This document shows positions 1 to 64,000 of a DNA stretch of 64,000 nt, in pieces (within the stretch, counting starts at the first letter, position 1; every line of letters starts with the position of its first letter). The stretch lies in the NCBI GenBank assembly GCA_964643315.1, contig CAZXSR010000003.1, positions 88,506 to 152,505 on the forward strand, in the 5' to 3' direction. The stretch comes from an uncultured Ferruginibacter sp. GTDB taxonomy: Bacteria; Bacteroidota; Bacteroidia; Chitinophagales; Chitinophagaceae. Position numbers and translations under genes: made by a program. Below the pieces are notes generated by a model, which ran no database searches, had not been told where the DNA came from, and saw only the letters and a list, made by a program, of their open reading frames with translations.

Positions 1-641
1 AGTTTACCAATAGCTGTTTGCGTAATTGCAGGAACCAAATTGGCCGGATTGCCAATGGGGAGCTCCCCAATTTCTGCAGAGGGGTGTGCGCCAACGGGAT
101 TAAAATATCTTAATAAAATTGCCTGGAGATTACTTGTTGAAATAAACTGGCGAATCATCTCCTCTCCAACCTGTTTGGTATATCCGTATGGTGAGGTAGC
201 CGGTTTAAGTGGCGTATTTTCTGTTACCGGACTTTGATCCGGATCTCCATATACAGTGCATGATGAGGAAAAAACAAAATGCTGCACATTGTATTTTTGA
301 CAACAAGCCAGGATATTAAGCAGTGAGTTAATATTATTTTGAAAATACATCAGAGGCTGTTGCACAGATTCTCCCACTGCTTTGTATGCGGCAAAATGGA
401 TGATACCTTTGATGTCGGGGTTTTCAATGAATATTTTTTCTGTTTCTGTAGGATTGCACAAGTCAACAATATAGTTGACAACGGGAATTCCGGTAATTTT
501 CCGGATGCCTTCAAGCATACTTGGATTTGACCTGCTGAAATTATCTGCAGATATAACAGTATAACCGTGTTGCACAAGATCCACTATGGTATGAGAACCT
601 ATATAACCACATCCGCCTGTTACTAAAATCTTTTGCGACAT
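1..641 (-). CDS. galE: UDP-glucose 4-epimerase, partial (3' end runs off window; absent from ORF track)
   Basis: Manual translation from ATG at 641: MSQKILVTGGCGYIGSHT (GxxGxxG), HFAAYKAVGES, FSSSCTVYG, SPYGYTK (YxxxK), LRYFNPVGAH. Confidence 0.95.
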   Translation of the reverse strand, partial: MSQKILVTGGCGYIGSHTIVDLVQHGYTVISADNFSRSNPSMLEGIRKITGIPVVNYIVDLCNPTETEKIFIENPDIKGIIHFAAYKAVGESVQQPLMYFQNNINSLLNILACCQKYNVQHFVFSSSCTVYGDPDQSPVTENTPLKPATSPYGYTKQVGEEMIRQFISTSNLQAILLRYFNPVGAHPSAEIGELPIGNPANLVPAITQTAIGK

Positions 642-742
642 GCAAGCAATTGAAAATTCAAATAATAAGTCCTCTAAAACCCAAAAAAGTTACTTTGCAA
701 AGAAAAAGAAAAAAACCTCACTGAAAAAGGAAAAATATTTGT

Positions 743-1978
743 TTAAACCACCCATCTAATCAGCATAAAAAACAAAGCTGCGAGTAAACCACTGATAGGT
801 ATAGTTAAAATCCATGCCCAAAGTAAGTTTACAGTAACTCCCCATCGTACTGCAGATAGGCGTTTAGTGGCTCCAACTCCAATGATAGAGCCGGTAATGG
901 TATGGGTAGTACTTACCGGAATCTTTAGTGCTTCTGTGAGAAATAACGTAATCGCCCCTGCAGTTTCAGCTGCAACCCCCTCAAATGGACTCACTTTAGT
1001 TATTTTAGTTCCCATGGTTTTTACAATCTTCCAGCCGCCACTCATCGTCCCTAAACCAATAGCTGCATAGCAAGATATTGGAACCCAATTTGGCATTTCT
1101 TCAAAATTGGGAACCTGTTTAGCTGCAATGAGCGCTGCCATGATGATACCCATTACTTTTTGCGCATCATTTCCACCGTGCCCAATTGAAAAAACTGCCG
1201 AAGAAACCAACTGAAGTCGCTTAAACCAAATGTTTGCCTTATATGCATTTAGGGTATGCAGAAATAATGAAAATACCGCCATAATGAAAAGAATGCCAGT
1301 TAGTAAAACCCATTTAAAATTAGAGGCAGTAAAAATGACTCGCAAAGTTTGGCTTTGAAAATGGGTTTTTAATTTAGCAGGGTCAGTAGTGATATTGTTT
1401 TTTAAAAAGTATATAATTAATAGCATCACTAGTGCAAATAATATTTTGGGTGTCCACCCTTTTTTAAAGGAATGAATAAACCAAATGGATATCAAAAATG
1501 CAATTAACATCCCTATGACCGGGGCAAGCAGTATAAAAGAAATTATTTTGAACACAGGATCAGCATTGATTACCGCAAAACCACCATATGCAATGGCGGC
1601 TCCGCCAAAACCTCCAATCAACGCATGTGATGAAGAGGAAGGAATGCCAAACCACCAGGTTATCAGGTTCCAAATGATAGCTGAAAGCAACCCCGCCAGT
1701 ATGACGTATAGCATTTCATAATTAGTGCCATCATTAGGGTTATATGCACCATGTACTGCACCTTCTTTTACCGTTTTTGCAATGGTGTTTGCCACACCAT
1801 GATCCTTAAAAATAAAGAATGCTACAAAATTGAAAAGGGCTGCCCATACAACTGCCTGACCTGGAGTCAGTACTTTTGTAGATACGATTGTTGCAATTGA
1901 ATTTGCTGCGTCATGAAACCCATTGATATAATCAAAGATTAACGCTAAGGCAATAATGGTAACAAGTAATGTCGTCAT
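743..1978 (-). CDS. Inorganic phosphate transporter, PiT family
   Basis: PiT signatures NGFHDAANSIAT and HGGNDAQK, PSSSSH and PVSTTH motifs; hydrophobic; paired with DUF47 gene. Confidence 0.93.
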   Translation of the reverse strand: MTTLLVTIIALALIFDYINGFHDAANSIATIVSTKVLTPGQAVVWAALFNFVAFFIFKDHGVANTIAKTVKEGAVHGAYNPNDGTNYEMLYVILAGLLSAIIWNLITWWFGIPSSSSHALIGGFGGAAIAYGGFAVINADPVFKIISFILLAPVIGMLIAFLISIWFIHSFKKGWTPKILFALVMLLIIYFLKNNITTDPAKLKTHFQSQTLRVIFTASNFKWVLLTGILFIMAVFSLFLHTLNAYKANIWFKRLQLVSSAVFSIGHGGNDAQKVMGIIMAALIAAKQVPNFEEMPNWVPISCYAAIGLGTMSGGWKIVKTMGTKITKVSPFEGVAAETAGAITLFLTEALKIPVSTTHTITGSIIGVGATKRLSAVRWGVTVNLLWAWILTIPISGLLAALFFMLIRWVV

Positions 1979-2006
1979 ACTGGAGGGATAATAGAGATTT
2001 CAATAA

Positions 2007-2654
2007 TCAGGCGTATTTTACTATGATACCCTCAATGACATTGGCAGCATCTTCACATTTATCGGTAACCACTTCCAAAATCTGATAAATTTCTCTTTTC
2101 TTGATTACCTCCTTTGCATCAGGTTCTGTTGCAAATAATCTTTCGATACTCATATCAAAAATATCATCTCCCTGATTTTCAATACTGTTGATTGCAACCA
2201 AGGCATCCGTTATCTGACGCATATTGCGCATATTACGCAACTCTGTGACCGCTTTATGAACGTGAATACAACCGGAGTTTATTAAATCCGCCATTTTTTG
2301 TATTCCCAAATCATTTGGATCTACATTGTAAAAATTGATTTTTTTGGCAGAAGAGTAGATATAATCAGCAATATCATCCAAAGAGGTTGCCAGATAGTGA
2401 ATATCTTCTCTGTCAAATGGGGTAATGAAGTTTTGTCCGAGTTCCGTAAAAATCTTATGTGTGTATTCATCATTGATATGCTCCATATCCTCCACTTCTT
2501 TAATCAATTTGCCACGTTTTTCATAATCTGGCTCATGTACAATTTCTTTAAGTTTGGCTCCCATTTTTACGAGAACTTCCGAAACATTTTCAAATAACTG
2601 ATAAAAGATTCTGTCCTTGGGAAGAAATACTTTTAAGATCGTGTTTAAGGCCAT
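2007..2654 (-). CDS. DUF47 / PhoU-like phosphate transport regulator
   Basis: 215 aa helical protein, TPFDREDI motif, D..ED.A C-terminal motif; canonical position upstream of pit. Confidence 0.9.
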   Translation of the reverse strand: MALNTILKVFLPKDRIFYQLFENVSEVLVKMGAKLKEIVHEPDYEKRGKLIKEVEDMEHINDEYTHKIFTELGQNFITPFDREDIHYLATSLDDIADYIYSSAKKINFYNVDPNDLGIQKMADLINSGCIHVHKAVTELRNMRNMRQITDALVAINSIENQGDDIFDMSIERLFATEPDAKEVIKKREIYQILEVVTDKCEDAANVIEGIIVKYA

Positions 2655-2780
2655 GATTTTGGGTGTAATTGATGAAAAAACTCTGCTAAGAAACTACTTT
2701 TTTATGTAAGTTTAGAAATTATTATTTACCAGCTTCTTAAATGTTTAAAATACTCATAGCAATCTTCAATTAGCAAAACT

Positions 2781-2823
2781 AACAAAAAGAACAAAGGCTC
2801 CTTCCATATTGAAAGAGCCTTTG
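2781..2823 (-). terminator. Intrinsic terminator downstream of gatB-tlpA
   Basis: CAAAGGCTC...GAGCCTTTG stem (2792-2823) followed on minus strand by TTCTTTTTGTT. Confidence 0.7.
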
Positions 2824-2849
2824 CCGACTTAACAATTTGATAATATTGG

Positions 2850-3992
2850 CTAGGGAAGCGTTTTTTCAAGCATTTTTTCCAGATCATCTCCTCTCAGAGA
2901 GGTAGCCAGGATTTTTCCGGAAGGATCAAGCAATATATTATAGGGAATTCCATCAAAAGCATATAAACTAACTACTTTGCTCTCCCATCCCTGTAAATCA
3001 CTGACATGTGTCCATGTTAGTTGGTCTTCGCGTATGGCTGCTATCCATTCATCCTTTTTCTCATCGAGCGATACACCCAGAATGGTAAAATTTTTGTTTT
3101 TAAACTTGTTGTATGCATTCACAACATGTTCATTTTCTGCACGACAGGGCCCGCACCAACTAGCCCAAAAATCAACCAATACATATTTACCTTTAAATGA
3201 ACTTAAAGTCAAAGGCTTACCATCTGTTCCATTTAAAGTAAAATCAGGGGCCATACTTCCAACAGCAGGAGTGGTTGTTTTGGCGTTTTCTTCTTGCTTT
3301 GCATTTTTTTCCAAAGCACTTAAAAATTCGTTAACCCCATTGTGATTAGGAAATTTTTTGATTAATTTTTGTGCGTAGGCCTGAACTTGCTGTGCATTTC
3401 CAACTTGTGCATTGGAGAAAGCAAACATTGAGAGCACGGCACTGGAAGTCGTGTCTGCATAGTTTAAAATATAATTTTGATATTCGGTTATTTTTTGATT
3501 GATAGATTGATTGATTTGATCTACTAATATTTGGTTTTTTGTATTTTCTGCCTGCTCCAATTGCAATTCAAGTGGATTTAATGATATTGGTATATTGTAG
3601 ATATAATTGGTTAGCTTATGGAGCTGTATGTTGAGAGGTGTATTGGAAATGGATTTTTTATAGTCATGGTCTTGTGCGTCAATGTCAAATGAAAGTTCCG
3701 GCTTATCATTCACAAAAAACAAAGTGATGTTATCTTCAGGCAAAACCAATCGGAACATGCTCTGCTCCTTTACAATAATATCTTTGGTAAACTTATTTTC
3801 TTTTAAATAAATGGTATCCCACTTCTTTGTTGGAAGCAGATTAAAATGGATTTCATCCAATATTACATATTTCGACTTGTTATTTTTTATTTGACCTGAA
3901 ATCTCGAGTTTATCTTTTTGTTTGCAACTATTATTTAAAAAAATAATCGTACACAGACATAGAAATGTCAGAGATTTGATTTGCGTAAACAT
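2850..3992 (-). CDS. TlpA/AhpC-TSA family thiol-disulfide oxidoreductase lipoprotein (DUF4369-like N-terminus)
   Basis: Lipoprotein-like signal (NNSC), VLVDFWASWCGPC CxxC thioredoxin motif, GIP cis-Pro motif. Confidence 0.9.
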   Translation of the reverse strand: MFTQIKSLTFLCLCTIIFLNNSCKQKDKLEISGQIKNNKSKYVILDEIHFNLLPTKKWDTIYLKENKFTKDIIVKEQSMFRLVLPEDNITLFFVNDKPELSFDIDAQDHDYKKSISNTPLNIQLHKLTNYIYNIPISLNPLELQLEQAENTKNQILVDQINQSINQKITEYQNYILNYADTTSSAVLSMFAFSNAQVGNAQQVQAYAQKLIKKFPNHNGVNEFLSALEKNAKQEENAKTTTPAVGSMAPDFTLNGTDGKPLTLSSFKGKYVLVDFWASWCGPCRAENEHVVNAYNKFKNKNFTILGVSLDEKKDEWIAAIREDQLTWTHVSDLQGWESKVVSLYAFDGIPYNILLDPSGKILATSLRGDDLEKMLEKTLP

Positions 3993-3996
3993 ATTC

Positions 3997-5445
3997 TTAT
4001 GGTTTGAGTTTTTCTGAAAGCAGTTTCTGCACCAGTTGCATATCGGCTTTTCCTTTGCTGCGTTTTTTCACTTCGCCTGCAAACATTCCCATCAATCCTT
4101 TTTTACCAGACAGGTATTCTTTTACTTTGTCGGGATTGTCTTTAAGAACTGCATTTATCCACTGCACCAATGCATCCTCATCCGATTGCTGATCTAAATG
4201 TAGTTCAATAATAGTATCCAATGGTTTTTTTTGTGGATTTTTTATTAGATACTCCATCCATTTACCCGTAGCATTTTGAAAACTGATTTTACCTGACTCG
4301 GTACAGTTGATCATCACTGCAACCGTTTGCGATGGTAATGGAAATGCTGCAACATCACATTGATTGGTGTTGCAATATTGACGAATGGGCCCCAAGATCC
4401 AATTGGCAATGGCTTTATAATGTATGCACTCAACGGCCAAAGATTCAAATAATCTCACTTCGTCTTTATCGGAACATAATTGAGTGGCATCATATTCAGT
4501 TAATTGATACTGCCGGATAAATTGTTCCTTATACAAATCAGGAAGCTTAGGGGAAGTCTTTCTTATTTGATCGATTCTCGCTTCTGAAATAAGAAATGGC
4601 GGTAAATCGGGTTCGGGAAAATAGCGATAATCCTGTGCCGATTCTTTTTGTCGAAGCGAGAAAGTAATTTGTTTGTCGGCATCAAAACTGCGGGTTTCCT
4701 GTATAATCTCCACTCCGTTTTCAACCATCTTCGTCAATCTCTTAAACTCCAGCTCAATAGCTTTCTTTACATTGCGTATGCTATTCAAATTTTTAACTTC
4801 AACCCTCGTACCCAATTGGCTGGACCCCTGCAAACGAACCGAAATATTGGCATCGCATCGCATACTTCCTTCTTCCATATTTCCATCACACACCTCAAGC
4901 CATCTTAATAATTTTCGAAGTTCAGTGAGAAATAAAAATGCTTCCTCTGATGAATGAATGACCGGTTCAGTAACAATCTCCAGCAAAGGAGTACCTGCAC
5001 GATTAAGATCAATGCATGTATAATCTTCATATACATCATGCAAACTTTTGCCTGCATCTTCTTCGAGGTGCATGTGATGCAATTGAATTTGTTTTTGAGA
5101 TTGAGCTGAGTTGATGGATACGAATCCCCCAGTACATACAGGAGCAGTATGCTGACTGATTTGATATCCTTTGGGCAGATCGGGATAAAAATAATTTTTT
5201 CTTTCGAAGAAGTGCTGCCTTGTGATGTCACAATGAAGGGCAAGTCCGAGTCTAATAGCCAAATCAACTGCTTTTTTATTGAGCACCGGCAAAGTGCCTG
5301 GATGTGCTAAAGAAACAGAACTCACCTGCGTATTTGCTTCAGCTCCAAAAGAAATTGCATCACTGCAAAACAATTTACCCGCTGTTTGCAGTTGTGCATG
5401 CACTTCGAGTCCTACAACCAATTGATATTTTTCGGCTACTGACAT
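3997..5445 (-). CDS. gatB: Asp-tRNA(Asn)/Glu-tRNA(Gln) amidotransferase subunit B
   Basis: GLEVHAQL, RKNYFYPDLPKGYQISQ, HLEEDAGK, DLNRAGTPLLEIV, MRCDANIS, YRYFPEPDLPP; start set at MSVAEKY. Confidence 0.97.
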   Translation of the reverse strand: MSVAEKYQLVVGLEVHAQLQTAGKLFCSDAISFGAEANTQVSSVSLAHPGTLPVLNKKAVDLAIRLGLALHCDITRQHFFERKNYFYPDLPKGYQISQHTAPVCTGGFVSINSAQSQKQIQLHHMHLEEDAGKSLHDVYEDYTCIDLNRAGTPLLEIVTEPVIHSSEEAFLFLTELRKLLRWLEVCDGNMEEGSMRCDANISVRLQGSSQLGTRVEVKNLNSIRNVKKAIELEFKRLTKMVENGVEIIQETRSFDADKQITFSLRQKESAQDYRYFPEPDLPPFLISEARIDQIRKTSPKLPDLYKEQFIRQYQLTEYDATQLCSDKDEVRLFESLAVECIHYKAIANWILGPIRQYCNTNQCDVAAFPLPSQTVAVMINCTESGKISFQNATGKWMEYLIKNPQKKPLDTIIELHLDQQSDEDALVQWINAVLKDNPDKVKEYLSGKKGLMGMFAGEVKKRSKGKADMQLVQKLLSEKLKP

Positions 5446-5588
5446 TATGAACAAATATAGCAAATAGATTCCCGGATGAAACCGGGGTATACAAAATCAG
5501 AAATTCATCAATAAAATTAAATTACACTGAATTTTATTCAGTTAGTACACTAATCAAATCCCTCTATTTTCGCGGAAATCCGCACTGC

Positions 5589-7190
5589 ATGAATTTCCTT
5601 AAAAAGCATCCCTTTATCCGTTTATGTATTGCATGGGCATTTGGCATTTTTGTTGGCAACTTGAACCTTTGTTCATTAAAGTTTACGCAAATAATATTGG
5701 CTTGCATCTTATCACTACTGCTATTTTCTACTTTTTCAGGCGTAAAGAACGCATTCAAATACAGAATTGTAACCGGGCTAATGATTTGGCTGTTGATGGC
5801 AATGGGTGGCATATTGACCATACAAAAACAAGATATTCGCCATGATGCAAATTGGATTGGATACGATGTTAAAAAGGCAAAGGCATTTTGGGTAGAGATT
5901 ACGGAAACACCTATTCAACGAAAAAAAACCAAACGATTTAAGGTAAAATTATTAGAGTACAATGATGGGGAGAAGTGGAAAAAGGCAACCGGCAATCTGT
6001 TATTATTCATTCAATTATCAAGCAAAGTAGATAGTCTTGAAATTGGAAAGAAATTTATTTGTTTTCAAAAAATCAAATTGCTCAAAGATGATTCCATATT
6101 TGCATTAGGTTATCAAGATTATTTAGCCAGGCAGGGTATTTATCACACCGCTTATATTCGTAATAACGATTATTTTATTTGCACAAATAATGATCATCCT
6201 CCCATTCAAAATCTGATACAACAACTGCAAAAGAAAACAATCGGCTTACTGAGAGGAGCCATTCACGACAGCTCATCCTTCGCTTTGGCAGAGGCCTTGC
6301 TGATTGGCTATCGTAATGACATGGACAAGTTGCAGGTAAAAATATATACGGATGCCGGCATTGTACATATCATTGCCATTTCGGGAATGCATCTGGGATT
6401 GCTGTTTATTTCCCTGTCATGGATATTGGAATTGATTCCTTTTTTACGACAGTACAACTGGATAAAAGCCGTATTGATATTATCATTTCTTTGGACATTC
6501 ACCTTACTATGTGGTGCATCTCCCTCTGTTTTGCGCAGTGCGGTCATGTATACCTTTATCATAATTGGAAAAGCAATGAAACGGGATATTATGCTCCATA
6601 ACATGCTGGCCGTTTCTGCATTTGTACTACTTTGTTATAACCCTTATTTATTATGGGATATTGGATTCCAATTAAGTTATTTAGCCATTATTGGAATTGT
6701 ATGGTTACAAAAACCCATTTACCATTTGGTTAAAGCCAAAAGCAGGTTGTTTGATAAAATCTGGGAAATGATGAGCATCACGATAGCCGCACAAATCATG
6801 ACACTGCCAATATGTCTGTATTATTTTCATCAATTTCCAAACTATTTTTTACCAAGTAATCTATTGGCTGTGCCATTATCTACTGTGATATTGTTCATGG
6901 AGATAGCGCTCATTGTTTTAGCGCCAATTCATTTTTTTTATGAAAATTTAGGTTGGGTCACAGAGAAATTATTAATCGCATTTGAAAAAAGCATGCTGTT
7001 TTTTTCAAAACTGCCTGGAGCAGTTACACATGATATATTTGCCAATGCATTAACAACAATATTTTTATTTGCGATGATTATTTTTTTAGGATGGGGATTG
7101 ATTAATAAGCAAAAACAATTTTTTTGGAGTAGCATTATCTGCTCATTGATTTTTTGCATTGTGTACGCTTTGCATTCATCTTTGTTGTGA
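5589..7190 (+). CDS. comEC: ComEC/Rec2 family competence membrane protein (DUF4131 + Competence domains; no C-terminal nuclease domain)
   Basis: HIIAISGMHL, SPSVLRSAVM, DIGFQLSY, ITIAAQIMTLP, SNLLAVP motifs. Confidence 0.88.
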   Translation: MNFLKKHPFIRLCIAWAFGIFVGNLNLCSLKFTQIILACILSLLLFSTFSGVKNAFKYRIVTGLMIWLLMAMGGILTIQKQDIRHDANWIGYDVKKAKAFWVEITETPIQRKKTKRFKVKLLEYNDGEKWKKATGNLLLFIQLSSKVDSLEIGKKFICFQKIKLLKDDSIFALGYQDYLARQGIYHTAYIRNNDYFICTNNDHPPIQNLIQQLQKKTIGLLRGAIHDSSSFALAEALLIGYRNDMDKLQVKIYTDAGIVHIIAISGMHLGLLFISLSWILELIPFLRQYNWIKAVLILSFLWTFTLLCGASPSVLRSAVMYTFIIIGKAMKRDIMLHNMLAVSAFVLLCYNPYLLWDIGFQLSYLAIIGIVWLQKPIYHLVKAKSRLFDKIWEMMSITIAAQIMTLPICLYYFHQFPNYFLPSNLLAVPLSTVILFMEIALIVLAPIHFFYENLGWVTEKLLIAFEKSMLFFSKLPGAVTHDIFANALTTIFLFAMIIFLGWGLINKQKQFFWSSIICSLIFCIVYALHSSLL

Positions 7191-7237
7191 ACCAATTGAA
7201 TTATGTGAATTAAAATTAAGAACTTGCAGCCCTCAAT

Positions 7238-8161
7238 ATGTCATCATCTCAACGCAACAAGGGATATCTGGCTTTGGCAGCGACCAGCATTTTGTGGGGC
7301 ACCACCTGGGTTGCCAGTAAATCGGCTTTAAAAAAAGTACCCGGATTGGAAATTGCTGCTATCCGTCAATTTTTAGCTGGCAGTATCTTTCTTGTTTATT
7401 TTTTATTTTTTAAAAAAATGGCTCTGCCGAATTTCAAACAATTCGGCTATTTGGTTATGATGGCTGTTCTATTGTTTGTTATTGCAAATGGTATGAGCAC
7501 CTGGGGTTTGCATTATATACCAACAGGATTGGCTTCATTGATAGGTGCGATGTATCCGATGTGTGTAGTGCTTATAGAAACGCATTTATTAAAAAAGAAA
7601 AATACAACCCGACTTACGTGGCTGGGAATGCTGATTGGCTTTACCGGAGTATTGTTTTTAATCGGGCAGTTTGGAATGAAAGATTCATTTGGCATGAAAG
7701 CAATCTGGGGCCTGTTGGCTTCTCTGATAGCTATGCTTTCATGGAGTGTGGGCAGTATTTTATTGGCTCGTAAGGACACAGGACTGAATCCATATTTTTC
7801 AATGGGTTGGCAAATGATTTTAGGTTGCCTATTCACTACTTTTATTGTAATGGTTACAGGCGACCATATCCCACTTGCCTCTATTGAAACTCACTCCTGG
7901 CTTATGATTTGTTATCTGGTCATCGTAGGTTCTGTTCTCGCTTTCATCGCTTTTTTATATTCACTTAAAACACTGCCTGCTGCATTGTCATCACTATACG
8001 CTTATATCAATCCAATTGTAGCATCTATAACCGCATCTTTCACACTAAACGAAACATTGACACCATCTATCTTATTTGGTACGATTTTTACATTGGCCGG
8101 AGTTTTTATTGTAAACAAAAGCGTGAAGAGGAAAGATGCAGAGATCGAGGCGGAAATATGA
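7238..8161 (+). CDS. EamA/DMT family transporter
   Basis: About 10 hydrophobic segments, WGTTW and YINPIVA motifs, two-repeat organisation. Confidence 0.9.
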   Translation: MSSSQRNKGYLALAATSILWGTTWVASKSALKKVPGLEIAAIRQFLAGSIFLVYFLFFKKMALPNFKQFGYLVMMAVLLFVIANGMSTWGLHYIPTGLASLIGAMYPMCVVLIETHLLKKKNTTRLTWLGMLIGFTGVLFLIGQFGMKDSFGMKAIWGLLASLIAMLSWSVGSILLARKDTGLNPYFSMGWQMILGCLFTTFIVMVTGDHIPLASIETHSWLMICYLVIVGSVLAFIAFLYSLKTLPAALSSLYAYINPIVASITASFTLNETLTPSILFGTIFTLAGVFIVNKSVKRKDAEIEAEI

Positions 8162-8189
8162 ATTTAAATAGATTTTAATAGTCTTTTTT

Positions 8190-9485
8190 CTAAACAGATT
8201 GCGTATTAATTACCATCTCCTTCCACAATTCCCCCCAGCCTGCAAATTCGGGTTCGCTTCCGAGGAAATGATTGTGAAAAATGGGTATGAATGCTGTCCC
8301 ATGATTTTTGGAGATGTTGAAGTAATACTGATACTCCTTTGAAGCTTCTTCGATAGTTAGTTTTTGTTCAAAGTGACAATTTGCATCCATAAAACAAAAA
8401 GGATGCAATCTAAGTGGAGTCACTTCTTCTCGTGGTAAATCGTACCAAAAAAATGGGCTGGTGACAGATGCACGAAATCCGTTGATGCTCCCATATCCCA
8501 TGCTGTAATCATCAGTGATTCCATTTTCAATAAGCTGACGAAAACTATTTGGAATTTCCCATTTAACATAATGCTGTCTTGATTCAGTCACAGACTTATT
8601 GATGAGCGAAGACAATCTTCTGATTTCCTTTTGAAGTACATGATCGTTTTGATTGCTGCGCCAGGATGGATGTATCCCTACCCTATATTTTAATGCATGT
8701 TGTTGAATCAATGAACGCATCGATTTTTTAAACAGCCGAATATTTTTATCATATCGGCTGAGTCTACGGGCAATTAAAAAGAAATAGATACACTCCGTTT
8801 TATTTTGCAGATGCAACAAGTCCATCTTTTCAAAAGTATCAAAAGGATCTGGCTCCATACCCAACAATACCTTCCATCTTTTCATATCCGGTTTTTTACA
8901 AAATCCGGCCAGATTACGCCAGAATCCTTTGTGTTTATAGGACCAGGCCATATCGATGTCGTAGGAAAAGAGTGTTTTAAAAGTTCGCTCTTTAATGACT
9001 GGAGTTGAGCGTTTGCTTTTGAGAAAATCTGCAAATTGATTGATCCAAATATTAACCAGCGGAATGTTTAAAAATCCATTTTGAAATGCCAGTGCATTTT
9101 CATGAGCATATCTTCCATACATGTCCTTTGTATGTGGCAAGTACTCCTCATAGCGCGAAATCAAATAAAAAATAGCAGAAAAAATATCAAACCTGTATGA
9201 AGATTCATTGTCTGTTTCAAAAAAAACAAAATAATCATCAGTCAATTTACGAACTACAGGATTTTGTGCCCTTATACCTGTCTCATGCAACAAACCATGT
9301 GGCTTTACGTTAACAGTCGTGTTGGAAATTTCTTGATCACTGTAATTAATGATGATTGATGTCTGCGTTGGTATGTCATTTACATTCTCAACTATTTGAA
9401 ATGACAATCCAAGTTGTTCTTCAAAAATAAACTGACATACATATTGAAGTCGGTTTGTTGATTTTTCTGTGAATACAACAATCAT
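8190..9485 (-). CDS. Polysaccharide deacetylase family protein (Bacteroidota type)
   Basis: YLISRYEEY, SYDIDMA, GIHPS, RQHY, DYSMGY, GFRAS, FHNH motifs of CE4-like fold. Confidence 0.8.
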   Translation of the reverse strand: MIVVFTEKSTNRLQYVCQFIFEEQLGLSFQIVENVNDIPTQTSIIINYSDQEISNTTVNVKPHGLLHETGIRAQNPVVRKLTDDYFVFFETDNESSYRFDIFSAIFYLISRYEEYLPHTKDMYGRYAHENALAFQNGFLNIPLVNIWINQFADFLKSKRSTPVIKERTFKTLFSYDIDMAWSYKHKGFWRNLAGFCKKPDMKRWKVLLGMEPDPFDTFEKMDLLHLQNKTECIYFFLIARRLSRYDKNIRLFKKSMRSLIQQHALKYRVGIHPSWRSNQNDHVLQKEIRRLSSLINKSVTESRQHYVKWEIPNSFRQLIENGITDDYSMGYGSINGFRASVTSPFFWYDLPREEVTPLRLHPFCFMDANCHFEQKLTIEEASKEYQYYFNISKNHGTAFIPIFHNHFLGSEPEFAGWGELWKEMVINTQSV

Positions 9486-9495
9486 CGCAATACAT

Positions 9496-10869
9496 TTATT
9501 TTTCTTGTTGCTGTTCTTTCCAAAGTTTGCTGAATGAACTTTTCGGAAAAGTCAATTCGCCTCGCTCTTTGGTCCATACACCGAAGAAAGCATTCACCCA
9601 TTTACTTTTTATATTTCCATTCAATGCATCCATCCATCTGCGGTTGAGCATGGCCACTCTCCATCCTTTCCAGGAAAGGTTTTCTGAAAAATCATTCATA
9701 CCGCCCTCAGCTGCTTCGTATCGATTTTCAAGCAACAATTCATGTAGATTTATTTTTACCGAACATACTTCAGTACAATTACCGCAAAGTGATGATGCGT
9801 AACTGAGGTGTTTGTATGATTTAAGCCCTGACAAATGGGGAGAGATTACACTGCCTATGGGACCGCTGTAAGTAGTTTCATACGCATGGCCGCCAATATT
9901 TTTATAAACCGGGCAGGCATTGAGACAGGCGCCGCAACGAATACAGTACAGGCTTTCACGCATACGTGTGTTGGCAAGAATATTTGTACGACCATTATCA
10001 AGCAGGATCACATACATTTCTTCAGGACCATCGGTTTCATTGGGTTTTCGTGGACCAGTAACAATTGTATTGTACACGGTCATTTTTTGGCCTGTACCGT
10101 AGGTAGCAAGCAGTGGCCAAAACAACCCAAGATCTTGAACGGAAGGAATCATTTTTTCAATACCTGCAACAACAATATGCGTTTTAGGGAATGCGCAACT
10201 CAATCGTGCATTACCCTCATTTTCGGTAATAGCAATGGCCCCGATATCGCTGATGATGAAATTGGCCCCTGTAACGCCGATTTCTGCATCGGTGTATTTT
10301 TGACGCAGAATATTCCGAGCGGTCAATGTGAGTTGTTCGGGAGTAAGTGCTGGGTCTGTACCCAGTTTTTCGGAAAACAATTTGGCAACATCCTCCTTGC
10401 TCTTATGCATGGCAGGTGTAACAATATGGTAAGGTGGCTCACCATCCAGTTGCTGAATGTATTCTCCCAAATCGGTTTCAACGCTTTCTATTCCGGCTGA
10501 TTCTAGTGCATGATTCAGGTGAATTTCCTCTGTGACCATGCTTTTGCTTTTAACTACAGTCCGACAATCCTTTTCACGACAGATAGAAAGAATGTGTGTA
10601 ATGGCTTCTTCTGCAGTTTCAGCCCAGATTACCTTTGCACCTCTTGCTGTTATATTTGCCTCGAAAGACTCCAGATGAGCATCCAGGTTTTCAATGGCAG
10701 ACCATTTGATGTTCTTGGCTTGTTCGCGCGCAGTTTCGAGTTGAGAAAATTGTTTTTTGCCCTGCACAACGGCAGCATCGTATTTGCCAATATTAAACAG
10801 AATTTTTCGACGATGTTCAGAATCGCCTGCTTTTTGAGTGCTTTTATTTTTGAAAGAATTGGCAGACAT
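9496..10869 (-). CDS. lutB: Lactate utilization Fe-S protein B (LutB/LldF)
   Basis: KSKSMVTEE, ETDLGEYIQQ, PYHIVTPAMH, CIRCGACLNACP and CGNCTEVC 4Fe-4S motifs. Confidence 0.93.
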   Translation of the reverse strand: MSANSFKNKSTQKAGDSEHRRKILFNIGKYDAAVVQGKKQFSQLETAREQAKNIKWSAIENLDAHLESFEANITARGAKVIWAETAEEAITHILSICREKDCRTVVKSKSMVTEEIHLNHALESAGIESVETDLGEYIQQLDGEPPYHIVTPAMHKSKEDVAKLFSEKLGTDPALTPEQLTLTARNILRQKYTDAEIGVTGANFIISDIGAIAITENEGNARLSCAFPKTHIVVAGIEKMIPSVQDLGLFWPLLATYGTGQKMTVYNTIVTGPRKPNETDGPEEMYVILLDNGRTNILANTRMRESLYCIRCGACLNACPVYKNIGGHAYETTYSGPIGSVISPHLSGLKSYKHLSYASSLCGNCTEVCSVKINLHELLLENRYEAAEGGMNDFSENLSWKGWRVAMLNRRWMDALNGNIKSKWVNAFFGVWTKERGELTFPKSSFSKLWKEQQQEK

Positions 10870-10905
10870 ACACCTGTTTATGAATCTGATAATAAAAATT
10901 ATCTG

Positions 10906-11481
10906 TTAGTTTCTCGTGGTTTTTACTTCCAGTGCATAAGACCCGGAAACAGGTTTTATCACCAATGGATTGCTTGCCACATGCTGCGCCTGCAGTGCAT
11001 AAATTCCTTTTATGATAAATGTGGGATGCTGGTTATCGGAGCTTATGTATTTAATAGATTGAATTTCATTAAAAGAAGATGCATTAAATCCCTCCAAACT
11101 TGCCAGTCTTCTGGTTAGATCATTTAAACTATTCGCATCCATCGGTAATTTTTGTGAAAACTCAAATGGCTGAGTGTTTGCGCCATAGTCAGCAATAGGA
11201 TATCTCTTTAAATTTCCAGGCCTTGTCATCTCAGAACTGTCGAGTGGGTAGGTAAGATAAAAGTAATGATTCGTTGAAGCAGATTGAGCATAAGCAAGTG
11301 AAGTGCTATCATTAATTGGATTAGGAGGAAAGACCAAAAGTTCACAGGGTACAGTTCTTTCCCAATCTGGTGTTTTGAAGGCCATAAAAAGCGATTCAGT
11401 ACTGCTGCTGTTGTTTGACTCCTTTGTACAAGAATTTAGAATGATGATAAGCGAGATAAAAAAGATGATTTTTTTTGACAT
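10906..11481 (-). CDS. Hypothetical lipoprotein
   Basis: MSKKIIFFISLIIILNSC lipoprotein signal; starts 13 bp after M36 gene stop. Confidence 0.7.
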   Translation of the reverse strand: MSKKIIFFISLIIILNSCTKESNNSSSTESLFMAFKTPDWERTVPCELLVFPPNPINDSTSLAYAQSASTNHYFYLTYPLDSSEMTRPGNLKRYPIADYGANTQPFEFSQKLPMDANSLNDLTRRLASLEGFNASSFNEIQSIKYISSDNQHPTFIIKGIYALQAQHVASNPLVIKPVSGSYALEVKTTRN

Positions 11482-11494
11482 TTAATTTTTGTTG

Positions 11495-14400
11495 TTAATG
11501 AACAAGCAATTTACCTTTTTTAATTTGCTTTCCATTATTATCGAGAATTTCGAGATAATAAATTCCTGATGCCAGGTGAATAATGGAAATATCAACCACC
11601 TGATTTGGAGTAGTAACATTGAAAGATTTATCAAAAACCTTAGCTCCTTTACCATCAAAAATCTTTACACTACGCAATGTGCTTCCTGTAATATTTTCAT
11701 CCATCCGTACGTAAACAATATTATCTGATGAAGGATTGGGATAAATAAAAGATGCACTTCGAACAGAATCACGAACTTCAATGATATTTGAAATACCGAC
11801 ACAACCATTAATTCCAGTTAACATTGCCAAATAATTTCCCGTTTGATTGTATGACACAGTAATACTGTTGCCCGTTTGGCCTGTAATTATAGCATTGTTA
11901 TAATACCATGCAATTGTTCCCGACGAAGTTCCATTAATGCTCAATGTGGTATTATCTCCAACGAAAATTACGTTTGATGGGCTCGCTGTAATACTAACCG
12001 CAGGTGTTTCTTTTACTGTTAACGTTACCATGTTTGAAGTGATACTGCCACAGGTTTGTTCGGTAACAATCACTTTGTAATGATGGCTATTCATGCTCAT
12101 CGATACTGCCTGGGCTGTATATGCCGAAGCTGTTGCACCGGACAAATCGGTAAATGTTGTACCGCCATCAGTACTATGCTGCCACTGATAACTAAGATCT
12201 GTTCCAATTGCATTTGTCAGGAATATGGCGTCTTTGCCGCTACATACTGTTATATCCGTTGGTTGTGAAGTAATAGTAGCAGGAGTTACTACTGTTAAAA
12301 GCGCTGACGAGGAAGTTGCGCTTCCACAAGAAGTACCGGTAGCGATCAATCGATAACGATTGTTGTTCATGGTGAGTGTTACAGCATTGAGTGAAAGTGT
12401 TGTAGTTGTTTCCCCATTCAGATTTGTGAAGTTAATACCGCCGTCAGTACTTACCTGCCATTGATATGTGGTACCTAACCCCGATGCAGCGGCAGAAAAA
12501 GATGCATTGGTACCTGGACACACGCGCTGTGCTGCAGGCTGAGATGTAATGGAAGCCGGGGTAAAAACATAGAGTGCAGCCGGATTTGACTCCAAAGCAG
12601 TTGCGGAGCAGGAACTGCTTACTAAGACACGATATTGATTTCCGTTCATACCCGGAGTGATGCCTGTTAATGTAATACTTGTATTGGTTTCACCACTTAT
12701 ATTTGAAAAGTTATTTCCTCCGTCTGTACTTGCTTGCCATTGATATGTCAGCCCAGTGCCGATAGCACTAACGTTGAAGGTTACACTACTTCCCGGGCAA
12801 ACATTATTATTGTTTGTAGGCTGGGTGAGTATGAGTGCGCTGTTATTTACAGTTAGAGTAGCAGGTGAAGAATTGAGTGTTCTTGGACATATGGTACTGA
12901 CAACTTTAACTCTGTACTGGTTATTGTTTTGCGAAATGGTAACCCCGGTTAAATTAAGTTGTGCATTTGTTTGGCCAGGTATGCTTACAAAATTGATACC
13001 ACCGTCTGTACTCACCTGCCATTCATAAGTCAAGTTGGTACCTGTTGCTACTGCTGCAAAACTTGCATTCTCTCCCGGACAAGCAGCAACAGATGAAGGT
13101 TGTGTAGTAATGTCAACAGGGCTATTCACAGTAAGCGTTACATTGTCAGATATAACAGATATTGGACTACAACCCGTAATCACCAGATGATACACGTTAT
13201 TGTTCAGTGATGCAGAGGCATTGTTTATGATGAGTGTAGTATTATTCGCTCCGCTGATATTTGTAAAACTTGACCCCCCATCGGTGCTCACCTGCCATTG
13301 ATACTGGTTAGAAGAGCCGCTTGCTGTAGTTGAAAATGAAGCATTTTCATTTGCGCAAATTGTTTGAGAAACAGGCTGGCTAATGAAAGAGGCAGGAGTA
13401 TTTACAGATAAAGTAACCGCATTGGATGTTACAGAAGACGGACATGCATTGCTGACAACCACCCGATAACGTTTATTGTTATCACCGGCATTAACTGAGT
13501 TGATTGTAAGGGTTGAGTTAATAGCTCCTGCAATATCGCTAAAACTTGCTCCGCCATTTGTACTCAATTGCCATTGGAAACTATTATTAGTACCGGCAGA
13601 TTGCACAGAAATCACAGCGTCACTACCCACACAAACGTTCACATTTTGTGGCTGCGTAGAAATGGTTGCATTGATACAACTTGGTCTTTCCGTAATGATC
13701 GTAATGGTGTCATTAAGACTTACGCGTGTGCCAGTACTATTAAACAAGCTCGACTGCATCTCAATAGAGGCCTGATTTTTAATGGTGATATCATCAACAT
13801 ACCAGCCCTCGATGCTCGTACCAACATCACTGGTAAAACGAAATCTGAATTTAATACTCTGATTGGCAAAAGGCTGCAAGTTTACTTTTGTTTTAATAAA
13901 ATTTCCTCCTGAATTACCTGTCCAAGCTCTGCGACCATTCAATAAAGTGGTGGCATCCATCACATCTGTATAACCTCCCGCATAAATATTTGCCTGAGCA
14001 TCAGTCCAGGTTGTACCATCATTTGTACTGAATTCTAAAACCCCACCATCATATTTGCTCTCAGAGTTAAACCAATGACGAAAAACAAGCGGAGGAGGAT
14101 TATTGCCTAATGCAATTGCATTTGATAATGTTAGTTGCTGATCGGATTGAACGTCCGTATTGCCCGAAAAATAGGAATTTGGTGCGCTCATAGAGCGAGC
14201 AGATGTTCCGGTCCATGAGGTAGTTGTGGTTGTTGAAGCTGTCCAAGTTGAAGGAATAGACGCATCAACCACCGGATCTTCGAATAGGGTGATTGTAGGA
14301 TAATATGAGCCGTCATTTGCTTTAACAGTAAAACTATAAGTTTGAGTTTCTCCTGCAACCAGATTAACCGGGAAGCTCACCACACGATTCGTTGCATCAT

Positions 14401-16561
14401 AAGTTCCCCCACTTACATAGGTCACATTTTCAGGCAAAGTGTCTGTCAACAGGAAATTTGTAACAGCGGCACAAGGCCCTGCTGTTAATTTATTGTAGTA
14501 AGTAACTTCATTTCCTTCCATCACCTCTGGAGTACTTTGTGTCATTTCCAGTTTGGCGCTAGCCAGAGAAAAGTCTGGAGTTTGATCCAATACACTACCT
14601 GAAGATCCTTGTGATGCAAAAGCTCCCATACCCCTTCTTCTAAAAGCTTCGCGAATAGCACAACTATGGGCTCCATTGTACAATATCTGATCTGCCTGAA
14701 GAATAGCGTCTCTTCCATCAATGAAACCGGGACTACACGGCTGCAACTTCATGCCGGTCATCACTAATTTTAAGGCAATGCTATTACCTCCGTTACCATT
14801 TGGATCGTATAAATTAGTATTGATTGCCCCCACTTGATTTATGATATTCCATGTCATATCCCACAAGGTAGCGCACCATAATTCACCACGGTTATGTTGT
14901 TGAGCATCAACTGTGGTGCCCATTGTTAGATTGTTAACTGCAAAATTTGTGCTGTAACGCTTTGATCGAATTCCAATACCATTGACAGACTGCCCTGCTG
15001 CGTATACACCCACTGAACGTGGGGAACTAAATCCGGTAGTGAGTGTAGCAGTTGCCCAGTTTTGAGTATACATCAATCCAAAATAATCGCTCCAGCCCTC
15101 TCCCATTTGCTCTGCATTTTGCAAACAGGCTGCCTGAGCCGGCCCACCGGTTAAACGATTACTGATGCCGTGAGCAAATTCATGGCAGATAACACCATTA
15201 TCCAGATCGCCATCTTTCTGAGGATTTCCATTCCATAAATACATTTGCATACGACCACTTGAACCATCTGCAGGTGTTGCAAAATTTGCATTATTGGTAC
15301 CACTGCCATCTTGTGCATCTGCAATCACATAATCATTGCCTGCACCACCTCGCCCCTGGTTAGACGCCTGAAAATTTCCGGAAACCTCATCAAAGCCATA
15401 TTGATAGCTCAGGTCATGGATAATGTTATTCCAATAAAATAAATTGGTAATAGCAAATTGTTGATTGCGATTTGGAGTGGTTTGGGTAGGTGTAACAGTA
15501 TAGTTTGGAGTAAAATCAAAATTCAATGGATCTGTTGTAGTTGTGGATGCTGCGGGTGATCCCGGAACATTGTCAGCATTTCTGTCTTCCTGAGAAAAAA
15601 CGTTGTTACCTCTTGTGATATTGAAATCTGCTGTTCCATTGTTATGCCATTTCAAAGAAGTAGCATTTCCGGGTGCGGCAGACCAAGGATTGGTAACTAA
15701 CGCATGAGCCCCACCCGTATGGATCGGACTCTCAGCAGGAAAAGGAATCACACGATAGGTTGCATTTTCAATAATAGAAGGAGATAAATCATTTATTCGG
15801 TCCTCGCCAAAATGATATCCCTTTACAGTCACACTAGCTTGTTCAGTTTGCTCCTGTTTAGATAATTCTGATGAGCAAAACGATTTTTTTGCAGGATCAT
15901 CCCAATTGCAATAAACTGTCAAGTCATTCACCCCAACAGTTGAATGATCAATTGCATTGATTCTAATCAGCCAATAATCGGAAGATATTTTTGGCACAAC
16001 ATACACTTGCCATGCCAGCACTAATTTGCTCGCATCATTGACAGGAACCCACATCAGTTGAGCCGTAATGGATTCATGAGATACCCCCATATCATTGAAT
16101 CTGATAAAACGGCCGTTTTGTTCACTGCCTATGACAACAGGTTCGCCGGAAAATGGAATTTTTCTATCACGCAATGCATCTTTTACTGCCTCAGCAGCTG
16201 ATACAGATGGGATGCCAATAAGGTTACCTGCAAGTTTTTCAACAGATTTTAACCTGCCTCCTTTGTTGGAAACAATTTTTTCATTTTTAAAGGCAAGTAC
16301 TTGAAGCTGATTAAAAATTGGAATTTCCTTATAGGATTGCTGGGCATAAACCAATTGAGCACCCGAAATATTATCAAAATAGGAATCGCTGATAATCGTA
16401 TTCGAAAGGTCGTATTTTGTCAGGCCAATTTTTTGCGCATTCGCATCGAGCAAACGGCGGGCAACAATATTGTTGTCAGTCTGAGCGAATAAATTTTCTG
16501 TGATTAGAAAAATCACTGAAAATAAAATCATTGACTGAATCATCAGGAAAAAATGCTTCAT
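11495..16561 (-). CDS. T9SS-secreted M36 (fungalysin) metallopeptidase with propeptide, DUF11-like, beta-sandwich and Ig-like repeats
   Basis: Signal peptide; AITNLFYWNN, DAQDGSGTNNANFATP, HEFAH zinc motif plus downstream GEGWSD; six TQP...WQxSTDGG Ig repeats; C-terminal YPNP...GIY type A CTD. Confidence 0.92.
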   Translation of the reverse strand: MKHFFLMIQSMILFSVIFLITENLFAQTDNNIVARRLLDANAQKIGLTKYDLSNTIISDSYFDNISGAQLVYAQQSYKEIPIFNQLQVLAFKNEKIVSNKGGRLKSVEKLAGNLIGIPSVSAAEAVKDALRDRKIPFSGEPVVIGSEQNGRFIRFNDMGVSHESITAQLMWVPVNDASKLVLAWQVYVVPKISSDYWLIRINAIDHSTVGVNDLTVYCNWDDPAKKSFCSSELSKQEQTEQASVTVKGYHFGEDRINDLSPSIIENATYRVIPFPAESPIHTGGAHALVTNPWSAAPGNATSLKWHNNGTADFNITRGNNVFSQEDRNADNVPGSPAASTTTTDPLNFDFTPNYTVTPTQTTPNRNQQFAITNLFYWNNIIHDLSYQYGFDEVSGNFQASNQGRGGAGNDYVIADAQDGSGTNNANFATPADGSSGRMQMYLWNGNPQKDGDLDNGVICHEFAHGISNRLTGGPAQAACLQNAEQMGEGWSDYFGLMYTQNWATATLTTGFSSPRSVGVYAAGQSVNGIGIRSKRYSTNFAVNNLTMGTTVDAQQHNRGELWCATLWDMTWNIINQVGAINTNLYDPNGNGGNSIALKLVMTGMKLQPCSPGFIDGRDAILQADQILYNGAHSCAIREAFRRRGMGAFASQGSSGSVLDQTPDFSLASAKLEMTQSTPEVMEGNEVTYYNKLTAGPCAAVTNFLLTDTLPENVTYVSGGTYDATNRVVSFPVNLVAGETQTYSFTVKANDGSYYPTITLFEDPVVDASIPSTWTASTTTTTSWTGTSARSMSAPNSYFSGNTDVQSDQQLTLSNAIALGNNPPPLVFRHWFNSESKYDGGVLEFSTNDGTTWTDAQANIYAGGYTDVMDATTLLNGRRAWTGNSGGNFIKTKVNLQPFANQSIKFRFRFTSDVGTSIEGWYVDDITIKNQASIEMQSSLFNSTGTRVSLNDTITIITERPSCINATISTQPQNVNVCVGSDAVISVQSAGTNNSFQWQLSTNGGASFSDIAGAINSTLTINSVNAGDNNKRYRVVVSNACPSSVTSNAVTLSVNTPASFISQPVSQTICANENASFSTTASGSSNQYQWQVSTDGGSSFTNISGANNTTLIINNASASLNNNVYHLVITGCSPISVISDNVTLTVNSPVDITTQPSSVAACPGENASFAAVATGTNLTYEWQVSTDGGINFVSIPGQTNAQLNLTGVTISQNNNQYRVKVVSTICPRTLNSSPATLTVNNSALILTQPTNNNNVCPGSSVTFNVSAIGTGLTYQWQASTDGGNNFSNISGETNTSITLTGITPGMNGNQYRVLVSSSCSATALESNPAALYVFTPASITSQPAAQRVCPGTNASFSAAASGLGTTYQWQVSTDGGINFTNLNGETTTTLSLNAVTLTMNNNRYRLIATGTSCGSATSSSALLTVVTPATITSQPTDITVCSGKDAIFLTNAIGTDLSYQWQHSTDGGTTFTDLSGATASAYTAQAVSMSMNSHHYKVIVTEQTCGSITSNMVTLTVKETPAVSITASPSNVIFVGDNTTLSINGTSSGTIAWYYNNAIITGQTGNSITVSYNQTGNYLAMLTGINGCVGISNIIEVRDSVRSASFIYPNPSSDNIVYVRMDENITGSTLRSVKIFDGKGAKVFDKSFNVTTPNQVVDISIIHLASGIYYLEILDNNGKQIKKGKLLVH

Positions 16562-16730
16562 AAATAGTTGGGTTTTGAAAATGGGGCGAAAATTACGTTA
16601 TTTTTCTCGCCTTGGCCTGTTAATTGTACCTCCGCAAGGATAATTTTAGCGGGTTTATTAAACATTTTTACTGAATAAATACACCAAGTCAAAAATTTTA
16701 CTGTTTTTTGAATCAAACAAAGCCCTTTTT

Positions 16731-16761
16731 TTTGTCAATCGCCCCTCTCGCCCTACCTTTG
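16731..16761 (+). promoter_or_regulatory. Bacteroidota housekeeping promoter for atpA
   Basis: TTTG (16731-16734), 19-nt spacer, TACCTTTG (16754-16761); matches -33/-7 consensus TTTG-N19-21-TAnnTTTG. Confidence 0.85.
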
Positions 16762-16840
16762 CACCCAATTTCAAACCCGCGTTGGTGAAGTTGTTCATAA
16801 AAACATAACTGTTCAACTTTCACGCTCAATATTTTAAATT

Positions 16841-18418
16841 ATGGTAGAAATAAAACCAGATGAGATTTCGGCGATTCTGCGCCAGCAATTAAGCAACTTT
16901 AATGTAGGTGCAAGCCTTGACGAAGTAGGCTCTGTACTTCAGGTAGGTGATGGTATTGCCCGTATTTATGGGCTTAGCAATGTTCGCTCTGGCGAGCTTG
17001 TTGAGTTCGATAACGGGGTTCGTGCCATTGCGTTGAACCTTGAAGAGGACAATGTGGGTGTGGTATTGATGGGTGACAGCAGTGAAATTAAAGAAGGAGA
17101 TAAAGTAAAACGTACCGGAAACATTGCCTCTATCAAAGTTGGTGAAGGTATGAGTGGTCGTGTTATCAACACACTCGGTGAACCAATAGATGGTAAAGGC
17201 CCATTGAAAGGCGAATTGTATGAGATGCCATTGGAGCGTAAAGCTCCTGGTGTAATCTTCCGTGAGCCGGTAAAAGAACCGCTTCAAACAGGTATCAAAG
17301 CGATTGATGCAATGATCCCTATCGGTCGCGGACAACGCGAGTTGATCATTGGAGACCGTCAGACCGGTAAAACCGCGATTGCAATTGATACCATTATCAA
17401 CCAAAAAGAATTTTACGCAGCAGGGAAACCTGTTTATTGCATATACGTAGCAATTGGCCAGAAAGCTTCTACCATTGCTGGAATCATGAAAACATTGGAA
17501 GAAAACGGAGCAATGGCATACACAACCATCGTTGCCGCCTCTGCATCCGATCCTGCTCCACTTCAGTTCTATGCGCCATTTGCAGGTGCTGCTATTGGAG
17601 AGTTCTTCCGTGACACTGGTCGTCCTGCTTTGATCATTTATGATGATTTATCTAAGCAAGCGGTGGCTTATCGTGAGGTATCTCTCTTACTTCGTCGTCC
17701 ACCGGGCCGTGAAGCATACCCTGGTGACGTGTTCTATTTGCACAGTCGTTTATTGGAGCGCGCCGCAAAAGTGGTTGCTAAAGATGAAATAGCCAAGCAA
17801 ATGAATGATTTACCTGAATCCATCAAGCATCTGGTAAAAGGTGGTGGATCATTAACAGCATTGCCAATCATTGAAACGCAAGCAGGTGACGTATCAGCAT
17901 ACATTCCAACCAACGTAATTTCAATCACCGACGGACAAATCTTCCTGGAGAGTAACCTGTTTAACGCTGGTATTCGTCCGGCGATCAACGTAGGTATCTC
18001 TGTAAGTCGTGTGGGTGGAAACGCACAGATCAAGTCGATGAAGAAGGTAGCCGGTACATTAAAGTTGGATCAAGCCTTATATCGTGAACTGGAGGCATTC
18101 TCTAAATTTGGTGGAGACCTGGACGCTGCTACTAAAAACGTAATTGATAAAGGTGCCCGTAACGTGGAAGTACTTAAGCAAGCTCAATACACTCCATTCT
18201 CTGTTGAAAAGCAAGTGGCAATTATTTACCTCGGTACTCAGGGATTGTTGAAAAATGTGGCTGTGAAAAATGTGAAAGCATTTGAAGAGCAATTCTTACT
18301 GGAGATGGAAAGTAAACATGCCGATATCCTTGCCGAATTTAAAAAAGGAAATCTTCCTGAAGATGGATTAAAGAAAATGAGCGAGTTGGCTTCAGGGATT
18401 GCGGAGCAATTCAAGTAA
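16841..18418 (+). CDS. atpA: F1F0 ATP synthase subunit alpha
   Basis: [28 protein letters not shown] Walker [39 protein letters not shown]. Confidence 0.99.
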
Positions 18419-18443
18419 AAATAAATTTGACGTCATATTTAAG

Positions 18444-18482
18444 AAGGTTCAAAGAGTTAAAAACTTTTTGAACCTTTTTTTA
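18444..18482 (+). terminator. Intrinsic terminator after atpA
   Basis: AAGGTTCAAAGAGTT-AAA-AACTTTTTGAACCTT stem (one G.U) followed by T tract. Confidence 0.85.
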
Positions 18483-18779
18483 TAAGAAAGATTTATGAAA
18501 ATATTTTTTGAGCAAAAAGTTTGTCATCAATAGTAGAATAGTATTAAGGAATTACTGGTTTATAAGTTGAGTAAAATATGAATATGTAATAAATTATCCA
18601 GCATGACTGATTATTTATTTTAATATTAATAAACCAGGTTATTTTGGTCAAAAATCTTCAAAATTCATCCCAATCGAGAGCATTTTTGACCGATTTTTCC
18701 TGTTTTTTGAAAATTAGCGCATTTTACTACCAACGTTGTAGTGGCATTTTCCTACCTTAGCGTCTCAAAATAATTATCT

Positions 18780-19259
18780 ATGGATATCAAGCACATCGCA
18801 GAGCTGGTAAAACTGATCAACAAAACCTCTATTGGAGAAATTACTATCGAAGAAGATGGTAAAAAAATTACCATCAAACAAAAAAAGGACCCTGCACAAC
18901 ATATCGTTGCCAATGTTCCTTCTTCATACGCTCCGGCCGCGGTTTCGGCACCGGCACCCGCGCAGGCACCTGTAGCTGCACCTCCTGCTTCACCAAAAGC
19001 CGAAGCAAAAAATGATAACTTCATTACTATTAAAAGCCCAATGATTGGCACGTTCTACCGTCAATCTGGACCAGGCAAACCCATTTTTGCCAATGTAGAT
19101 GATGTCATCACACCCGGTAAAGTACTTTGCATCATTGAGGCCATGAAACTCTTCAACGAAATCGAAAGCGAAGTAAAAGGACGTATCGTAAAAGTATTGG
19201 TAGACGATGCAAGTCCAGTTGAATATGACCAACCTCTGTTCCTGGTTGATCCAAGCTAA
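18780..19259 (+). CDS. accB: Acetyl-CoA carboxylase biotin carboxyl carrier protein
   Basis: Ala/Pro-rich linker, SPMIGTFY, EAMK biotinylation motif, VEYDQPLF. Confidence 0.97.
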   Translation: MDIKHIAELVKLINKTSIGEITIEEDGKKITIKQKKDPAQHIVANVPSSYAPAAVSAPAPAQAPVAAPPASPKAEAKNDNFITIKSPMIGTFYRQSGPGKPIFANVDDVITPGKVLCIIEAMKLFNEIESEVKGRIVKVLVDDASPVEYDQPLFLVDPS

Positions 19260-19295
19260 TAGAAGGTTTTTTTACTCTTCACTTAATTTATTGCT

Positions 19296-20633
19296 ATGTT
19301 CAAAAAAATATTGATTGCCAACAGAGGCGAAATTGCCCTTCGTGTGATTCGTACCTGTCGTGAGATGGGTATTAAAACGGTAGCCGTTTATTCTACAGCC
19401 GACAAAGAAAGCTTGCATGTGAAATTTGCTGACGAAGCTGTATGTATAGGTAAACCTGCAAGTGGCGACAGTTATCTTAATATTCCGCATATCATGTCGG
19501 CGGCTGAAATCACTAATGCCGATGCGATTCATCCTGGCTATGGCTTTCTTGCCGAAAACAGCAAATTCGCTAAAATATGTGCCGAACACGGCATCAAGTT
19601 TATTGGCCCCACGCCTGATATGATCAATTCGATGGGCGATAAGATCACCGCTAAAGAAACGATGATCAAAGCTGGTGTTCCTGTTGTTCCGGGTGTAGAG
19701 GGTTTGTTGCAGAGTGTGGATCATGCCAAAAAATCAGCCAAAGAAGTAGGTTATCCGGTTATTCTCAAAGCTACCGCCGGTGGCGGTGGTAAAGGGATGC
19801 GTGTAGTATGGGAAGAAAAAGATTTAGAAAGAGCTTACGAAACTGCCAAAGCAGAAGCAGCAGCTTCATTCAAAAATGATGGTATCTACATGGAGAAATT
19901 CGTGGAAGAACCTCGTCATATCGAAATCCAAGTTGCAGGCGATCAATATGGCAATGTTTGTCACCTCAGCGAGCGAGACTGCTCCATTCAACGTCGCCAT
20001 CAAAAATTAGTGGAAGAATCACCCTCTCCATTCATGACCGATGAGCTTCGTGAAAGAATGGGTAACGCTGCCATCAAAGCAGCCCAAGCCATCAATTATG
20101 AAAGCGTTGGTACCATTGAATTCCTCGTAGACAAGCACCGCAATTTCTATTTCATGGAAATGAATACCCGTATTCAGGTAGAACATTGCGTTACAGAAGA
20201 AGTCATTAACTACGATCTTATTAAAGAACAAATCAAAATAGCTGCCGGAGAAAAAATCTCAGGCAAATCATATTACCCAACCATGCACGCCATTGAGTGC
20301 CGCATCAATGCAGAAGATCCATACAACGATTTTCGTCCGAGTCCCGGTAAAATAACAGTACTTCATACGCCAGGCGGACATGGAGTGCGTGTTGACAGTC
20401 ATGTGTATGCCGGATATGTGATTCCACCCTATTACGATAGTATGATTGCGAAATTGATTTCTGTTGCTCAAACTCGTGAAGAGGCCATCGATACCATGTA
20501 CCGTGCACTCAGCGAATATGTGATTGAAGGTGTTAAAACAACCATTCCCTTTCATTTACAGTTGATGCAAAACGAAGATTTTCGCAAAGGTAATTTCACT
20601 ACGAAGTTTTTGGAGACATTTAAAATGAAGTAA
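19296..20633 (+). CDS. accC: Acetyl-CoA carboxylase biotin carboxylase subunit
   Basis: [58 protein letters not shown]. Confidence 0.98.
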
Positions 20634-20660
20634 GATAGCGTCGCTCAAATATTAAGTTTC

Positions 20661-20695
20661 AACCTTGAACTTTAAACATTGAACCTATAACTTCT
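20661..20695 (+). repeat. Five tandem degenerate heptamers
   Basis: AACCTTG AACTTTA AACATTG AACCTAT AACTTCT, ending 1 nt before the next ATG. Confidence 0.75.
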
Positions 20696-20696
20696 C

Positions 20697-22751
20697 ATGT
20701 CTCTACCTACCGACATCCTCCTCAAAGCCTATCGCCTAATGTGTTTAGCCGGACACATGGCAGATACCTATGAGGCCAATAGGCAGGTTTGTAAATATGT
20801 ACACAGTACTTCATGCGGACATGAAGCCATTCAATTGGCTACTGCTTTTCAACTCAAGCCATGCGATTATGTAAGTCCTTATTACCGCGATGAAAGCATC
20901 ATGCTTGGCTTGGGATTTTCTCCTTACACGCTCATGCTTCAATTGCTTGCAAAAGGAGATGATATTTTTACCGGAGGTAGAGAATATTACAATCATCCCA
21001 ATTATCGGGGAGCCGATGCACCCAACATCATCCACCAAAGCAGTGCTACAGGTATGCAGGCAATTCCTACTACAGGTTTGGCGCAGGGAATTCAATATCT
21101 CGAAAAAATCAATCAATTATCATCCGGCGACAAACCCGTTATCATATGTTCATTGGGCGATGCCTCTGTAACTGAAGGCGAAGTGAGTGAAGCATTTCAA
21201 TTTGCAGCACTGCATCAATTGCCCATCATATATCTTGTGCAGGATAACGACTGGGGTATCAGTGTTACCTCAAGCGAAGCGCGTACCTCCAATGCCTATG
21301 ATTTCATTGAGGGATTTAAAGGCATTCAGCGTATAAGCATCAACGGTAGTGATTTCAATGAATCTTTCAATACCATGAAAAAAGTGGTGGAAGATGTTCG
21401 CACAAACAGAAAACCCTGGCTGGTACATGCAAAAGTGCCATTGCTGGGCCATCATACCAGTGGGGTACGTAAAGACTTTTATCGGACTGATGCAGAGCTT
21501 CAGAAATCTTTAGAGAGAGATCCTCGCCCACTTTTGCGGCTACTGCTAACCAAAAACGGAATCAGCGAGCAGGAGATACAAAACATAGAGCAAGAAACCG
21601 CATTGGAAGTAACGACTGATTTTGAAAAAGCAAAAAATGCTTCAGAACCAGACCCGGCTACGATTGAATCGCATGTATTTGCTCCAACTCCAATAACAGA
21701 AGAAAAAGGAAACCGTACACCTTCAAACAAAGAAAAAGTATTGATGGTAGATGCGGCATTATTTGCGATTCGCGAAATTATGGAAGAATTTCCTGAAGCT
21801 GTATTATACGGACAGGATGTGGGGAAAAGACTGGGAGGCGTATTTCGTGAAGCAGCCACTTTAGGTGAACAGTTTGGTGACCATCGCGTATTTAATACGG
21901 CTATACAGGAAGCTTACATCATCGGCTCTACAGTTGGCATGAGTGCTGTAGGTGTTAAGCCAATTGTTGAAGTTCAATTTGCTGACTATATCTACCCGGG
22001 CTTCAATCAATTGGTTACAGAAATTTCCAAAAGCTGTTATTTAAGTTGCGGAAAATTTCCCGTGCAAACTTTGATTCGTGTTCCCATTGGAGCTTATGGC
22101 GGTGGTGGTCCTTACCACAGTGGTAGTGTAGAGAGTACATTGTTAACCATCAAAGGAATTAAAGTGGTCTATCCTTCCAATGCTGCCGATATGAAAGGAT
22201 TAATGAAAGCTGCTTTTCTGGATCCAAATCCTGTAGTGATGCTGGAACATAAAGGATTGTACTGGAGTAAAGTACCGGGTACCGAAGATGCAAAAACGAC
22301 TGAACCAGACAAGGATTATGTCCTCCCATTGGGAAAAGCTTCCATCGTTTTACATGCCAGCGATGACAATATCCATAATGGTGAATCTATTTGTGTTGTG
22401 ACGTATGGGATGGGAGTTTATTGGGCGAAAGCGGCTGCTAAACAATTTAATCAACAAGTGGAAATTATTGATTTGCGCACTTTATATCCATTGGATGAAG
22501 ACATGATATTTGATCGGGTAAGTTTGCACGGAAAATGTTTGATACTTACAGAAGAACAACAAAATAATTCCTTTGCCGAAGCACTTGCCGGCAGAATATC
22601 CAAAGCCTGTTTTCAAAAACTGGATGCTCCCGTAGAAGTGCTGGGAGCACTTAATGTTCCGGCTGTGCCAATGAATATGCTTTTAGAGAAAGCGATGCTG
22701 CCTAGTGCAGAAAAAGTAGCTGAAAGGATTGGGAAATTGTTGAATGGGTAG
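20697..22751 (+). CDS. Fused alpha/beta E1 2-oxoacid dehydrogenase (probably branched-chain, 2-oxoisovalerate type)
   Basis: GHEAIQ, YYRD, GDASVTEGE..N ThDP motif, YGQDVG..GGVFR, EVQFADY, GPYHS; substrate specificity inferred. Confidence 0.88.
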   Translation: MSLPTDILLKAYRLMCLAGHMADTYEANRQVCKYVHSTSCGHEAIQLATAFQLKPCDYVSPYYRDESIMLGLGFSPYTLMLQLLAKGDDIFTGGREYYNHPNYRGADAPNIIHQSSATGMQAIPTTGLAQGIQYLEKINQLSSGDKPVIICSLGDASVTEGEVSEAFQFAALHQLPIIYLVQDNDWGISVTSSEARTSNAYDFIEGFKGIQRISINGSDFNESFNTMKKVVEDVRTNRKPWLVHAKVPLLGHHTSGVRKDFYRTDAELQKSLERDPRPLLRLLLTKNGISEQEIQNIEQETALEVTTDFEKAKNASEPDPATIESHVFAPTPITEEKGNRTPSNKEKVLMVDAALFAIREIMEEFPEAVLYGQDVGKRLGGVFREAATLGEQFGDHRVFNTAIQEAYIIGSTVGMSAVGVKPIVEVQFADYIYPGFNQLVTEISKSCYLSCGKFPVQTLIRVPIGAYGGGGPYHSGSVESTLLTIKGIKVVYPSNAADMKGLMKAAFLDPNPVVMLEHKGLYWSKVPGTEDAKTTEPDKDYVLPLGKASIVLHASDDNIHNGESICVVTYGMGVYWAKAAAKQFNQQVEIIDLRTLYPLDEDMIFDRVSLHGKCLILTEEQQNNSFAEALAGRISKACFQKLDAPVEVLGALNVPAVPMNMLLEKAMLPSAEKVAERIGKLLNG

Positions 22752-22804
22752 AATTTTAATTGTATTCTACTAAGCTGATTTGCATTATTAAAATACATTT
22801 TACA

Positions 22805-23470
22805 TTAATCTTTCAGGCACCGAACTGATAATCCATACGCACCTTCTAATGTATTCCTCATTACTCCAGAATATGCGTCATTAGACAATAGAGCGAAAGT
22901 ATAAAAAGTATAATCAGTATTAGCAGATGAACTCCACCAATGCCCTCCATTCCTGATGTCACTAAATAAACCATGTTCATTTCTAAATCCTCCAGGCATA
23001 GCTGAAAATCCACTTGTGTTGCTCCCATTTCCTGAAATTTCCTTACTGCTATATAGCGAACAAGACTGACCATCATACCAACTACTCCACCCAGTTTTTG
23101 TTTTCATTTTTTGGGGCGCATCATTATCCAAGTATTGCTCTAGAATAGTCCAATCATCATCCGTCGGAACGTGCCATCCCTTTGGTGCTAGCCCCCTTGA
23201 GTCATTAATTGCAAACCAATTATAAAGTTTTCCATATTTTTTGCCGTTTTTCAGATTATTTTCATAATAACACCATGCAGGAAGTTTCTTCTGACCAGCA
23301 ATTGCCCACTCCTTAGCAGTTTTTGCTTGTGGTATTGTATCTCCATTTCGAAAGGTTTCTACATCTAAGTTCTTGGTAGCCCACACTTGTGTTCCAATAG
23401 TTACCACTTGTGAAAACCCTTGGTTAAAAAAAACTAACAATATCAAGCAAGAGAAAAAGAACTTTTTCAT
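22805..23470 (-). CDS. FISUMP (Fibrobacter succinogenes major paralogous domain) secreted protein
   Basis: Signal peptide; IGTQVWATKNL, YGKLYNW, PKGWHVPT..W, GFSAMPGG, WWSS, SVRCLKD. Confidence 0.92.
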   Translation of the reverse strand: MKKFFFSCLILLVFFNQGFSQVVTIGTQVWATKNLDVETFRNGDTIPQAKTAKEWAIAGQKKLPAWCYYENNLKNGKKYGKLYNWFAINDSRGLAPKGWHVPTDDDWTILEQYLDNDAPQKMKTKTGWSSWYDGQSCSLYSSKEISGNGSNTSGFSAMPGGFRNEHGLFSDIRNGGHWWSSSANTDYTFYTFALLSNDAYSGVMRNTLEGAYGLSVRCLKD

Positions 23471-23529
23471 AAAATAGTTTATAAATAATGTTTTTAATAG
23501 CTACTCTACTAAAAAATCAAAAATCTGCG

Positions 23530-24180
23530 TCACACCATCAACCCATCCCTCATATGCAATACCCGATCACTCATTGCAGCAAGTGATTCATTGTGAGTGA
23601 CAATCAAAAATGTTTGTTGGAACTCATCACGCAATTCGGCGAATAATTTATGCATCTCCTCCGCATTAACAGAATCCAGATTTCCGGTAGGCTCGTCCGC
23701 CATGATGATGGAAGGTGAATTTATCAATGCTCTTGCAACTGCCACACGCTGTTGCTCACCGCCCGACATTTCAGATGGTTTTTGATGCACGATTTTCTCC
23801 AGTTTTAAACGATGCAATAATTCCAATGCCCTTGTCTCCACCTCCTTGTTTTTTCTATTGGCAATCCAACCGGGTATGCAAACATTTTCCAAAGCGGTGA
23901 ATTCCGGCAACAAATGATGAAACTGAAATACAAATCCGATATGCTTATTACGGAATGCAGCCAGTTTCTTTCCTTTTAAAGAGGTAACATCAACCTCATT
24001 GATTCTTATGTTGCCTTTATCTGCAGTATCCAGCGTGCCTAAAATATGCAGCAAGGTACTTTTCCCTGCTCCTGATGCACCGGTGATACATACGATTTCA
24101 CCTTTTCTAATTTCCATATCTATCCCGCGAAGCACTCGACGATTTTCGTAAGATTTTTCAAGCTGACTGACAGTTAACAT
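23530..24180 (-). CDS. lolD: ABC transporter ATP-binding protein, LolD-like
   Basis: GASGAGKST, GFVFQFHHLLPEFTALENV, MSGGEQQRVAVARAL, ADEPTGNLD, VTHN; start set at MLTVSQ. Confidence 0.85.
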   Translation of the reverse strand: MLTVSQLEKSYENRRVLRGIDMEIRKGEIVCITGASGAGKSTLLHILGTLDTADKGNIRINEVDVTSLKGKKLAAFRNKHIGFVFQFHHLLPEFTALENVCIPGWIANRKNKEVETRALELLHRLKLEKIVHQKPSEMSGGEQQRVAVARALINSPSIIMADEPTGNLDSVNAEEMHKLFAELRDEFQQTFLIVTHNESLAAMSDRVLHMRDGLMV

Positions 24181-24264
24181 ACAATAAAAATAACCATTTT
24201 TCGGCTTGTAAATAGGCAAAATTTAGATATGAGAAAAAGCAGTTCTTCTCCGTAAAAAAACACT

Positions 24265-24295
24265 TTTGTTTATTTCAGCGTAAACTATACATTTG
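24265..24295 (+). promoter_or_regulatory. Bacteroidota housekeeping promoter for DUF2795 gene
   Basis: TTTG (24265-24268), 19-nt spacer, TACATTTG (24288-24295). Confidence 0.85.
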
Positions 24296-24320
24296 CAAAA
24301 AATTAAACCCCTTTTTACCG

Positions 24321-24542
24321 ATGTTTTGGACACTAGAACTGGCATCGCATCTTGAAGATGCACCCTGGCCTGCCACCAAGGATGAACTGATCGATTACAG
24401 CATTCGTAGCGGGGCTCCGATAGAGGTGATAGAAAACCTGCAGGAACTCGAAGATGAAGGTGAAATTTATGAAGGCCTGGAAGACATTTGGCCCGACTAT
24501 CCCAGTCAGGATGACTTCTTCTTTAATGAAGATGAATACTGA
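24321..24542 (+). CDS. DUF2795 domain small acidic protein
   Basis: MFWTLELASHLEDAPWPATKDELIDY...DFFFNEDEY, recognisable conserved Bacteroidota family; own promoter and terminator. Confidence 0.92.
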   Translation: MFWTLELASHLEDAPWPATKDELIDYSIRSGAPIEVIENLQELEDEGEIYEGLEDIWPDYPSQDDFFFNEDEY

Positions 24543-24562
24543 TTAAAATCTGTAAAAAACGT

Positions 24563-24592
24563 AAGCCGTCAAATTGAATTGACGGCTTTTTA
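24563..24592. terminator. Terminator hairpin between convergent DUF2795 and SemiSWEET genes
   Basis: AAGCCGTCAA-ATTGAA-TTGACGGCTT followed by T tract on plus. Confidence 0.8.
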
Positions 24593-24617
24593 TTTTGAAT
24601 AAAAAACATGAAAGTTG

Positions 24618-24875
24618 TTACTCATTATACCTAAACTTGAAATATATCAGTAAAACCGATAGCGTGCAAATGATCGTGTTGCAAATAATCACCGGCCATA
24701 AATTTTTACCGATTCCATACACCACCCAAATAATGGTGCTGATAAAAACAATAAAGAGTGTAGCAGTATTTAAATCCTTAGCTGTCCTGCTCTTCCATGT
24801 CTGATATACCTGAGGCATAAAAGTGATGCTGCTCAAAGTAGAACCAAGATGTCCTATGATTTCGTAAAAGTCCAT
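24618..24875 (-). CDS. SemiSWEET family sugar transporter
   Basis: 85 aa, three TM segments, PQ motif (FMPQVYQTWK), W..YG, PVIICN; start set at MDFYEI. Confidence 0.9.
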   Translation of the reverse strand: MDFYEIIGHLGSTLSSITFMPQVYQTWKSRTAKDLNTATLFIVFISTIIWVVYGIGKNLWPVIICNTIICTLSVLLIYFKFRYNE

Positions 24876-24936
24876 GGAGCAATAAGCGTGTTTGTATATG
24901 GAATGGTTGATAATTGAATGAACCTGATTAACTGAC

Positions 24937-25746
24937 TCAACCCATCCTTTCAATCACATCATTCGTAACCCCTGTAAATGAAAACCCTCCGTCATGGAAG
25001 AGATTTTGCATGGTAACCATGCGGGTAAAATCGCTGAACATGGCCACGCAATATTTTGCACAATCCTCAGCACTTGCATTTCCTAATGGACTCATTTTTT
25101 CAGCATAGTTGATAAATCCATCAAAACCTTTTACTCCGCTACCGGCTGTTGTTCTGGTTGGAGATTGAGAGATGGTGTTGATACGCACATGTTTTTTTGC
25201 ACCGTAGTGATATCCAAAGCTGCGTGCCACGCTCTCAAGCAATGCTTTTGCATCAGCCATCTCATTGTAGTCCGGGAAAATACGTTGTGCGGCAATGTAG
25301 CTCAATGCAATCACACTTCCCCACTCATTGATGGCATCATGTTTCATACATGAAGCCAACACACGATGCAAACTCATAGATGAAATTTCCAGTGTTTTAA
25401 GGTTGTGTGCATAATCTATTTCGGTATAGTGCTTTCCCTTACGAACATTCAAACTCATTCCAATGGAATGTAGAATAAAATCAAAACCGCCACCAAAATG
25501 CTCCATACTTTTGGTAACCAGATTTTCAACATCCTCACCATTACTTACATCACAGGCAATAACCGGCGCATTGATTTTTTCGGCCAGTTTATTGATTTCT
25601 CCCATACGCATGGCTACGGGTGCATTGGTAAGCACAATTTGAGCACCTTCTTCATGACATTTCAATGCTGTAATCCATGCTATAGATTTTTCATCGAGTG
25701 CCCCAAAAATGATTCCCTTTTTTCCTTGTAATAATCCGTGTGCCAT
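24937..25746 (-). CDS. fabI: Enoyl-ACP reductase (FabI, Bacteroidota type)
   Basis: GKKGIIFGALDEKSIAW, DFILHSIGMS, YNEMADAKALLES, RINTISQSPT, HDGGFS. Confidence 0.93.
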   Translation of the reverse strand: MAHGLLQGKKGIIFGALDEKSIAWITALKCHEEGAQIVLTNAPVAMRMGEINKLAEKINAPVIACDVSNGEDVENLVTKSMEHFGGGFDFILHSIGMSLNVRKGKHYTEIDYAHNLKTLEISSMSLHRVLASCMKHDAINEWGSVIALSYIAAQRIFPDYNEMADAKALLESVARSFGYHYGAKKHVRINTISQSPTRTTAGSGVKGFDGFINYAEKMSPLGNASAEDCAKYCVAMFSDFTRMVTMQNLFHDGGFSFTGVTNDVIERMG

Positions 25747-25810
25747 GCTGAGTTTTTTTATGATTGATTAATTGATTTGCAAAACTACTTGATTATGATT
25801 AAATACAGTA

Positions 25811-27472
25811 CTACTCTTTACCTGTAACCATTTCTCTGGCATTTTCCAGCGCCGTTGCAGTTGGCTTTTCTCCACTCATCATTTGGGCAATTATTTCTAC
25901 CCTTTCTTCATCTTTTAACTTTCGAACAGCAGTTTGTATGATGCCCTCTTGCTCTTGTTTGTAAATGAAATAATGACTATTTGCTTTGGCAGCAATTTGA
26001 GGCTGATGGGTTATAGCCATGATTTGATGGGCATCTGCCAACGACTGCATCAGTAAGCCCACCTGTTTGGCTGCTTCTCCACTGATGCCTGTATCTATCT
26101 CATCAAAGATCATCGTAGGCAATGCCATCTTTCCCGCTACCAATGATTTAACGGCAAGCATCAACCTGCTCAATTCACCCCCACTGGCTACTTTGGAAAT
26201 AGATTCAAACTTGCCGCTTTTGTTGGCATCAAACAGCATTTGAATGTGGTCGATACCATGAAAACCCAAAACCTGCTCGTCTATTTGCACTCGAATAACC
26301 GCATTGGGCATACCCAGTTTTTTAAGCAAGGCATTCACTGATTTTTCAAAAGAAGGCACAATGGCTTTTCGTTTTTTTGAAATCATCATAGCAAGATCCA
26401 AACATTCTTTTTCCCGAACTGCTGCCAGTTTTTTCAATACATCCAACTCATCATTGCTCATTTCAAATAGCTGCAATAAATTCTCCAGCTCATGCTGAAT
26501 CTTCAATAATCCTGCCGTATCCTGTACCTGATGTTTTTTCTGCAGTTTATATCCGGCATTCAATCGTTCCTCTATCTCCAAAATCCTTCCGGCGTCTGAT
26601 TGAATCGCATCGGCTTCGACAGAAAGTTCCGAAGCAATATCTTTCAACTCCTCATAAGCAGATTGCAATCTGGGTATCTGTTGCTGAATGCCCGAAGAAA
26701 AATTCTGAACTGTATCTAGTTTTGAAAGTATTGTTTTCAACTGCTGTATCACCGGTATATCGCTTGCCGATAACATATCTGTAACTTGCTGAAGCGTTTG
26801 ACGAATATGATCGGCATGGGTAAGCAAATTGCGCTCTTTCTCCAACAATTCAAGTTCATTTTCCCGAAGAGATAAAGTATTCAATTCTTCAAATAAAAAT
26901 TGATGATAGTCCCTTTGAGATAAAGCCTCCTGATATTTTTTTTCTTTCTCAACCACATCCGTTTTAAGGGCAGAAAGTTCACGATAGTCTATGCGTAATT
27001 GAGCAGACTCCTTCATACAATCCGCCATGGTATCTATGACTTCAGTCTGAAAATCAGTGGCAGCAATATCTGCTGTATCAAACTGCTGATGTAGATCAAC
27101 CAAATGAGTGCCCAACGATTTTAATTGTGCCAATGAAACCGGGGAATCATTGATAAAACTGCGCGATTTACCATTTGCTTGCAGCTCTCTTCGAATAACT
27201 GTTTCCTCCTGCCATTCCAGATCTTCTTTTTCAAACAAACTGATCAGCACATCAGAGGTAGTCAATTGAAAACATGCTTCTACAATACATTTTTGTTTTT
27301 CATCCGGAATTACCGCTCTGTCGGCTCTTTCTCCCAGTACCAGATTCAGGGCTCCCATCAAAATACTCTTGCCTGCCCCTGTTTCGCCAGTAATGATATT
27401 GAATCCTTTCGTGAAGGAAATGTCCACTTCACGAATGATGGCATAATTGCGGATATATAATCGGGAAAGCAT
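25811..27472 (-). CDS. recN: DNA repair protein RecN
   Basis: ITGETGAGKS Walker A, long coiled coil, ASGGELSR signature, IFDEIDTGISG, ITHQPQIAA. Confidence 0.96.
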   Translation of the reverse strand: MLSRLYIRNYAIIREVDISFTKGFNIITGETGAGKSILMGALNLVLGERADRAVIPDEKQKCIVEACFQLTTSDVLISLFEKEDLEWQEETVIRRELQANGKSRSFINDSPVSLAQLKSLGTHLVDLHQQFDTADIAATDFQTEVIDTMADCMKESAQLRIDYRELSALKTDVVEKEKKYQEALSQRDYHQFLFEELNTLSLRENELELLEKERNLLTHADHIRQTLQQVTDMLSASDIPVIQQLKTILSKLDTVQNFSSGIQQQIPRLQSAYEELKDIASELSVEADAIQSDAGRILEIEERLNAGYKLQKKHQVQDTAGLLKIQHELENLLQLFEMSNDELDVLKKLAAVREKECLDLAMMISKKRKAIVPSFEKSVNALLKKLGMPNAVIRVQIDEQVLGFHGIDHIQMLFDANKSGKFESISKVASGGELSRLMLAVKSLVAGKMALPTMIFDEIDTGISGEAAKQVGLLMQSLADAHQIMAITHQPQIAAKANSHYFIYKQEQEGIIQTAVRKLKDEERVEIIAQMMSGEKPTATALENAREMVTGKE

Positions 27473-27521
27473 GAGGCAAATTACTCAAAAAAATTGCATT
27501 GTCGACTGAAGTTTTTTCAAT

Positions 27522-27550
27522 AAAAAAACCCGCTCAAAAGCGGGCTTTTT
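27522..27550. terminator. Terminator downstream of zinc-ribbon gene
   Basis: AAAAAAA-CCCGCT-CAAA-AGCGGG-CTTTTT; A/T tracts on both sides. Confidence 0.85.
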
Positions 27551-27567
27551 ATATATGCTGGTAAAAG

Positions 27568-28323
27568 TTATTTCACTTCAACTGATTCGTGCAATTCATT
27601 GTCGGCTAATATTCGACCACAGTTTTCGCAAGTCATTACTTTTTTACGCAAACGAATTTCACTTTGTTTTTGAGGCGGAATTGCGTGAAAACAACCACCA
27701 CAACTTCCACGCTCTACTTGTACTACAGCTAATCCGTTGCGGAAGTTTCCACGAATACGATCGTAGCCCGTGAGTAAGCGAGCATCCGTTTTTTCGCGCG
27801 CTTCAGACAATACTTTGTTGTACTGTGTTTCCTCTTTCTCAGTTTCTCTAATGATTTTTTCCAGTTCAGCTTTTTTGCTGGTCAAGTTGGAATCTTTGGC
27901 TGCGACTGCTTTTTTAGCCAGATCGAGCTGACGAACTTTATCATTCAATTCTTCGGTTGCATCTTTGATATGCTTTTCGCACAACTTTTCCTCTAGTTGT
28001 TGCATTTCAATTTCTTTATTCAATGCTTCAAACTCCCGACTATTTTTTACATTGTCACTTTGTTTGTTGTATTTCTTTATTAAGGCCTGCGCTTCAGCAA
28101 TACCTTCCTTCTTTTGTTCAATAAATTCCTGAATACCGTTGATCTCTTCTTCAATACGGGTTTGGCGTGCCATCAATCCGGCAATTTCATCTTCGAGGTC
28201 GCGTACTTCCATTGGCAGCTCTCCCTTCAAAATCTGAATTTGATCGAGCTTGCTGTCAATTTTTTGAATACGAATGAGTGCAGATAATTTTTCTTGAACG
28301 GAAAAATCTTTTACAGATGCCAT
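27568..28323 (-). CDS. Coiled-coil protein with C-terminal C4 zinc ribbon (DUF164-like)
   Basis: Long coiled coil; CGGC...CENCGRIL; usual partner of nif3. Confidence 0.9.
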   Translation of the reverse strand: MASVKDFSVQEKLSALIRIQKIDSKLDQIQILKGELPMEVRDLEDEIAGLMARQTRIEEEINGIQEFIEQKKEGIAEAQALIKKYNKQSDNVKNSREFEALNKEIEMQQLEEKLCEKHIKDATEELNDKVRQLDLAKKAVAAKDSNLTSKKAELEKIIRETEKEETQYNKVLSEAREKTDARLLTGYDRIRGNFRNGLAVVQVERGSCGGCFHAIPPQKQSEIRLRKKVMTCENCGRILADNELHESVEVK

Positions 28324-28356
28324 AAAGTATTAACTGTTTAGAACGTTTACACTGAT

Positions 28357-29460
28357 TTAACTTGTTGTAAAATAACAGACAGGGTTCGTGTTAACGCCGG
28401 TTTTAAGGAGTGCAAAGGTAGGAAATTTTTGCCGTAATACATCATAGAAAAGTTCAATTGTCGCCTGTTCGCTTTCAAAATGGCCGATATCTGCCAGAAT
28501 CATATTGCCTGGGCATTCAAAATAATCATGATATTTTAAATCTGAAGTAATGAATATGTCGGCTCCTTGTCTGCCTGCCTCTGCCATCAAAAACCCTCCA
28601 GCACCGCCACAAATGGCAATTTTTTTTATTTTTTTGCCTAATAACCGGGTATGTTTTACCACTTTTAAATCAAATTTCGAGGTTAAATGGCTTAAAAATG
28701 ACACTTCATCTATTTCTTCAGGAAGTTCGCCAATAAGTCCTGATCCCGTATTCAACAGTTCATTCTCCAATGAAATAATATCATAAGCAACCTCTTCATA
28801 AGGGTGATTAGACCACATGGCCTTCAATACTGATTGCTCTGACCAAATTGGATAAATGACCTCGAGTTTTTGCTCCTTTCCGGTATGACGCTGGCCAATG
28901 CTACCAACAGTAGGATCGGCACCCTCATTGGGCTTGAAAGATCCGGTTCCCTCTGTAGTAAAAGAGCATTCAGAATACTTGCTGATATTTCCGGCCCCTG
29001 CTGAAAAGAGCGCATTTTCAAGTGTATTTAAGGAATCTTTGGGTACAAAGACCATCAGTTTTCTGAGCAGTTGTCTTTTGGGAGATAAAATGCGACAATT
29101 CGCTATCCCAAGTTTTAATGCAAAATAATGATTGACCCCTGAAAAAACATTATCCATATTTGTGTGACAGGCATAAATGGCAATATCCTCCTTTATTGCC
29201 AGCATAATGGCTCGCTGAGCATCATTTTTACCAGTCAGCTTTTTAATACCGGAAAAAATAACAGGATGATGCGCAATGATTAGATTGCATTTATTGTCTC
29301 TTGCCTCCTTCACTACCTCTTCGGTAACATCCAAACATAACAGTACTCCTGTACAAACCAACCCTGCATTTCCGACCAATAAGCCGGAATTGTCATACGA
29401 CTCTTGTAAACTAAGTGGGGCTATGGATTCTAACGAAGAGATAACATTTGAAACGGTCAT
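28357..29460 (-). CDS. Nif3-like dinuclear metal centre protein (YbgI/YqfO)
   Basis: QESYDNSGL, HHPVIF, HTNMD, HPYEEVAYD, DIGHFESE; start set at MTVSNV. Confidence 0.93.
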   Translation of the reverse strand: MTVSNVISSLESIAPLSLQESYDNSGLLVGNAGLVCTGVLLCLDVTEEVVKEARDNKCNLIIAHHPVIFSGIKKLTGKNDAQRAIMLAIKEDIAIYACHTNMDNVFSGVNHYFALKLGIANCRILSPKRQLLRKLMVFVPKDSLNTLENALFSAGAGNISKYSECSFTTEGTGSFKPNEGADPTVGSIGQRHTGKEQKLEVIYPIWSEQSVLKAMWSNHPYEEVAYDIISLENELLNTGSGLIGELPEEIDEVSFLSHLTSKFDLKVVKHTRLLGKKIKKIAICGGAGGFLMAEAGRQGADIFITSDLKYHDYFECPGNMILADIGHFESEQATIELFYDVLRQKFPTFALLKTGVNTNPVCYFTTS

Positions 29461-29673
29461 GATTGTTGAATGATTTTTTAACTTGTGGCCCAAAATTATG
29501 TTGCAAAATTTTTGAATCCAATTAATTTTATTGAAGAAAAATCGTATTAATCAGCTCTGAATTATAAAAAAACACAGTTTCTTTCACAATATTTTCACAT
29601 TTTGTCAGTTAATAGTTACATTAGTGACCTCTTTAAAAAAACATCAAATCTATTTGATCAAATTTCTGTGCCC

Positions 29674-32600
29674 ATGAAAATACAAGTATTAGTGAGTCGC
29701 CTCATCATGGCAATGGTGCTGTTATTTTTATCAGCCCTTTTTGCTTTTGGGCAGCGACCAACAACAAATTTTTCTGCTACTCCAGCAGCAGGATGTGCCC
29801 CTTTACTGGTAAATTTTACAGACCAATCTACGGGTAATCCAACATCCTGGAGATGGACCCTCGGTAATGGCAGTCAATCTAGCAACCGCAATCCATCTGC
29901 CGTTTACATGAACCCCGGAACTTACACTGTTAAGCTGGTTGCCACCAATGCTGCAGGGTCAGACTCCTTGATACGTACAAACTATATTACAGTTTATTCG
30001 AAGCCAAACATACAGTTCTCGGCATCCAATAATAACGGTTGTGGCCCACTTACTGTATCATTTACAGACAATAGCTCGGCAGGCTCGGGAACAATTCAAA
30101 CTCGCCAATGGGATTTTGGTGATGGAACTTTCAGTACCGAAGCAAACCCGGTTCATACATATACAAGCCAGGGTAACTTCAATGTTTCTCTTATGGTATC
30201 AAATTCATTTGGTTGCTCGGCTTCTTCAACCCAAAATGGATATGTTCAAGTCATACCCAAACCAACAATATCATTCTCAAGCAACAATACATCATCTTGC
30301 TCATTCCCATTTGATGCCACATTCCAAAATCAAACTACGGCATCCGGAGCGATCAGTTTCTTATGGCAGTTTGGAGATGGCACCTCATCAACGGAGATCA
30401 ATCCTACACACAGCTACAGAAATCCTGGCTCATATAGTGTAAAATTGAAAGCAACAGGTGTAGGTGGTTGCAGCGATTCTCTCAGCAGAAATAACTATAT
30501 AAACATACAAAACAATGTTGTTTCATTTACAGCTCCGGATCGGGCTTGTGTAAATAGTTTAATACAGCTTACCGGTACTTCAAGCCCAACTCCCAGCTCA
30601 ACACTATGGAGATTTAGCAATGGAACAACAACCAATGACCCAAGTCCGGTTGTTTCCTTCAGCACACCCGGAATATTCTATATCACCAAAATTGACAATT
30701 TTGGAGGATGTATGGACTCCGTAACCCAAAGTATTGAAATTGTACAAAAACCCGTTTCAAATTTTGCAGGAACAAATTTATCTTCTTGTCGGGCTCCACT
30801 TGTAACAAGTTTTACATCAAATACTAGCAACACCACAAGTTATTTGTGGAATTTTGGTGATGGCCAAACATCTAATGGCGCAAACCCACAACATACTTAC
30901 ACGCAGGAGGGCTCATATGATGTTTCACTTATTGCGGGCAACAGTGGTGGTTGCTTTGATACACTTATAAGAACAGCGTACGTAACAATACAGTTTCCTG
31001 TTGTGAGTGTGACACACTTTCCGCAGCCCGGTTGTGTTCCATTGACCGATACTTTTAGTCTTTCTGTTACAGGAGGAGATGCCGTAGCTTCTTATCTATG
31101 GAATTTTGGTGATGGTGGCACATCAACCGAATCAACACCTACACACACTTTTAGCCAAAGAGGCAAGTATGATATTCAGGTAATAATAAGAACCGCAAGT
31201 GGCTGTACAGATACTGCATTTTACCCGCAGGCAGTAAAAGCGGGTAATAAACCTAACCCGTCTTTTGAAGCAGTAACCACAACAACATGTGCTTCTGAAT
31301 CAGTAACATTCAATAACTTAACGCCTGCAGCTGATTCCGCTGATAACTGGCTTTGGATATTTGGAGACAATACGTTCTCTTCAGCAATGTCACCAAGTCA
31401 TCTATTTATTGATACCGGTATTTTTGATATTCAATTACTGGCGTTCGATAATGGATGCCCATCCGATACTTTTATACGCCCACAGTACATAACCGTGTTG
31501 GCACCAATAGCAAAATTTTCTGTCATCAATAATTGTGCGCAAAGACTAACCAAAAAATTCAACGACTTATCTATTGGTGCGGAAAGCTGGCTTTGGGACT
31601 TCGGCGACGGTATCACATCAGATGAACAAAGCCCCGAGCATACCTACAACAGTTCAGGCAGATACACAGTAAAACTAACGGTAAACAACGCAACAAATAA
31701 TTGCAGTGCGACAAAAACATTTAATATTCTGGTTTCCAATGAGGTGCCTGATTTTGAGGCAAATCCCTTGGCCATTTGCCGTACCAACTCCACTAATTTC
31801 AGGGTTACGAATTTTACTCCCGACTATTTTAGTGCATTTACCTGGAGATTCGGAGATGGTATTACCGGATCTGATACAGCAGTTACAAAAATCTACTATA
31901 CAACCGGAATTTATACAGTAAAACTGATGAGCAGAGACAAAAATGGATGTAAGGATACTATAACCAAAAACAATTACATACAGGTCAATGGACCCAAATC
32001 TTTGTTCTCTGCAACAAATACCAATAATTGCATCAATAGTCTGGTAGCATTTACGGATAATTCCACGGGAGATGGTAGAAATGCCATCGTTCAGAGAATA
32101 TGGAGTTGGGGTGATGGGTCAAGTGATACCACAATCAATCAAACTTCTCTTTCACATCAATATCTCACTAATGGTAACTATACTGTCAGGTTGAGAATAA
32201 TTGACGCTTTTGGTTGTGAAAATATTTTGAGTCGTCAAAACTATATCAGAATCAATTCACCGGCCGCTAATTTTTACACGGCTGATACATTGGCCTGTGT
32301 CAACTCAAACATCAATTTAATAAACAGTACAACCAGCCCTAATGTAAGCTTCAGTTGGAATTTTGGAGATGGTCGTACTTCAAATGTCGCAGCACCTGTA
32401 TTGTCTTACCCCTCTCAGGGCACCTACTCAATTACATTGTATGTTACCAATAGCATTGGATGTACAGATTCACTACGCAGGGATAATTACATTAAAGTAA
32501 AAAATCCGATTGCATCATACACTGCAAATACCTATGAGGGCAATTGTCCTCCTCTTGTTGTAAACTTCAACAACACATCACAAAACTATTTGTCACAACT

Positions 32601-34494
32601 TTGGGATTTTGGTGATGGTACTTCTACAAATACCGATAACCCGTCTCACTTTTATGCGATATCCGGAAATTATACTGCAAAAGTAACAGTTACCGGTCCC
32701 GGTGGATGTACGGATACCTATCAACATGCAATTATTGTACATGGGCCGCGTGGCACGCTCAATTACTCAAATTCTCCCGGTTGTACTCCATTGTTAAAAA
32801 CCTTACAGGCTAACGTAATCAATACTACTGAAATGGTATGGGATTTCAACGATGGGAATACTTTGCAGAGCATGGTAGCTACACAAAACCATACATACAC
32901 CACAGAAGGTGTTTACCTTCCAAAACTATTATTAAAGGATGCCACAGGTTGTATCGTTCCGGTAAGCGGAAGGGACTCTATTCGTGTAAATAATTTGCAT
33001 CCTGCATTTGAAATGGGGAATCATAGTTTTTGTAGATCCGGCAATGTTGTATTCAATAATACGAGTGTTGCTACAGATGCAATTTCATCTTACTTGTGGA
33101 ATTTTGGAGACGGCACCACATCATCAGAACAACATCCAACACACGTATACGCAAACCCTGGTAATTATATTCCCACTTTGACTGTGCAAACAGTAACCGG
33201 TTGTTCTGGAACTTACCAATCATCAGACACTGTAACAATATTAAGTATCCCTGACGCCCAGATCTTACAGAGTGCCACGGAAGGTTGTGAGGGCATTGGT
33301 GTTGTATTCAACGGAAGTGTGAATGGATTGGCTGCAGCTTCTGTGCTTTGGAGTTGGGACTTTGGAAACGGTAACACATCCACTGTTCAAAATCCGCCTG
33401 CTCAAACATTCCGTACAGTTGGAAACAATCGTATTACAGCTACAGTTACTAATGCAGCAGGTTGCTCAAATTCCTTAGAAGCTTTTGTGATGGTGCATCC
33501 AATTCCAACAGTGGATGCAGGACCGGATACTTTTTCTTGTCGTATGATCGGTATTCGATTGCAGGCAACCGGTGCTGATATCTATAATTGGTCACCAGCA
33601 ATAGGATTATCTTGTATAAATTGTGCCAATCCGCTTGCTAACCCAACAACCGGCTTATATTATCGTGTAACTGGGAAAACCAATTTTGGTTGCCAGAACA
33701 TCGACTCTGTTTATGTAAGTGTAATAAACCCTTTCACATTATCTGTCAGTCCTCCAGATTCTGTTTGTAAAGGAAATTCAAAACAATTATCTGCTTCAGG
33801 CGGTTACAGATATACTTGGAGCCCAAATACAGGTTTGGATAATCCAAACATTGCCAATCCAACAGCCACGCCTGATGTTACAACCATATATAATGTGGTA
33901 GCAACAGATGAAAAAGCCTGTTTCACTAAATCCAAAGTAGTTCCAATAACAGTGCACAATAACCCTACAGTAGATCTGGATGAGGAAACTACAGTAACTG
34001 TTGGCAGAACGATTGATCTGATTCCCAGAGTTTCAAGAGATGTAATAGATGCCCGTTGGTCACCAACGACATCTATATTCAGAACTGATTTTCCCGGCAT
34101 CACAGTAAAGCCATCAGAAACTACCACATTTACGATAGATGTATTCAATAGTCATCGTTGTACTGCTTCGGACAGAATCACTGTGAATGTAATGTGTAAC
34201 AACTCAAATATGTTTATACCAAACAGCTTTTCTCCTAATGGTGATGGTATGAACGATATTTTCTATCCAAGGGGTACAGGTATTTTTACGATAAAGAGCA
34301 TGCGTATTTTTTCGAGATGGGGCGAAGTAATATACCAAAGGAATAATTTTAAAGCCAATGACCCCACAAAAGGGTGGGATGGATTGTTCAAAGGACAAAA
34401 AATGAATGCAGATGCCTTTGTTTACACGGTAGAAGTGGTATGTGAAAATAATACAGAGATGACTTTCAAAGGAACTGTAACACTTATTCGCTAG
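29674..34494 (+). CDS. PKD-repeat surface protein with gliding-motility (CHU_C, T9SS type B) C-terminal domain
   Basis: 15 WxFGDG-type PKD motifs counted; C-terminal FIPNSFSPNGDGMND...SRWGE...GWDG...GTVTLIR; start set at MKIQVL (ORF extends to 29602). Confidence 0.92.
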   Translation: MKIQVLVSRLIMAMVLLFLSALFAFGQRPTTNFSATPAAGCAPLLVNFTDQSTGNPTSWRWTLGNGSQSSNRNPSAVYMNPGTYTVKLVATNAAGSDSLIRTNYITVYSKPNIQFSASNNNGCGPLTVSFTDNSSAGSGTIQTRQWDFGDGTFSTEANPVHTYTSQGNFNVSLMVSNSFGCSASSTQNGYVQVIPKPTISFSSNNTSSCSFPFDATFQNQTTASGAISFLWQFGDGTSSTEINPTHSYRNPGSYSVKLKATGVGGCSDSLSRNNYINIQNNVVSFTAPDRACVNSLIQLTGTSSPTPSSTLWRFSNGTTTNDPSPVVSFSTPGIFYITKIDNFGGCMDSVTQSIEIVQKPVSNFAGTNLSSCRAPLVTSFTSNTSNTTSYLWNFGDGQTSNGANPQHTYTQEGSYDVSLIAGNSGGCFDTLIRTAYVTIQFPVVSVTHFPQPGCVPLTDTFSLSVTGGDAVASYLWNFGDGGTSTESTPTHTFSQRGKYDIQVIIRTASGCTDTAFYPQAVKAGNKPNPSFEAVTTTTCASESVTFNNLTPAADSADNWLWIFGDNTFSSAMSPSHLFIDTGIFDIQLLAFDNGCPSDTFIRPQYITVLAPIAKFSVINNCAQRLTKKFNDLSIGAESWLWDFGDGITSDEQSPEHTYNSSGRYTVKLTVNNATNNCSATKTFNILVSNEVPDFEANPLAICRTNSTNFRVTNFTPDYFSAFTWRFGDGITGSDTAVTKIYYTTGIYTVKLMSRDKNGCKDTITKNNYIQVNGPKSLFSATNTNNCINSLVAFTDNSTGDGRNAIVQRIWSWGDGSSDTTINQTSLSHQYLTNGNYTVRLRIIDAFGCENILSRQNYIRINSPAANFYTADTLACVNSNINLINSTTSPNVSFSWNFGDGRTSNVAAPVLSYPSQGTYSITLYVTNSIGCTDSLRRDNYIKVKNPIASYTANTYEGNCPPLVVNFNNTSQNYLSQLWDFGDGTSTNTDNPSHFYAISGNYTAKVTVTGPGGCTDTYQHAIIVHGPRGTLNYSNSPGCTPLLKTLQANVINTTEMVWDFNDGNTLQSMVATQNHTYTTEGVYLPKLLLKDATGCIVPVSGRDSIRVNNLHPAFEMGNHSFCRSGNVVFNNTSVATDAISSYLWNFGDGTTSSEQHPTHVYANPGNYIPTLTVQTVTGCSGTYQSSDTVTILSIPDAQILQSATEGCEGIGVVFNGSVNGLAAASVLWSWDFGNGNTSTVQNPPAQTFRTVGNNRITATVTNAAGCSNSLEAFVMVHPIPTVDAGPDTFSCRMIGIRLQATGADIYNWSPAIGLSCINCANPLANPTTGLYYRVTGKTNFGCQNIDSVYVSVINPFTLSVSPPDSVCKGNSKQLSASGGYRYTWSPNTGLDNPNIANPTATPDVTTIYNVVATDEKACFTKSKVVPITVHNNPTVDLDEETTVTVGRTIDLIPRVSRDVIDARWSPTTSIFRTDFPGITVKPSETTTFTIDVFNSHRCTASDRITVNVMCNNSNMFIPNSFSPNGDGMNDIFYPRGTGIFTIKSMRIFSRWGEVIYQRNNFKANDPTKGWDGLFKGQKMNADAFVYTVEVVCENNTEMTFKGTVTLIR

Positions 34495-34519
34495 TAAATC
34501 ATAGATAGATATACTTAGT

Positions 34520-34556
34520 ATACGGGCTTGTACGTAGTACAGGCCCGTATTTTTTT
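34520..34556 (+). terminator. Intrinsic terminator between PKD/CHU_C gene and porP/sprF
   Basis: ATACGGGCTTGTAC-GTA-GTACAGGCCCGTAT plus T tract. Confidence 0.85.
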
Positions 34557-34661
34557 GCATCAAATGAAATTTTCTTAAAAAAAAGTTAAGTAGGGTAAAA
34601 TAAAGTTTTCCATGGGTCGTTTTTAATGTACCGTATCACAAACGATCTAAAATCCAAACCC

Positions 34662-35690
34662 ATGAAAAACGTAACCACTCTAGTATTGGCATTTACCGCT
34701 ATGTTCGGTACACAAGCCACAAAGTCTCAAGACGTTCATTTCTCCCAAATGTTTGAAACTCCAGTTCTGAGAAATCCTGCGATTTCCGGATTATTCAACG
34801 GTGATGTTCGTGTTCAAATGGTACACCGTTCTCAGTGGAGCACAATCGAATCTGCTTTTCAAACTACATCTGTAAGTGCTGAAATAAAAAAGAAAATCGG
34901 AAACGGTGATGACTTTATCACAATCGGTGGTCAGTTGTTAAATGACAAGGCTGGCTCTGCAGCTTTAACTACCACTCAGGTTTCTCCTACAATTAATTAT
35001 CATAAGTCAGTAAGCGCTGAGAGAAACAGCTACCTGTCTCTTGGTTTCATGGCTGGTGTTGTTCAACGTAAAATTGACAGAAGTAAAATGACTACCAACA
35101 ACCAATTCGACGGAGATCGTTTCAACAGTTCTCTTGCTGATGGTGAAACAAATTTAATTCCTTCATACACTTATTTTGATGGTAGTGTTGGAATGAGCTT
35201 CAGCTCTCAGTTGGGTGAAAACGAGCAGAACAACTTTTATGTTGGTGCAGCTTACCACCACTTCAACAAAGCAAAAAAGAATTCTTTTTATCAATCAATG
35301 GATAATCCTGTTATTTCTAAAAAAGTATTTTCCGGTGGTGTTCACATGGAACTTGCCAACAACTCATCTATCACTGTTCAGTCTGATTACAGCGTTCAAG
35401 GTGCCAGCAAAGAAATCGTTTTGGGAGCTATGTATACCATGAACCTCGACAATAACGAAACTACCAAATACCGTTTTCACTTTGGATCTTATGTAAGATG
35501 GAACGATGCAATCATCCCTGTTGCTAAAATTGAGACTCGTGGTATGTCAATCGCTGCAAGCTATGATGCCAACATTTCTCAATTGAAAAACTATAGCAGA
35601 GGAAACGGTGGATTTGAAATCTCTGTTACTTACCAAAAAGCAAAAAAGGTAAACAGCAGTCTGGACGCTGTAAAATGTCCAAAATTTTAA
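34662..35690 (+). CDS. PorP/SprF family T9SS outer-membrane protein
   Basis: QDVHFSQ...NPAISG, HRSQW, LNDKAG, SYD...GGFEISV; start set at MKNVTT. Confidence 0.92.
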   Translation: MKNVTTLVLAFTAMFGTQATKSQDVHFSQMFETPVLRNPAISGLFNGDVRVQMVHRSQWSTIESAFQTTSVSAEIKKKIGNGDDFITIGGQLLNDKAGSAALTTTQVSPTINYHKSVSAERNSYLSLGFMAGVVQRKIDRSKMTTNNQFDGDRFNSSLADGETNLIPSYTYFDGSVGMSFSSQLGENEQNNFYVGAAYHHFNKAKKNSFYQSMDNPVISKKVFSGGVHMELANNSSITVQSDYSVQGASKEIVLGAMYTMNLDNNETTKYRFHFGSYVRWNDAIIPVAKIETRGMSIAASYDANISQLKNYSRGNGGFEISVTYQKAKKVNSSLDAVKCPKF

Positions 35691-35742
35691 AATGATAAAA
35701 AATATAATTAACATATTCGTTTTTATGGATTGTTTGGATACC

Positions 35743-35775
35743 AACCCACCCCGCTTCTGCGGGGTTCGTTGCTTG
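35743..35775 (+). terminator. Hairpin/terminator after porP/sprF
   Basis: ACCCCGC-TTCT-GCGGGGT stem (35748-35765); U tract weak. Confidence 0.6.
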
Positions 35776-35817
35776 TAAAAAAATTAAACAGAAATCAGGA
35801 TATTATATGCATTTACA

Positions 35818-35825
35818 TAACTTTG
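35818..35825 (+). promoter_or_regulatory. -7 promoter element for peroxiredoxin gene
   Basis: TAACTTTG 16 nt before ATG; no clear -33 box. Confidence 0.6.
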
Positions 35826-35841
35826 CAGGAAAATAAAAATA

Positions 35842-36318
35842 ATGGCATTACAAATTGGTCAAAAAGCTCCAAACTTCTCATTATACAGCAGCAAAAAGGA
35901 AAAAATCTCTTTGGGTGATTTTGCAGGAAATAAAAATGTACTGATTCTGTTCTTTCCGCAATCATTTACAGGAGTTTGTACAAAAGAATTATGCTCTGTA
36001 AGAGATGATATTGGAAGATACAATCAAGCAAATGCCGAAGTTTTGGGAATTTCGGTTGATTCTATCTTTACGCTGGCTAAATTTAAAGAGGAGCAACAAT
36101 TGAATTTTACACTTCTCAGCGATTTTAATAAAGAGGTTTCCACATCCTATGAGAGTATTTATGCATCTTTCACAGATATGGACATGCGGGGGGTAAGTAA
36201 AAGATCGGCTTTTATCATTGATAAACAAGGAGTTATACAATTTGCACAGGTACTCGAAAGTGCAGGAGACATCCCTGACTTTGAAGCGATCAACGAAACA
36301 CTTAACAGAATCCAATAA
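35842..36318 (+). CDS. Peroxiredoxin (AhpC/TSA, redoxin)
   Basis: FFPQSFTGVCTKE peroxidatic motif, LLSDFN, RSAFIIDK. Confidence 0.92.
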   Translation: MALQIGQKAPNFSLYSSKKEKISLGDFAGNKNVLILFFPQSFTGVCTKELCSVRDDIGRYNQANAEVLGISVDSIFTLAKFKEEQQLNFTLLSDFNKEVSTSYESIYASFTDMDMRGVSKRSAFIIDKQGVIQFAQVLESAGDIPDFEAINETLNRIQ

Positions 36319-36376
36319 AAAATATTGGCCATTCGGCTATATTTCCATAACTTCAATCTCACAAATAGATTTCTCT

Positions 36377-36712
36377 TTGAGAAAACTCATAACCATATCA
36401 TTGATTACCTGTCTGTTTGCAGTAAATGCCAATGGGCAGAGCAGATCGTCATCTGAGACTAACAGCCACCTTGTAAAACTTTTTCCAAACCCCGCATCTA
36501 CCTATATCAATATTGATGTTACAAAGGTAAACAGCAACAATACGTTTTTCCAAATTTTCAATTTCATGGGCCGAAAAGTGTATGAATCACGCCTATCCTC
36601 CCCCAGAACCTCCTTATATCTAAATGATTTCTTCAGAGGTATGTACATTTACCAACTACGCGATCGAAACGGCTCTGTTTTGGAAACAGGTAAATTCCAG
36701 ATTTTAAAGTAA
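36377..36712 (+). CDS. Small protein: signal peptide plus lone T9SS type A CTD
   Basis: TTG start (LRKLITISLITCLFAVNANGQ), then LFPNPA...GMYIYQL...GKFQILK; ORF-track start at 36218 overlaps the upstream gene and is rejected. Confidence 0.75.
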   Translation: MRKLITISLITCLFAVNANGQSRSSSETNSHLVKLFPNPASTYINIDVTKVNSNNTFFQIFNFMGRKVYESRLSSPRTSLYLNDFFRGMYIYQLRDRNGSVLETGKFQILK

Positions 36713-36855
36713 TCAATTCCAATTGCTTCCACATTGACAACACTTCCGGGTTGATTGTATTTTTGTGCCAAAATGTCGCCAAAAGTATGATGGCAGTGTT
36801 TTTGAATGTTATGAACTAACTTTATTTACAACAATTTTACTATTTATTTATCCCA

Positions 36856-37368
36856 ATGGAAGAAACTAAAGACATACAGTCACAGGAAAACAACGATACA
36901 ACCGAGGAGAATACGCAAGAGTCTGAGATAAATAAAATTCAGGCATCATTGGATGAGCAAAAAGATAAATATTTGCGACTATTTGCCGATTTTGAGAACT
37001 ATAAAAGAAGAATGGCTAAAGAGCGATTGGAATTGATTCAAACCGCAGGAAAAGATGTGATACAGTCTTTACTGGAGGTTCTGGATGACTGTGACCGTGC
37101 TGAAAAGAGAATTCCAGATGATCCTGAAAAAAAAGCAGAATGGGAAGGGGTTCTTCTTGTTTTCAATAAACTAAGAAATACATTGCAGCAGAAAGGGTTG
37201 AAATCAATGGATTGCCTGCATACCGAATTTGATGTGGAGAAACATGAAGCAATCACTGAGATAGATGTTCAGGAGGAGCTAAAAGGTAAAGTGGTTGATG
37301 AACTTGAGAAGGGCTACTTACTTCAGGAGAAGATAATTCGATTTGCTAAAGTTGTAGTAGGTAAATAA
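36856..37368 (+). CDS. grpE: Nucleotide exchange factor GrpE
   Basis: [40 protein letters not shown]. Confidence 0.97.
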
Positions 37369-37387
37369 TGGCTGTATAATATCTAAT

Positions 37388-38539
37388 ATGTCAAACAAAA
37401 GAGATTATTACGAAATACTGGGTGTCTCCAAATCTGCTTCAGCAGAGGAAATCAAAAAAGCCTATCGTAAAGTTGCGATGCAATATCATCCCGACAGAAA
37501 TCCTGGCGATAAAGCTGCGGAAGAAAAATTCAAAGAAGCAGCTGAAGCTTATGAAATACTGAATGATTCCGACAAACGCTCTCAATACGACCGCTTTGGC
37601 CACAATGCATTTAGTCAGGGACGCGGAGGCGGATACAGCGGAGGCGGCATGAATATGGATGACATATTTAGCCAGTTCGGAGATATTTTTGGAGACGGAG
37701 GACAGTTCAGCAGTTTTTTTGGGGGCGGAGGAAGACGAGCACAATCCAACAGAGGGTCAAATCTTCGTGTAAAAATCAGGATGAGTTATGAAGAGATTGC
37801 TAAAGGAACTCAGAAGACGATCAAAATAAAAAAATACATCAAATGTAACACCTGCAGTGGAAGCGGTGCAAAGGATAAGAACAGCATTCAAACATGCGGA
37901 CAATGCAATGGCACCGGACAGGTTCGCAGGGTTCAGCAAAGTTTTCTAGGACAAATGCAGACAGTTACAACCTGCCCTAGTTGCCACGGTGGAGGCACTA
38001 CAATCTCTGCCAAATGCAATGCGTGCAAAGGTGAGGGAAGAGTATACGGAGAGGAAACCATTACGATAGAAATTCCTGCCGGTGTGCAGGATGGTATGCA
38101 GTTGAGTATTAGTGGAAGAGGAAATATCGGAGAACGTGGGGGCCATCATGGTGATTTGATTGTACAAATTGAAGAAGAGGCACACGCTCAGTTACAACGT
38201 GATGGATTGAATGTAGCATATGATTTGCACATCAGTTTTCCTGATGCCGTTTTTGGTACACAAATTGAAGTGCCAACCATCGACGGTCGCGCTAAAATAA
38301 AAATTCCTGCAGGAACACAAAGTGGAAAAATACTCCGTCTCAAAGGTAAAGGGTTCCCGGGTTTACAATCTTATGAGAAGGGAGACCAATTGATTCATGT
38401 AAACGTATGGACGCCTCAGCAAGTGACTGAGGAGGAAAAAGAACTTCTGGAAAAACTGAATAAATCAGACAATTTCTCGCCGAAACCTCAAAAAAGTGAG
38501 AAATCTTTTTATGATAAGATCAGGGATATTTTCAGCTAG
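37388..38539 (+). CDS. dnaJ: Molecular chaperone DnaJ
   Basis: J domain with HPD, G/F-rich region, four CxxCxGxG repeats. Confidence 0.98.
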
Positions 38540-40323
38540 AAAAAAAAGAAACGCTTTCTCTTCTTCTTATCGGCATAAATTTTACTTGCCTTGATTATCA
38601 TTTTTCCAAATTCGTCCGTAAAATAATTTTTCGACACCCCGGACTTTTGATAGTAATTCATAATGAATTTCCAATCCGTTGTGGACGAGTACCTGGACTT
38701 TCTCAATTTCAAACCAAACATCGTTATGGTATTCATAAAACGATAATCCGGATGTAAATTATTTTCAGCTATTTGTTTGTTTTCTATTGGGAATAAGATA
38801 TTTTTTTTCAGCGAATCGCCAGATTCTTGAAAAGAAACTGAGAGTGTGCCTATATTACTATTATCTGTATTCAAATAGTTTTCCGGCTCTATTTCATAAA
38901 GCAAGTTTGATGATGATGCACTTCCGATTTGGCCGCCTTCCAGTTTCATATCTTTAGTATCAATACCCTCCCGTTCATTATCAAACCCAATCAAACGGTA
39001 TGATTTGATGTATTTTGGATTAAACTGTATGTTCGCTGTCGCATTATCAGCTACCATACAAATCGTTTGAGTGAGTTCGTTCATGAAAACCTTTTCCGCC
39101 TCACGGATATTATCCAGGTATACATAATTACCATTTCCTTTTTTTGCTAATACCTGTAGCTTTGAATCCTTTAGATTTCCAGCGCCTACACCCATACAAG
39201 TCAAATATATATTTGCTGATTTTTCCCTGATAATCAGTTGCTGAAGTGCTTCTTCCGAACTGCTTCCTACATTGAAATCGCCATCCGTTGCAAGTATCAC
39301 TCTGTTATTGCCACCTTTGATAAAAGTAGACCTAGCCATTTTGTATGCAAGTTTTATGGCAGACTCCCCCGGAGTATCTCCGGATGCTTCAAGAGACTCA
39401 ATGGCATCCATGATTTTAGATTTATGATTACCGGATGTGGGCGAAAGCCAAACCATCGCATCTCCTCCATAAGTAACAATAGAAACAGTATCAATAGGTC
39501 TTAGATGATTTACAAATAACCGGAAAGCAGATTTAATCAGGGGCAAGCGATTTGGCAAATCCATACTTCCTGATACGTCTATTAAAAAAACAAAATTTCC
39601 CGGTGGCACCTTACTCATATCAATTTTTCTGGCAGATAAAGTAAGGTATAATAATTTTTTTCTGTTATCCCACGGACATTCAGTAAAAGCGGAGTGTATT
39701 TTAAACATGCTGTCACCGCCTGGCTCAGTGTATTGGAGGTTATAGTAGTTAATCATTTCCTCCATCCTTATAGCATCCGCCGGCACTTTCATATCATTAT
39801 TAAGAAAACGACGAATATTGCTGTATGAAGCCTTATTGATATTGAGGGTAATGGTTGATTTGGGATATTGATTAGTTTGTACCCATGGATTTTCTACCAG
39901 TTTCAAATAAGTCTCATCTGTAAAATTCTCTGTAGTCTCTTCCTCCCAGGCATAATCATCATAATAAGAGATCATCTTTCTCTGAACCTGATTTTTGTTG
40001 GAAGACTCCTGTTTTAAAATGATGGTTTGCCACTTAGTAGCATCAACCATAATAGCGAGGGTTTCATAACCATCAAGGGATAAGATTAAAGAATCTTTGG
40101 AAATATTCAGATTAAAACCAAAGGCACCGCTTGATCCGGTGTAGTAGAAAAGCTTGTTGGTGTAAGAAAGGATTTTTACATTGAATATTGGCTTATGCTT
40201 TTCATCGAGCACCTCACCCCTGAGATAATATTGCGCTTTTGCAGAAAAAAAAATAGACGAAAAGAGAATAAGTCCAAGTGGCCTTAATACAAAAATAGAT
40301 TGAATGTTTTTTTTAGACAACAT
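38536..40323 (-). CDS. VWA-domain protein, YfbK-like
   Basis: Signal peptide, carboxypeptidase-regulatory-like N-terminus, [39 protein letters not shown]. Confidence 0.88.
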
Positions 40324-40338
40324 GTTATTTGCTAAAAA

Positions 40339-40881
40339 CTACTCGTCAAGTTGATAGATTTCTTTATAATTTCTTGCAATTCCATCATAGTCAAGTCCGT
40401 ATCCAAGTAAAAATTTATTGGGCACTTTAAATCCTATGTAATCAATTACCAGTGAATGTTGCAAGGCCTCTGGTTTGTGCAAAAGTGCAGCGATTTTAAT
40501 AGATGCGGGTTGCATTTCCCTGAGACTTGGAAGAAAATCATGAAGGGTTTTGCCGGTATCCACAATATCCTCCAGTATGATGATGTCCCTGCCGGAAACT
40601 GATTGATCCAATCCAATTGATTTTACAACTGACCCGGTACTTTGCATGCCATGATAAGATGCCAATTTAATAAAACAGATTTCAGCTTCTATCTCCAACT
40701 CTTTGAACAGGTCTGAAGCAAACATAAAAGATCCATTCAATATAGGAATAAATAGGGGCTTTTTGCCTTTGTAATCTTTATTTATTTCAGAAGCCATTCG
40801 TATTATCTCACTGTCTATCTCTTCAGAGCCGATATACTTTTTGAACTTCCTGCCATGCACCTCAATGGAATCCCTATTCAT
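40339..40881 (-). CDS. hpt: Hypoxanthine phosphoribosyltransferase
   Basis: ILNGSFMFASD, ILEDIVDTGKT PRPP motif, GYGLDY. Confidence 0.95.
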   Translation of the reverse strand: MNRDSIEVHGRKFKKYIGSEEIDSEIIRMASEINKDYKGKKPLFIPILNGSFMFASDLFKELEIEAEICFIKLASYHGMQSTGSVVKSIGLDQSVSGRDIIILEDIVDTGKTLHDFLPSLREMQPASIKIAALLHKPEALQHSLVIDYIGFKVPNKFLLGYGLDYDGIARNYKEIYQLDE

Positions 40882-40937
40882 ACGTTTACTATATTATGAT
40901 TTTTAATGAAAAGATCGAAGAGGTGTGTGGTTCCGGA

Positions 40938-41462
40938 TTATTTAGAATCACCTTTCTCCTCAATAACAGATTTGGTAATCTCATTTAAATTATGCTCTTC
41001 AATAATCTTGATCAACATTCTGCCGTAATCCTTATTAGTTGCATATCCGGCTTTAGTTAACCCTTTTGCCCAACCTTTATAATCGGTAGGATCCAAATCA
41101 AACAGAGAGGTATAGTAAGGCCTGTATTTCAGAAAATCACTATGATCTTTATAACTGTCGGCGGCAGTGGGGTATTTTCTAAAACATTCCCCTTTTGCAT
41201 CATCATCATGGCTTACAGTTTCGCCGGTCCAGTTTTCCTTACACTTGATGCCAAAATGATTGTTGGATCTTCTTACCAAATCACTGTTTCCGCTTTCTGT
41301 TTCTACCACACCTTGTGCTAAAGTGATGGCGGCAGGCACACCGGATCTTTTCATTTCCGCTATGGCTAAAGCTTTATACTTATCTATGTATTCCTTAGTT
41401 GAAATTTTTTGACTGAATACAAATAAAGGGGATAACAACATTGTAAAAATGAGCACTTTCAT
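40938..41462 (-). CDS. GH73 glucosaminidase / peptidoglycan hydrolase
   Basis: ITLAQGVVETESG, NNHFGIKC, FRKY, AGYAT..Y motifs; signal peptide; no LysM. Confidence 0.9.
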   Translation of the reverse strand: MKVLIFTMLLSPLFVFSQKISTKEYIDKYKALAIAEMKRSGVPAAITLAQGVVETESGNSDLVRRSNNHFGIKCKENWTGETVSHDDDAKGECFRKYPTAADSYKDHSDFLKYRPYYTSLFDLDPTDYKGWAKGLTKAGYATNKDYGRMLIKIIEEHNLNEITKSVIEEKGDSK

Positions 41463-41490
41463 GTTTTATTTTTTTTAGTTATAAATCAAA

Positions 41491-42129
41491 TTATAGTTTT
41501 CTGACAAGAAACAAACCGTCCCTGACAGTTAACATCACCTGCTCGGTACGTTTATCAAGCGAAACGTGATGATTGAAAGCATTAATAGCAAGTGCATTTT
41601 TACCGGCAATCTCTTCCTCCAAAACCTGACCGTGAAAAAGCACATTGTCTGCTATAAGCCACCCGCCACTACGCATTTGGGGTATAACCAAATCATAATA
41701 AGCAACGTAGTTTATCTTATCAGCATCCAAAAATACGATATCCCATTCAAAATTGAGTGTTGGAATAATGTTAATTGCATCCCCGTGGTGAATTTTAATT
41801 TTTTTTTGATGTACAGACTTTTCAAAATAATGACGTGCTGTGTTAATATCAGCTTCCCTAAGCTCTAAAGTATGAAGTTCTCCGTTTTCCTGCAAACCTT
41901 CGGCCAAGCACAAGGCGCTGAAGCCTGTAAAAGTGCCTATCTCAAGAATATATTTTGGTTGAATCATTTGACTCAATGATTGAAGAATTCTTCCTTGAAC
42001 TTTTCCGCTCAACATGTGAGCATGGGGATGTGAGGCCATTGTGTCATGCTCCATTTCCTGCAACAGATTGTCGAGGGAGCTGGTATGTTTCTCTGCATAA
42101 GCATCAGCTAAAGGATGAATCAATTCCAT
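41491..42129 (-). CDS. SAM-dependent O-methyltransferase (COMT/CCoAOMT-like)
   Basis: LEIGTFTGFSAL, VFLDADK, ADNVLFHG, VRDGL. Confidence 0.92.
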   Translation of the reverse strand: MELIHPLADAYAEKHTSSLDNLLQEMEHDTMASHPHAHMLSGKVQGRILQSLSQMIQPKYILEIGTFTGFSALCLAEGLQENGELHTLELREADINTARHYFEKSVHQKKIKIHHGDAINIIPTLNFEWDIVFLDADKINYVAYYDLVIPQMRSGGWLIADNVLFHGQVLEEEIAGKNALAINAFNHHVSLDKRTEQVMLTVRDGLFLVRKL

Positions 42130-43640
42130 GCTTTATGATTATTTGATTTCTCCGAGATAAGATAAAGTGAGAGCACTGTGATGATTCCATTTACAATGAT
42201 CAACTCATTTCCGATCTTATAACCGTGAAAAACAGTTTGTGACAAATTAGCTAAGTTTAATTTGATATGCAGTTTGGCTTCATACCACTCAGGACTACTC
42301 AGCATATCAATACCCAATGTCATTAGCGGTGAAATCAGACAAACGGGAATAACCCATTTATTTTTAAGTGCCCGTTTGGTTAGCATTCCAAATGCAAATA
42401 AACCTAACAATGGACCATAGGTAATGCCGGCAAATTTCAGGATGAAGTCTACAATGAGTTTATCATTGATCCATTTAAATAACAATACCATCAAGAAAAA
42501 AATTAGCGCAAAGCAAAGGTGCACTTTGATACGTGTGCGCTTTTTCACCGCTTCATCAGCACCTGATTTTTGTAAGTCTAAAATATCCATGCAATAGCTG
42601 GATGTCAGGGAAGTGATTGCTCCATCAACACTTGGAAATAGTGCAGATATGAGTGCAATGATAAAAATAATGCCCAATGCACCTGCAAGTTCGCTGTTGA
42701 TGGCAATGGTTGGAAACAGATCATCAGGCGCCACAGTCATTCCTTTGCTGGCAGCAAATAGTTGTAATAAACCACCTAAAAACAGAAACATCAAATTTAC
42801 CACTAACAGTACAGCGGTAAAGGTCATCATGTTTTTTTGGGAGTCTTTCAGATTCTTTACGCTAATGTTTTTTTGCATCATTTCCTGGTCAAGACCGGTC
42901 ATGGTAATTGCTATGAACATACCGCCCAGTATATGTTTCAGGAAAAAAGATCCGGCTTTCCAATCTGTGTTGAATAGTTTTGTATAGCCGGCTGTTTGCA
43001 TTTTATGGAAAGCCTCGGATATATTGAGATTCAATGCTGAAAGAATGAGTATGATGCTCACAATAAGTCCAATAAGCATACCTGAAGTTTGAAGTGTATC
43101 GGTATAAATGATCGTTTTAACACCCCCTTCAAGTGTATACAATAATATCATCAACAAGATAATAAAAGCTGTGAACACGAAAGGTACTCCGAGGTTATCG
43201 AGAATAAACAATTGCAGAATATTGATGACCAGATATAAACGAGCGGTTGCTCCAACAATTCTTGAGATGATAAAAGCGATTGCCCCTGCACGATGCGCAT
43301 TGGGATTGAATCTTTTTTCGAGATAGGCATAGATGCTGGTAACCTGTAAGCGATAGTAGAGTGGCAGTAAAACAAAAGCAATAACGATATAACCAAGCAA
43401 ATAACCAAGTACCACTTGATAATAGAAAAAATTTCCTTTGCCCACACCACCCGGAACGCTTACAAAAGTAACGCCACTCAGAGAAGTGCCGATCATACCA
43501 AAAGCTACCAATAACCAGTTGCTCTTACGGTTGCCGATAAAAAAAGAAGCGTTATCGGATCCTTTGGAAGTATACCAGGAGACACCCAGTAAGAGCAAAA
43601 AATAGAGGGCAACAAAAACAAGCAACAATGTAGAGGACAT
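42120..43640 (-). CDS. Sodium:solute symporter (SSS family)
   Basis: FGMIGTSLSGVTFVSVPG, GGVKTIIYTDTLQ, GLDQEMMQK, GPLLGLFAFG; start set at MSSTLL. Confidence 0.92.
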   Translation of the reverse strand: MSSTLLLVFVALYFLLLLGVSWYTSKGSDNASFFIGNRKSNWLLVAFGMIGTSLSGVTFVSVPGGVGKGNFFYYQVVLGYLLGYIVIAFVLLPLYYRLQVTSIYAYLEKRFNPNAHRAGAIAFIISRIVGATARLYLVINILQLFILDNLGVPFVFTAFIILLMILLYTLEGGVKTIIYTDTLQTSGMLIGLIVSIILILSALNLNISEAFHKMQTAGYTKLFNTDWKAGSFFLKHILGGMFIAITMTGLDQEMMQKNISVKNLKDSQKNMMTFTAVLLVVNLMFLFLGGLLQLFAASKGMTVAPDDLFPTIAINSELAGALGIIFIIALISALFPSVDGAITSLTSSYCMDILDLQKSGADEAVKKRTRIKVHLCFALIFFLMVLLFKWINDKLIVDFILKFAGITYGPLLGLFAFGMLTKRALKNKWVIPVCLISPLMTLGIDMLSSPEWYEAKLHIKLNLANLSQTVFHGYKIGNELIIVNGIITVLSLYLISEKSNNHKAWN

Positions 43641-43668
43641 AATGGATTTTTGGTTGAACGAAAGATGA

Positions 43669-44286
43669 TTATCTACTTCTGCCCTGGAATAAAGCGATAT
43701 GGTAACCGGCACGTATGACAGGTACAGCACGTTTTAAATTATCCTTGTAGGGAGAATAAGGATCATTACCTACATCCCAAAGAACTGAAATATAATAGTA
43801 GGATCTTTGGAATGAACTTCTACCTGAAGCATAGCCTGCACCAACCAAGGTGCTTTGAGTGCTTAATTTTCTCTTCTCTTCTATTCTTGTGTCTCCCAAA
43901 GCTGGCAAATAATGAAAACTTACATTATTCATTTCAAAATTACCTATGACAAATAAACTGGTTGTGGGAAAAAGACGAACAAATGCTCCGGGTGTGAATA
44001 TTGTTTGACGAAGCCGATCGCCATCCACATAATAGTATCTGTATGAGGTATAGTCAATACCAAAAGTCAAGCCCATATCCAAATAGTTGGTAATGCTGTA
44101 ACCAATACAAGGTGTGGCCCCTACGCTTGTCATATTGCTCCCGAAGAGTAAATTCACAGTACCTCCGGTAAATAAATTTTCTTTTTTAAACCCACCTGTT
44201 TCTTCATCACGATCTTTGTCCTGTGCATACAGTATTGAATGAACACAAAAAATTACCGCACTTAAAATCAACATCGTTTTTTTCAT
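43669..44286 (-). CDS. Hypothetical exported protein, probable outer-membrane beta-barrel
   Basis: Signal peptide; alternating aromatic/Gly beta-strand pattern; no family recognised. Confidence 0.65.
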   Translation of the reverse strand: MKKTMLILSAVIFCVHSILYAQDKDRDEETGGFKKENLFTGGTVNLLFGSNMTSVGATPCIGYSITNYLDMGLTFGIDYTSYRYYYVDGDRLRQTIFTPGAFVRLFPTTSLFVIGNFEMNNVSFHYLPALGDTRIEEKRKLSTQSTLVGAGYASGRSSFQRSYYYISVLWDVGNDPYSPYKDNLKRAVPVIRAGYHIALFQGRSR

Positions 44287-44296
44287 ACAATAATTT

Positions 44297-45706
44297 TTAG
44301 CGGAACATTTTTCCGGGATTGAGGATATGATTGGGGTCGAATGCTTTTTTGACGGCTTTCATTAAAGAGAGCTCCGTTTCAGAAAATACGATGTCCATGT
44401 ATTCCTGTTGAATGAGTCCGATACCATGTTCGCCGCTGATGGTTCCGCCCAAAGACTTCACAAGTTCAAACAACGCTCTTAACGCAGGGATGACATCTTG
44501 GTTATTGAGACTGTATTTGCTTCCTTCTTTTTTAATTCGTACATGCAAATTGCCATCGCCTGCATGTCCGTAACAAACCACATCGAACTGATATTTTTTT
44601 CCGAGTTCTTTTACTCCTTTGATTAGTTTGGGGAGTTCGGCGCGTGGAACGACGGTATCTTCTTCGATGGTATATCCCACTGACTTTACCGCTTCGGCTA
44701 CCCTTCTTCTGAGTTTCCACAACTCTGCTTTTTGGGTAGCATCATCTGCAAAAAATACTTCACCGCAATCATAAGCCGTGAGCAATTCGGCAATAGATTC
44801 CATTTCATTCATGAGCGTATCCAAATGGTTGCCATCTACCTCAATGATCAAATGCGCGGCCATTTCATCGGTTACAGGAACGACAGAGCTGTCGACCATT
44901 TTACTCACAATTTTCAAAGCATCAATTTCTACAAGTTCCAGTGCGCTGGGCACAAAACCTGCCCTGAAGATGGCACTTACTGCTTCGCCGGCTTTTTCAA
45001 GATTATTGAAAGGCACAAGCATCAGCAAATCATATTTTGGATGCGGGATGAGTTTGAGTACAATTTTGGTAACAATACCTAAGGTACCTTCGCTTCCCAC
45101 CATTAATTGCGTGAGGTTATATCCGGTCGCATTTTTCAACACATTGGAGCCTGTCCAAATGATATTGCCATCAGGCAAAACCACTTGCAAGTTGAGTACA
45201 TAATCTTTTACGACGCCGTATTTGACTGCCTTAGGTCCACCGCTGTTTTCAGCGATGTTGCCACCGATGAAGCAGGTGCCACGGCTGCTGGGATCGGGCG
45301 GATAGAAAAGGGATTTTTCTTTTACGGCATTTTGCAAAACTTCAGTAATAACACCGGGCTCAACGGTGACTTGAAGATTTCTTTCATCAATTTCAAGAAT
45401 TTCATTCATTCTTTCCACTGAAAGCAAGACGCCTCCATGCACAGGTAATGCCCCACCGCTTAACCCTGTTCCCCCACCTCGTGGTGTCACTGGAATGTGA
45501 TGAGTATTGCAATATGACAAAATAGCGCCAATTTGTTCGGGAGTTCTGGGCTTTACTATGATATCCGGAGGAAAATGCAGATTTTCGGTTTCATCATGAG
45601 CATAATTATTGATCTGCTCTTCATCTGTATAAACAAATGAATCCCCGACAACTGATTTAAGGTGATGCAGCAATGCAGTAAAATCATACGTCTTGAAATC
45701 AGGCAT
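44297..45706 (-). CDS. FAD-linked oxidase (GlcD / D-lactate dehydrogenase-like)
   Basis: PRGGGTGLSGG, YPPDPSS, IGGNIAENSGG, GSEGTLGIVT, HAGDGNLH, SGEHGIG, NPGK; start set at MPDFKT. Confidence 0.92.
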   Translation of the reverse strand: MPDFKTYDFTALLHHLKSVVGDSFVYTDEEQINNYAHDETENLHFPPDIIVKPRTPEQIGAILSYCNTHHIPVTPRGGGTGLSGGALPVHGGVLLSVERMNEILEIDERNLQVTVEPGVITEVLQNAVKEKSLFYPPDPSSRGTCFIGGNIAENSGGPKAVKYGVVKDYVLNLQVVLPDGNIIWTGSNVLKNATGYNLTQLMVGSEGTLGIVTKIVLKLIPHPKYDLLMLVPFNNLEKAGEAVSAIFRAGFVPSALELVEIDALKIVSKMVDSSVVPVTDEMAAHLIIEVDGNHLDTLMNEMESIAELLTAYDCGEVFFADDATQKAELWKLRRRVAEAVKSVGYTIEEDTVVPRAELPKLIKGVKELGKKYQFDVVCYGHAGDGNLHVRIKKEGSKYSLNNQDVIPALRALFELVKSLGGTISGEHGIGLIQQEYMDIVFSETELSLMKAVKKAFDPNHILNPGKMFR

Positions 45707-45776
45707 GGATAGAGCGGGTTTTGGACAAATTTCGTAAAAAAATCTGAAAGGGGATCTGTAATAAAAGACAGAATTC

Positions 45777-46826
45777 TTAAAAATGAGGGCAAGAAAACTC
45801 TCTGGAAGGTTTCTCACCAATATTGTTCAAACTCATGATACTGAGCTCGGATGCACCTGCTCCATTATTAAATGTACGAAGAGGTGAATTTGTGATATCG
45901 TAAGAGAAATTGAGCGCTATTCTACCAAATTGGAGTCCTAAGGAAGGAATCATCGCATCGTTTTTTCTTATAAAAAATCCAGCATGCATAGATGCGTCTT
46001 TTTGCTTACTGATTTGTCGGCGAACTTGTGCGCCTGCTGTCCAGCTTGCTGCGCCTGCCTGAGAGATCGCCAGTGCAGATGGTTGTATGATTGTATTGTT
46101 CCCGATTTTTATAATCGCATTCAGGTACCCTGTATGTTTATGATTAACACGTTCATTTATTGTACTGGAAAAAAAAGTTTCCTTGGGCTTAAGCGCATTT
46201 GCCAAGGAATAACCCGCACTTATGTATATATCTTGACTGGCAAAATAAGAATAATTTAATCCCACCTGAACATCGGGATACGAAATTGAAGTTGTTGAAA
46301 ATACAGAGCCGGTCGGCAAACTTCCATCAAAAAAATGACCGTTGAATTGATCAGGAAAAGTGAGCTTGGAAGGATCAACCGATCTTGTCACCCAGCCCAA
46401 ATTACAACCTGCGCTCAGCAGGCTGCTTTGCCCAAGCATTTGGTGATAAGCCAAAGAGATATATGCTTTGGTAGTACGTAAATTACCGCTTCCTGCAACA
46501 TCGCTCAATAAAAATCCACCAATTCCTGCCCAGGCAAATTCAAATTGGTTCTGTAATATTGCGGCATCCCCATAAGCAGAAAAAGAACGATATGGATTGG
46601 TTATTAAGTTAACAAACTGACGACGATAATTTAATCCAAACCGGTAATCCGCATCCAGAAGAAAACCGGTGTTCGCAGGGTTTGCAAATAATGGTGTATT
46701 ATAGAATTGGGAAAAATGAATATCCTGTGAAGCTCCTGATTTTGCAAGCATTAAAAAACATGAGAGAACAACTGATTTAATGAGTTGCAAACTTAATACG
46801 GGTGATATGTTTGATTTCATCCTCAT
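45777..46826 (-). CDS. PorP/SprF family T9SS outer-membrane protein
   Basis: QDIHFSQFYNTPLFANPANTG, NYRRQ, SYDIT...GASELS; overlaps stop of upstream CHU_C gene. Confidence 0.92.
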   Translation of the reverse strand: MRMKSNISPVLSLQLIKSVVLSCFLMLAKSGASQDIHFSQFYNTPLFANPANTGFLLDADYRFGLNYRRQFVNLITNPYRSFSAYGDAAILQNQFEFAWAGIGGFLLSDVAGSGNLRTTKAYISLAYHQMLGQSSLLSAGCNLGWVTRSVDPSKLTFPDQFNGHFFDGSLPTGSVFSTTSISYPDVQVGLNYSYFASQDIYISAGYSLANALKPKETFFSSTINERVNHKHTGYLNAIIKIGNNTIIQPSALAISQAGAASWTAGAQVRRQISKQKDASMHAGFFIRKNDAMIPSLGLQFGRIALNFSYDITNSPLRTFNNGAGASELSIMSLNNIGEKPSREFSCPHF

Positions 46827-49800
46827 CGAAGTAAAGTTATATCTCCAGTTTTTCTAAGAAAAGTTCCATCCGAATAATTTACATCCAGTGTATAAGTATA
46901 TACATCCAAAGCCTGCAGTCTGCCATTCAGGGTACCATCCCATCCATTTTTGATAGAGGTAGATCTGAAGATCTGTTGACCCCATCGATTATAAATTCGC
47001 CAATCCATTTTTTGTATGCCAAAACCTTTTACATAAATAGTGTTATTGACTGTCTGTCCTGGGGTAAAAGCGTTGGGCACATCCAACACGGGCTCTATAA
47101 GGGCCCGAACCTGAAGCGGGAAAGTATCTTTACAGCCATATTGGTTAATGGCAATCAGCTGAGCATCAAAAGTACCTGTACCAATGTATTGATGCGTGGG
47201 ATTTATTTGATTGGAGCTGTCGCCATCTCCAAATTGCCATATATAATTAATGGCCCCAAGACTTGTATTGGTAAATTGAACAGGTGTATTCACAACAGGT
47301 GGATTTGGCAACCAGGTAGCCGAGGCCTGAGGTTTATCTGAAACTATGATAGAAAAAGGAGGAGACACATCCGTAACATTACAGGTATTGGGATCTGTGG
47401 CAGTAAGTGTAACTGTATACGTACCTGGAGTATTAAACGTGTAACTGAATGGGTCAGCAGTAGATGAAACTCCATTAGACAAATCCCAACGAATATCTGT
47501 TGTGCCGGACAGATTTACAAAGCCGGCAGTATAAGGTACACATCCATAGGAGGATGTATTGAATTCGGCTTTAAGGATAGGTCGTACTCTTAATTGGATT
47601 GACTTTTTAACAGGCGCATTGCAGAATCGTGTATCATTTAGCGTAAGTGTAATAGTATATGTTCCGGTATCTGCAAAAGTATGTGATACATTTCCGCCTG
47701 ATGTAATGGTTGGACTACCATCGCCAAAGTCCCAGGTGAAACTGTTTGCCTGAAAACTTGTTCCCAGGATGGAGAATGATTGATTGATGAAATCAAAATC
47801 CAAACCGGTGCAAGGCAGTCGCTTTACTGCATTAAAAGCCATTTGCACAGAATCATTTCCAGCTTTGATTTGTATGTACGCAGTGTCACGAATATTACAA
47901 GTGGAAGAGTCTTCAGTAATAACACGAACGGTATAGGTTTGCACGTTGGCATAAGAAGTTTGTGTGCTAAAGATCGGGGCGCGTGTTGTGTCCTTTAACC
48001 CATTTCCAAAATCCCAGTACATGGTCCTCCCTTTTTGAAGAGTGTCAGTAAATCTTACAATGAATGGTACGCAGGCAGAAGTGTCGTTCTTTATTGCATT
48101 GATGGATGGCTGGATACTTGCGGCCACTCCTGTAAAGTCCATCTCAATTTTTACCGCTGCCTGATTGCAGTTTGCGCTTCTGTTTACACGGCTCCATACT
48201 CCTGTTGTGGTTGGAAAAGTGGCACCACCTCCGCAATTGGCACACATGGCCTGATAAATAATGCCGTTGGTTGAAAATCGACTTGTTCCACCATCAACGT
48301 GATCACTTTCGCCACCGAACTGCCCAAAGTGTGTAGAAAATAAGATTCTTGTCGCATCTTTTTCAAATACGATGAAATAAAAATCCTGCCCATCTGCGGC
48401 AGGTATGCCGGGCAATGGATTTACTTCCGGTAATCCATTTGTATTGCCTGTTCCGTAGTTTTCCTGGTTGATGCCGCCGCCCCATCCGGAGATGTATACA
48501 TTTTCGCATCGATCTACCGAAAATGCTACAGGTGAAATATTAGGAAGCGATGAGCCCGTGCCAAATACAGTGGAGTAAACGTATTGAGAAAGATCAGGTT
48601 TTAGTTTAGCTACAAATTGCGAGCTGCCGGCAATGTTATATGGAGGTGATGATAAAGGCAACACAGGCCATGATCCTGTGGTAGTACCAACTACATAAGG
48701 AAAGCCTTTTTTATCACATTTCACTCCATAGACGACATCGATATTGCCGGTTCCGAGAAAAGTCGTTTTATTGATGGACGTGAAATCATTTTTGATAGAT
48801 GTAATAAAACCATCGGCTACACCACCCTGATAATTTGGAGAAATCACATTGATATTATTCCCTGGTAAATTGTTGCTGGTGGTTCCTCCGCCAATGAAAA
48901 GATCGTTGGTAGTTGAACTGATATCGCAAACAAAACAGGCATCATCTCCACTACCTCCAAAAAAACTTCCATAAGCATAGACAGATAGATTAGCATTGAA
49001 TTTTAAAACAAGCCCATCTTGTATGCCACCACCAAAACTGCCATTTGTATTTAATGGAATTCCGACAACTGGAAAATCAGGGGATTGAGTGCAAGAAGCA
49101 AGGATTATGTTTGATGATTCATCCAGTATAACTTCGCTTCTGGCATCATCGCCATAATATCTTCTTAGGCGGTCCGGGCCGTTGGGGGCAGCATATTTGG
49201 AACGAATGTTTACACCATCATTTGAGGATCCGCCTATTCTTACAGAACCAACTAATCCGGTACCGTTGGCATTTAATTTAGTGATAAAAATATCATACCC
49301 ACCCAAAGGACCTATGCTTCGGGTTGTTGGAAAATTAGAGGAAGAAGTACGACCAGTAATGATGAGATTACCCTGTGCATCACAAATCATGCTGTGTGGC
49401 TGTTCATTTCTGCTTCCTCCCAAATAGGTTGCATACAATCTGTTGAAACCATTTGGAGAAAATTTAAAAATTGCCATGTCATGACCCGGCAATTCCAAAT
49501 ATTGGTTTTGATTGGGTGGAGGAAAGAATGAAATTTCATCTTCTCCCCCATTGTAAGTTGTTTGAAAAGCCCCGGGAGAAACGGGATAACCACCACTAAA
49601 TACTACGCCGCCTGCAAAAAAACTGCCATCGGGGCCTGGTGTTGCTGTGTAACCCCAATTATCGGCGTTACTACCGGTAAATGAAGAAAAACGGATAGAA
49701 GGATCAATAATCAAAGTTCTTTTGATGTCATAAGCGCCTAGTTGAAAGTACACTTTCTTTCCACTAAGCACATACTGACATTTGATTTCGTTTCGATTAC

Positions 49801-50416
49801 CCGATTCATCTGTTTGATAAGCATAAGGTTTTAATTCACGAACTTCCCCGACGGATGTTTGTATGATCAATTCTTTATTTCGAATAGCTAATTGATTTAC
49901 ACCATCATACTCCATTACAATAGCATTGCTGTTAGCACCTGGATGAAGAATGAAATCATACTTAAGATTATCTCCTGAGGAATAGTATTGAACATCCACA
50001 TTTGTATAAATGTTTTTATAGACGACTTGTTGAAACATACGACAAGCAGTGGCCCATTTGGATGAATCATTTCCAAGAAAATAGTTATTGTATCCCGATT
50101 GCTGTTTGAAAGATTGAATGCCTGCAACTGAATTAGATGAAACAAGTTTCATACGATACATACAGGATTTCAATGTGATTGACTTATTTAACTCCTTTAC
50201 ATTACCATGAATAAGAGACCCGAGTTGACGATAATCGGCGGTATCATGAAGCACCACAGAAAAACCCTGGTTTTCGAGATAAAAACTTCCGTATTGAAGT
50301 TCACCTTTGTATCGAATAATTGAATTCCATTGACCTTTATTTTCAATGAAATCAATTTGAGCAAATGACTGTTTACAGAATAACACAAAGAGGAGTATAA
50401 TTGGCAAACATCGCAT
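46823..50416 (-). CDS. T9SS type B cargo: FIENKGQW N-terminal domain, SBBP-like propeller, PKD repeats, CHU_C
   Basis: FIENKGQW, YATYLGGS, G.T.S.NFP repeats, WDFGNG/WDFGDG PKD motifs, VPNAFTP...NRWG...GWDG...GDITLLR. Confidence 0.9.
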   Translation of the reverse strand: MRCLPIILLFVLFCKQSFAQIDFIENKGQWNSIIRYKGELQYGSFYLENQGFSVVLHDTADYRQLGSLIHGNVKELNKSITLKSCMYRMKLVSSNSVAGIQSFKQQSGYNNYFLGNDSSKWATACRMFQQVVYKNIYTNVDVQYYSSGDNLKYDFILHPGANSNAIVMEYDGVNQLAIRNKELIIQTSVGEVRELKPYAYQTDESGNRNEIKCQYVLSGKKVYFQLGAYDIKRTLIIDPSIRFSSFTGSNADNWGYTATPGPDGSFFAGGVVFSGGYPVSPGAFQTTYNGGEDEISFFPPPNQNQYLELPGHDMAIFKFSPNGFNRLYATYLGGSRNEQPHSMICDAQGNLIITGRTSSSNFPTTRSIGPLGGYDIFITKLNANGTGLVGSVRIGGSSNDGVNIRSKYAAPNGPDRLRRYYGDDARSEVILDESSNIILASCTQSPDFPVVGIPLNTNGSFGGGIQDGLVLKFNANLSVYAYGSFFGGSGDDACFVCDISSTTNDLFIGGGTTSNNLPGNNINVISPNYQGGVADGFITSIKNDFTSINKTTFLGTGNIDVVYGVKCDKKGFPYVVGTTTGSWPVLPLSSPPYNIAGSSQFVAKLKPDLSQYVYSTVFGTGSSLPNISPVAFSVDRCENVYISGWGGGINQENYGTGNTNGLPEVNPLPGIPAADGQDFYFIVFEKDATRILFSTHFGQFGGESDHVDGGTSRFSTNGIIYQAMCANCGGGATFPTTTGVWSRVNRSANCNQAAVKIEMDFTGVAASIQPSINAIKNDTSACVPFIVRFTDTLQKGRTMYWDFGNGLKDTTRAPIFSTQTSYANVQTYTVRVITEDSSTCNIRDTAYIQIKAGNDSVQMAFNAVKRLPCTGLDFDFINQSFSILGTSFQANSFTWDFGDGSPTITSGGNVSHTFADTGTYTITLTLNDTRFCNAPVKKSIQLRVRPILKAEFNTSSYGCVPYTAGFVNLSGTTDIRWDLSNGVSSTADPFSYTFNTPGTYTVTLTATDPNTCNVTDVSPPFSIIVSDKPQASATWLPNPPVVNTPVQFTNTSLGAINYIWQFGDGDSSNQINPTHQYIGTGTFDAQLIAINQYGCKDTFPLQVRALIEPVLDVPNAFTPGQTVNNTIYVKGFGIQKMDWRIYNRWGQQIFRSTSIKNGWDGTLNGRLQALDVYTYTLDVNYSDGTFLRKTGDITLLR

Positions 50417-50483
50417 GAAAGAGATATTAGTACTTAGTTACAGACAACAAAAAAAATATTTAGTTCACTCAACTTCTACGAAA

Positions 50484-52592
50484 TCAGGAAATTTTACCCC
50501 AACGAATTTTATCTTTCTTAGTGAGAATAAACTGTTTAACCGGCTGATTTTCATCCAACATTAATTCTGAATCTTTTTCCAGCATATTCCAGACTTCATC
50601 TTTCACGGCTTCCAACATAGGTTTATCATCCACCAAATTGGCCAATTTAAATTGAAGCGATCCACTTTGGCGGGTACCCTCCATTTCACCTGGTCCACGA
50701 AGTTCCAGATCTTTCTCAGCTATTCGAAAACCATCATTGGTATCGGTCATGATTTTCATTCTTTCTCTTGCTTCTGCTGATAACTTATTTCCGGTAAGCA
50801 ATATACAATAACTTTTTTCAGCACCTCTTCCTACCCTGCCTCTTAGCTGATGCAATTGAGATAATCCAAATTTTTCGGCACTTTCAATGACCATGACAGA
50901 GGCATTGGGCACATTAACACCCACCTCAATAACAGTAGTCGCAACCATGATTTGAGTATCACCCGAAACAAATCGCTGCATATTAATTTCTTTTTGATCG
51001 GATGGTTGTTTTCCGTGTACCATACTGATCCAGTAATTAGGCTCGGGGAAAAATGATTTTACCTCTTCATATCCTTTCATCAGATTTTCATAATCTACTT
51101 TGCTGCTTTCTTCTATCAAAGGATAGATAACGTAGGCCTGTCGGCCAAGTGTGATTTGCTGACGAATAAAATCCATGACACCCGGACGATGATTCTCAAA
51201 CTTATGCAAGGTGGTGATTGGTTTACGACCCGGTGGCAGCTCATCAATCACACTGTAATCGAGATCGCCGTATAATGTCAAAGCCAATGTGCGCGGAATA
51301 GGCGTTGCAGTCATCACAAGAATATGAGGCGGCATGGTATTTTTCTTCCAGAGCTTTGCACGCTGGGCCACACCAAATTTGTGTTGCTCATCAACTATGG
51401 CCAATCCAAGATTTTTAAACGCTACCTGATCTTCAAGCAAAGCATGCGTACCTACAATAAACAAAGCTTCGCCTGATACACATGCTTCGTGTATTTTTTT
51501 TCGTTCTTTGTTTGAAGTGGATCCGGTCAGTAAATACACCGGAATGGACATTGGGGCCAGCAACTCTGATAATGATTTATGATGCTGCTGAGACAAAATT
51601 TCTGTTGGGGCCATGAGTGCGCTTTGAAAACCATTATCTGCCGCCATCAACATGGTGAGAAGGGCTACGATTGTTTTTCCGCTTCCCACATCACCTTGTA
51701 ACAAACGATTCATTTGTTTACCGCTTGCGGTATCTTTTCTAATTTCTTTAAGTACTCTTTTTTGAGCATTGGTAAGAGCAAAAGGTAAGTGTAACTTGTA
51801 AAATGTGTTGAATAATGTATCAACCTTTTCAAATACCACACTGCGAACAGAAAGGTGTCTGTTTATTTTTACCAGTTGCACAGATAACTGCGCATAAAAC
51901 AACTCTTCAAATTTTAGTCGACGTATGGCTTGTTTGGAGGATGCTTCATCTGTTGGGTAATGAATCTGACACATGGCATCAAACCTTGACAAGAGCTTAT
52001 ATTTTTGAATAAGTTGAGCAGGTAAATTTTCCGGCAAGTCAGTCGGACTAATCTTTCGTATAAGCTCCTGCGTTAGTTTGGCAATCGCTTTGGCATTGAG
52101 TCCTTTTGATTTTAATTTTTCGGTAGTGCTGTATACCGGCTCAAAATGGGCTTTTCCTTGCGGGATAGTACCTGTAAAAATTTCTGTTTCCGGATGCGCC
52201 ATTTGCGGTCGCTGCATAAAAAAGCCGAGACGACCAAATACCAGCAAGGGCTGTCCGATTTTCAAAGATTTTCCAATCCATTGAATCCCCTGAAACCAAA
52301 CAAGTTCGAGTGTTCCGGTATCATCCTGCAATTGAGCGACCAGTCTTTTTGATCGTCTTTCTCCTAAAGTTTGAATGCCGTTTATTCTTCCAACAACCTG
52401 CGCATAGTCTCCTTCGGTTTTTTGTTGCAGTGATTTTATGCTGTCAATTCGGGACCGATCAACATGTCGGAAGGGATAATACTCCAGCAGGTCTTTGAAG
52501 GTAAACACCTGGATCTCTTTTCGGAGCAAGTCACCACGAATGGCGCTGACGCCATTAAGGTATTCGATGGGGCTGGAAAGGAGGTTACTCAC
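50484..52592 (-). CDS. recG: ATP-dependent DNA helicase RecG
   Basis: RLKFEE, RLLQGDVGSGKT, IVDEQHKFG, MTATPIPRTL, LHQLRGRVGRG, DLELRGPGE; GTG start. Confidence 0.97.
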   Translation of the reverse strand: MSNLLSSPIEYLNGVSAIRGDLLRKEIQVFTFKDLLEYYPFRHVDRSRIDSIKSLQQKTEGDYAQVVGRINGIQTLGERRSKRLVAQLQDDTGTLELVWFQGIQWIGKSLKIGQPLLVFGRLGFFMQRPQMAHPETEIFTGTIPQGKAHFEPVYSTTEKLKSKGLNAKAIAKLTQELIRKISPTDLPENLPAQLIQKYKLLSRFDAMCQIHYPTDEASSKQAIRRLKFEELFYAQLSVQLVKINRHLSVRSVVFEKVDTLFNTFYKLHLPFALTNAQKRVLKEIRKDTASGKQMNRLLQGDVGSGKTIVALLTMLMAADNGFQSALMAPTEILSQQHHKSLSELLAPMSIPVYLLTGSTSNKERKKIHEACVSGEALFIVGTHALLEDQVAFKNLGLAIVDEQHKFGVAQRAKLWKKNTMPPHILVMTATPIPRTLALTLYGDLDYSVIDELPPGRKPITTLHKFENHRPGVMDFIRQQITLGRQAYVIYPLIEESSKVDYENLMKGYEEVKSFFPEPNYWISMVHGKQPSDQKEINMQRFVSGDTQIMVATTVIEVGVNVPNASVMVIESAEKFGLSQLHQLRGRVGRGAEKSYCILLTGNKLSAEARERMKIMTDTNDGFRIAEKDLELRGPGEMEGTRQSGSLQFKLANLVDDKPMLEAVKDEVWNMLEKDSELMLDENQPVKQFILTKKDKIRWGKIS

Positions 52593-52616
52593 GAATCAGG
52601 ATTAAAATGATTTATG

Positions 52617-52624
52617 CAAAGATA
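52617..52624 (-). promoter_or_regulatory. -7 promoter element for recG
   Basis: TATCTTTG on minus strand, 24 nt before GTG. Confidence 0.6.
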
Positions 52625-52719
52625 AAAAGAGGCGGTGAATGAAATGAATGGGTAAATAAACTAAAAACTATTGAAAACCAATGATTTCGTAATATTGCAA
52701 TATTACATTTCATTAATTA

Positions 52720-52758
52720 CAAAAAAATGAAAAAGCCGTCTTTCGACGGCTCTTTCAT
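52720..52758 (-). terminator. Intrinsic terminator after SprB-repeat T9SS gene
   Basis: ATGAAAAAGCCGTC-TTTC-GACGGCTCTTTCAT stem; T tract on minus strand. Confidence 0.8.
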
Positions 52759-52784
52759 TTCAGTAAGGTAAGACAGGCTTTTAA

Positions 52785-55700
52785 TTAGTGCTTAACAACC
52801 AATTTAGATGTAGTTGTCTGGCCTCCTTTGGTTATTTTAACCAGGCAAGTTTGACTTTGAATATCACTTACAACCATCGATACAGTTGTTCTTGAAGCAT
52901 TCAATACTACTTTTTGTGTCTTCAAAAGACGACCTGATAAATCGTACAAGTTGATGATGGCAGTTTCTCCGGCATTACCCTCTACAAAAACATTTGTTGA
53001 AGTAGTTGCAGGGTTCGGGAACATGTTTGCAGCAATCATGCTTGACAATCTGCCCCCTTGTGTAGTTGGCTGAGTAGCTGTACAAGTCAAGTTACCATTA
53101 TCAACCCCAACACCATCATAGTTTAAGTTGATATTTGCCAAAGCAACACCCAATTGAGCATTCGTGAATGAAGTTGCACAACCACCAATCAATTTGTTTG
53201 CTTCAGCAATGATTTGATTTACAGTCATTCCTATGAAGGGAGCGCTCTGATAATACATGCTTCCCAACACATTGTCACCAGATGCAAATGAAGCGTTTGC
53301 TGCATCAAAACCAACACTCAAAGTTGCAGCCAATAACTGACCAACCAGGTTGCTGTTAAATACTGCATTACTTGGGTTGGTTAGTGTACCATTAGGTAAC
53401 AAGTAGTTATTGGTGCCGGCAGGTAACCAGTTGGTAATTGCTTGTGGAGTGGTGAATTTAACCAGATTACTGCCACAACCTAAAGTAATACCATTAGGGA
53501 ATGAAGATGCAAAATTAGCATGCAAATACACTTTTGCAGGGTTATTGGTAGCACCCCATCCACCTTGGGAGAAAGTTGTTAAAGGCACACAATTTGCAGT
53601 ACCCGCAATATAAATCACAGCATAAGAAGTATCGCACATGCTGTTGCAGTCGCATATCTTGTAGTAGAATGTATCCAATCCTGTAAATCCGTTAGCCGGC
53701 GTGTAGGTATAGTCTCCATTAGACTGTACTGTAACTGTACCATGATGTGGATTTGAAACCAATGACCACATATTATTTGGACACTGTGGATTTGGTGTAT
53801 CGTTATTTTTCAGAGTTCCATTAACTGGTGTATTAGGCGGTGTTGTAGTTGAATCCGGAGAAGCAACAGGTCCGTTGATACAACGAATTGTATCAATTGC
53901 AGATGATCCTGTACAACCTTTTGAGTCTACGATTGCTACATACACTGCACTATTTGGACAAAGCTCAGAAGCTGTACTTGTTGTTTGAGAAGCTGCAACC
54001 GATCCATTGATTGTCCAAGTGTAAGTATATGGAGCAGTTCCTCCTGATGTTACAGACACCGTAGCTGAACCATCACAGATAGCATCTCCACAACGACTAT
54101 CAGGTGTGGTGTTCAAGTTTAATTGCATAGACTCAGGTTCAACAATGGTTTCAGAGCCATTTTGTGAACAACCGTTAGCATCAGTAATTGTCCATTCGTA
54201 TGTACCTGCAGACAAGTTCAAATATTTATCCGGGCTTGATGTAGGATTAGAAACAGATCCATTGAAGTTCAATGAGTAAGGTGTAACACCACCAGCAAAA
54301 CTAATTACTACAGCACCATTGCTTCCTCTTGCACAAGTGATATCGTTATGTATGCTTGAAGCAACCAAAGCCTCAGGTTCTGTAATTTCAACAGTTCCGG
54401 TTTTAACACATCCATTCGCATCGACAATGGTCCAATTGTATGATCCGACAGACAAATTATTGTATGCTGCAGGAGAAGTTTGACTAACTAAACCAGGTAT
54501 AGAAGGAAGTGCGACATTAGTTGTGATGACTGCTGTGTTGAAATCTACATCAGTCAATAAAGTTTCTGATGAATTACCGAATAAAGTTTCTCCAAAGGTG
54601 AATACATATCCTTTAGGAGATCCATTACTGATATCGATGAATACATCTCCTTCTTCAGCTTGGGGAGCAGGAGGAGCAGGTGTATTATTCACAAAGCTAA
54701 CAGAGTAAGGTCCAGTACCACCTTCGAAGGTAAGTGTAACGCTTCCGTTGTTTCCACCATTACAAGAAACATTAGTATGCTCTTCATTAGCAGATATTTC
54801 AGTAGGCTCTTCAACTGATTCAGAACCTGATTGAGAACATCCGTTGGCATCTGTAACTGTCCAGCTGTAAGAACCCGCAGAAAGTGAACTGTAAGATACA
54901 GGAGACGTTTGTTCGGAAGCTTCACCTCCGTTAAAACTCACTGTGTAAGGTGCAGTACCGCCACTAAAGCTAACAGATACAGACCCTTCAGTACCACCAT
55001 GACATGCGTTATTGGTATGATCATCTGTAGCAACTAAAGCAGATGGCTCTTCTACTGACTCAGAACCTGATTGAGTACATCCGTTAGCATCTGTAACTGT
55101 CCAGCTGTAAGAACCTGCAGACAATGAGCTATATAAAGCAGGTGAAGTTTGAGCAGTGGCCTCTCCACCATTGAAACTAACTGTGTAAGGAGCTGTACCA
55201 CCGCTGAAGCTGAGTGATACCGATCCGTCAGTACCACCATTACATTTTACATTAGCATGATCATCTGATGCTTCTAATACAGATGGTTCGCCTACTGTTT
55301 CTGAACCTGATTTCGTACAACCATTTGCATCAGTTACAACCCAACTGTATGAACCAGCTGACAATGAGCTATAAACAGCAGGTGAAGTTTGTGCAACAGC
55401 AGCTCCACCATTGAAAGCAACGGTGTATGGTGCAGTACCGCCATTGAAGCTAACAGTTACAGATCCGTCAGAACCGCGGTTACATTTTACATCAGCATGA
55501 TCATCTGAAACTGAAAGTTCAGAAGGTTGTGTAATTGTGTTGGTGCAAGTTGTTACTTTACCAACTGCGTCTGTTATGGTAACAGTGTAGGTGCCAGGAG
55601 CAAGATTAGAAACTGAACTAACATTTCCTGCACCTTGTATGTTCCAAGAATAAGTGTAAGGACAAGTTCCTGAAGTAACAGAAACATTTATAGAACCATT

Positions 55701-56360
55701 ATTCGCACCAAAACAAGTAATGTTTCTTGGTTCACAATTGGCAACTAAGGGTGGACATACGAGGAAAGACCCTGAAATTACTCCATTGTCATAGTTTTTA
55801 TTGATATTATCCATGGCAGTTACATACTCACTCAATGTTTTGTTCATTGCCGTGCAGCCACCAATTTTTGCATTTGCATTATCAAAAAGTTGTTGAACAG
55901 TCATTCCAGAAAAAGGACCACTTGCGATCACAAGATTGCTTAAATTGGCACAAGAAGCACCAAATGAAGGTAGCGCTTGGTCAAATCCAATATTGAGCGC
56001 TAATGCAACCAATTGACCTGCCATTACATTGCTGTATGAAGTTTTTGTGGGATTGGTTAAGGTACCAGCAGGCAATACCGCAGCAGTACCTCCGTTAGGA
56101 AGGAATGCTCTTACGGCACTCGGACTGGTAAATACAAACTTGTTGTTACAACCGATGGTTAATCCATTTGGGAAAGCCGTTGAGAAACCATTGTTAAGGA
56201 TGGTTCCCGGATTGTTACCATTTGGAGTAGAACCCCAACCACCTTGTGTGAAGGTTTTGAATCCAGGGCAAGAAGACTGAGCCACAGCATTAGTTTGTAC
56301 TAAACAAACTGTGAGCACCAACTGTAATACATACAGTGAAAAACGAAAATGACGTTGCAT
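52785..56360 (-). CDS. T9SS type A cargo with seven SprB-like repeats, an Ig-like domain and a duplicated uncharacterised domain
   Basis: Signal peptide; C.G..DG.....GGTAPY...TVTDANGC repeats; PHHGTV...YTYTP..GFTGLDTFYY Ig-like domain; MFPNP...KLVVKH CTD. Confidence 0.9.
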   Translation of the reverse strand: MQRHFRFSLYVLQLVLTVCLVQTNAVAQSSCPGFKTFTQGGWGSTPNGNNPGTILNNGFSTAFPNGLTIGCNNKFVFTSPSAVRAFLPNGGTAAVLPAGTLTNPTKTSYSNVMAGQLVALALNIGFDQALPSFGASCANLSNLVIASGPFSGMTVQQLFDNANAKIGGCTAMNKTLSEYVTAMDNINKNYDNGVISGSFLVCPPLVANCEPRNITCFGANNGSINVSVTSGTCPYTYSWNIQGAGNVSSVSNLAPGTYTVTITDAVGKVTTCTNTITQPSELSVSDDHADVKCNRGSDGSVTVSFNGGTAPYTVAFNGGAAVAQTSPAVYSSLSAGSYSWVVTDANGCTKSGSETVGEPSVLEASDDHANVKCNGGTDGSVSLSFSGGTAPYTVSFNGGEATAQTSPALYSSLSAGSYSWTVTDANGCTQSGSESVEEPSALVATDDHTNNACHGGTEGSVSVSFSGGTAPYTVSFNGGEASEQTSPVSYSSLSAGSYSWTVTDANGCSQSGSESVEEPTEISANEEHTNVSCNGGNNGSVTLTFEGGTGPYSVSFVNNTPAPPAPQAEEGDVFIDISNGSPKGYVFTFGETLFGNSSETLLTDVDFNTAVITTNVALPSIPGLVSQTSPAAYNNLSVGSYNWTIVDANGCVKTGTVEITEPEALVASSIHNDITCARGSNGAVVISFAGGVTPYSLNFNGSVSNPTSSPDKYLNLSAGTYEWTITDANGCSQNGSETIVEPESMQLNLNTTPDSRCGDAICDGSATVSVTSGGTAPYTYTWTINGSVAASQTTSTASELCPNSAVYVAIVDSKGCTGSSAIDTIRCINGPVASPDSTTTPPNTPVNGTLKNNDTPNPQCPNNMWSLVSNPHHGTVTVQSNGDYTYTPANGFTGLDTFYYKICDCNSMCDTSYAVIYIAGTANCVPLTTFSQGGWGATNNPAKVYLHANFASSFPNGITLGCGSNLVKFTTPQAITNWLPAGTNNYLLPNGTLTNPSNAVFNSNLVGQLLAATLSVGFDAANASFASGDNVLGSMYYQSAPFIGMTVNQIIAEANKLIGGCATSFTNAQLGVALANINLNYDGVGVDNGNLTCTATQPTTQGGRLSSMIAANMFPNPATTSTNVFVEGNAGETAIINLYDLSGRLLKTQKVVLNASRTTVSMVVSDIQSQTCLVKITKGGQTTTSKLVVKH
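54370..55520 (-). repeat. 240-bp intragenic tandem repeats (80-aa SprB units)
   Basis: Equivalent positions at 55501, 55261, 55021 and 54781; the last unit carries a ~63-codon insertion. Confidence 0.9.
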
Positions 56361-56507
56361 TTTTTTTAATTAAGGGTTAAAAAAAGAAATTATAAAAACT
56401 TTTATCCTTTGGGGGATGCATTTCTGTGGTCAGAATCGTGGAGGTTGATGTCAATGAAACCACATTTAAAAAAGAGAAAATTTAAACGTTTGAAACATTA
56501 ACAGGCA

Positions 56508-56538
56508 CAAAAGTATATTGTTGATTTGAAATTACTAA
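56508..56538 (-). promoter_or_regulatory. Promoter for SprB-repeat gene
   Basis: Minus strand TTAG (56535-56538), 19-nt spacer, TACTTTTG (56508-56515); implies ~140-nt leader. Confidence 0.6.
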
Positions 56539-56668
56539 GTATTTTTACTGATTTTTTTTAGTAGTTTTTGCAAGTATACTGAAGAAAAGTACGAATATAT
56601 ATTATTTTTTTAACTTTTTGTTTTAAGTATATTGTTTTACAATACATTACGCTTATAATTTTACTTTT

Positions 56669-57397
56669 ATGGTATGTTTTTTTAAAAAAAAAATTAGTTT
56701 TCTTTTTTATTTTTTTGTTACCGCGCTTTTTTTCAGCATGCTTTTTTTCTCTTTAGACTGTATTTCATGTGTAAATCACCATAAAATTGCTGTTTCAAAA
56801 AATATCAATTTCATAGAGTCTGCTTTAAACAAAAAAAACAATCTTCAAGACAGTCAGCCACTGAAAATTGATACCTTAATAATTGGCGGTGGTTGCTTTT
56901 GGTGTATGGAAGCAATTTTTCAACAAACAAATGGGGTATTAACTGTAAAATCTGGATATGCAGGTGGAGATGTTTCAAATCCTACCTATGAAGAAGTGTG
57001 TAGTGGCCGTACCGGTCATGCCGAAGTCATTCAAATTATTTTTGATGAAAGTCATTTGAGTATGTACGATTTGTTACAAATCTTTTTCTCTTTGCATGAT
57101 CCTACTACATTAAATCAACAAGGTGCTGATGTAGGTGATCAGTATCGCTCCGTCATTTTTTACAGAAATAAACAACAAAAGAATTTAGCCATAAAAGTTA
57201 TCAAGCAACTGGATGCCGAACATATTTTTGATGCAAAAATTGTCACGGAAGTTTCTGCCTTCAGCACATTTTATCCGGCCGAAGATTATCATCAAAATTA
57301 TTATAACCGTAATAAATACAAAGGTTATTGTCGAATGGTTATTCTTCCCAAATTGGAGAAGTTTGAAAAGTTATTTCAAAAATTTAAACGAAACTAG
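56669..57397 (+). CDS. msrA: Peptide-methionine (S)-S-oxide reductase with N-terminal hydrophobic extension
   Basis: GGGCFWC, GYAGG, YEEVCSGRTGHAE, HDPT, GDQYRS, AEDYHQNY; true start uncertain. Confidence 0.93.
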   Translation: MVCFFKKKISFLFYFFVTALFFSMLFFSLDCISCVNHHKIAVSKNINFIESALNKKNNLQDSQPLKIDTLIIGGGCFWCMEAIFQQTNGVLTVKSGYAGGDVSNPTYEEVCSGRTGHAEVIQIIFDESHLSMYDLLQIFFSLHDPTTLNQQGADVGDQYRSVIFYRNKQQKNLAIKVIKQLDAEHIFDAKIVTEVSAFSTFYPAEDYHQNYYNRNKYKGYCRMVILPKLEKFEKLFQKFKRN

Positions 57398-57398
57398 C

Positions 57399-58040
57399 TC
57401 AAGGTATCAGCGCATTTTTCTTCATATCCGCTGTGATGAGTTTTCCGTATTCATGTGCCAGCTTCTCAGTAGAAGCAGGATCAAAACTTTTGGTCTGCAC
57501 AGAATAAATAAGCTCTTTGGTCTTGGCATCATATAAATTACTTTCCCAAAAATAATCTGTGCTTTGTGAATAATAACCCGGTTCATAGATACGGTCATAC
57601 ACCGCATGATAATAACCCCAAAATTGGCGATGATATACCATATAGGGTGAATAATAAACACGCCCGGGCACGTAGTATTTTTCTTTTTGCTTATTAAGCA
57701 GTACGATTGTTAGGATACCATCTATGTTGGGTTGCTGTAAATATTCCAAAACGGCTTCTTCAGATTTTCCCTCCAAAGCTTTTGGACCCAGCAATGGCAT
57801 AGCCGCATAAGCTTTTATCCCTCTACTCATCAAATCATTAACTAGATGATTTTCCATGTTACTTTGTAACGCATGATTCTGTTGATTTACGATTGCCACA
57901 ACTAAAATATCATGGTATGAGTTAACTGCTACTGAGCTTTTCCAACTATATGATATTCGTGTAGCAGGTCCACATTTAATGAATAAAATGATACAACACA
58001 AAACGAAAATTATGGCTAATCGAGCAGACTTCATCACCAT
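57399..58040 (-). CDS. Hypothetical lipoprotein (DUF4136-like)
   Basis: Lipoprotein-like signal (FIKC), Tyr-rich loop (YYVPGRVYYSPY...YYHAVY), ESNLYD. Confidence 0.65.
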   Translation of the reverse strand: MVMKSARLAIIFVLCCIILFIKCGPATRISYSWKSSVAVNSYHDILVVAIVNQQNHALQSNMENHLVNDLMSRGIKAYAAMPLLGPKALEGKSEEAVLEYLQQPNIDGILTIVLLNKQKEKYYVPGRVYYSPYMVYHRQFWGYYHAVYDRIYEPGYYSQSTDYFWESNLYDAKTKELIYSVQTKSFDPASTEKLAHEYGKLITADMKKNALIP

Positions 58041-58486
58041 ATTGTAGGTTGCTCCCTTTTCTGCATCTGAATAAAATGGCGAATCTCATCCGAAAACTGT
58101 CCTAATATATTTTCCATTTCACCATCACTGATATGTTCATGTAATATTTGAAAAATGATTCCAACTCGCTGTTTGGCTTTTTCGTCATTTCCCAAATCAT
58201 AAGCAGCAGTTGCTCCATCAATACTTCGAATTTCATCGAGGAATTCATGCAGATGACGTATACGTTCAAAAACTTGAGGCAATTTCCAACCATCTACATA
58301 CACTCCTTTCAAAGCCATAGGCAATTGTGCCAATAAATGAAAGGATTCTTCGATGGTGAGTCTATTGCGCAATGCATGGAGTGTTGCTTTTAGTATGCGT
58401 CCTGCCTGTTCTCCCGGCATTTCTCCCAATTGCGCAATCTTGTTGATCCATTCATTGCCTTTGGCGGCAAATTTTTCAAATTGCAT
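58034..58486 (-). CDS. DUF2267 family protein
   Basis: LKATLHALRNRL...AQLP...GW...EFL pattern; ATG directly follows dodecin TAG. Confidence 0.8.
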   Translation of the reverse strand: MQFEKFAAKGNEWINKIAQLGEMPGEQAGRILKATLHALRNRLTIEESFHLLAQLPMALKGVYVDGWKLPQVFERIRHLHEFLDEIRSIDGATAAYDLGNDEKAKQRVGIIFQILHEHISDGEMENILGQFSDEIRHFIQMQKREQPTIW

Positions 58487-58723
58487 CTACTTTGCTTTTT
58501 TCTTATTGGATGTTGTTGTGGTTAAATCAATTTCAAAACTGAGCCGGGCTGTAACCCGATACTCAATAATTTTATTATTGCTCACTATGGCACTTTGATC
58601 CTGTATCCATACAGACCTAATGTTATGAAGGGTTTTAGATGCGTGCAAAACTGCCGTCTGCGCCGCATCTTCCCAACTCTTGGTGGAATTGGACATGACT
58701 TCCAATACTTTTACGATACTCAT
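58487..58723 (-). CDS. Dodecin family protein
   Basis: KVLEVMSNSTKSWEDAAQTAV...YRVTARLSFEI. Confidence 0.88.
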   Translation of the reverse strand: MSIVKVLEVMSNSTKSWEDAAQTAVLHASKTLHNIRSVWIQDQSAIVSNNKIIEYRVTARLSFEIDLTTTTSNKKKAK

Positions 58724-58731
58724 ATAAAAAA

Positions 58732-58852
58732 GGTTTAATGATGGTTTAATGTGGGTTAAATGATGGTTTAATTGAGTTCAAGGTTCAAGTTGATAGTTAG
58801 AATTTTTTCGAGTTATGAGGATTTAATGACGGTTTAATTTTGGTTTAATAGC
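58732..58852. repeat. Two clusters of 11-bp tandem direct repeats
   Basis: GGTTTAATGAT GGTTTAATGTG GGTTAAATGAT GGTTTAATTGA (58732-58775); GATTTAATGAC GGTTTAATTTT GGTTTAATAGC (58820-58852). Confidence 0.8.
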
Positions 58853-58885
58853 ATATCAGGCAAGGCTAAAGTCTTATGCAGATTA

Positions 58886-58987
58886 CTTTGCGACCTTTGC
58901 GTGCCTCATTGCGGACTTTGCGTTAAAGAAAAAAACGCAAAGCACGCCAAGCCCCGATAGGCATCGGGATCGCAAAGAGACACAAAG
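58886..58987. repeat. CTTTGCG/CGCAAAG inverted-repeat element with nested hairpin
   Basis: Three CTTTGCG then CGCAAAG, CGCCAAG, CGCAAAG, CACAAAG; nested CCCGAT-AGGC-ATCGGG. Confidence 0.75.
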
Positions 58988-59041
58988 AGTTTTTGGTCTA
59001 ATATGAATATATTGAGTTGATTGAAAATTTCAGGTTATATC

Positions 59042-59434
59042 CTAATTGTCTTGACTACATTTTTGGCTTTGCACTTCTTTGCTAAATGTCCTAAACATTC
59101 TTTTAAAAAATCTTTTCGATGGCCGGAGGATTATCTCATACTTGAATTTCCATACAATAATTAAAATGAATAACAATAACAAAGAAGAAAGTGACAAACT
59201 TAATCCGATACTATTAGTCCATTCCAACATATAAAATCCAAACGATAAAATTGCCAATAGTAAAAGGATGAATAAAAACAAACTAAAAAGAATCAAGAAA
59301 TATACATGCGCAAAGAATAAAGAAATCCAATCAATAATTTCTGATCTCAATAATTGCGATCTTAATGAAATTATCTCTCGTAAATCCTTCCACACGTCCT
59401 TCCACTCATCCTTAAAACGGGATATCACACTCAT
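59042..59434 (-). CDS. Two-TM membrane protein, phage-holin-like/YqjE-like
   Basis: Two hydrophobic segments; TGATG overlap with ytxH-like gene; family inferred from size and context. Confidence 0.6.
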   Translation of the reverse strand: MSVISRFKDEWKDVWKDLREIISLRSQLLRSEIIDWISLFFAHVYFLILFSLFLFILLLLAILSFGFYMLEWTNSIGLSLSLSSLLLLFILIIVWKFKYEIILRPSKRFFKRMFRTFSKEVQSQKCSQDN

Positions 59435-59670
59435 CAGGATCTTTCATTGATGGCTTCCAGTCTTTCTTTGATTCCTTCTTTGATGGCAGTAATATTATCT
59501 CTACTTTTTTGCCAAGAGTCTTTCACGTTTTCAGAAAAGCGATTTCCACCTTCCCTTATTTTTTTCCTGGTTTCACTTCCCTTATCAGGCGCAAATAACA
59601 CACCTAATATCGTTCCCACTGCAGCACTTCCCAATGCTACCCACAACAATTGTTTTGTTTGCTTTTCCAT
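59434..59670 (-). CDS. YtxH-domain protein
   Basis: GTILGVLFAPDKGSETRKKI signature. Confidence 0.9.
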   Translation of the reverse strand: MEKQTKQLLWVALGSAAVGTILGVLFAPDKGSETRKKIREGGNRFSENVKDSWQKSRDNITAIKEGIKERLEAINERS

Positions 59671-59756
59671 ATATTTTTTTTAGACCAGCAATTTAATTTT
59701 TGAATGCAAAAAATAAAATGACTTAAAGTTGTCTTTAGAGTGACTTTATACAAAAT

Positions 59757-59813
59757 GTAAAGCCGGATAGAAATCCGGCTCGCATCTATTATCCAATATC
59801 CTATGAAAAACCT
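59757..59813 (-). ncRNA. Candidate small RNA with anti-start-codon 5' seed
   Basis: TAGATTTG -7 box (59818-59825), then AGGTTTTTCATAGGATATTGGATAATAGATGCG, then perfect AGCCGGAT-TTCT-ATCCGGCT hairpin and TTTACATTTT. Confidence 0.55.
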
Positions 59814-59897
59814 GATGCAAATCTATTGTGTAAAAAAAGTAATAAATATGATCATTGTAGTACATCAAACTGATTATAATCACTTTTTATTTTTTGG

Positions 59898-60860
59898 CTA
59901 ATTTTTCCTCCTGAAATATTTTCTGAAAAAAACAGATTGTTTTAGGGCATCCAATATATCATTGATCTGTTTTGTTGCCTTATTTGCTTCTTTGACCATC
60001 TCCCTGGCTTCTTCTCTGGCTGATGTATCTCTCCACAAATATGGCAACATTCCATTTCCAGTATCAATTGTTTTTTTGAGGGAAACAGCTATTTGTCTAA
60101 CTGAATCTGTGAGTTGTGTGATATGCTCTCCGGTCGTTTGATATGTATTAAGTAATTTATGAATTCCCTGAGTCATTATGGAATCATAAAGCAAAAATCC
60201 CAACACACCTTTACCCTGATTTATCTGATGTTTCCATTTTCTCATTTCCAGTATCATTATTAATGCCTGCTCAGCAGTTTTTTTTAATGAAATGCTTGAA
60301 TGCTGTAATTGATGAACAATTATGGTGTCATTCAACAATGCCTGCATAAAAGTACTGGTATCTAAAGCCGCAGAAACACGTTGAATGTGAAAGGAAATAT
60401 CCTTAAAATTCAAATTTGTTTTACTGAATGTCTGAAGCATCTCGTCTGTATCCACCGGTTTTTTTGAAAACAGCAATGCTTTATCTTTTGCAGGCATAGC
60501 AGCCCCCCTAAGTGTTTGTATATTGATAATCTTGTTACCTACAAGACCGTCGGTACCGATAGAAACCAATGCGTTTTCGCGTATAATTCCATCGAGGCTT
60601 GCATCCAATCGCATGATTACTTCAATCAAGGTGTCATTGATAACCTCAATATCTTCAACCGTTCCTGCATCTATGCCAGCGAAACGAACATTATTTCCTT
60701 TTTTTAATCCCTGAATATTTTCAAATCTTGCTCGCAAATGAAAACTTCTTCCCATCAGGTGCTTATTTTTTCCAATCATGTACAACATGATAAGCAAAAA
60801 AGAAATACCTACTGTAACGAACAATCCCAACTGTATGTGTTTCAATCCTTCTTTTGCCAT
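59898..60860 (-). CDS. mlaD: MlaD/MCE family protein
   Basis: N-terminal TM, GLKKGNNVRFAGIDAGTV, SIGTDGLVG, helical C-terminus. Confidence 0.9.
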   Translation of the reverse strand: MAKEGLKHIQLGLFVTVGISFLLIMLYMIGKNKHLMGRSFHLRARFENIQGLKKGNNVRFAGIDAGTVEDIEVINDTLIEVIMRLDASLDGIIRENALVSIGTDGLVGNKIINIQTLRGAAMPAKDKALLFSKKPVDTDEMLQTFSKTNLNFKDISFHIQRVSAALDTSTFMQALLNDTIIVHQLQHSSISLKKTAEQALIMILEMRKWKHQINQGKGVLGFLLYDSIMTQGIHKLLNTYQTTGEHITQLTDSVRQIAVSLKKTIDTGNGMLPYLWRDTSAREEAREMVKEANKATKQINDILDALKQSVFFRKYFRRKN

Positions 60861-60866
60861 AATTGT

Positions 60867-61604
60867 TTATTCAAAAAACTGCCTAACAGCAGGGTCGGTA
60901 TGATATTTCAATTCATCATAATGCCCTGAAGCGTAACATCGACCTTTATACAAAACCAATACTTTATCAGCTGCCATTTTCACACAATTCATATCGTGAG
61001 AAATGATGAGCGCTGCGGTTTTATATTTTTCCCTGATTTGCACCATGAGTTGTATAATCTCTTTTCCGGTTGCAGGATCCAAGCCGGTTGTTGGCTCATC
61101 ATATAAGATGATTTCAGGCTGAAGTATGAGGGTTCTTGCTATGGCAATTCTCTTTCTCATTCCGCCCGACAATTCTGACGGCATCATGTTTAAAGTGTGT
61201 TCCAACCCTACATCCTTTAAGGCCTGCATAACTTTCTGCTGTGTTTGTTCCTTATCATATTTCTGCTTGTGTCTACGCAATGGGAATTCAAGATTTTCGC
61301 GTATGGTCATGGAGTCATACAGGGCATTGCTTTGAAATAAGAATCCTATACGAGCACGCATCTCATCTATTTCAACCGAATTTTGTTTATGAACATCTTT
61401 TCCAAATAAAATAATCTCACCGCTATCAGGTTGTAAGAGTCCGACAACACATTTAATCAATACCGACTTCCCTGAACCAGATTTACCCAACACCACAATA
61501 TTCTCTGCACGATGTAACTCCAGTGAAAAGTTTTGAAGTACATTATTTTTTCCAAAGCTTTTTGAAACATTGGATACCTTTAAGACAATTTCTGTGTTGT
61601 TCAA
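60867..61604 (-). CDS. mlaF: MlaF-like ABC transporter ATP-binding protein
   Basis: GKSGSGKS, FQSNALYDSM, LSGGMRKRIAIAR, YDEPTTGLDP. Confidence 0.9.
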   Translation of the reverse strand: MNNTEIVLKVSNVSKSFGKNNVLQNFSLELHRAENIVVLGKSGSGKSVLIKCVVGLLQPDSGEIILFGKDVHKQNSVEIDEMRARIGFLFQSNALYDSMTIRENLEFPLRRHKQKYDKEQTQQKVMQALKDVGLEHTLNMMPSELSGGMRKRIAIARTLILQPEIILYDEPTTGLDPATGKEIIQLMVQIREKYKTAALIISHDMNCVKMAADKVLVLYKGRCYASGHYDELKYHTDPAVRQFFE

Positions 61605-61632
61605 TGATATTATTAATTAAGTCAAAATGCAG

Positions 61633-61742
61633 AAGTAAAAATTCAAAATGAAAAATTCAAAATTTTCAAACCAGCTGTTTAGGGAAATTTACTTTTGTCC
61701 GGCTTTTGGCGGACAGGCTTTTTTACTTTTTACTTTTGAATT
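61633..61742. repeat. Heptamer-built imperfect inverted repeat with inserted hairpin
   Basis: Left arm AAGTAAA AATTCAA AATGAAA AATTCAA; right arm TTTACTT [TGTCCG..CGGACA] TTTACTT TTTACTT TTGAATT. Confidence 0.75.
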
Positions 61743-61760
61743 ATACCATTTAAATTACCC

Positions 61761-62525
61761 TTAACTAAACCCCAACAAATCCGTAATCTGCACGGCCAGC
61801 AAATCGAGAATGAAAATCATTACAGATGAAAGCACCACTGCCGAATTTGCACTTCTACCCACTCCTTCTGTTCCTTTACTGCTGTGATATCCTTTATAGG
61901 TACCAATCATACCCACAGCCCAACCAAAGAAATAAGTCTTGATAAATGCAGGCAATACATCGCGAAATTCGAGTGACTCAAATACCTGTGACCAGAAATA
62001 TTGAAAACTGGTCACCCCTTTTATATTAATACCCAGATAAGACCCATACAAAGAAATGGCATCGCTTAGCATAACAAGAATAGGCAACATTAATGTAGTT
62101 GCTATAGTTCTGGATACAACCAAGTATTTAAAAGGATTGGTTCCACTAACCTCCATGGCATCTATCTGTTCTGTCACTCTCATAGAACCAAGCTCAGCAC
62201 CAATACTGGACCCGATTTTACCTGCGAATATCAAAGCCGTAACAACCGGGCCAATTTCACGTATTATCGCAATACCAACAATGGTGGGAAGTTGCGATTC
62301 AACTCCATAATCAATCATGAAGGGGCGCAATTGCATAGTAAGCACAAGCCCCATGATGAATCCGGTTAAACCTACCAATGGTAAGGATTTATATCCGATT
62401 ATAAAACACTGCCGGATAATTTCACGCAATTCGAAAGGTGGCCATAAACTGCGCATAAAAAACTTTCCTGCAAAAGACGAAATACCCCCAATCTCTTCAA
62501 AAAATGGACGCAAATATGTTTGCAT
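61761..62525 (-). CDS. mlaE: MlaE family ABC transporter permease
   Basis: REIGPVVTALIFAGKIGSSIGAELGSMRVTEQIDAMEVSG, GTEGVG. Confidence 0.93.
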   Translation of the reverse strand: MQTYLRPFFEEIGGISSFAGKFFMRSLWPPFELREIIRQCFIIGYKSLPLVGLTGFIMGLVLTMQLRPFMIDYGVESQLPTIVGIAIIREIGPVVTALIFAGKIGSSIGAELGSMRVTEQIDAMEVSGTNPFKYLVVSRTIATTLMLPILVMLSDAISLYGSYLGINIKGVTSFQYFWSQVFESLEFRDVLPAFIKTYFFGWAVGMIGTYKGYHSSKGTEGVGRSANSAVVLSSVMIFILDLLAVQITDLLGFS

Positions 62526-62675
62526 GATTATTCTGTAATTAAATCATTGCCTGCTCTTGATCTAGTAGATAAAGATTGATTGATAGCCAATTCTATTCAA
62601 TGAGTACGATCAATTGAATACCAACAGCAGTCATTTTTTTTAAGGCAATGCCTATTGTATGTTTGGATAGTCGGA

Positions 62676-62689
62676 TTGATATTTATAAA
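62676..62689. promoter_or_regulatory. FNR/CRP-like box upstream of USP gene
   Basis: TTGAT-ATTT-ATAAA, 9/10 match to TTGAT-N4-ATCAA. Confidence 0.45.
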
Positions 62690-62741
62690 TTTTCTTTTTA
62701 TCCACTTGACTGTGGACAGGCTTTTTACTTTATACTAATTT

Positions 62742-63566
62742 ATGAAAAAAATAATCCTTGCCTGCGATGGCTTACATTTTCCGGAAGCGGCTTTTCAATT
62801 TGCATCAACCTTGCATGACAAGAACCCCATTTTACTGACAGGTGTATTTTTACCGCAAATAAGTTATGCCAATGTGTGGAGCTACGCCAATGGAATGGGT
62901 GCTCCTGTATTTGTTCCTACGCTTGGAGAATCGGAAACTGAAACCATTGAAAGCAATATCCGACAATTTGAACACAAGTGCTCAACGGTTCAAATGGATT
63001 ATAGTATCCGCAAGGATTTTTCTGATCTTGCACTTCCCGAACTGCAAAAAGAAAGTCGCTTTGCCGATTTGATGATCATAGGGAGTCAGGCATTTTATGA
63101 GGACATGGGCGTTAATAGTGCTGAGAGTTATATGAGAGATGCCCTGCATCACACAGAGTGTCCAATAATTATAGTGCCGGATAAATTAAAATTCCCAACT
63201 TCAGTTATTTTAGCTTATGATGGTACTGAAGACAATCTTTTTGCCATCAAGCAATTCTCTTATCTTTTTCCTGAATTTTCAGATTTACTAACTACTTTAT
63301 TATATGTGCATAAATCTGCAAAAAAAGAAATTCCCAAAGAGCCATTCATAGAAGAATGGGCCGCCAGGCATTTTTCTGATTTAACAATCAATTCACTTGA
63401 ATTGGATGCCAAACATTATCTAACAACCTGGATTGGAGATAAAAAAGATAGCTTATTGGTTAGTGGATCGTTTGGAAGAAGTAATATATCGGAGTTGTTT
63501 AGAAAAAGTTTTGTAACTGATGTTATTCGGGATCATCAGGTTCCGGTATTCATTGCACATAAATAA
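62742..63566 (+). CDS. Universal stress protein (tandem-domain, Bacteroidota type)
   Basis: KIILACDG, ADLMIIGS, CPIIIVP, VILAYDG, LVSGSFGRS, VPVFIAH. Confidence 0.88.
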   Translation: MKKIILACDGLHFPEAAFQFASTLHDKNPILLTGVFLPQISYANVWSYANGMGAPVFVPTLGESETETIESNIRQFEHKCSTVQMDYSIRKDFSDLALPELQKESRFADLMIIGSQAFYEDMGVNSAESYMRDALHHTECPIIIVPDKLKFPTSVILAYDGTEDNLFAIKQFSYLFPEFSDLLTTLLYVHKSAKKEIPKEPFIEEWAARHFSDLTINSLELDAKHYLTTWIGDKKDSLLVSGSFGRSNISELFRKSFVTDVIRDHQVPVFIAHK

Positions 63567-63571
63567 TTTCT

Positions 63572-64000
63572 ATGTTGAAATATGCGGTTGCTTTTGACGG
63601 TTTAAAATTTTCAAAAGCAGCCATGCATTGTGCTATTTCACTAAGCAAGCAATGCAAAGCATTTCTTACCGGTATTTTTTTAGATGACCCTGCCCATAGT
63701 AGCTACCATATTTATGATTTGATTGGAGCAGACGGAACAGAAGAAAGAAAAATCAGGCAATTTCACAAAAATGACAGATTGACCAGGCAGGAGGCATCGC
63801 TTTTATTCAAAAATATTTGTATTAAATCCGGAATTGATTTTATATCACATCATGACGAAAACAACGCGCTTCAAGATCTTTTAAAAGAAGCCATTTTTTC
63901 TGATTTGCTGATTTTGGACCGCGGAGAAACTTTTACCCAACACAATGAAAATACTCCTTCACGATTTATCAGAGATGTATTAATCAATATACCATGCCCT
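63572..64000 (+). CDS. Second universal stress protein, partial (runs off window; absent from ORF track)
   Basis: Manual translation MLKYAVAFDGLKFSKAAM...LTGIFLDD...SDLLILD...DVLINIPCP; paralogous pattern to preceding gene. Confidence 0.82.
   Translation, partial: MLKYAVAFDGLKFSKAAMHCAISLSKQCKAFLTGIFLDDPAHSSYHIYDLIGADGTEERKIRQFHKNDRLTRQEASLLFKNICIKSGIDFISHHDENNALQDLLKEAIFSDLLILDRGETFTQHNENTPSRFIRDVLINIPCP

Follow-up and report, generated by a model that had tools for sequence, protein, structure and literature searches.

In enterobacteria, small RNAs (sRNAs) such as RybB, MicA, MicC, and MicL consist of a short 5' seed and a terminator, repress mRNAs of outer-membrane proteins near their start codons, and depend on Hfq and sigma-E. 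To our knowledge, Bacteroidota have no Hfq, and post-transcriptional control in this phylum is known almost only from gut Bacteroides. There, the sRNAs of the FopS family and GibS of Bacteroides thetaiotaomicron (Rfam RF04319) pair next to start codons and block translation (PMC11697453, PMC7366714), and the targets of FopS are the outer-membrane susC mRNAs (PMC11697453). FopS is reported to be conserved within Bacteroidaceae and to reach 12-15 copies per genome, and binding to RbpB is among the features of the family. Outside this group, Rfp18 and other sRNAs of Flavobacterium psychrophilum have mRNAs of secreted or type IX secretion (T9SS)-dependent proteins as their predicted targets (PMC9723704).

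Here, we analyzed a candidate sRNA and its putative target in a 64-kb window, i.e., the whole stretch of DNA under study, together with related loci. The predicted RNA is similar to FopS and GibS in several respects besides the shared phylum: in length (~62 nt predicted here, ~65-70 nt there), in its sigma-ABfr-type -7 box (here a TAnnTTTG element recognized by sequence only), and in the layout, where a single-stranded 5' seed carrying GUUUUUCAU precedes the one Rho-independent terminator. With FopS it further shares an identical GUUUUUCAU-G at the 5' end (FopS consensus GUGUUUUUCAUgG, window sRNA AGGUUUUUCAUAGG) and an outer-membrane mRNA start region as target, which is predicted here and belongs to an sprF-like gene. 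The Rfam model of the FopS family aligns end to end with the window sRNA (positions 1-71), at scores of 15.6 bits for the window copy (E 1.6) and 22.3 and 17.5 bits for the two copies of locus L005 that stay below the gathering score of 56 bits and are no better than noise matches to MicC or SorY. Past the first ~11 nt, however, neither the seed (UAGGAUAUUGGAUAA) nor the hairpin is related in sequence to that of FopS. The family described here is found in Chitinophagaceae-like freshwater lineages with one to two copies per locus, always beside the mla operon, and its predicted targets are T9SS genes instead of the PULs controlled by FopS; the window showed no susC gene complementary to the seed.

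The likeness to the enterobacterial sRNAs lies in the 5' seed and terminator, the predicted site at the start codon, and an envelope-linked gene neighborhood (mla and ytxH in our case), but there is no sequence relationship, given that the MicC match, with 16-23 bits where the gathering score is 90, is noise. Rfp18 is likewise a Bacteroidota sRNA with T9SS-related predicted targets, but it comes from the class Flavobacteriia, pairs via its third stem-loop instead of a 5' seed, and has no detectable sequence similarity to the RNA studied here.

The predicted RNA and its putative target

The candidate sRNA gene sits in the mlaD/ytxH intergenic region of the window, a locus with the following elements:

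59752..59813, minus strand: predicted sRNA of ~62 nt with single-stranded 5' seed, linker, terminator hairpin, and U-rich tail (predicted ends)
59789..59812, minus strand: seed GGUUUUUCAUAGGAUAUUGGAUAA, whose plus-strand complement is the 59791-59811 stretch of the original prediction
59760..59781, minus strand: terminator hairpin GAGCCGGAU-UUCU-AUCCGGCUU, from a terminator scan and covariation
59818..59825, minus strand: putative Bacteroidota -7 box TAGATTTG (consensus TAnnTTTG), 6 nt upstream of the seed
59848..59851, minus strand: invariant TCAT, 40 nt upstream of GUUUUUCA, presumably part of the -33 promoter region
59898..60860, minus strand: mlaD-like gene (PF02470), neighbor of the sRNA gene and outside the RNA itself

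The TAnnTTTG consensus of the Bacteroidota -7 box is taken from previous work (PMC11697453). Transcription of the sRNA and both ends of the transcript are what we infer from sequence. In the fold of a refined 61-nt RNA the seed is mostly unpaired (opening cost 2.4 kcal/mol), and its most conserved part is the 15-nt core given above. The seed is the reverse complement of a sequence that resembles a start region, UUAUCCAAUAUCCU-AUG-AAAAACC. A plus-strand open reading frame of 32 amino acids (59803..59901, MKNLMQ...) was considered as an explanation of this start-like sequence and rejected, as it is not conserved and in L011 runs into a stop after seven codons, and what is conserved here is the nucleotide sequence.

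On the other side of the predicted pairing lies a T9SS module:

29675..34494, plus strand: cargo gene, encoding PKD repeats and a T9SS sorting domain of type B, CHU_C (PKD_4, E 4e-189; CHU_C, E 1.8e-13; likely start ATG 29675)
34520..34550, plus strand: intrinsic terminator that separates the cargo gene from porP, a 14-bp stem followed by a T run
34651..34671, plus strand: where the sRNA is predicted to bind the porP/sprF mRNA, from -11 to +9 relative to the AUG (34662)
34652-34657, 34659-34660, and 34662-34670, plus strand: helix 1 (AUCCAA), helix 2 (CC), and helix 3 (AUGAAAAAC) of the predicted duplex
34662..35690, plus strand: putative target, a porP/sprF-like T9SS outer-membrane protein of 342 amino acids (PF11751, E 9.8e-39)

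The assignment of the target to porP/sprF in the original prediction is borne out by its match to PF11751 (134 bits, cut-off 22.3, with profile positions 2-273 of 273 aligned), and the synteny of cargo gene and sprF is conserved in L019, L020, L022, L023, and L024. Because the orthologues have 342-343 amino acids, we place the start of porP at ATG 34662 rather than at the first ATG of the open reading frame (34626). The alignment initially reported between 34652-34670 (ATCCAAACCCATGAAAAAC) and 59791-59811 (ATCCAATATCCTATGAAAAAC) could be reproduced at the same coordinates with 18 identities, one mismatch, and two gaps, including the 9-nt block ATGAAAAAC that covers the ATG at 34662. As an RNA duplex, the pairing is broken by a 1x1 and a 3x1 internal loop and engages 8 of the 15 positions of the most conserved seed core, so the primary target of the RNA may lie elsewhere in the genome.

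Our main reading, to which we assign a probability of about one half, is that a trans-acting sRNA of ~62 nt pairs with the porP start region and lowers synthesis of the SprF-like protein. The sRNA would be transcribed from a Bacteroidota-type promoter and be made up of an unstructured 5' seed and, behind it, one intrinsic terminator. Seed pairing would then cover the porP start codon and block 30S binding on an mRNA without a Shine-Dalgarno (SD) sequence, which would result in less of the outer-membrane SprF-like protein that the neighboring type-B-CTD cargo is expected to need for its secretion. In other lineages, the same seed may pair with the start region of the cargo gene instead or additionally. 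Pairing in the cell and repression as its outcome are predictions.

Strength of the match within the window

Alignment scoring of the kind implicit in the original prediction (+1/-1/-1) is uninformative as a significance test because every one of 3452 control segments of 148 nt scores at least 15 against some start region. RNAduplex scoring of a 148-nt "3' UTR" RNA against 65-nt start regions, which had ranked porP 7th of 46, gave inflated full-length duplexes; this RNA model was wrong, as became clear once the promoter of the sRNA was recognized, and the approach was replaced by seed-only and accessibility-corrected scoring.

On hybridization energy of the 24-nt seed, porP reaches -18.3 kcal/mol and ranks second among 46 crude start regions, with a FAD-oxidase gene (44297..45820) being as strong a match (-19.0) and no seed complementarity at the second sprF paralogue of the window (45777..46826). 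With the refined 61-nt RNA and accessibility taken into account, porP has a net energy of -12.7 kcal/mol, which is the best for any real start in the window and third among ~2720 ATG contexts when two self-antisense matches are set aside.

When the full seed is shuffled, 5% of the shuffles reach -18.3 kcal/mol somewhere in the window. The porP match is therefore moderately unusual in the window (p about 0.05), and it is not significant at genome scale if taken alone, since, by energy alone, chance should supply some 4-10 start regions as good as this one in a genome of 3500-4500 genes.

These numbers leave room for an sRNA that is real but does not target porP, an explanation that we consider doubtful, though it is the strongest of the competitors. 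The match would then be due to chance, aided by the generic AUGAAAAA start that encodes a Met-Lys-Lys/Asn signal-peptide beginning, and the conserved A/C-rich sequence before the porP and cargo starts would serve to keep leaders unstructured for SD-less initiation or as a protein operator. Indeed, 14% of shuffles that preserve the generic anti-start GGUUUUUCAU reach -18.3 kcal/mol or lower among the 46 start regions, porP stands at the 1.7th percentile of ATG contexts when ranked by hybridization only, and the incomplete pairing of the seed core would fit a chance match as well. Against porP itself, just 1.5% of these shuffles do as well, which speaks for the target.

Start regions in related lineages

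Other evidence on this question comes from the orthologous loci. At the porP start, orthologues with 81-89% amino acid identity share an identical island of 30 nt (TAAAATCCAAACCCATGAAAAACGTAACCA) between diverging flanks, and the motif is retained in orthologues of 56-65% identity. The conserved island stops where the complementarity stops, and the bcp start regions of the same loci are without comparable conservation, both of which speak against a mere chance match. The same is true for the presence of the motif on two genes of one operon: the cargo orthologues in L019, L022, L023, and L024 bear a seed-complementary CCAAUCC(C)UAUG at their start, and the cargo copy of the window is without it (-12.1 kcal/mol). 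Energies and ranks among the start regions of each locus are as follows:

L019: cargo -19.8 and porP -15.0 kcal/mol, ranks 1 and 2 of 14
L022: porP -16.8 kcal/mol, rank 1 of 16; cargo -16.4 kcal/mol at its corrected start
L023: cargo -19.7 kcal/mol, rank 1 of 16
L024: porP -16.4 and cargo -14.9 kcal/mol, ranks 1 and 2 of 10

The start of porP and/or the cargo gene is thus top-ranked in all five loci, with the window as the one genome in which sRNA and motif are seen together. For a single ATG context, the null probability is 0.011 for energies of -16.8 kcal/mol or lower and 0.0015 for -19.7 kcal/mol or lower. However, the rankings in four lineages are not four independent trials because orthologous start regions share ancestry, and the pairing of porP itself weakens to -11 to -15 kcal/mol in L019, L020, and L023, both of which the chance explanation accommodates. 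Against it stands the rarity of the motif: in 225 kb searched on both strands, every occurrence of the pattern CCAA-N0-3-CC[CT]ATGAA, which was defined after the sequences had been seen, is either antisense to an sRNA gene or at a start region of porP or cargo.

We regard the comparative ranking in the four other lineages as the decisive support for the predicted target, while the motif as such could be conserved for translation initiation or as a protein operator instead. The original prediction is supported in part: the sRNA strongly, by comparison, and the target by its rank in the window and the conservation of the motif, with the partly paired core and the chance-level energy genome-wide weighing against the latter. 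The predicted RNA control of secretion is, in our view, a credible case.

It is hardly probable that porP is controlled mainly in cis in this clade, with a leader segment (GUUUUCCAUGGGU, 34605-34617) pairing with its own start region and the likeness to the sRNA being that of a shared or copied element. Minimum free energy folds of the leaders of the window and of L016 do hold such a long-range helix (-15.3 and -14.7 kcal/mol), and the segment resembles the sRNA 5' end, with 12/12 identical positions in L016 where GUUUUUCAUAGG is exactly as in the sRNA. However, the helix is absent in L019, L020, L022, L023, and L024, the z-scores of the two folds are unremarkable (-1.1 and -1.6), and the segment is flanked on either side by a conserved upstream block, perhaps a promoter element, so that transcripts from porP's own promoter may not include it. 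Control in cis would moreover be compatible with regulation in trans.

A candidate sRNA family linked to mla

Relatives of the locus were reached via a protein database and contig look-ups, and family members were collected with a strict regular expression and a covariance model, while a fuzzy regular expression was dropped because it gave noise only. Scans of GTDB genomes and JGI metagenomes yielded MlaD relatives at 34-39% identity only. We found nine copies of the family at eight loci, with one copy in the 64-kb window and two in tandem in L005, from lineages whose MlaD identity is just 37-73%. The covariance model (R1) retrieves family copies only, at 73.8-93.8 bits compared to 17.5 bits for the next-best match. 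In addition, the sRNA core is found in several other flanking contexts on metagenome contigs of unknown run type.

Conservation is concentrated on the predicted RNA and its promoter. In relatives with 51-73% MlaD identity, a block of 72 nt is invariant and its flanks are scrambled. The seed is identical in the window, L003, L011, L012, L013, and L015 except for two 3'-terminal bases (UU in L003), and the seeds of L005 and of the variant copy in L004, a Ferruginibacter metagenome-assembled genome, differ solely by insertions of 1-2 nt; linker and stem vary among copies. A TCAT is present at constant distance in nine of nine copies, and all copies carry a perfect or near-perfect -7 box at constant distance to the seed (TACATTTG, TAGTTTTG, TAGATTTG, or GATATTTG), with TAGATTTG, TACATTTG, or TAGTTTTG in most of them and near-matches in L003, L004, and L015. 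The hairpin has nine pairs that are 100% paired in eight sequences, three of them changed on both sides, and none of 500 shuffles reaches its covariation score.

The mla operon adjoins the sRNA in every locus found. In L003 (MlaD identity 37%), the same seed is upstream of mlaE instead, at the other side of the operon and on the opposite strand; L005 has two copies in tandem, both with a TAnnTTTG box and a terminator of their own. Promoter box and terminator are present in all copies, with orientation and position relative to mla varying in L003 and a tandem duplication in L005. An independent sRNA gene on the minus strand is therefore strongly supported by the comparative evidence, i.e., the conserved promoter box, the invariant seed, the covariation of the terminator, and the independent genomic contexts.

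It is very improbable that the block is instead the 3' UTR and terminator of mlaFED or a DNA-level protein-binding site, which would render the porP match meaningless: it does follow mlaD immediately and share its strand in the window and the nearest relatives, where the terminator of the block would also end the mla transcript, but an sRNA derived from the mlaFED 3' UTR should always share strand, 3' UTR, and terminator with its parent, as the element in L003 does not, and the duplicated units of L005, the fixed spacing of box and seed, a stem covariation that argues for selection on RNA, and an invariant 24-nt single-stranded stretch that a plain terminator would not need all point away from it.

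Rfam returned nothing for the sRNA at the gathering threshold and noise-level matches at an E-value threshold, and without an Rfam family of its own the sRNA family is apparently undescribed. Neither Rfam 15 nor the literature that we searched contained a described sRNA for Chitinophagia, and this literature held no sRNA shown to control T9SS genes. Tentatively, we can imagine a broader picture that is possible but less secure than the pairing with porP: an undescribed, mla-linked sRNA family of Chitinophagaceae-like Bacteroidota that may be distantly related to FopS/GibS or their convergent counterpart, with the same anti-start seed and a lineage-specific core. It would be the first known riboregulator of a T9SS cargo/SprF module and would switch off, perhaps depending on the state of the envelope, an adhesin-like cargo together with the outer-membrane protein dedicated to it. 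A link to envelope stress is pure conjecture from the mla/ytxH neighborhood.

If this broader picture were true, it would point to a phylum-wide "GUUUUUCAU" class of sRNAs that exploits the SD-less AUGAAAAA-type starts of exported proteins. If the pairing is real, start occlusion in the style of FopS would extend beyond Bacteroidaceae and polysaccharide utilization, the secretion of surface adhesins might be connected through regulation with the mla genes of outer-membrane lipid homeostasis, and a 24-nt seed with two start regions in one operon would form a defined and easily testable RNA-target pair. If the pairing is not real, the sRNA family would still be a well-supported new non-coding RNA with its true targets to be found. 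A search of the window and the related loci for perfect or near-perfect targets of the conserved core (at least 12 nt) found none besides the sRNA genes themselves. An 11-nt match to the core at 6656-6666 (minus strand) runs antisense to a gene and is probably due to chance.

Complementarity of the seed to the porP start region

The window (39% G+C) comes from a freshwater uncultured Bacteroidota bacterium whose closest named relatives are Chitinophagaceae and Ferruginibacter MAGs. The gene at the predicted target site encodes PorP/SprF (PF11751, E 9.8e-39), and its true start is ATG 34662 rather than ATG 34626, the first of the mechanical ORF, because orthologues are 342-343 aa long and translation from 34662 yields a signal-peptide-like N-terminus (MKNVTTLVLAF). 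The gene directly upstream, hereafter the cargo, encodes 1600 aa with PKD repeats and a T9SS sorting domain of the CHU_C kind (type B). SprF-like proteins are dedicated partners of neighbouring type-B-CTD cargo, as known from the SprB/SprF literature. Besides the terminator separating these two genes, the window holds further T9SS genes:

34520-34550: strong terminator between cargo and porP
45777-50416, minus: second T9SS module, whole
46823..50416, minus: DUF7948/PKD/CHU_C cargo of the second module
45777..46826, minus: second PorP/SprF paralogue
52785-56360, minus: 1191-aa T9SS cargo with SprB repeats, cadherin-like and Big_9 domains and a type-A Por_Secre_tail

The start of the second PorP/SprF gene overlaps the stop of its cargo (ATGA), which suggests translational coupling, and scoring of the start regions in the window detected no complementarity of this paralogue to the sRNA seed.

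The original prediction had aligned 34652-34670 (ATCCAAACCCATGAAAAAC) with 59791-59811 (ATCCAATATCCTATGAAAAAC), and its 18 identities, one mismatch and two gaps are correct. Such a score is no support by itself, as all 3452 of 3452 control segments score at least 15 against some start region. The 24-nt seed at the 5' end of the candidate RNA hybridises with porP at -18.3 kcal/mol (rank 2 of 46), while a refined 61-nt RNA with accessibilities gives a net -12.7 kcal/mol, placing porP ahead of every other real start in the window and third among ca. 2720 ATG contexts once two self-antisense matches are set aside. Set against all start regions of the window, the pairing energy is not unremarkable. 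A 148-nt model of the RNA, accessibility included, ranked porP 7 of 46 and was discarded as a wrong model. Full shuffles of the seed reach -18.3 kcal/mol anywhere in the window in 5% of cases; of shuffles keeping the generic anti-start GGUUUUUCAU, 14% do so somewhere in the window and 1.5% at porP specifically. The shuffles and the refined-RNA ranks therefore give a window-wide p of about 0.05, with a handful of chance equals expected genome-wide.

The 5' end of a FAD-linked oxidase gene (44297..45820; site at ~45800-45840, minus) hybridises with the seed at -19.0 kcal/mol, equalling porP, and would fall just inside the coding region should translation begin at the upstream ATG. An 11-nt perfect match to the complement of the conserved seed core (ATCCAATATCC; 6656-6666, minus) is probably due to chance because it is antisense to a coding gene (5589..7190). 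Finally, the DUF2267 gene downstream of ytxH (58034-58486, minus) shares 8 nt with the seed complement (AUCCAAUA) in its leader at -24..-15, a weak match when taken alone.

Conservation of the start motif in porP and cargo genes

Orthologues of 81-89% amino acid identity share a 30-nt island around the porP start (TAAAATCCAAACCCATGAAAAACGTAACCA) without a single change; the UTR directly upstream and the codons directly downstream of this island have diverged in them, and the bcp start regions of the same loci have no comparable conserved island. The motif reads AAAUCCAACCCCAUGAAAC in the porP of syntenic locus L020 (65% identity), AAAUCCAAACCUAUUAUGAAAAAACC in Ferruginibacter locus L022 (57%) and CAUCCAAUCCCAUGAAAAAA in L024 (56%), and is weaker in L019 and L023. 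In four syntenic loci of other lineages, all called start regions were ranked by their hybridisation with the seed, and in 4/4 the top match was porP or the cargo directly upstream. Co-occurrence of sRNA and motif in one genome is documented for the window.

Seed hybridisation (kcal/mol) at cargo and porP starts of four syntenic loci, with the position of the cargo start motif

L019: cargo -19.8, porP -15.0; ranks 1 and 2 of 14; motif 4800-4822
L023: cargo -19.7, porP -11.3; cargo 1 of 16; motif 5032-5052
L022: cargo -16.4 (ATG 33 nt upstream of called start), porP -16.8; porP 1 of 16; motif 4982-5000
L024: cargo -14.9, porP -16.4; porP 1 and cargo 2 of 10; motif 2000-2020

The null probability per ATG context (n = 5314) is 0.011 for energies of -16.8 kcal/mol or below, 0.0047 for -18.3 or below and 0.0015 for -19.7 or below. 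The four loci are not independent trials because orthologous sites share ancestry. That the complementarity arose by chance, with the porP/cargo motif conserved for another reason, appears rather unlikely.

In the other lineages, the cargo start region reads AAAAGCCAAUCCCUAUG, and its motif AAAAG(U)CCAAUCC(C)UAUG is strongly complementary to the seed (down to -19.8 kcal/mol), pairing with the UAGG and AUUGG parts, of which the porP site engages just a portion. The cargo start region of the window itself (ATG 29675) lacks this motif and reaches -12.1 kcal/mol. Across 225 kb (both strands), the pattern CCAA-N0-3-CC[CT]ATGAA, defined post hoc after the sequences had been seen, is confined to the antisense strand of the sRNA genes and to porP/cargo starts. 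In the L022 cargo, a Ferruginibacter PKD gene, the in-frame ATG 4994 bears the conserved motif, and the called start (5027) probably lies 33 nt downstream of the real one.

A clade-specific cis helix could instead be the main regulator of porP, given that leader segment 34605-34617 (GUUUUCCAUGGGU) would, if transcribed, pair with its own porP start region (34658-34670) at -15.3 kcal/mol and reads GUUUUUCAUAGG, a 12/12 copy of the sRNA 5' end, in the related locus L016. However, distant lineages lack the helix, the leader segment is confined to the window clade, and such a helix would be compatible with trans regulation, so that we consider this improbable. For the porP site as a true sRNA target we arrive at a probability of about 0.5: the observation stands, and its interpretation is partly supported, more firmly by the comparison than by the argument first made for it. 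A conserved target in the type IX secretion cargo/SprF module is plausible.

Further upstream of porP, the blocks AAAATAA and CGTTTT (34597-34603 and 34618-34623) show no variation among the seven loci of alignment A2 (PorP identity 64-89%), and once the 62% and 57% orthologues are added, only CGTTT and two A's of the AAAATAA block remain invariant. Both look like promoter elements, and because they differ from the TAnnTTTG housekeeping box, porP may possibly use an alternative sigma factor.

A probable sRNA gene beside mlaFED

The second stretch of the predicted duplex sits in a 227-nt spacer between an mlaD-like and a ytxH-like gene:

59898..60860, minus: mlaD-like gene
59781..59760, minus: terminator hairpin
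59434..59670, minus: ytxH-like gene

A 72-nt block (ATTTGCATCAGGTTTTTCATAGGATATTGGATAATAGATGCGAGCCGGATTTCTATCCGGCTTTACATTTT) is essentially invariant in four metagenome loci with MlaD 51-73% identical and diverged surroundings. We found nine copies of the family, always beside the mlaFED operon in varying position and orientation:

Copies of the sRNA family

window 59752-59851, minus
L003 1198-1308 (-): MAG, MlaD 37% identical; same seed, opposite strand, upstream of mlaE
L004 3679-3790: Ferruginibacter MAG; seed with one additional U
L005 4004-4116 and 4131-4243: Chitinophagaceae MAG; tandem copies
L011 3204-3314
L012 2404-2514
L013 1371-1481
L015 1368-1478

In all nine, TCAT stands without variation 40 nt ahead of GTTTTTCA, and a -7 box of TAnnTTTG type (window: TAGATTTG, 59825..59818) lies 6 nt before the seed. 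The seed itself reads GGUUUUUCA(N0-2)UAGGAUAUUGGAU, and each copy also has a hairpin with a U-rich tail behind it. Hairpin pairing is 100% across eight sequences with 3/9 pairs changed on both sides, a covariation score reached by 0/500 shuffles. Searching 210 kb of sequence with a covariance model trained on the copies recovers the same nine and nothing else, and contigs of four further runs contain the seed core in yet other contexts. Judged by this conservation, the locus is very probably a genuine sRNA gene of ~62 nt, transcribed on its own, with predicted ends at 59813..59752. A plain 3' UTR, our first view of the spacer element, was abandoned because of the invariant block and the L003, L004 and L005 copies, and that the block is only an mla 3' UTR with terminator, or a DNA site, is highly improbable and contradicted by the arrangements in L003 and L005. 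A plus-strand mini-ORF that would give the complement its gene-start look is without conservation and was likewise rejected.

Predicted mechanism and likeness to FopS

The 5' seed would pair with the sprF mRNA from -11 to +9 through three helices (AUCCAA/UUGGAU, CC/GG and AUGAAAAAC/GUUUUUCAU) and thereby mask its start codon; this mRNA lacks a Shine-Dalgarno sequence, as is usual in Bacteroidota (PMC6847099). Translation of sprF would be repressed, as shown experimentally for FopS/susC. The sequences themselves show the complementarity and the conservation of both sRNA gene and motif. We infer that the RNA is transcribed, pairs in vivo and acts in this direction, and the constant mla neighbourhood might hint at an envelope-stress logic.

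FopS has 14 paralogues in Bacteroides thetaiotaomicron, is conserved within Bacteroidaceae, is transcribed from sigma-ABfr promoters and consists of a single-stranded 5' seed and one terminator; it pairs beside the susC start codon, which blocks translation initiation, and is antagonised by RbpB (PMC11697453). The find is an undescribed 5'-seed sRNA of FopS type, predicted to occlude start regions, resembling FopS on paper in its predicted working while staying below the gathering score of that family. No Rfam 15 family matches the sRNA at gathering threshold. At an E-value threshold, the FopS model (RF04319) aligns over its full length with 59750-59813 (minus) at 15.6 bits versus a gathering score of 56, and the two copies in L005 reach 22.3 and 17.5 bits amid equally weak matches to MicC, SorY and others. 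The 5' letters are GUGUUUUUCAUgG in the FopS consensus and AGGUUUUUCAUAGG here, with a 5' GUUUUUCAU-G seed common to both, so that this seed and the R1 seed of Bacteroides FopS/GibS may be distantly related or have converged.

Follow-up and report, generated by a model that had tools for sequence, protein, structure and literature searches.

The porP locus and the element in its 3' UTR

The window, which is the whole 64,000 nucleotide stretch of Ferruginibacter sp. DNA that was analysed, carries a porP/sprF-family gene with a short element behind its stop codon and a second element of similar appearance near 59.8 kb. The features relevant to this analysis were as follows.

34618..34637, + strand: conserved promoter-like box CGTTTTTAATGTACCGTATC (CGTTTATAnnnTACCGTA in orthologs) upstream of porP, from the sequence and ortholog 5' regions
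34652..34671, + strand: predicted target site in the porP translation initiation region (TIR), AUCCAAAC + CCAUGAAAAACG, from duplex prediction and the whole-mRNA MFE
34662..35690, + strand: porP/sprF-family gene, 342 aa (Pfam PF11751, E 9.8e-39)
35717..35742, + strand: single-stranded seed/core, 26 nt past the porP stop codon
35742..35782, + strand: terminator-type hairpin CAAC..ACCCCGC uucu GCGGGGU..GUUG with a weak U-rich tail, from folding
59743..59813, - strand: the 59.8-kb element, a member of a multicopy sRNA family (family covariance model 76.5 bits, E 5e-17)
59818..59825, - strand: sigma-A -7 box TAGATTTG of the 59.8-kb sRNA, from the sequence and its recurrence upstream of family copies

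porP is the cognate type IX secretion system (T9SS) outer-membrane partner of the upstream cargo gene (29675-34494), which encodes PKD repeats and CHU_C. The box at 34618..34637 may be an ECF-sigma-type promoter, having 'CGT' at -10, and a CGT -10 box has been reported for T9SS genes of Flavobacterium psychrophilum (PMC9723704). The start codon (34662-34664) lies inside the predicted target site, and the motif ATCC(A)AAC was kept in the orthologous porP TIRs. The porP-type TIR carries ATCCAAAC.

Behind porP, an invariant 22-nt core GTTTTTATGGATTGTTTGGATA (also written GUUUUUAUGGAUUGUUUGGAUA) occupies 35719-35740, and CGTTTTTATGGATTGTTTGGATA was found at 35718-35740 where the first-pass annotation had placed it. 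An extended hairpin follows at 35742-35771 (CAAC-CC-ACCCCGC-TTCT-GCGGGGT-TC-GTTG, -18.1 kcal/mol). The element has the GC-rich hairpin of a Rho-independent terminator with a U tract that is weak in the window copy (GGGGUUCGUUGCUUGU), and the porP hairpin was not flagged in a simple terminator scan of the window because the T run of this copy is poor. The window copy has the core consensus used to define the family, UUGUUUUUAUGGAUUGUUUGGAUAA, followed by the variable GC hairpin. Scanning the window sequence for promoters returned no TAnnTTTG, sigma-54-like or ECF-like box before the core, in agreement with the earlier statement that this copy has no convincing promoter of its own. Rfam gave 0 matches across the whole window at the gathering level and only terminator-like noise on the element at an E-value threshold.

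Transcription was assessed using low-depth assembled Logan contigs from 8 river metatranscriptomes, data that are unstranded, may include DNA carry-over and normally lose small RNAs. RNA contigs start at 34642/34648, near the porP promoter box, and contigs from two runs continue from the porP CDS into the core, reaching 35735 and 35742. Termination may be leaky, as the window U tract is poor and one RNA contig spans 35764-35958.

Conservation across the Ferruginibacter clade

Within the Ferruginibacter clade of the Chitinophagaceae, about 120 species-level genomes had the core unchanged at the porP 3' end, counted as at least 119 stretches of species-representative genomes, and 11 of 12 close porP orthologs matched it exactly. 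The first-pass annotation had named a lack of conservation behind orthologous porP genes as a refuting condition, and this condition clearly failed. PorP proteins were only 50-62% identical across the carriers, and the flanks and the hairpin sequence diverged while the core stayed the same. With 22/22 nt kept across a family-level clade, the element ranks among the most conserved noncoding sequences that could be hoped for. It lies on the same strand, a few tens of nt 3' of the porP/sprF gene or of what remains of its promoter (26 nt from the stop codon in the window, 31-76 nt in relatives, median 50 nt in 66 loci). Exact 20-mer matches in a Saprospiraceae stretch (L087) and a 'Bacillota' MAG (L126) were dropped as chance or mislabelled because hairpin and context were missing.

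The hairpin was present in 121/121 element copies with 8-20 pairs, showed double-sided (compensatory) changes at 6 of 7 consensus pairs, and was followed by a clear U run in most orthologs. A covariance model built from 60 orthologous copies, with the window copy left out of the training set, recovered window positions 35717-35782 at 45.3 bits (E 1.7e-9). The next match in the window scored 16 bits, making the porP element single-copy there. Many orthologs also carry a putative 5' stem-loop upstream of the core (CAAAAGUC/GAUUUUUG, CUAACA loop) that is absent from the window. RNAalifold found nothing for this stem-loop, the complementarity of its arms (6.87 of 8) barely exceeded that of A/T-rich shuffles (6.43), and it was left as unproven.

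The porP CDS itself was lost in 32 of 98 element loci, which nevertheless kept the porP-type promoter box, a TIR-like 5' segment and the element, with the promoter sitting 170-280 nt upstream of the element. Retention of the element in these loci implies a role beyond the adjacent CDS. Among cultured carriers, Ferruginibacter paludis CECT 8366 (L085) has porP followed by the element, and Ferruginibacter sp. HRS2-29 (L091) has a locus without porP.

Complementarity of the core to the porP start region

The core was predicted to pair with the start region of its own gene in two helices, GUUUGGAU(A) with (U)AUCCAAAC in the porP 5' UTR and UUUUUAUGG with CCAUGAAAA across the start codon, with a U.G wobble at the start codon. 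The predicted duplex joins 34652-34671 to 35718-35739 by 19 bp and runs through the start codon and the first codons of porP. When the ATG start regions of all window ORFs of 100 aa or more were compared (352 candidates), the porP TIR formed the best duplex, at -20.6 kcal/mol, and 0 of 2000 seed shuffles reached the energy of the porP duplex. Start regions were the informative comparison; an energy scan over all 60-nt windows was not discriminating, with the porP site at about rank 57 of 6394 (about the top 1%). Evidence from this single genome is moderate, since plain local alignment over the whole 128 kb placed the porP start region only third-best.

The comparative evidence for the complementarity was decisive. 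Across 64 distinct orthologous porP TIRs, ATCC was present in 83% (7-12% of controls), ATCCA in 67% (3-4%) and ATCCAAA in 41% (0%), the same two helices recurred across orthologs, and duplex energy was -16.1 kcal/mol as compared to -10.1 kcal/mol for controls. An unbiased scan of 1,107 TIRs, 70 of them from PorP genes, placed PorP at 15 of the first 20 and 40 of the first 50 ranks of predicted targets (AUC 0.89, Mann-Whitney p 2.5e-28), p-values that overstate independence because orthologous TIRs are phylogenetically related. The near-match to the reverse complement of the porP initiation region noted at first pass is therefore real, far exceeds chance, and its complement is conserved. The seed was invariant while the target sites varied in position and sequence, as one would expect if the seed acted in trans on several partners or had a protein partner.

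Relationship to the 59.8-kb element

The transcript of the 59.8-kb element opens with the seed GGUUUUUCAUAGGAUAUUGGAUAA, followed by a hairpin whose loop GGAUUUCUAUCC is conserved and by a U run. Its -7 box, which corresponds to positions -12..-5 (PMC9723704), puts the start of the sRNA at A59813/G59812, and TAnnTTTG-N4/5-GG recurs upstream of many family copies. A degenerate pattern scan returned 121 copies, distributed over 86 stretches, frequently arrayed in tandem (1-4 or more copies) and with a taxonomic range wider than that of the porP element; searching through MlaD orthologs gave 5 loci, 1 of them informative. The family units are terminator-bounded, occur in the same genomes as the porP element and are driven by three promoter types (sigma-A, sigma-54-like and ECF-like), from which the transcripts begin exactly with the seed. 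The porP element differs in that it has no promoter of its own setting its seed at a transcript 5' end.

The first-pass annotation had noted a resemblance between the two elements and suggested that the porP copy could be a second family member. Within the window the resemblance is weak, with a local score of 18 that is equalled by about 40 window loci, whereas a one-to-one comparison of the two invariant seeds was significant (19 of 5000 dinucleotide shuffles, p about 0.004, with 3 gaps needed). The two families have a related two-part seed, GUUUUU-(C)AU-GGAU-..-UUGGAUAA, a likeness that would fit common descent as well as convergence on one target. Building covariance models from both elements and counting copies had been proposed as a check, and neither model significantly matched the other element; against the 59.8-kb family model (24-nt seed plus the loop GGAUUUCUAUCC hairpin) the porP element scored 9.3 bits (E 1.8, rank 9), as compared to 76.5 bits for the true member at 59743-59812. 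A single family was rejected at the model level because of this lack of cross-matching, and the elements were treated as two distinct families, one single-copy behind porP and one multicopy. The part of the suggestion that held is the related seed and the shared predicted target class, as porP TIRs are the top predicted target of the 59.8-kb family seed as well as of the porP element.

Comparison with known RNA regulators

FopS sRNAs of Bacteroides carry a single-stranded 5' seed GUGUUUUUCAUGG and a terminator and repress the translation of outer-membrane protein mRNAs at their TIRs, where they pair with the start codon; the family is multicopy and one member, FopS-14, is derived from a 3' UTR (PMC11697453). 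FopS/GibS of Bacteroides thetaiotaomicron (Rfam RF04319) comes from the same phylum, and GUUUUU(C)AUGG is common to the FopS seed and both window elements. The porP element resembles FopS in mode and not in membership, with a single-stranded GUUUUUCAUGG-type seed next to a terminator and predicted start-codon pairing. The RF04319 model gave no match to 35600-35850 at E up to 10 and none anywhere in the window at the gathering threshold (56 bits), while the 59.8-kb element gave a weak full-length match of 15.6 bits against that gathering score of 56. The 59.8-kb family is multicopy, like FopS. Compared with the FopS consensus the porP seed UGUUUUU-AUGG is missing one C (of CAU) and has a U.G wobble instead, and the second seed half (GGAUUGUUUGGAUAA) differs. 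The predicted target is a T9SS PorP/SprF protein as opposed to SusC for FopS, and the host belongs to the Chitinophagaceae as opposed to Bacteroides. Binding by the RRM protein RbpB is a further trait of FopS.

OppZ and CarZ of Vibrio cholerae are autoregulatory 3'-UTR sRNAs (PMC7398697). The porP element is likewise a 3'-UTR module that shares the terminator of its mRNA and is co-transcribed with porP, as judged from the unstranded, low-depth contigs. OppZ and CarZ inhibit translation by pairing with their own transcript, give negative feedback without a transcription factor and are defined by RNase E processing and Hfq dependence. Bacteroidota are not known to have Hfq. The OppZ target is an internal operon cistron, whereas the predicted target of the porP element is the TIR of a monocistronic gene. 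Unlike OppZ and CarZ, the porP seed is invariant across the whole clade and exists in standalone versions without a CDS.

Interactions between the 5' and 3' UTRs of one mRNA have been described for icaR of Staphylococcus aureus and hbs of Bacillus subtilis (PMC7821165; PMC3868564). As in these mRNAs, the porP 3' UTR contains a motif complementary to its own ribosome-binding region and closure of the mRNA is predicted; unlike them, porP has no Shine-Dalgarno sequence and the start codon itself would be sequestered. The icaR motif is poorly conserved even between staphylococci (PMC7821165), in contrast to the invariance of the porP core.

Proposed mechanism

The data make it somewhat probable that the element is a 3'-UTR-embedded, FopS-like anti-TIR RNA that gives feedback on porP. 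The regulatory module would consist of the roughly 26-nt unstructured seed and the mRNA terminator hairpin, transcribed from the porP promoter. Its active form may be a putative 3'-end fragment, of about 55-60 nt in this genome and longer in genomes with an extra block upstream of the core, or the seed still attached to the mRNA. The two parts of the seed would bind the porP TIR, GUUUGGAU(A) on (U)AUCCAAAC and UUUUUAUGG on CCAUGAAAA, burying the start codon. Translation initiation in Bacteroidota does without a Shine-Dalgarno sequence and needs an open A-rich window around the AUG, and therefore the seed/TIR duplex should block initiation. Such a block would result in negative feedback on porP, and the adjacent cargo gene may be controlled likewise in some genomes. 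The multicopy 59.8-kb-type sRNAs, with their related seed, are predicted to reach the same porP site from independent promoters.

Alternative explanations

The earlier idea of a functional 3'-UTR RNA directed against its own start region was strongly supported by conservation, and both forms in which it had been put, a feedback sRNA and a long-range 5'-3' closure, are viable. Under a purely cis mechanism of the icaR type the seed would fold onto its own porP TIR with no diffusible sRNA, and closure would block initiation and/or create or hide an RNase site. Folding the whole mRNA (1,141 nt) gave an MFE structure that joins 34652-34671 to 35718-35739 with pair probabilities of 0.8-1.0, although nearest-neighbour folding leaves out ribosomes and kinetics. 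Across orthologs, 15 of 30 MFE structures paired at least 10 TIR nt with the core as compared to 13 of 60 shuffled-core controls, which leaves half of the orthologs without the pairing. In two thirds of loci there is a physical link between the element and its target, icaR and hbs are precedents (PMC7821165), and a cis mechanism accounts for most of the same data. However, element and promoter are also kept in the loci that have no porP CDS to regulate, one side of the pairing is invariant while the other varies, unlike what a private helix between two partners would show, and independent sRNAs carry a related seed for the same porP site. For these reasons we favour action in trans over 5'-3' closure and regard a solely cis-acting element as a serious but rather unlikely alternative.

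It is improbable that the element is an independent sRNA gene that has a promoter of its own and just happens to lie between porP and ahpC. Most genomes have an upstream block, AAAAGTC(G/C)TGTnCTAACAA..AAAGATTTTTG, before the core, and GATTTTTG within it looks like the -7 box TAnnTTTG and is suitably spaced; the element also persists when either neighbour is absent. This block is missing from the window copy and from its closest relatives (L072, L095 and L127), the -7 box lacks a conserved 'TA', and a transcript starting from that box would be without the GUUUUU of the invariant seed. The loci without porP keep the porP-type promoter instead, and RNA contigs are continuous from the porP CDS.

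Still less likely is a site that acts as DNA, with TGGAT-N4-TGGAT and the inverted ATCCA serving as operators for a regulator of porP or ahpC-grpE. The core does contain the direct repeat TGGAT..TGGAT, the inverted motif lies at the other end of porP, and ahpC is downstream of the element in 64 of 87 loci. The complementarity, however, extends through the start codon and first codons, the core is always immediately 5' of a same-strand terminator hairpin, and terminator-bounded units under three promoter types start their transcripts exactly at the related 59.8-kb seed. In addition, 23 of 87 loci have the element and no ahpC, and a TAACTTTG box belonging to ahpC itself lies downstream of the hairpin.

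A tiny ORF (AUG GAU UGU UUG GAU, MDCLD...) or a leader-peptide attenuator for ahpC was judged highly unlikely. An AUG in the core does open a 17-codon ORF through the hairpin, but the core shows zero synonymous variation while the downstream 'codons' vary freely with the hairpin, one locus (L005) has ACG in place of the AUG, and the element occurs without ahpC. Finally, a porP terminator with chance similarity in AT-rich DNA would fit the window alone, where the likeness to the 59.8-kb element is within chance and the start-region match is third-best by alignment, yet this has virtually no probability left, as it is refuted by an unstructured 22 nt that is invariant in about 120 species while the hairpin varies, and only 0.01 core matches are expected in the window at up to 3 mismatches.

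Significance

The known control of T9SS genes is transcriptional, through an ECF sigma (PMC9723704), and the literature searched contained no RNA regulator of the type IX secretion system. The gene for the PorP/SprF-type partner of a giant CHU_C cargo protein appears to have, in its 3' UTR, a brake on its own translation, with further backing from a multicopy sRNA family that is connected to several sigma factors. The FopS principle, in which seeds mask the start codon where initiation occurs without Shine-Dalgarno sequences, would then reach environmental Chitinophagaceae beyond the gut Bacteroides, and the element may represent a second example class of 3'-UTR autoregulation outside Proteobacteria. 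The CDS-less loci constitute a natural experiment in the conversion of mRNA 3' ends into independent sRNA genes. The predicted partner is unambiguous, which makes the hypothesis directly testable in cultured Ferruginibacter.

More tentatively, and as a possibility well short of probable, the porP element, the 59.8-kb family and Bacteroides FopS/GibS could be branches of one phylum-wide 'anti-start-codon' sRNA class, with the Ferruginibacter clade showing an sRNA between two states. The seeds of such a class would have GUUUUU(C)AUGG as their basis, which is complementary to the AUG-AAA-AAC with which secreted and outer-membrane proteins start, and the class would fill the niche held elsewhere by anti-Shine-Dalgarno sRNAs. 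The element would be an mRNA-embedded autoregulatory 3' UTR in two thirds of species, and in the third that has lost the porP CDS, the promoter, 5' UTR and 3' element would survive as a free-standing noncoding RNA gene. On this reading a route by which an mRNA gives birth to an sRNA gene would have been observed, and type IX secretion would have the first RNA regulator of one of its components.

The porP locus and its transcription

The window belongs to a member of the Ferruginibacter group (Chitinophagaceae). Its porP gene encodes a type IX secretion protein whose nearest relative in the species-representative genomes is a PorP only 62% identical. The genuine start codon is the ATG at 34662 (MKNVTTLV...). 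Upstream lies the gene for a cargo protein of 1,600 aa that has PKD repeats and a CHU_C (type-B) secretion domain; 3' of porP come ahpC, for an AhpC/TSA peroxiredoxin, and grpE. The features of the locus are as follows:

34520-34550, plus strand: strong terminator (14 bp and a T run), directly 3' of the cargo gene
34618-34637, plus strand: porP-type box, window form CGTTTTTAATGTACCGTATC, about 35-50 nt 5' of the porP start
porP, ending at 35690, plus strand: porP/SprF-family type IX secretion protein (PF11751, E 9.8e-39)
35718-35740, plus strand: porP element core CGTTTTTATGGATTGTTTGGATA, between the porP stop and ahpC
35742-71, plus strand: extended GC hairpin, directly 3' of the core, from folding
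35819-35826, plus strand: good sigma-A -7 box TAACTTTG, 16 nt 5' of the ahpC start codon

Because the terminator ends the cargo gene, porP is probably transcribed alone and not in an operon with the cargo. The position of the TAACTTTG box 3' of the hairpin indicates that ahpC has a promoter of its own. The core begins 26 nt past the porP stop codon.

The organism was found in river and lake metagenomes and metatranscriptomes. The transcript data were assembled contigs of low depth, unstranded and with small RNAs not captured. In each of two RNA runs an unbroken contig linked the porP coding sequence to the core, ending at 35742 and 35735, which supports co-transcription of the element with porP. 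Contigs started at 34642 and, with adapter attached, at 34648, as fits a short 5' UTR holding the target site. One contig spanned 35764-35958, possibly reflecting a degree of read-through or an ahpC transcript with a start of its own. The first-pass annotation had seen no convincing promoter belonging to the element itself; the sigma-A -7 box (TAnnTTTG) was indeed not found 5' of the core in the window, and such a promoter fits poorly.

Conservation of the porP element

Of the 12 closest porP orthologs (53-62% protein identity), 11 had a letter-identical TTTTATGGATTGTTTGGATA on their 3' side. The twelfth (L005) carried a single change, ATGG to ACGG, and the remaining intergenic DNA of these orthologs could not be aligned. 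The core was not found at more distant porP genes (Ginsengibacter, Parafilimonas, Flavobacteriales). Scanning 185,579 species-representative genomes for the exact core pattern returned at least 119 stretches, almost all under the label Ferruginibacter or Chitinophagaceae, and there were at least 121 distinct core loci, nearly always one per genome. Among the matches listed, a strong hairpin of 8-20 pairs stood directly 3' of the core at every locus and varied in sequence from species to species. Double-sided compensatory changes occurred in 6 of the 7 consensus hairpin pairs, and a U run followed the hairpin in most copies. The unstructured segment is thus frozen in sequence and the terminator-type hairpin kept in shape only.

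A covariance model built from 60 copies, with the window copy left out, recovered 35717-35782 in the window (45.3 bits, E 1.7e-9), with any further hit at 16 bits or less; no Rfam family was found for the element. It is therefore a genuine, single-copy, previously uncatalogued conserved element.

Exact 20-mer matches in a Saprospiraceae MAG (L087) and a MAG labelled Bacillota (L126) had neither hairpin nor context and are probably chance. Genuine copies also sit under implausible organism labels on MAG records (Streptomyces griseus for L132/L245, several Chitinophaga pinensis), suggesting mislabelled bins.

Complementarity to the porP start region

The flagged stretch had been proposed to be complementary to porP's own start. 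The exact 22-mer core occurs once in the window, where 0.01 matches would be expected with 3 or fewer mismatches. When the 25-mer was locally aligned to both strands, the reverse complement of the porP start region was the third non-self locus (score 24). By RNA-duplex energy the porP site was only in the top 1% of all 60-nt windows. The 352 candidate ATG starts of window ORFs 100 aa or longer gave another picture: here the genuine porP start was the best predicted partner at -20.6 kcal/mol, an energy reached by none of 2000 seed shuffles. Taken alone, this single-genome evidence is suggestive, not conclusive.

Start regions were then extracted from 64 distinct porP orthologs. They vary widely, and most have (T)ATCCAAAC or AATCC 9-39 nt 5' of the ATG.

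Motifs and mean duplex energy with the core in start regions of porP, ahpC and other genes of the same loci
Feature; porP; ahpC; other, same loci
ATCC; 83%; 7%; 12%
ATCCA; 67%; 3%; 4%
ATCCAAA; 41%; 0%; 0%
Mean duplex energy (kcal/mol); -16.1; -10.1; -10.2

In the recurring predicted duplex the 3' half of the seed, GUUUGGAU(A), sits on (U)AUCCAAAC and the 5' half, UUUUUAUGG, on CCAUGAAAA, with the start codon inside the helix and a U.G wobble opposite its G. A label-free scan covered 1,107 start regions: each ORF of 120 aa or more in all the Chitinophagaceae loci retrieved contributed its first ATG. The 70 PorP genes among them accounted for 15 of the 20 best-ranked regions and 40 of the best 50 (AUC 0.89; Mann-Whitney p 2.5e-28, which overstates independence because the orthologs are related). 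Complementarity of the core to the porP start is thus conserved across orthologs, and the conservation of the core settles that it is more than a chance resemblance in AT-rich DNA.

The few non-PorP starts ranked near the top were adjacent CHU_C cargo genes of some species. In L068, L180 and L096 the start of the giant CHU_C/PKD cargo gene 5' of porP is strongly complementary to the core; at L068 (minus strand of the locus) the perfect matches are TCCATAAAAACA (12 nt) and GTTATCCAA (9 nt), at -23.6 kcal/mol. In the window the cargo start (29675) was not a strong candidate by duplex prediction.

Genomic context and loci lacking porP

Context was counted at 98 distinct loci with enough upstream sequence, among the matches listed. 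In 66 of them porP ended a median of 50 nt 5' of the core (range 31-76), and in 32 porP was absent at that position. Among the matches listed, ahpC lay 3' of the core in 64 of 87 loci, sometimes ~800 nt off, and was absent in 23. Because either gene can be missing, the element is tied to the coding sequence of neither neighbour.

At the porP-less loci two DUF1573-like genes and their terminator precede a porP-type box, CGTTTATAnnnTA(A)CCGTA, also common to porP upstream regions elsewhere. About 35-50 nt past the box comes a porP-like leader ending ..AAAATCCAACC(C)TATG, and 60-200 nt of poorly conserved sequence separate leader and element. In these species the coding sequence appears to have gone, with promoter region, 5' leader and 3' element persisting as a 170-280-nt unit. 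The CGT motif of the box is like the -10 element reported for T9SS genes; those of Flavobacterium psychrophilum have an ECF-sigma promoter class with a CGT -10 element (PMC9723704), and by analogy the box may be an ECF-sigma-type CGT promoter.

Nine porP-less loci (L102, L130, L144, L163, L177, L183, L152, L074, L140) have a possible 32-38-codon ORF from the retained porP-like start, with a recurring M(I/K)KG...(Y/C)FYQV(I/N)PA..K.LH ~170-280 nt 5' of the core. The palindromes GGTAATTACC and TACCAGGTAA fall in the same stretch, so that either a peptide or an RNA structure may be the conserved feature. At most orthologous loci a conserved block, AAAAGTC(G/C)TGTnCTAACAA..AAAGATTTTTG, lies ~20-50 nt 5' of the core; it is absent in the window copy, L072, L095 and L127. 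The block could be a processing site, a weak promoter or a 5' stem-loop (CAAAAGUC/GAUUUUUG, with pairing potential barely exceeding A/T-rich background).

A sister family with a related seed

A degenerate pattern found 121 copies of the 59.8-kb sRNA family in 86 stretches (L190-L276) from Ferruginibacter, Flavihumibacter, Terrimonas, Niastella and other hosts. Copies often occupy several contigs per genome and form tandem arrays of 2-4; two tandem copies lie 3' of one MlaD ortholog. In every copy the 24-nt GGUUUUUCAUAGGAUAUUGGAUAA is invariant; the other shared parts are an A-rich spacer, a hairpin whose loop GGAUUUCUAUCC is conserved, and a U run. The window copy, with its promoter box, occupies 59743-59825 on the minus strand. 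Their promoters differ in type, each setting the start at GG. By consensus only, the window copy has a sigma-A TAnnTTTG box:

59825-59818, minus strand: TAGATTTG, before the 59.8-kb element

Other copies have TGGCAYG-N4-TT, resembling sigma-54, or TGCAAC-N16-CGTC, resembling ECF sigma (both consensus only). Standing behind three promoter types, the one seed seems to be wired into several regulons. In RNA run X9, contigs (including one with a length of 1,768 nt and a depth of 13.6) share no more than the sRNA core (59759-59815) with the window and then leave it for unrelated flanks, so other members of this family from related organisms occur in river RNA samples.

The first-pass annotation had suggested that the porP element could be a second family member. 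Covariance models built separately for both elements spoke against a single family by that standard, since the cross-scores were low: the 59.8-kb model gave its window copy 76.5 bits (E 5e-17) and the porP element, single-copy in the window, 9.3 bits (E 1.8), and the porP-element model gave the 59.8-kb copy 13.3 bits (E 0.13). In the window alignment the 59.8-kb element scored only 18 against the 25-mer, equalled by ~40 loci. The invariant seeds nevertheless align as GUUUUU-(C)AU-(A)GGAU-..-UUGGAUAA, beating 99.6% of dinucleotide shuffles. Both elements turn up in the same genomes, sometimes on one contig, and the 59.8-kb sRNA is best described, from its sequence, as a sister family with a related seed.

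Duplex prediction with the 59.8-kb seed ranked the porP start first of 352 in the window, and PorP made up 16 of its 20 top targets across loci (AUC 0.93). The L014 porP, which has no 3' element, is an almost perfect complement to this seed (-27.1 kcal/mol), suggesting that porP genes without the 3' element are controlled by the 59.8-kb-type family only. This start, AATATCCAATATCCAAAAAAATGAAAAACC (L014:2955-3025, a Chitinophagales MAG), is a near-perfect two-block complement.

Bacteroides FopS (RF04319) was the only Rfam model aligning end to end with the 59.8-kb copy, at 15.6 bits, far under the threshold of 56. It appears as a match because the aligned seed starts alike (FopS consensus GUGUUUUUCAUGG; 59.8-kb GGUUUUUCAUAGG; porP element UGUUUUU-AUGG). 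FopS comprises 14 sRNAs, built of a single-stranded 5' seed plus a terminator, that repress translation of SusC-type outer-membrane proteins by pairing beside the start codon; one member comes from an mRNA 3' UTR, and the RRM protein RbpB binds FopS sRNAs (PMC11697453). The porP element would share this working principle without membership.

Proposed mode of action

The data directly show the sequence, its conservation, the conserved complementarity and co-transcription with porP; the mode of action built on them is inferred. The porP mRNA would extend from the CGT-box promoter to the hairpin and carry the seed in its 3' UTR. Its 3' end, released as a stable fragment or still attached, would pair with the initiation region, and seed pairing would block ribosome loading, giving negative feedback proportional to porP transcription by analogy with OppZ and CarZ of Vibrio, where 3'-UTR feedback has been demonstrated (PMC7398697).

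We favour action in trans because the seed stays fixed as its target sites shift in both position and sequence, because a third of species keep the promoter-plus-element unit without the coding sequence, and because free-standing sister-seed sRNAs address the same porP site. A viable alternative is a cis 5'-3' closure of the porP mRNA of the icaR type, for which there is precedent (PMC7821165). In the predicted fold of the whole 1,141-nt mRNA, 34652-34671 pairs exactly with 35718-35739 at probabilities of 0.8-1.0, and the minimum-energy fold contains this closure in half of 30 orthologous mRNAs versus 22% of shuffled-core controls. Readings of the element as a DNA operator, a small ORF, the ahpC leader or a plain terminator fit poorly.

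The original observation is confirmed, and its reading as a functional RNA element in the 3' UTR that targets the start codon of its own gene was right in substance. The porP element appears to be a new, highly conserved variant of FopS-like start-codon masking combined with 3'-UTR autoregulation, both known ideas here applied to a type IX secretion component.

Follow-up and report, generated by a model that had tools for sequence, protein, structure and literature searches.

The intergenic region between the mlaD-like and the ytxH-like gene of this uncultured Ferruginibacter sp. raises the question of whether it encodes a small RNA of its own and, if so, to which family this molecule belongs and which mRNAs it might recognize. 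The first-pass annotation of the window (the complete stretch of 64,000 nucleotides that was analyzed) had proposed a self-contained small RNA gene of approximately 57 nt on the minus strand, and all of its parts were located: a TAGATTTG box, a 5' AGGUUUUUCAUAGGAUAUUGGAUAA stretch, a hairpin with a perfect 8-bp stem and a U tail (Table 1). The unit spans 63 bases rather than 57, and the tail, which had been described as U-rich, is a weak and interrupted tract. Four nucleotides (CATC) separate the box from the putative transcription start at 59813, where AGGUUUUUCAUAGGAUAUUGGAUAAUAGAUGCG begins. This 5' end and the discrete size of approximately 63 nt are predictions. The stem pairs AGCCGGAU (59780-59773) with AUCCGGCU (59768-59761) around a UUCU loop, reaches 9 bp if the closing G-U pair is counted and is followed by UUACAUUUUG (also given as UUUACAUUUUG). 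Folded alone, the RNA has a free energy of -18.7 kcal/mol (z = -2.6), with a dominant hairpin and an essentially open 5' part. As the hairpin is the sole terminator-like site between mlaD and ytxH, it probably ends the transcripts of the mla operon as well, whose mlaF and mlaE genes are found further upstream of the mlaD-like gene. The U tract of the window copy (UUUACAUUUU) is interrupted and weaker than that of most relatives, so that termination may be incomplete and transcription could continue into ytxH. Downstream of the hairpin, ytxH has its own promoter-like pair, GTCAT (59722-59718)-N22-TAAATTGC (59695-59688), which is conserved in A1. A scan for sigma-70-type promoters was uninformative for this phylum. 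With a promoter-like box and a terminator of its own, the unit has the predicted make-up of an independent small RNA gene, as had been suggested.

Table 1. Positions of the predicted small RNA gene, its parts, the flanking genes and the predicted target site in the window.
Feature	Position	Strand	Remarks
Small RNA gene (predicted), ~63 nt	59751..59813	-	full sequence AGGUUUUUCAUAGGAUAUUGGAUAAUAGAUGCGAGCCGGAUUUCUAUCCGGCUUUACAUUUUG
-7 box TAGATTTG	59818..59825	-	Bacteroidota primary-sigma type
ATGATCAT, RTCAT element	59848..59855	-	~-35 to -42; common to the mlaD-downstream promoter subfamily
Seed module 1, GUUUUUCAU	59803..59811	-	complement of AUGAAAAAC (start codon plus Lys and Asn codons)
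Seed module 2, GGAUAUUGGAUAA	59789..59801	-	its UUGGAU(A) complements (U)AUCCAA
Terminator hairpin, GAGCCGGAU-UUCU-AUCCGGCUU	59760..59781	-	followed by an interrupted U tract, 59751-59759
mlaD-like gene	59898..60860	-	PF02470; sRNA 84 nt downstream
ytxH-like gene	59434..59670	-	PF12732; 80 nt downstream of the sRNA, same strand
porP/sprF start region	34642..34672	+	AUCCAA 34652-34657; AUGAAAAAC 34662-34670

Taken singly, the motifs are no more frequent in the window than expected by chance (four occurrences of GTTTTTCAT against 2.1 expected, and 86 of TAnnTTTG against 79), and the significance of the unit therefore comes from its conservation. Relatives of the window MlaD were detected on metagenome contigs with 73, 71, 65, 51 and 50% identity, followed by Chitinophagaceae proteins at only about 40%. 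The gene order mlaF-mlaD-(about 215 nt)-ytxH is kept on four metagenome contigs (L006, L007, L008 and L010), on which a block of approximately 70 nt is 100% identical, while the MlaD proteins encoded there are 51-73% identical. The first-pass annotation had made its proposal depend on the conservation of seed plus hairpin; the block, which runs from ATTTGC through ...GGCTTTACATTTT and contains both, is invariant in all five aligned syntenic spacers (the window and the four contigs), and the flanks have diverged. In these syntenic relatives, the -7 box reads TAGATTTG, TACATTTG or GATATTTG. Copies of the sRNA also follow mlaD in two Chitinophagaceae (L004 and L005) with MlaD proteins that are 36-37% identical. 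Judged by these sequence comparisons, the block at the mlaD-ytxH locus is under very strong selection.

Searches beyond this locus revealed a paralogous family, which is what the first-pass annotation had expected. The exact 23-mer GTTTTTCATAGGATATTGGATAA was found in 70 loci of species-representative genomes, all from Chitinophagaceae or Chitinophagales, with Ferruginibacter, Flavihumibacter, Terrimonas, Flavisolibacter and Niastella among the carriers. Cultured strains are represented as well, namely Terrimonas ginsenosidimutans NA20 (L031), Flavihumibacter profundi KCTC 62290 (L047) and Foetidibacter luteolus YG09 (L214). These loci derive from 48 Chitinophagales assemblies (a hand count of accession prefixes) with a maximum of four loci per assembly, and several contigs of one assembly often carry the 23-mer. 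Tandem arrays of two to three copies occur, each copy with its own upstream element, and eight copies are present within one 8-kb locus (L080). A looser pattern allowed the collection of at least 157 family copies, and in every copy the invariant 5' domain is followed by a linker (A-rich or specific to the subfamily), the hairpin and a U tract. The invariant domain reads (A)GGUUUUUCAUAGGAUAUUGGAU. Its seed module 1 (GUUUUUCAU) is unchanged in all 157 collected copies and in the FopS RNAs of Bacteroides that are discussed below, and seed module 2 (GGAUAUUGGAUAA) is invariant within the family. Literature searches for a Chitinophagaceae sRNA family and for FopS in connection with Chitinophaga yielded nothing relevant, and the literature match Rfp18 of Flavobacterium psychrophilum proved to be unrelated. 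Apparently, this is a large, multicopy family of the Chitinophagales that has been undescribed.

The hairpin of the family was analyzed in 73 distinct copies, in which 91% of the cells are paired and compensatory changes are present in nine of ten pairs. None of 500 shuffles reached the observed covariation score, and register-shifted controls collapsed. RNAalifold also supports the terminator helix by covariation, and the only other pairing that it returned is an invariant, untestable and weak 4-bp helix in the 5' domain. A family covariance model (R1) was built from 73 sequences; as the window copy is one of these, its own membership test is partly circular. The model detects one copy only in the window (74.6 bits, E=5e-17), and the next best match has 16.2 bits. 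Among the fetched loci, 93 copies score above 62 bits, the 92 besides the window copy lying between 62.6 and 91 bits, and independent copies that were found later reach 70-79 bits. The window copy has the features of the family, namely the 5' GGUUUUUCAUAGGAUAUUGGAU, the linker, the hairpin with a GAUUUCUAUC top and the U tract. A second member had been considered possible at 35718-35775, but this stretch yields 8.7 bits (E=2.1) with the family model, has neither an upstream box nor the CAU and is regarded as a plain terminator. Some resemblance to the 5' domain can be seen there (GTTTTT-ATGGAT..TTGGATA).

The conservation and the spread of the unit bear on several explanations in which no trans-acting RNA is required. 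It could be mere punctuation, with a hairpin that terminates the mla operon and a box that drives ytxH, and no discrete functional RNA. The lack of any other terminator-like site behind mlaD, the weak U tract and the position of ytxH close by on the same strand would fit this view. A terminator and a promoter would not, however, hold 63 nt invariant while MlaD drops to 51% identity, the unit recurs in at least 157 copies in unrelated contexts that include tandem arrays and convergent neighbors, and the conserved promoter-like pair of ytxH is located downstream of the hairpin, which makes punctuation very improbable. The succession of promoter, structured RNA, terminator and same-strand gene is also the layout of an attenuator, and together with the weak terminator tail in the window clade it would be compatible with a cis-acting 5' leader controlling the downstream gene, here ytxH. 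Against such a leader, the gene downstream is encoded on the strand opposite to the unit in 39 of 82 cases and on its own strand in the other 43, and its family varies; the neighbors are unrelated and include M16 peptidase, Mpo1-like/QueA, thioredoxin-like, Ku, receiver-only response regulators, iron permease and OmpA. Complete units also occur in tandem arrays, and a conserved alternative antiterminator pairing was not found by RNAalifold in the family alignment. A leader function is thus improbable.

Short length, high copy number, a palindrome and the occasional tandem arrangement are reminiscent of REP/MITE-type repetitive or mobile elements, and related sequences on more than 120 viral contigs might even point to phage-spread DNA without any RNA function. 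In the family described here, though, it is the unpaired part that is invariant and the palindrome that changes, with compensation, a pattern opposite to that of REP elements. Copies are present at orthologous positions across species (downstream of mlaD and downstream of an M16 peptidase gene), and each of them keeps a constant spacing to a promoter-like element, so that a repetitive element is hardly credible. The plus strand contains an open reading frame for 32 amino acids (59803..59901, MKNLMQ...) whose ATG is the complement of the seed CAU, and the conserved stretch might therefore be taken for the start of a small protein gene. This reading frame extends into the sequence upstream of the sRNA, where copies and promoter classes are entirely different from one another; no conserved peptide would result, and the probability of such a gene is close to nil. 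The remaining alternative, a decoy for an RNA-binding protein, is best weighed with the targets below.

The relationship of the unit to known RNA families was analyzed with Rfam. At the gathering threshold, no matches were obtained over the whole window. In E-value mode, one Rfam family coincides end to end with the unit, RF04319 (BTncRNA_FopS), which aligns to 59750-59813 with model positions 1-71. The FopS lead of the first-pass annotation was well placed in that this alignment falls on exactly the coordinates of the unit and the 5' domains are near-identical, but the score of 15.6 bits does not reach the threshold of 56. In the same run, all eight Bacteroidales copies passed RF04319 with 71-81 bits and none from ten Chitinophagales loci passed. 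On the family model R1, FopS copies obtain 11-16 bits and Chitinophagales copies 70-79 bits. The FopS consensus starts with GUGUUUUUCAUgGUAUUAGAU and the RNA described here with AGGUUUUUCAUAGGAUAUUGGAU, and the 5' domain of the unit is distinguished from that of FopS by two 1-nt insertions and one A-to-G substitution (GU-GUUUUUCAU-GG-UAUUAGAU versus AG-GUUUUUCAUAGGAUAUUGGAU). The R1/R1' seed of FopS (GUGUUUUUCAUGGUAUUAGAU) is present in the unit, with an identical GUUUUUCAU and a 5' domain that is mostly unpaired in single-sequence folds; the architecture of 63 nt comprises one covarying hairpin and a U tract (interrupted in the window copy). In FopS genes, TTTG-N6-GUUUUU has the same spacing as in this copy.

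With a pattern that included both indels and an R at one position, only two common forms were present among the matches listed. Among these matches, the 19-nt form is found in Bacteroidales (Bacteroides, Prevotellaceae, Muribaculaceae, Paludibacteraceae, Dysgonamonadaceae and Porphyromonadaceae) and the 21-nt form in Chitinophagales. Organism-labelled 21-nt copies among the matches listed are assigned to Chitinophagaceae, Chitinophagales or, more generally, Sphingobacteriales or Bacteroidota, and two more are located on unlabelled viral contigs. The FopS form passes the RF04319 threshold in several Bacteroidales families besides Bacteroidaceae. A joint alignment with FopS, in which two intermediate forms from viral contigs were included, has GTTTTTCAT, G, TATT and GAT as invariant columns. 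Because of the shared FopS 5' domain and the clean split of the scores on RF04319 and R1, we read the unit as belonging to a sister family of FopS that shares its 5' domain, rather than as a member of the curated RF04319 family. Common descent of both families is likely on the basis of this domain, and since the shared part comprises only about 20 nt, convergence on the same target sequence would be possible in principle. The Chitinophagales branch escapes detection by the Rfam FopS model, which is too narrow for this purpose.

FopS is a paralogous sRNA family of Bacteroides thetaiotaomicron with 12-15 members per Bacteroides genome, which was reported to be conserved within Bacteroidaceae and to be transcribed from canonical promoters (PMC11697453). 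In-line probing and EMSA experiments with compensatory mutants support the pairing of its extended R1' seed beside the start codon of susC-like mRNAs, and outer-membrane proteins are overrepresented among the predicted targets (PMC11697453). In vitro translation is blocked by FopS-10, an effect that is relieved by the RRM protein RbpB (PMC11697453). GibS of B. thetaiotaomicron uses the same R1 region and pairs across the start codons of its targets; it differs from the unit in its length of approximately 145 nt, a second seed (R2), its single copy and a non-canonical stationary-phase promoter (PMC7366714), whereas the unit has 63 nt and is multicopy. As seed pairing over AUGAAAAAC that blocks initiation has already been demonstrated for FopS and GibS (PMC11697453, PMC7366714), the mechanism is not new, and the designation as an undescribed system goes too far in this respect. 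What appears to be new is the Chitinophagales branch, the diversity of its promoters and the predicted porP/sprF target.

The family described here shares with FopS a length of approximately 60-70 nt, the order of an unpaired 5' seed and a single terminator hairpin, multiple copies per genome, the spacing of the -7 box (in the window copy) and the complementarity of the seed to the start codon regions in mRNAs for outer-membrane proteins. The differences concern the linker and the hairpin (loop region GGAUUUCUAUCC here versus GUCGUGAGAC in FopS) and the class in which the families occur, Chitinophagia here and Bacteroidia for FopS. FopS genes all have canonical primary-sigma promoters, in contrast to at least four upstream architectures, defined at the motif level, in the present family. 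The predicted target is also different, porP/sprF of the type IX secretion system (T9SS) here versus susC-like PUL genes for FopS. The enterobacterial envelope sRNAs MicA, RybB and MicL are sigmaE-dependent and Hfq-dependent, and their targets are Shine-Dalgarno-containing mRNAs. They, too, are short, carry a seed at the 5' end and repress the synthesis of outer-membrane proteins, and ECF-type motifs (TGCAAC-N16-CGTC, assigned by motif only) stand in front of some paralogs of the present family, but they have no sequence relationship to it.

A seed directed against start codons had been postulated, and the predicted single-stranded 5' end is complementary to a start codon followed by Lys and Asn codons. 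The overlap of TATGAAAAA with the starts at 23470, 44286 and 62742 was found again, as was the more extensive pairing at the porP start at 34662. The duplex predicted between this start and nucleotides 1-33 of the sRNA has an energy of -23.4 kcal/mol and covers mRNA positions -20 to +11, with AUGAAAAAC opposite GUUUUUCAU, CC opposite GG and AUCCAA opposite UUGGAU. No other real gene start in the window carries both modules. Among all 60-nt windows of both strands, the porP site is approximately the sixth best and the best that covers an AUG; since five other sites in the window match or exceed it, duplex energy alone is not decisive. The top-scoring duplex, at 45820 (-24.3 kcal/mol), was dismissed as a chance match, as it lies at the TTG start of a gene for a FAD-linked oxidase, the start is uncertain, the product is cytoplasmic and no AUG/seed geometry is present. 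The porP/sprF gene product was identified as PF11751 (PorP_SprF), and homologs of 342 amino acids confirm the start at 34662. The gene follows that of a 1630-amino-acid protein in which 14 PKD domains and a CHU_C type IX secretion domain were identified.

The comparison was extended to 74 porP orthologs from Chitinophagales genomes, in which (U)AUCCAA(A) is present one to three times in the 5' UTR, directly ahead of AUGAAA. ATCCAA is present within -45..-1 of 45% of these orthologs and of 1% of 369 control genes, which were drawn from sRNA-bearing loci, and the motif-bearing UTRs are otherwise diverse. Duplexes with the invariant 25 nt have a mean energy of -14.7 kcal/mol for the porP orthologs and -9.4 kcal/mol for the controls (Mann-Whitney p=7.5e-23, a value that overstates independence because the orthologs are phylogenetically related). 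The mean of the MK-starting controls is -9.9 kcal/mol, and that of the reversed seed -10.9. In relatives with PorP proteins that are 81-89% identical, the site AAAUCCAAACCCAUGAAAAAC is invariant. An additional distal duplex between CGAUCUA of porP and the subfamily-specific linker UAGAUGCG was discarded, as it is not conserved in the 81% relatives. The AUCCAA repeats of the porP UTRs could serve another function. Nevertheless, the evidence from these sequences points to porP/sprF as the best predicted conserved target of the sRNA, recognized via the two-module seed. A literature search on the regulation of the T9SS by sRNAs found no RNA-level regulator.

It had further been proposed that the RNA damps many exported proteins at once, and this idea found little support overall. 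ATGAAAAA starts are about six times more common for signal-peptide-like proteins (29 of 157) than for others (16 of 516), which is in its favor. Full-seed duplexes are only marginally better for the genes of signal-peptide-like proteins than for others (p=0.03), and the 51 gene starts in the window show no advantage in pairing over random sites (-9.0 versus -8.9 kcal/mol).

With the features, conservation, paralogy, hairpin covariation, identity with the FopS seed, and the complementarity and enrichment of targets observed as described, we consider the unit to be an independently transcribed, trans-acting sRNA of approximately 63 nt that belongs to a multicopy Chitinophagales family, is sister to Bacteroidales FopS/GibS-R1 and pairs with mRNAs via its seed (probability about 0.72). 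Transcription, action in trans and repression by the sRNA are what we infer in this reading. Module 1 (GUUUUUCAU) would cover the AUG and the following AAA AAC codons, and module 2 (UUGGAUA) would cover (U)AUCCAA motifs in the 5' UTR, which has no Shine-Dalgarno sequence. Both modules together may occlude the ribosome and repress translation, in parallel to FopS-10 on susC mRNA, and it is by analogy with FopS that such masking of the initiation region is expected. The predicted target would be porP/sprF, a T9SS outer-membrane gene beside the gene of a PKD-repeat cargo protein. As an alternative to mRNA pairing, the 5' domain might titrate an RRM-type RNA-binding protein. All 23 nt are invariant, which is beyond the need of a typical seed, the hairpin top GGAUUUCUAUCC is conserved in the family too, and CLIP peaks of RbpB were reported in the 5' portion of FopS RNAs (PMC11697453). 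Both invariant modules are, however, complementary to a conserved initiation region, and for Bacteroides, pairing and repression have been demonstrated and are antagonized rather than replaced by RbpB (PMC11697453), so that a protein decoy is an unlikely explanation.

The sRNA that pairs with mRNAs via its seed, as favored here, would widen the range of a regulatory principle that, for FopS, was reported from Bacteroidaceae and linked to the use of glycans in the gut. Free-living Chitinophagales of soil and freshwater carry the same seed in abundance, which suggests that start-codon-masking sRNAs are old and general in a phylum without Shine-Dalgarno initiation. The analysis also provides a concrete predicted pair of an sRNA and its target, porP/sprF of the T9SS.

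At least four recurrent upstream architectures were found in front of the same RNA body. The class of the window copy combines RTCAT at approximately -35 with TAnnTTTG and comprises 18-20 copies, mostly downstream of mlaD. Another class, TTGTRTAA with TTACTTTG, has about 24 copies, several of them downstream of genes for proteins of 685-974 amino acids, and the one that was checked is an M16 peptidase. TGGCAY is found at a fixed position of -27 in 29 copies; the distance of this -24-like box would fit sigma54, but the -12 GC is mostly absent, and it is kept as a motif class only. The class TTAACA-N6-TGCAAC-N16-CGTC (at least 12 copies) is ECF-like, its AAC/CGT presumably being the signature of an ECF sigma factor. 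In a further set, a palindrome (AATACC-N6-8-GGTATT) is located upstream. All sigma factor assignments are putative and derive from these motifs. As the same RNA body is placed behind different promoter types, several signals probably converge on one regulon through the family; the window copy has a primary-sigma-type box. One RNA body under at least four promoter types, as distinguished by motif, thus offers a natural system for signal integration by paralogous sRNAs. A more far-reaching and tentative reading, which we hold to be possible but rather doubtful, is that of an ancient anti-start-codon module that predates the split of Bacteroidia and Chitinophagia and whose several promoters (primary sigma, ECF-like, sigma54-like TGGCAY and operator-flanked) would place porP/sprF, and probably other exported proteins, in a multi-input regulon via the bipartite AUG-Lys and AUCCAA seed. 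If true, a phylum without Hfq or Shine-Dalgarno initiation would possess a circuit that corresponds in function to the sigmaE-sRNA envelope circuit. A single assembly (JBDSAA; loci L029, L062, L076 and L077) carries three of the promoter classes.

Upstream of porP/sprF, a type IX secretion gene and predicted target of the FopS-like sRNA, the mRNA strand bears a 12-mer resembling the seed of the sRNA: the window has GTTTTCCATGGG, and the 81% relatives have GTTTTTCATAGGG. The element occupies the equivalent position in loci L400 and L401. Folding predicts a cis duplex between this element and CCCAUGAAAAAC, with fold z-scores of -2.2 and -3.8. The 12-mer is not present in the 64-65% relatives. 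It may form a cis-acting anti-start stem, or else may reflect chance within one small clade. A TCGTTTAATA...ACCGTA motif is retained in most of the porP/sprF orthologs (L081-L160) at about -45 to -30 from the start and may be the promoter of this gene, with a -10-like CGTT.

Features located in the window near gene starts
Feature	Position	Strand	Remark
Seed-mimicking 12-mer	34605-34616	+	~55 nt 5' of porP/sprF AUG, mRNA strand
TCGTTTAATA...ACCGTA motif	34617-34635		5' of AUCCAA-bearing porP/sprF UTR
Strongest sRNA duplex at any nominal gene start in the window	45786-45834	-	-24.3 kcal/mol
ytxH promoter-like pair, GTCAT-N22-TAAATTGC	59688-59722	-	

The promoter-like pair of ytxH matches the architecture of the sRNA's own ATCAT-N22-TAGATTTGC and is kept in all five syntenic loci of the mlaD-sRNA-ytxH spacer alignment. 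This shared and conserved architecture hints that the sRNA and ytxH could be co-regulated. The strongest duplex falls on the TTG start of a gene for an FAD-linked oxidase that overlaps the upstream open reading frame; it probably reflects chance or a mis-called start.

Other copies of the sRNA are preceded by elements of their own. In one subset (L180, L182, L210, L212, L239, L267 and L271), an inverted repeat, AATACC-N6-8-GGTATT, lies at about -55 to -30 relative to the sRNA, suggestive of an operator to which a dimeric regulator would bind, while it is replaced by CCTATAGG in L171 and L175. A Flavihumibacter MAG (L080, JBGSYC010000138.1, 422-7201) contains eight copies in 8 kb, all preceded by a near-identical TGGCAT-type region. 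These copies flank an opposite-strand ORF of 800 amino acids with repeated domains, whose C-terminus resembles, by eye, a type IX secretion sorting domain.

The range of FopS itself was published as Bacteroidaceae (PMC11697453) and is wider here: copies in L161, L163, L172, L179, L198 and L218, from Paludibacter, Dysgonamonadaceae, Porphyromonadaceae, Prevotellaceae (including Leyella stercorea) and Muribaculum, passed the RF04319 threshold at 71-81 bits. Among the matches listed on IMG/VR viral contigs (L280-L399), the FopS-type 19-mer was located on more than 120, the Chitinophagales form on two (L293 and L369) and intermediate forms on two (L352 and L395). The viral FopS-type 19-mers, which mostly lack the TTTG box and have a different hairpin (ATCCCCGCCG...CGCGGGGAT), may belong to phage sRNAs or be the complement of phage gene starts.
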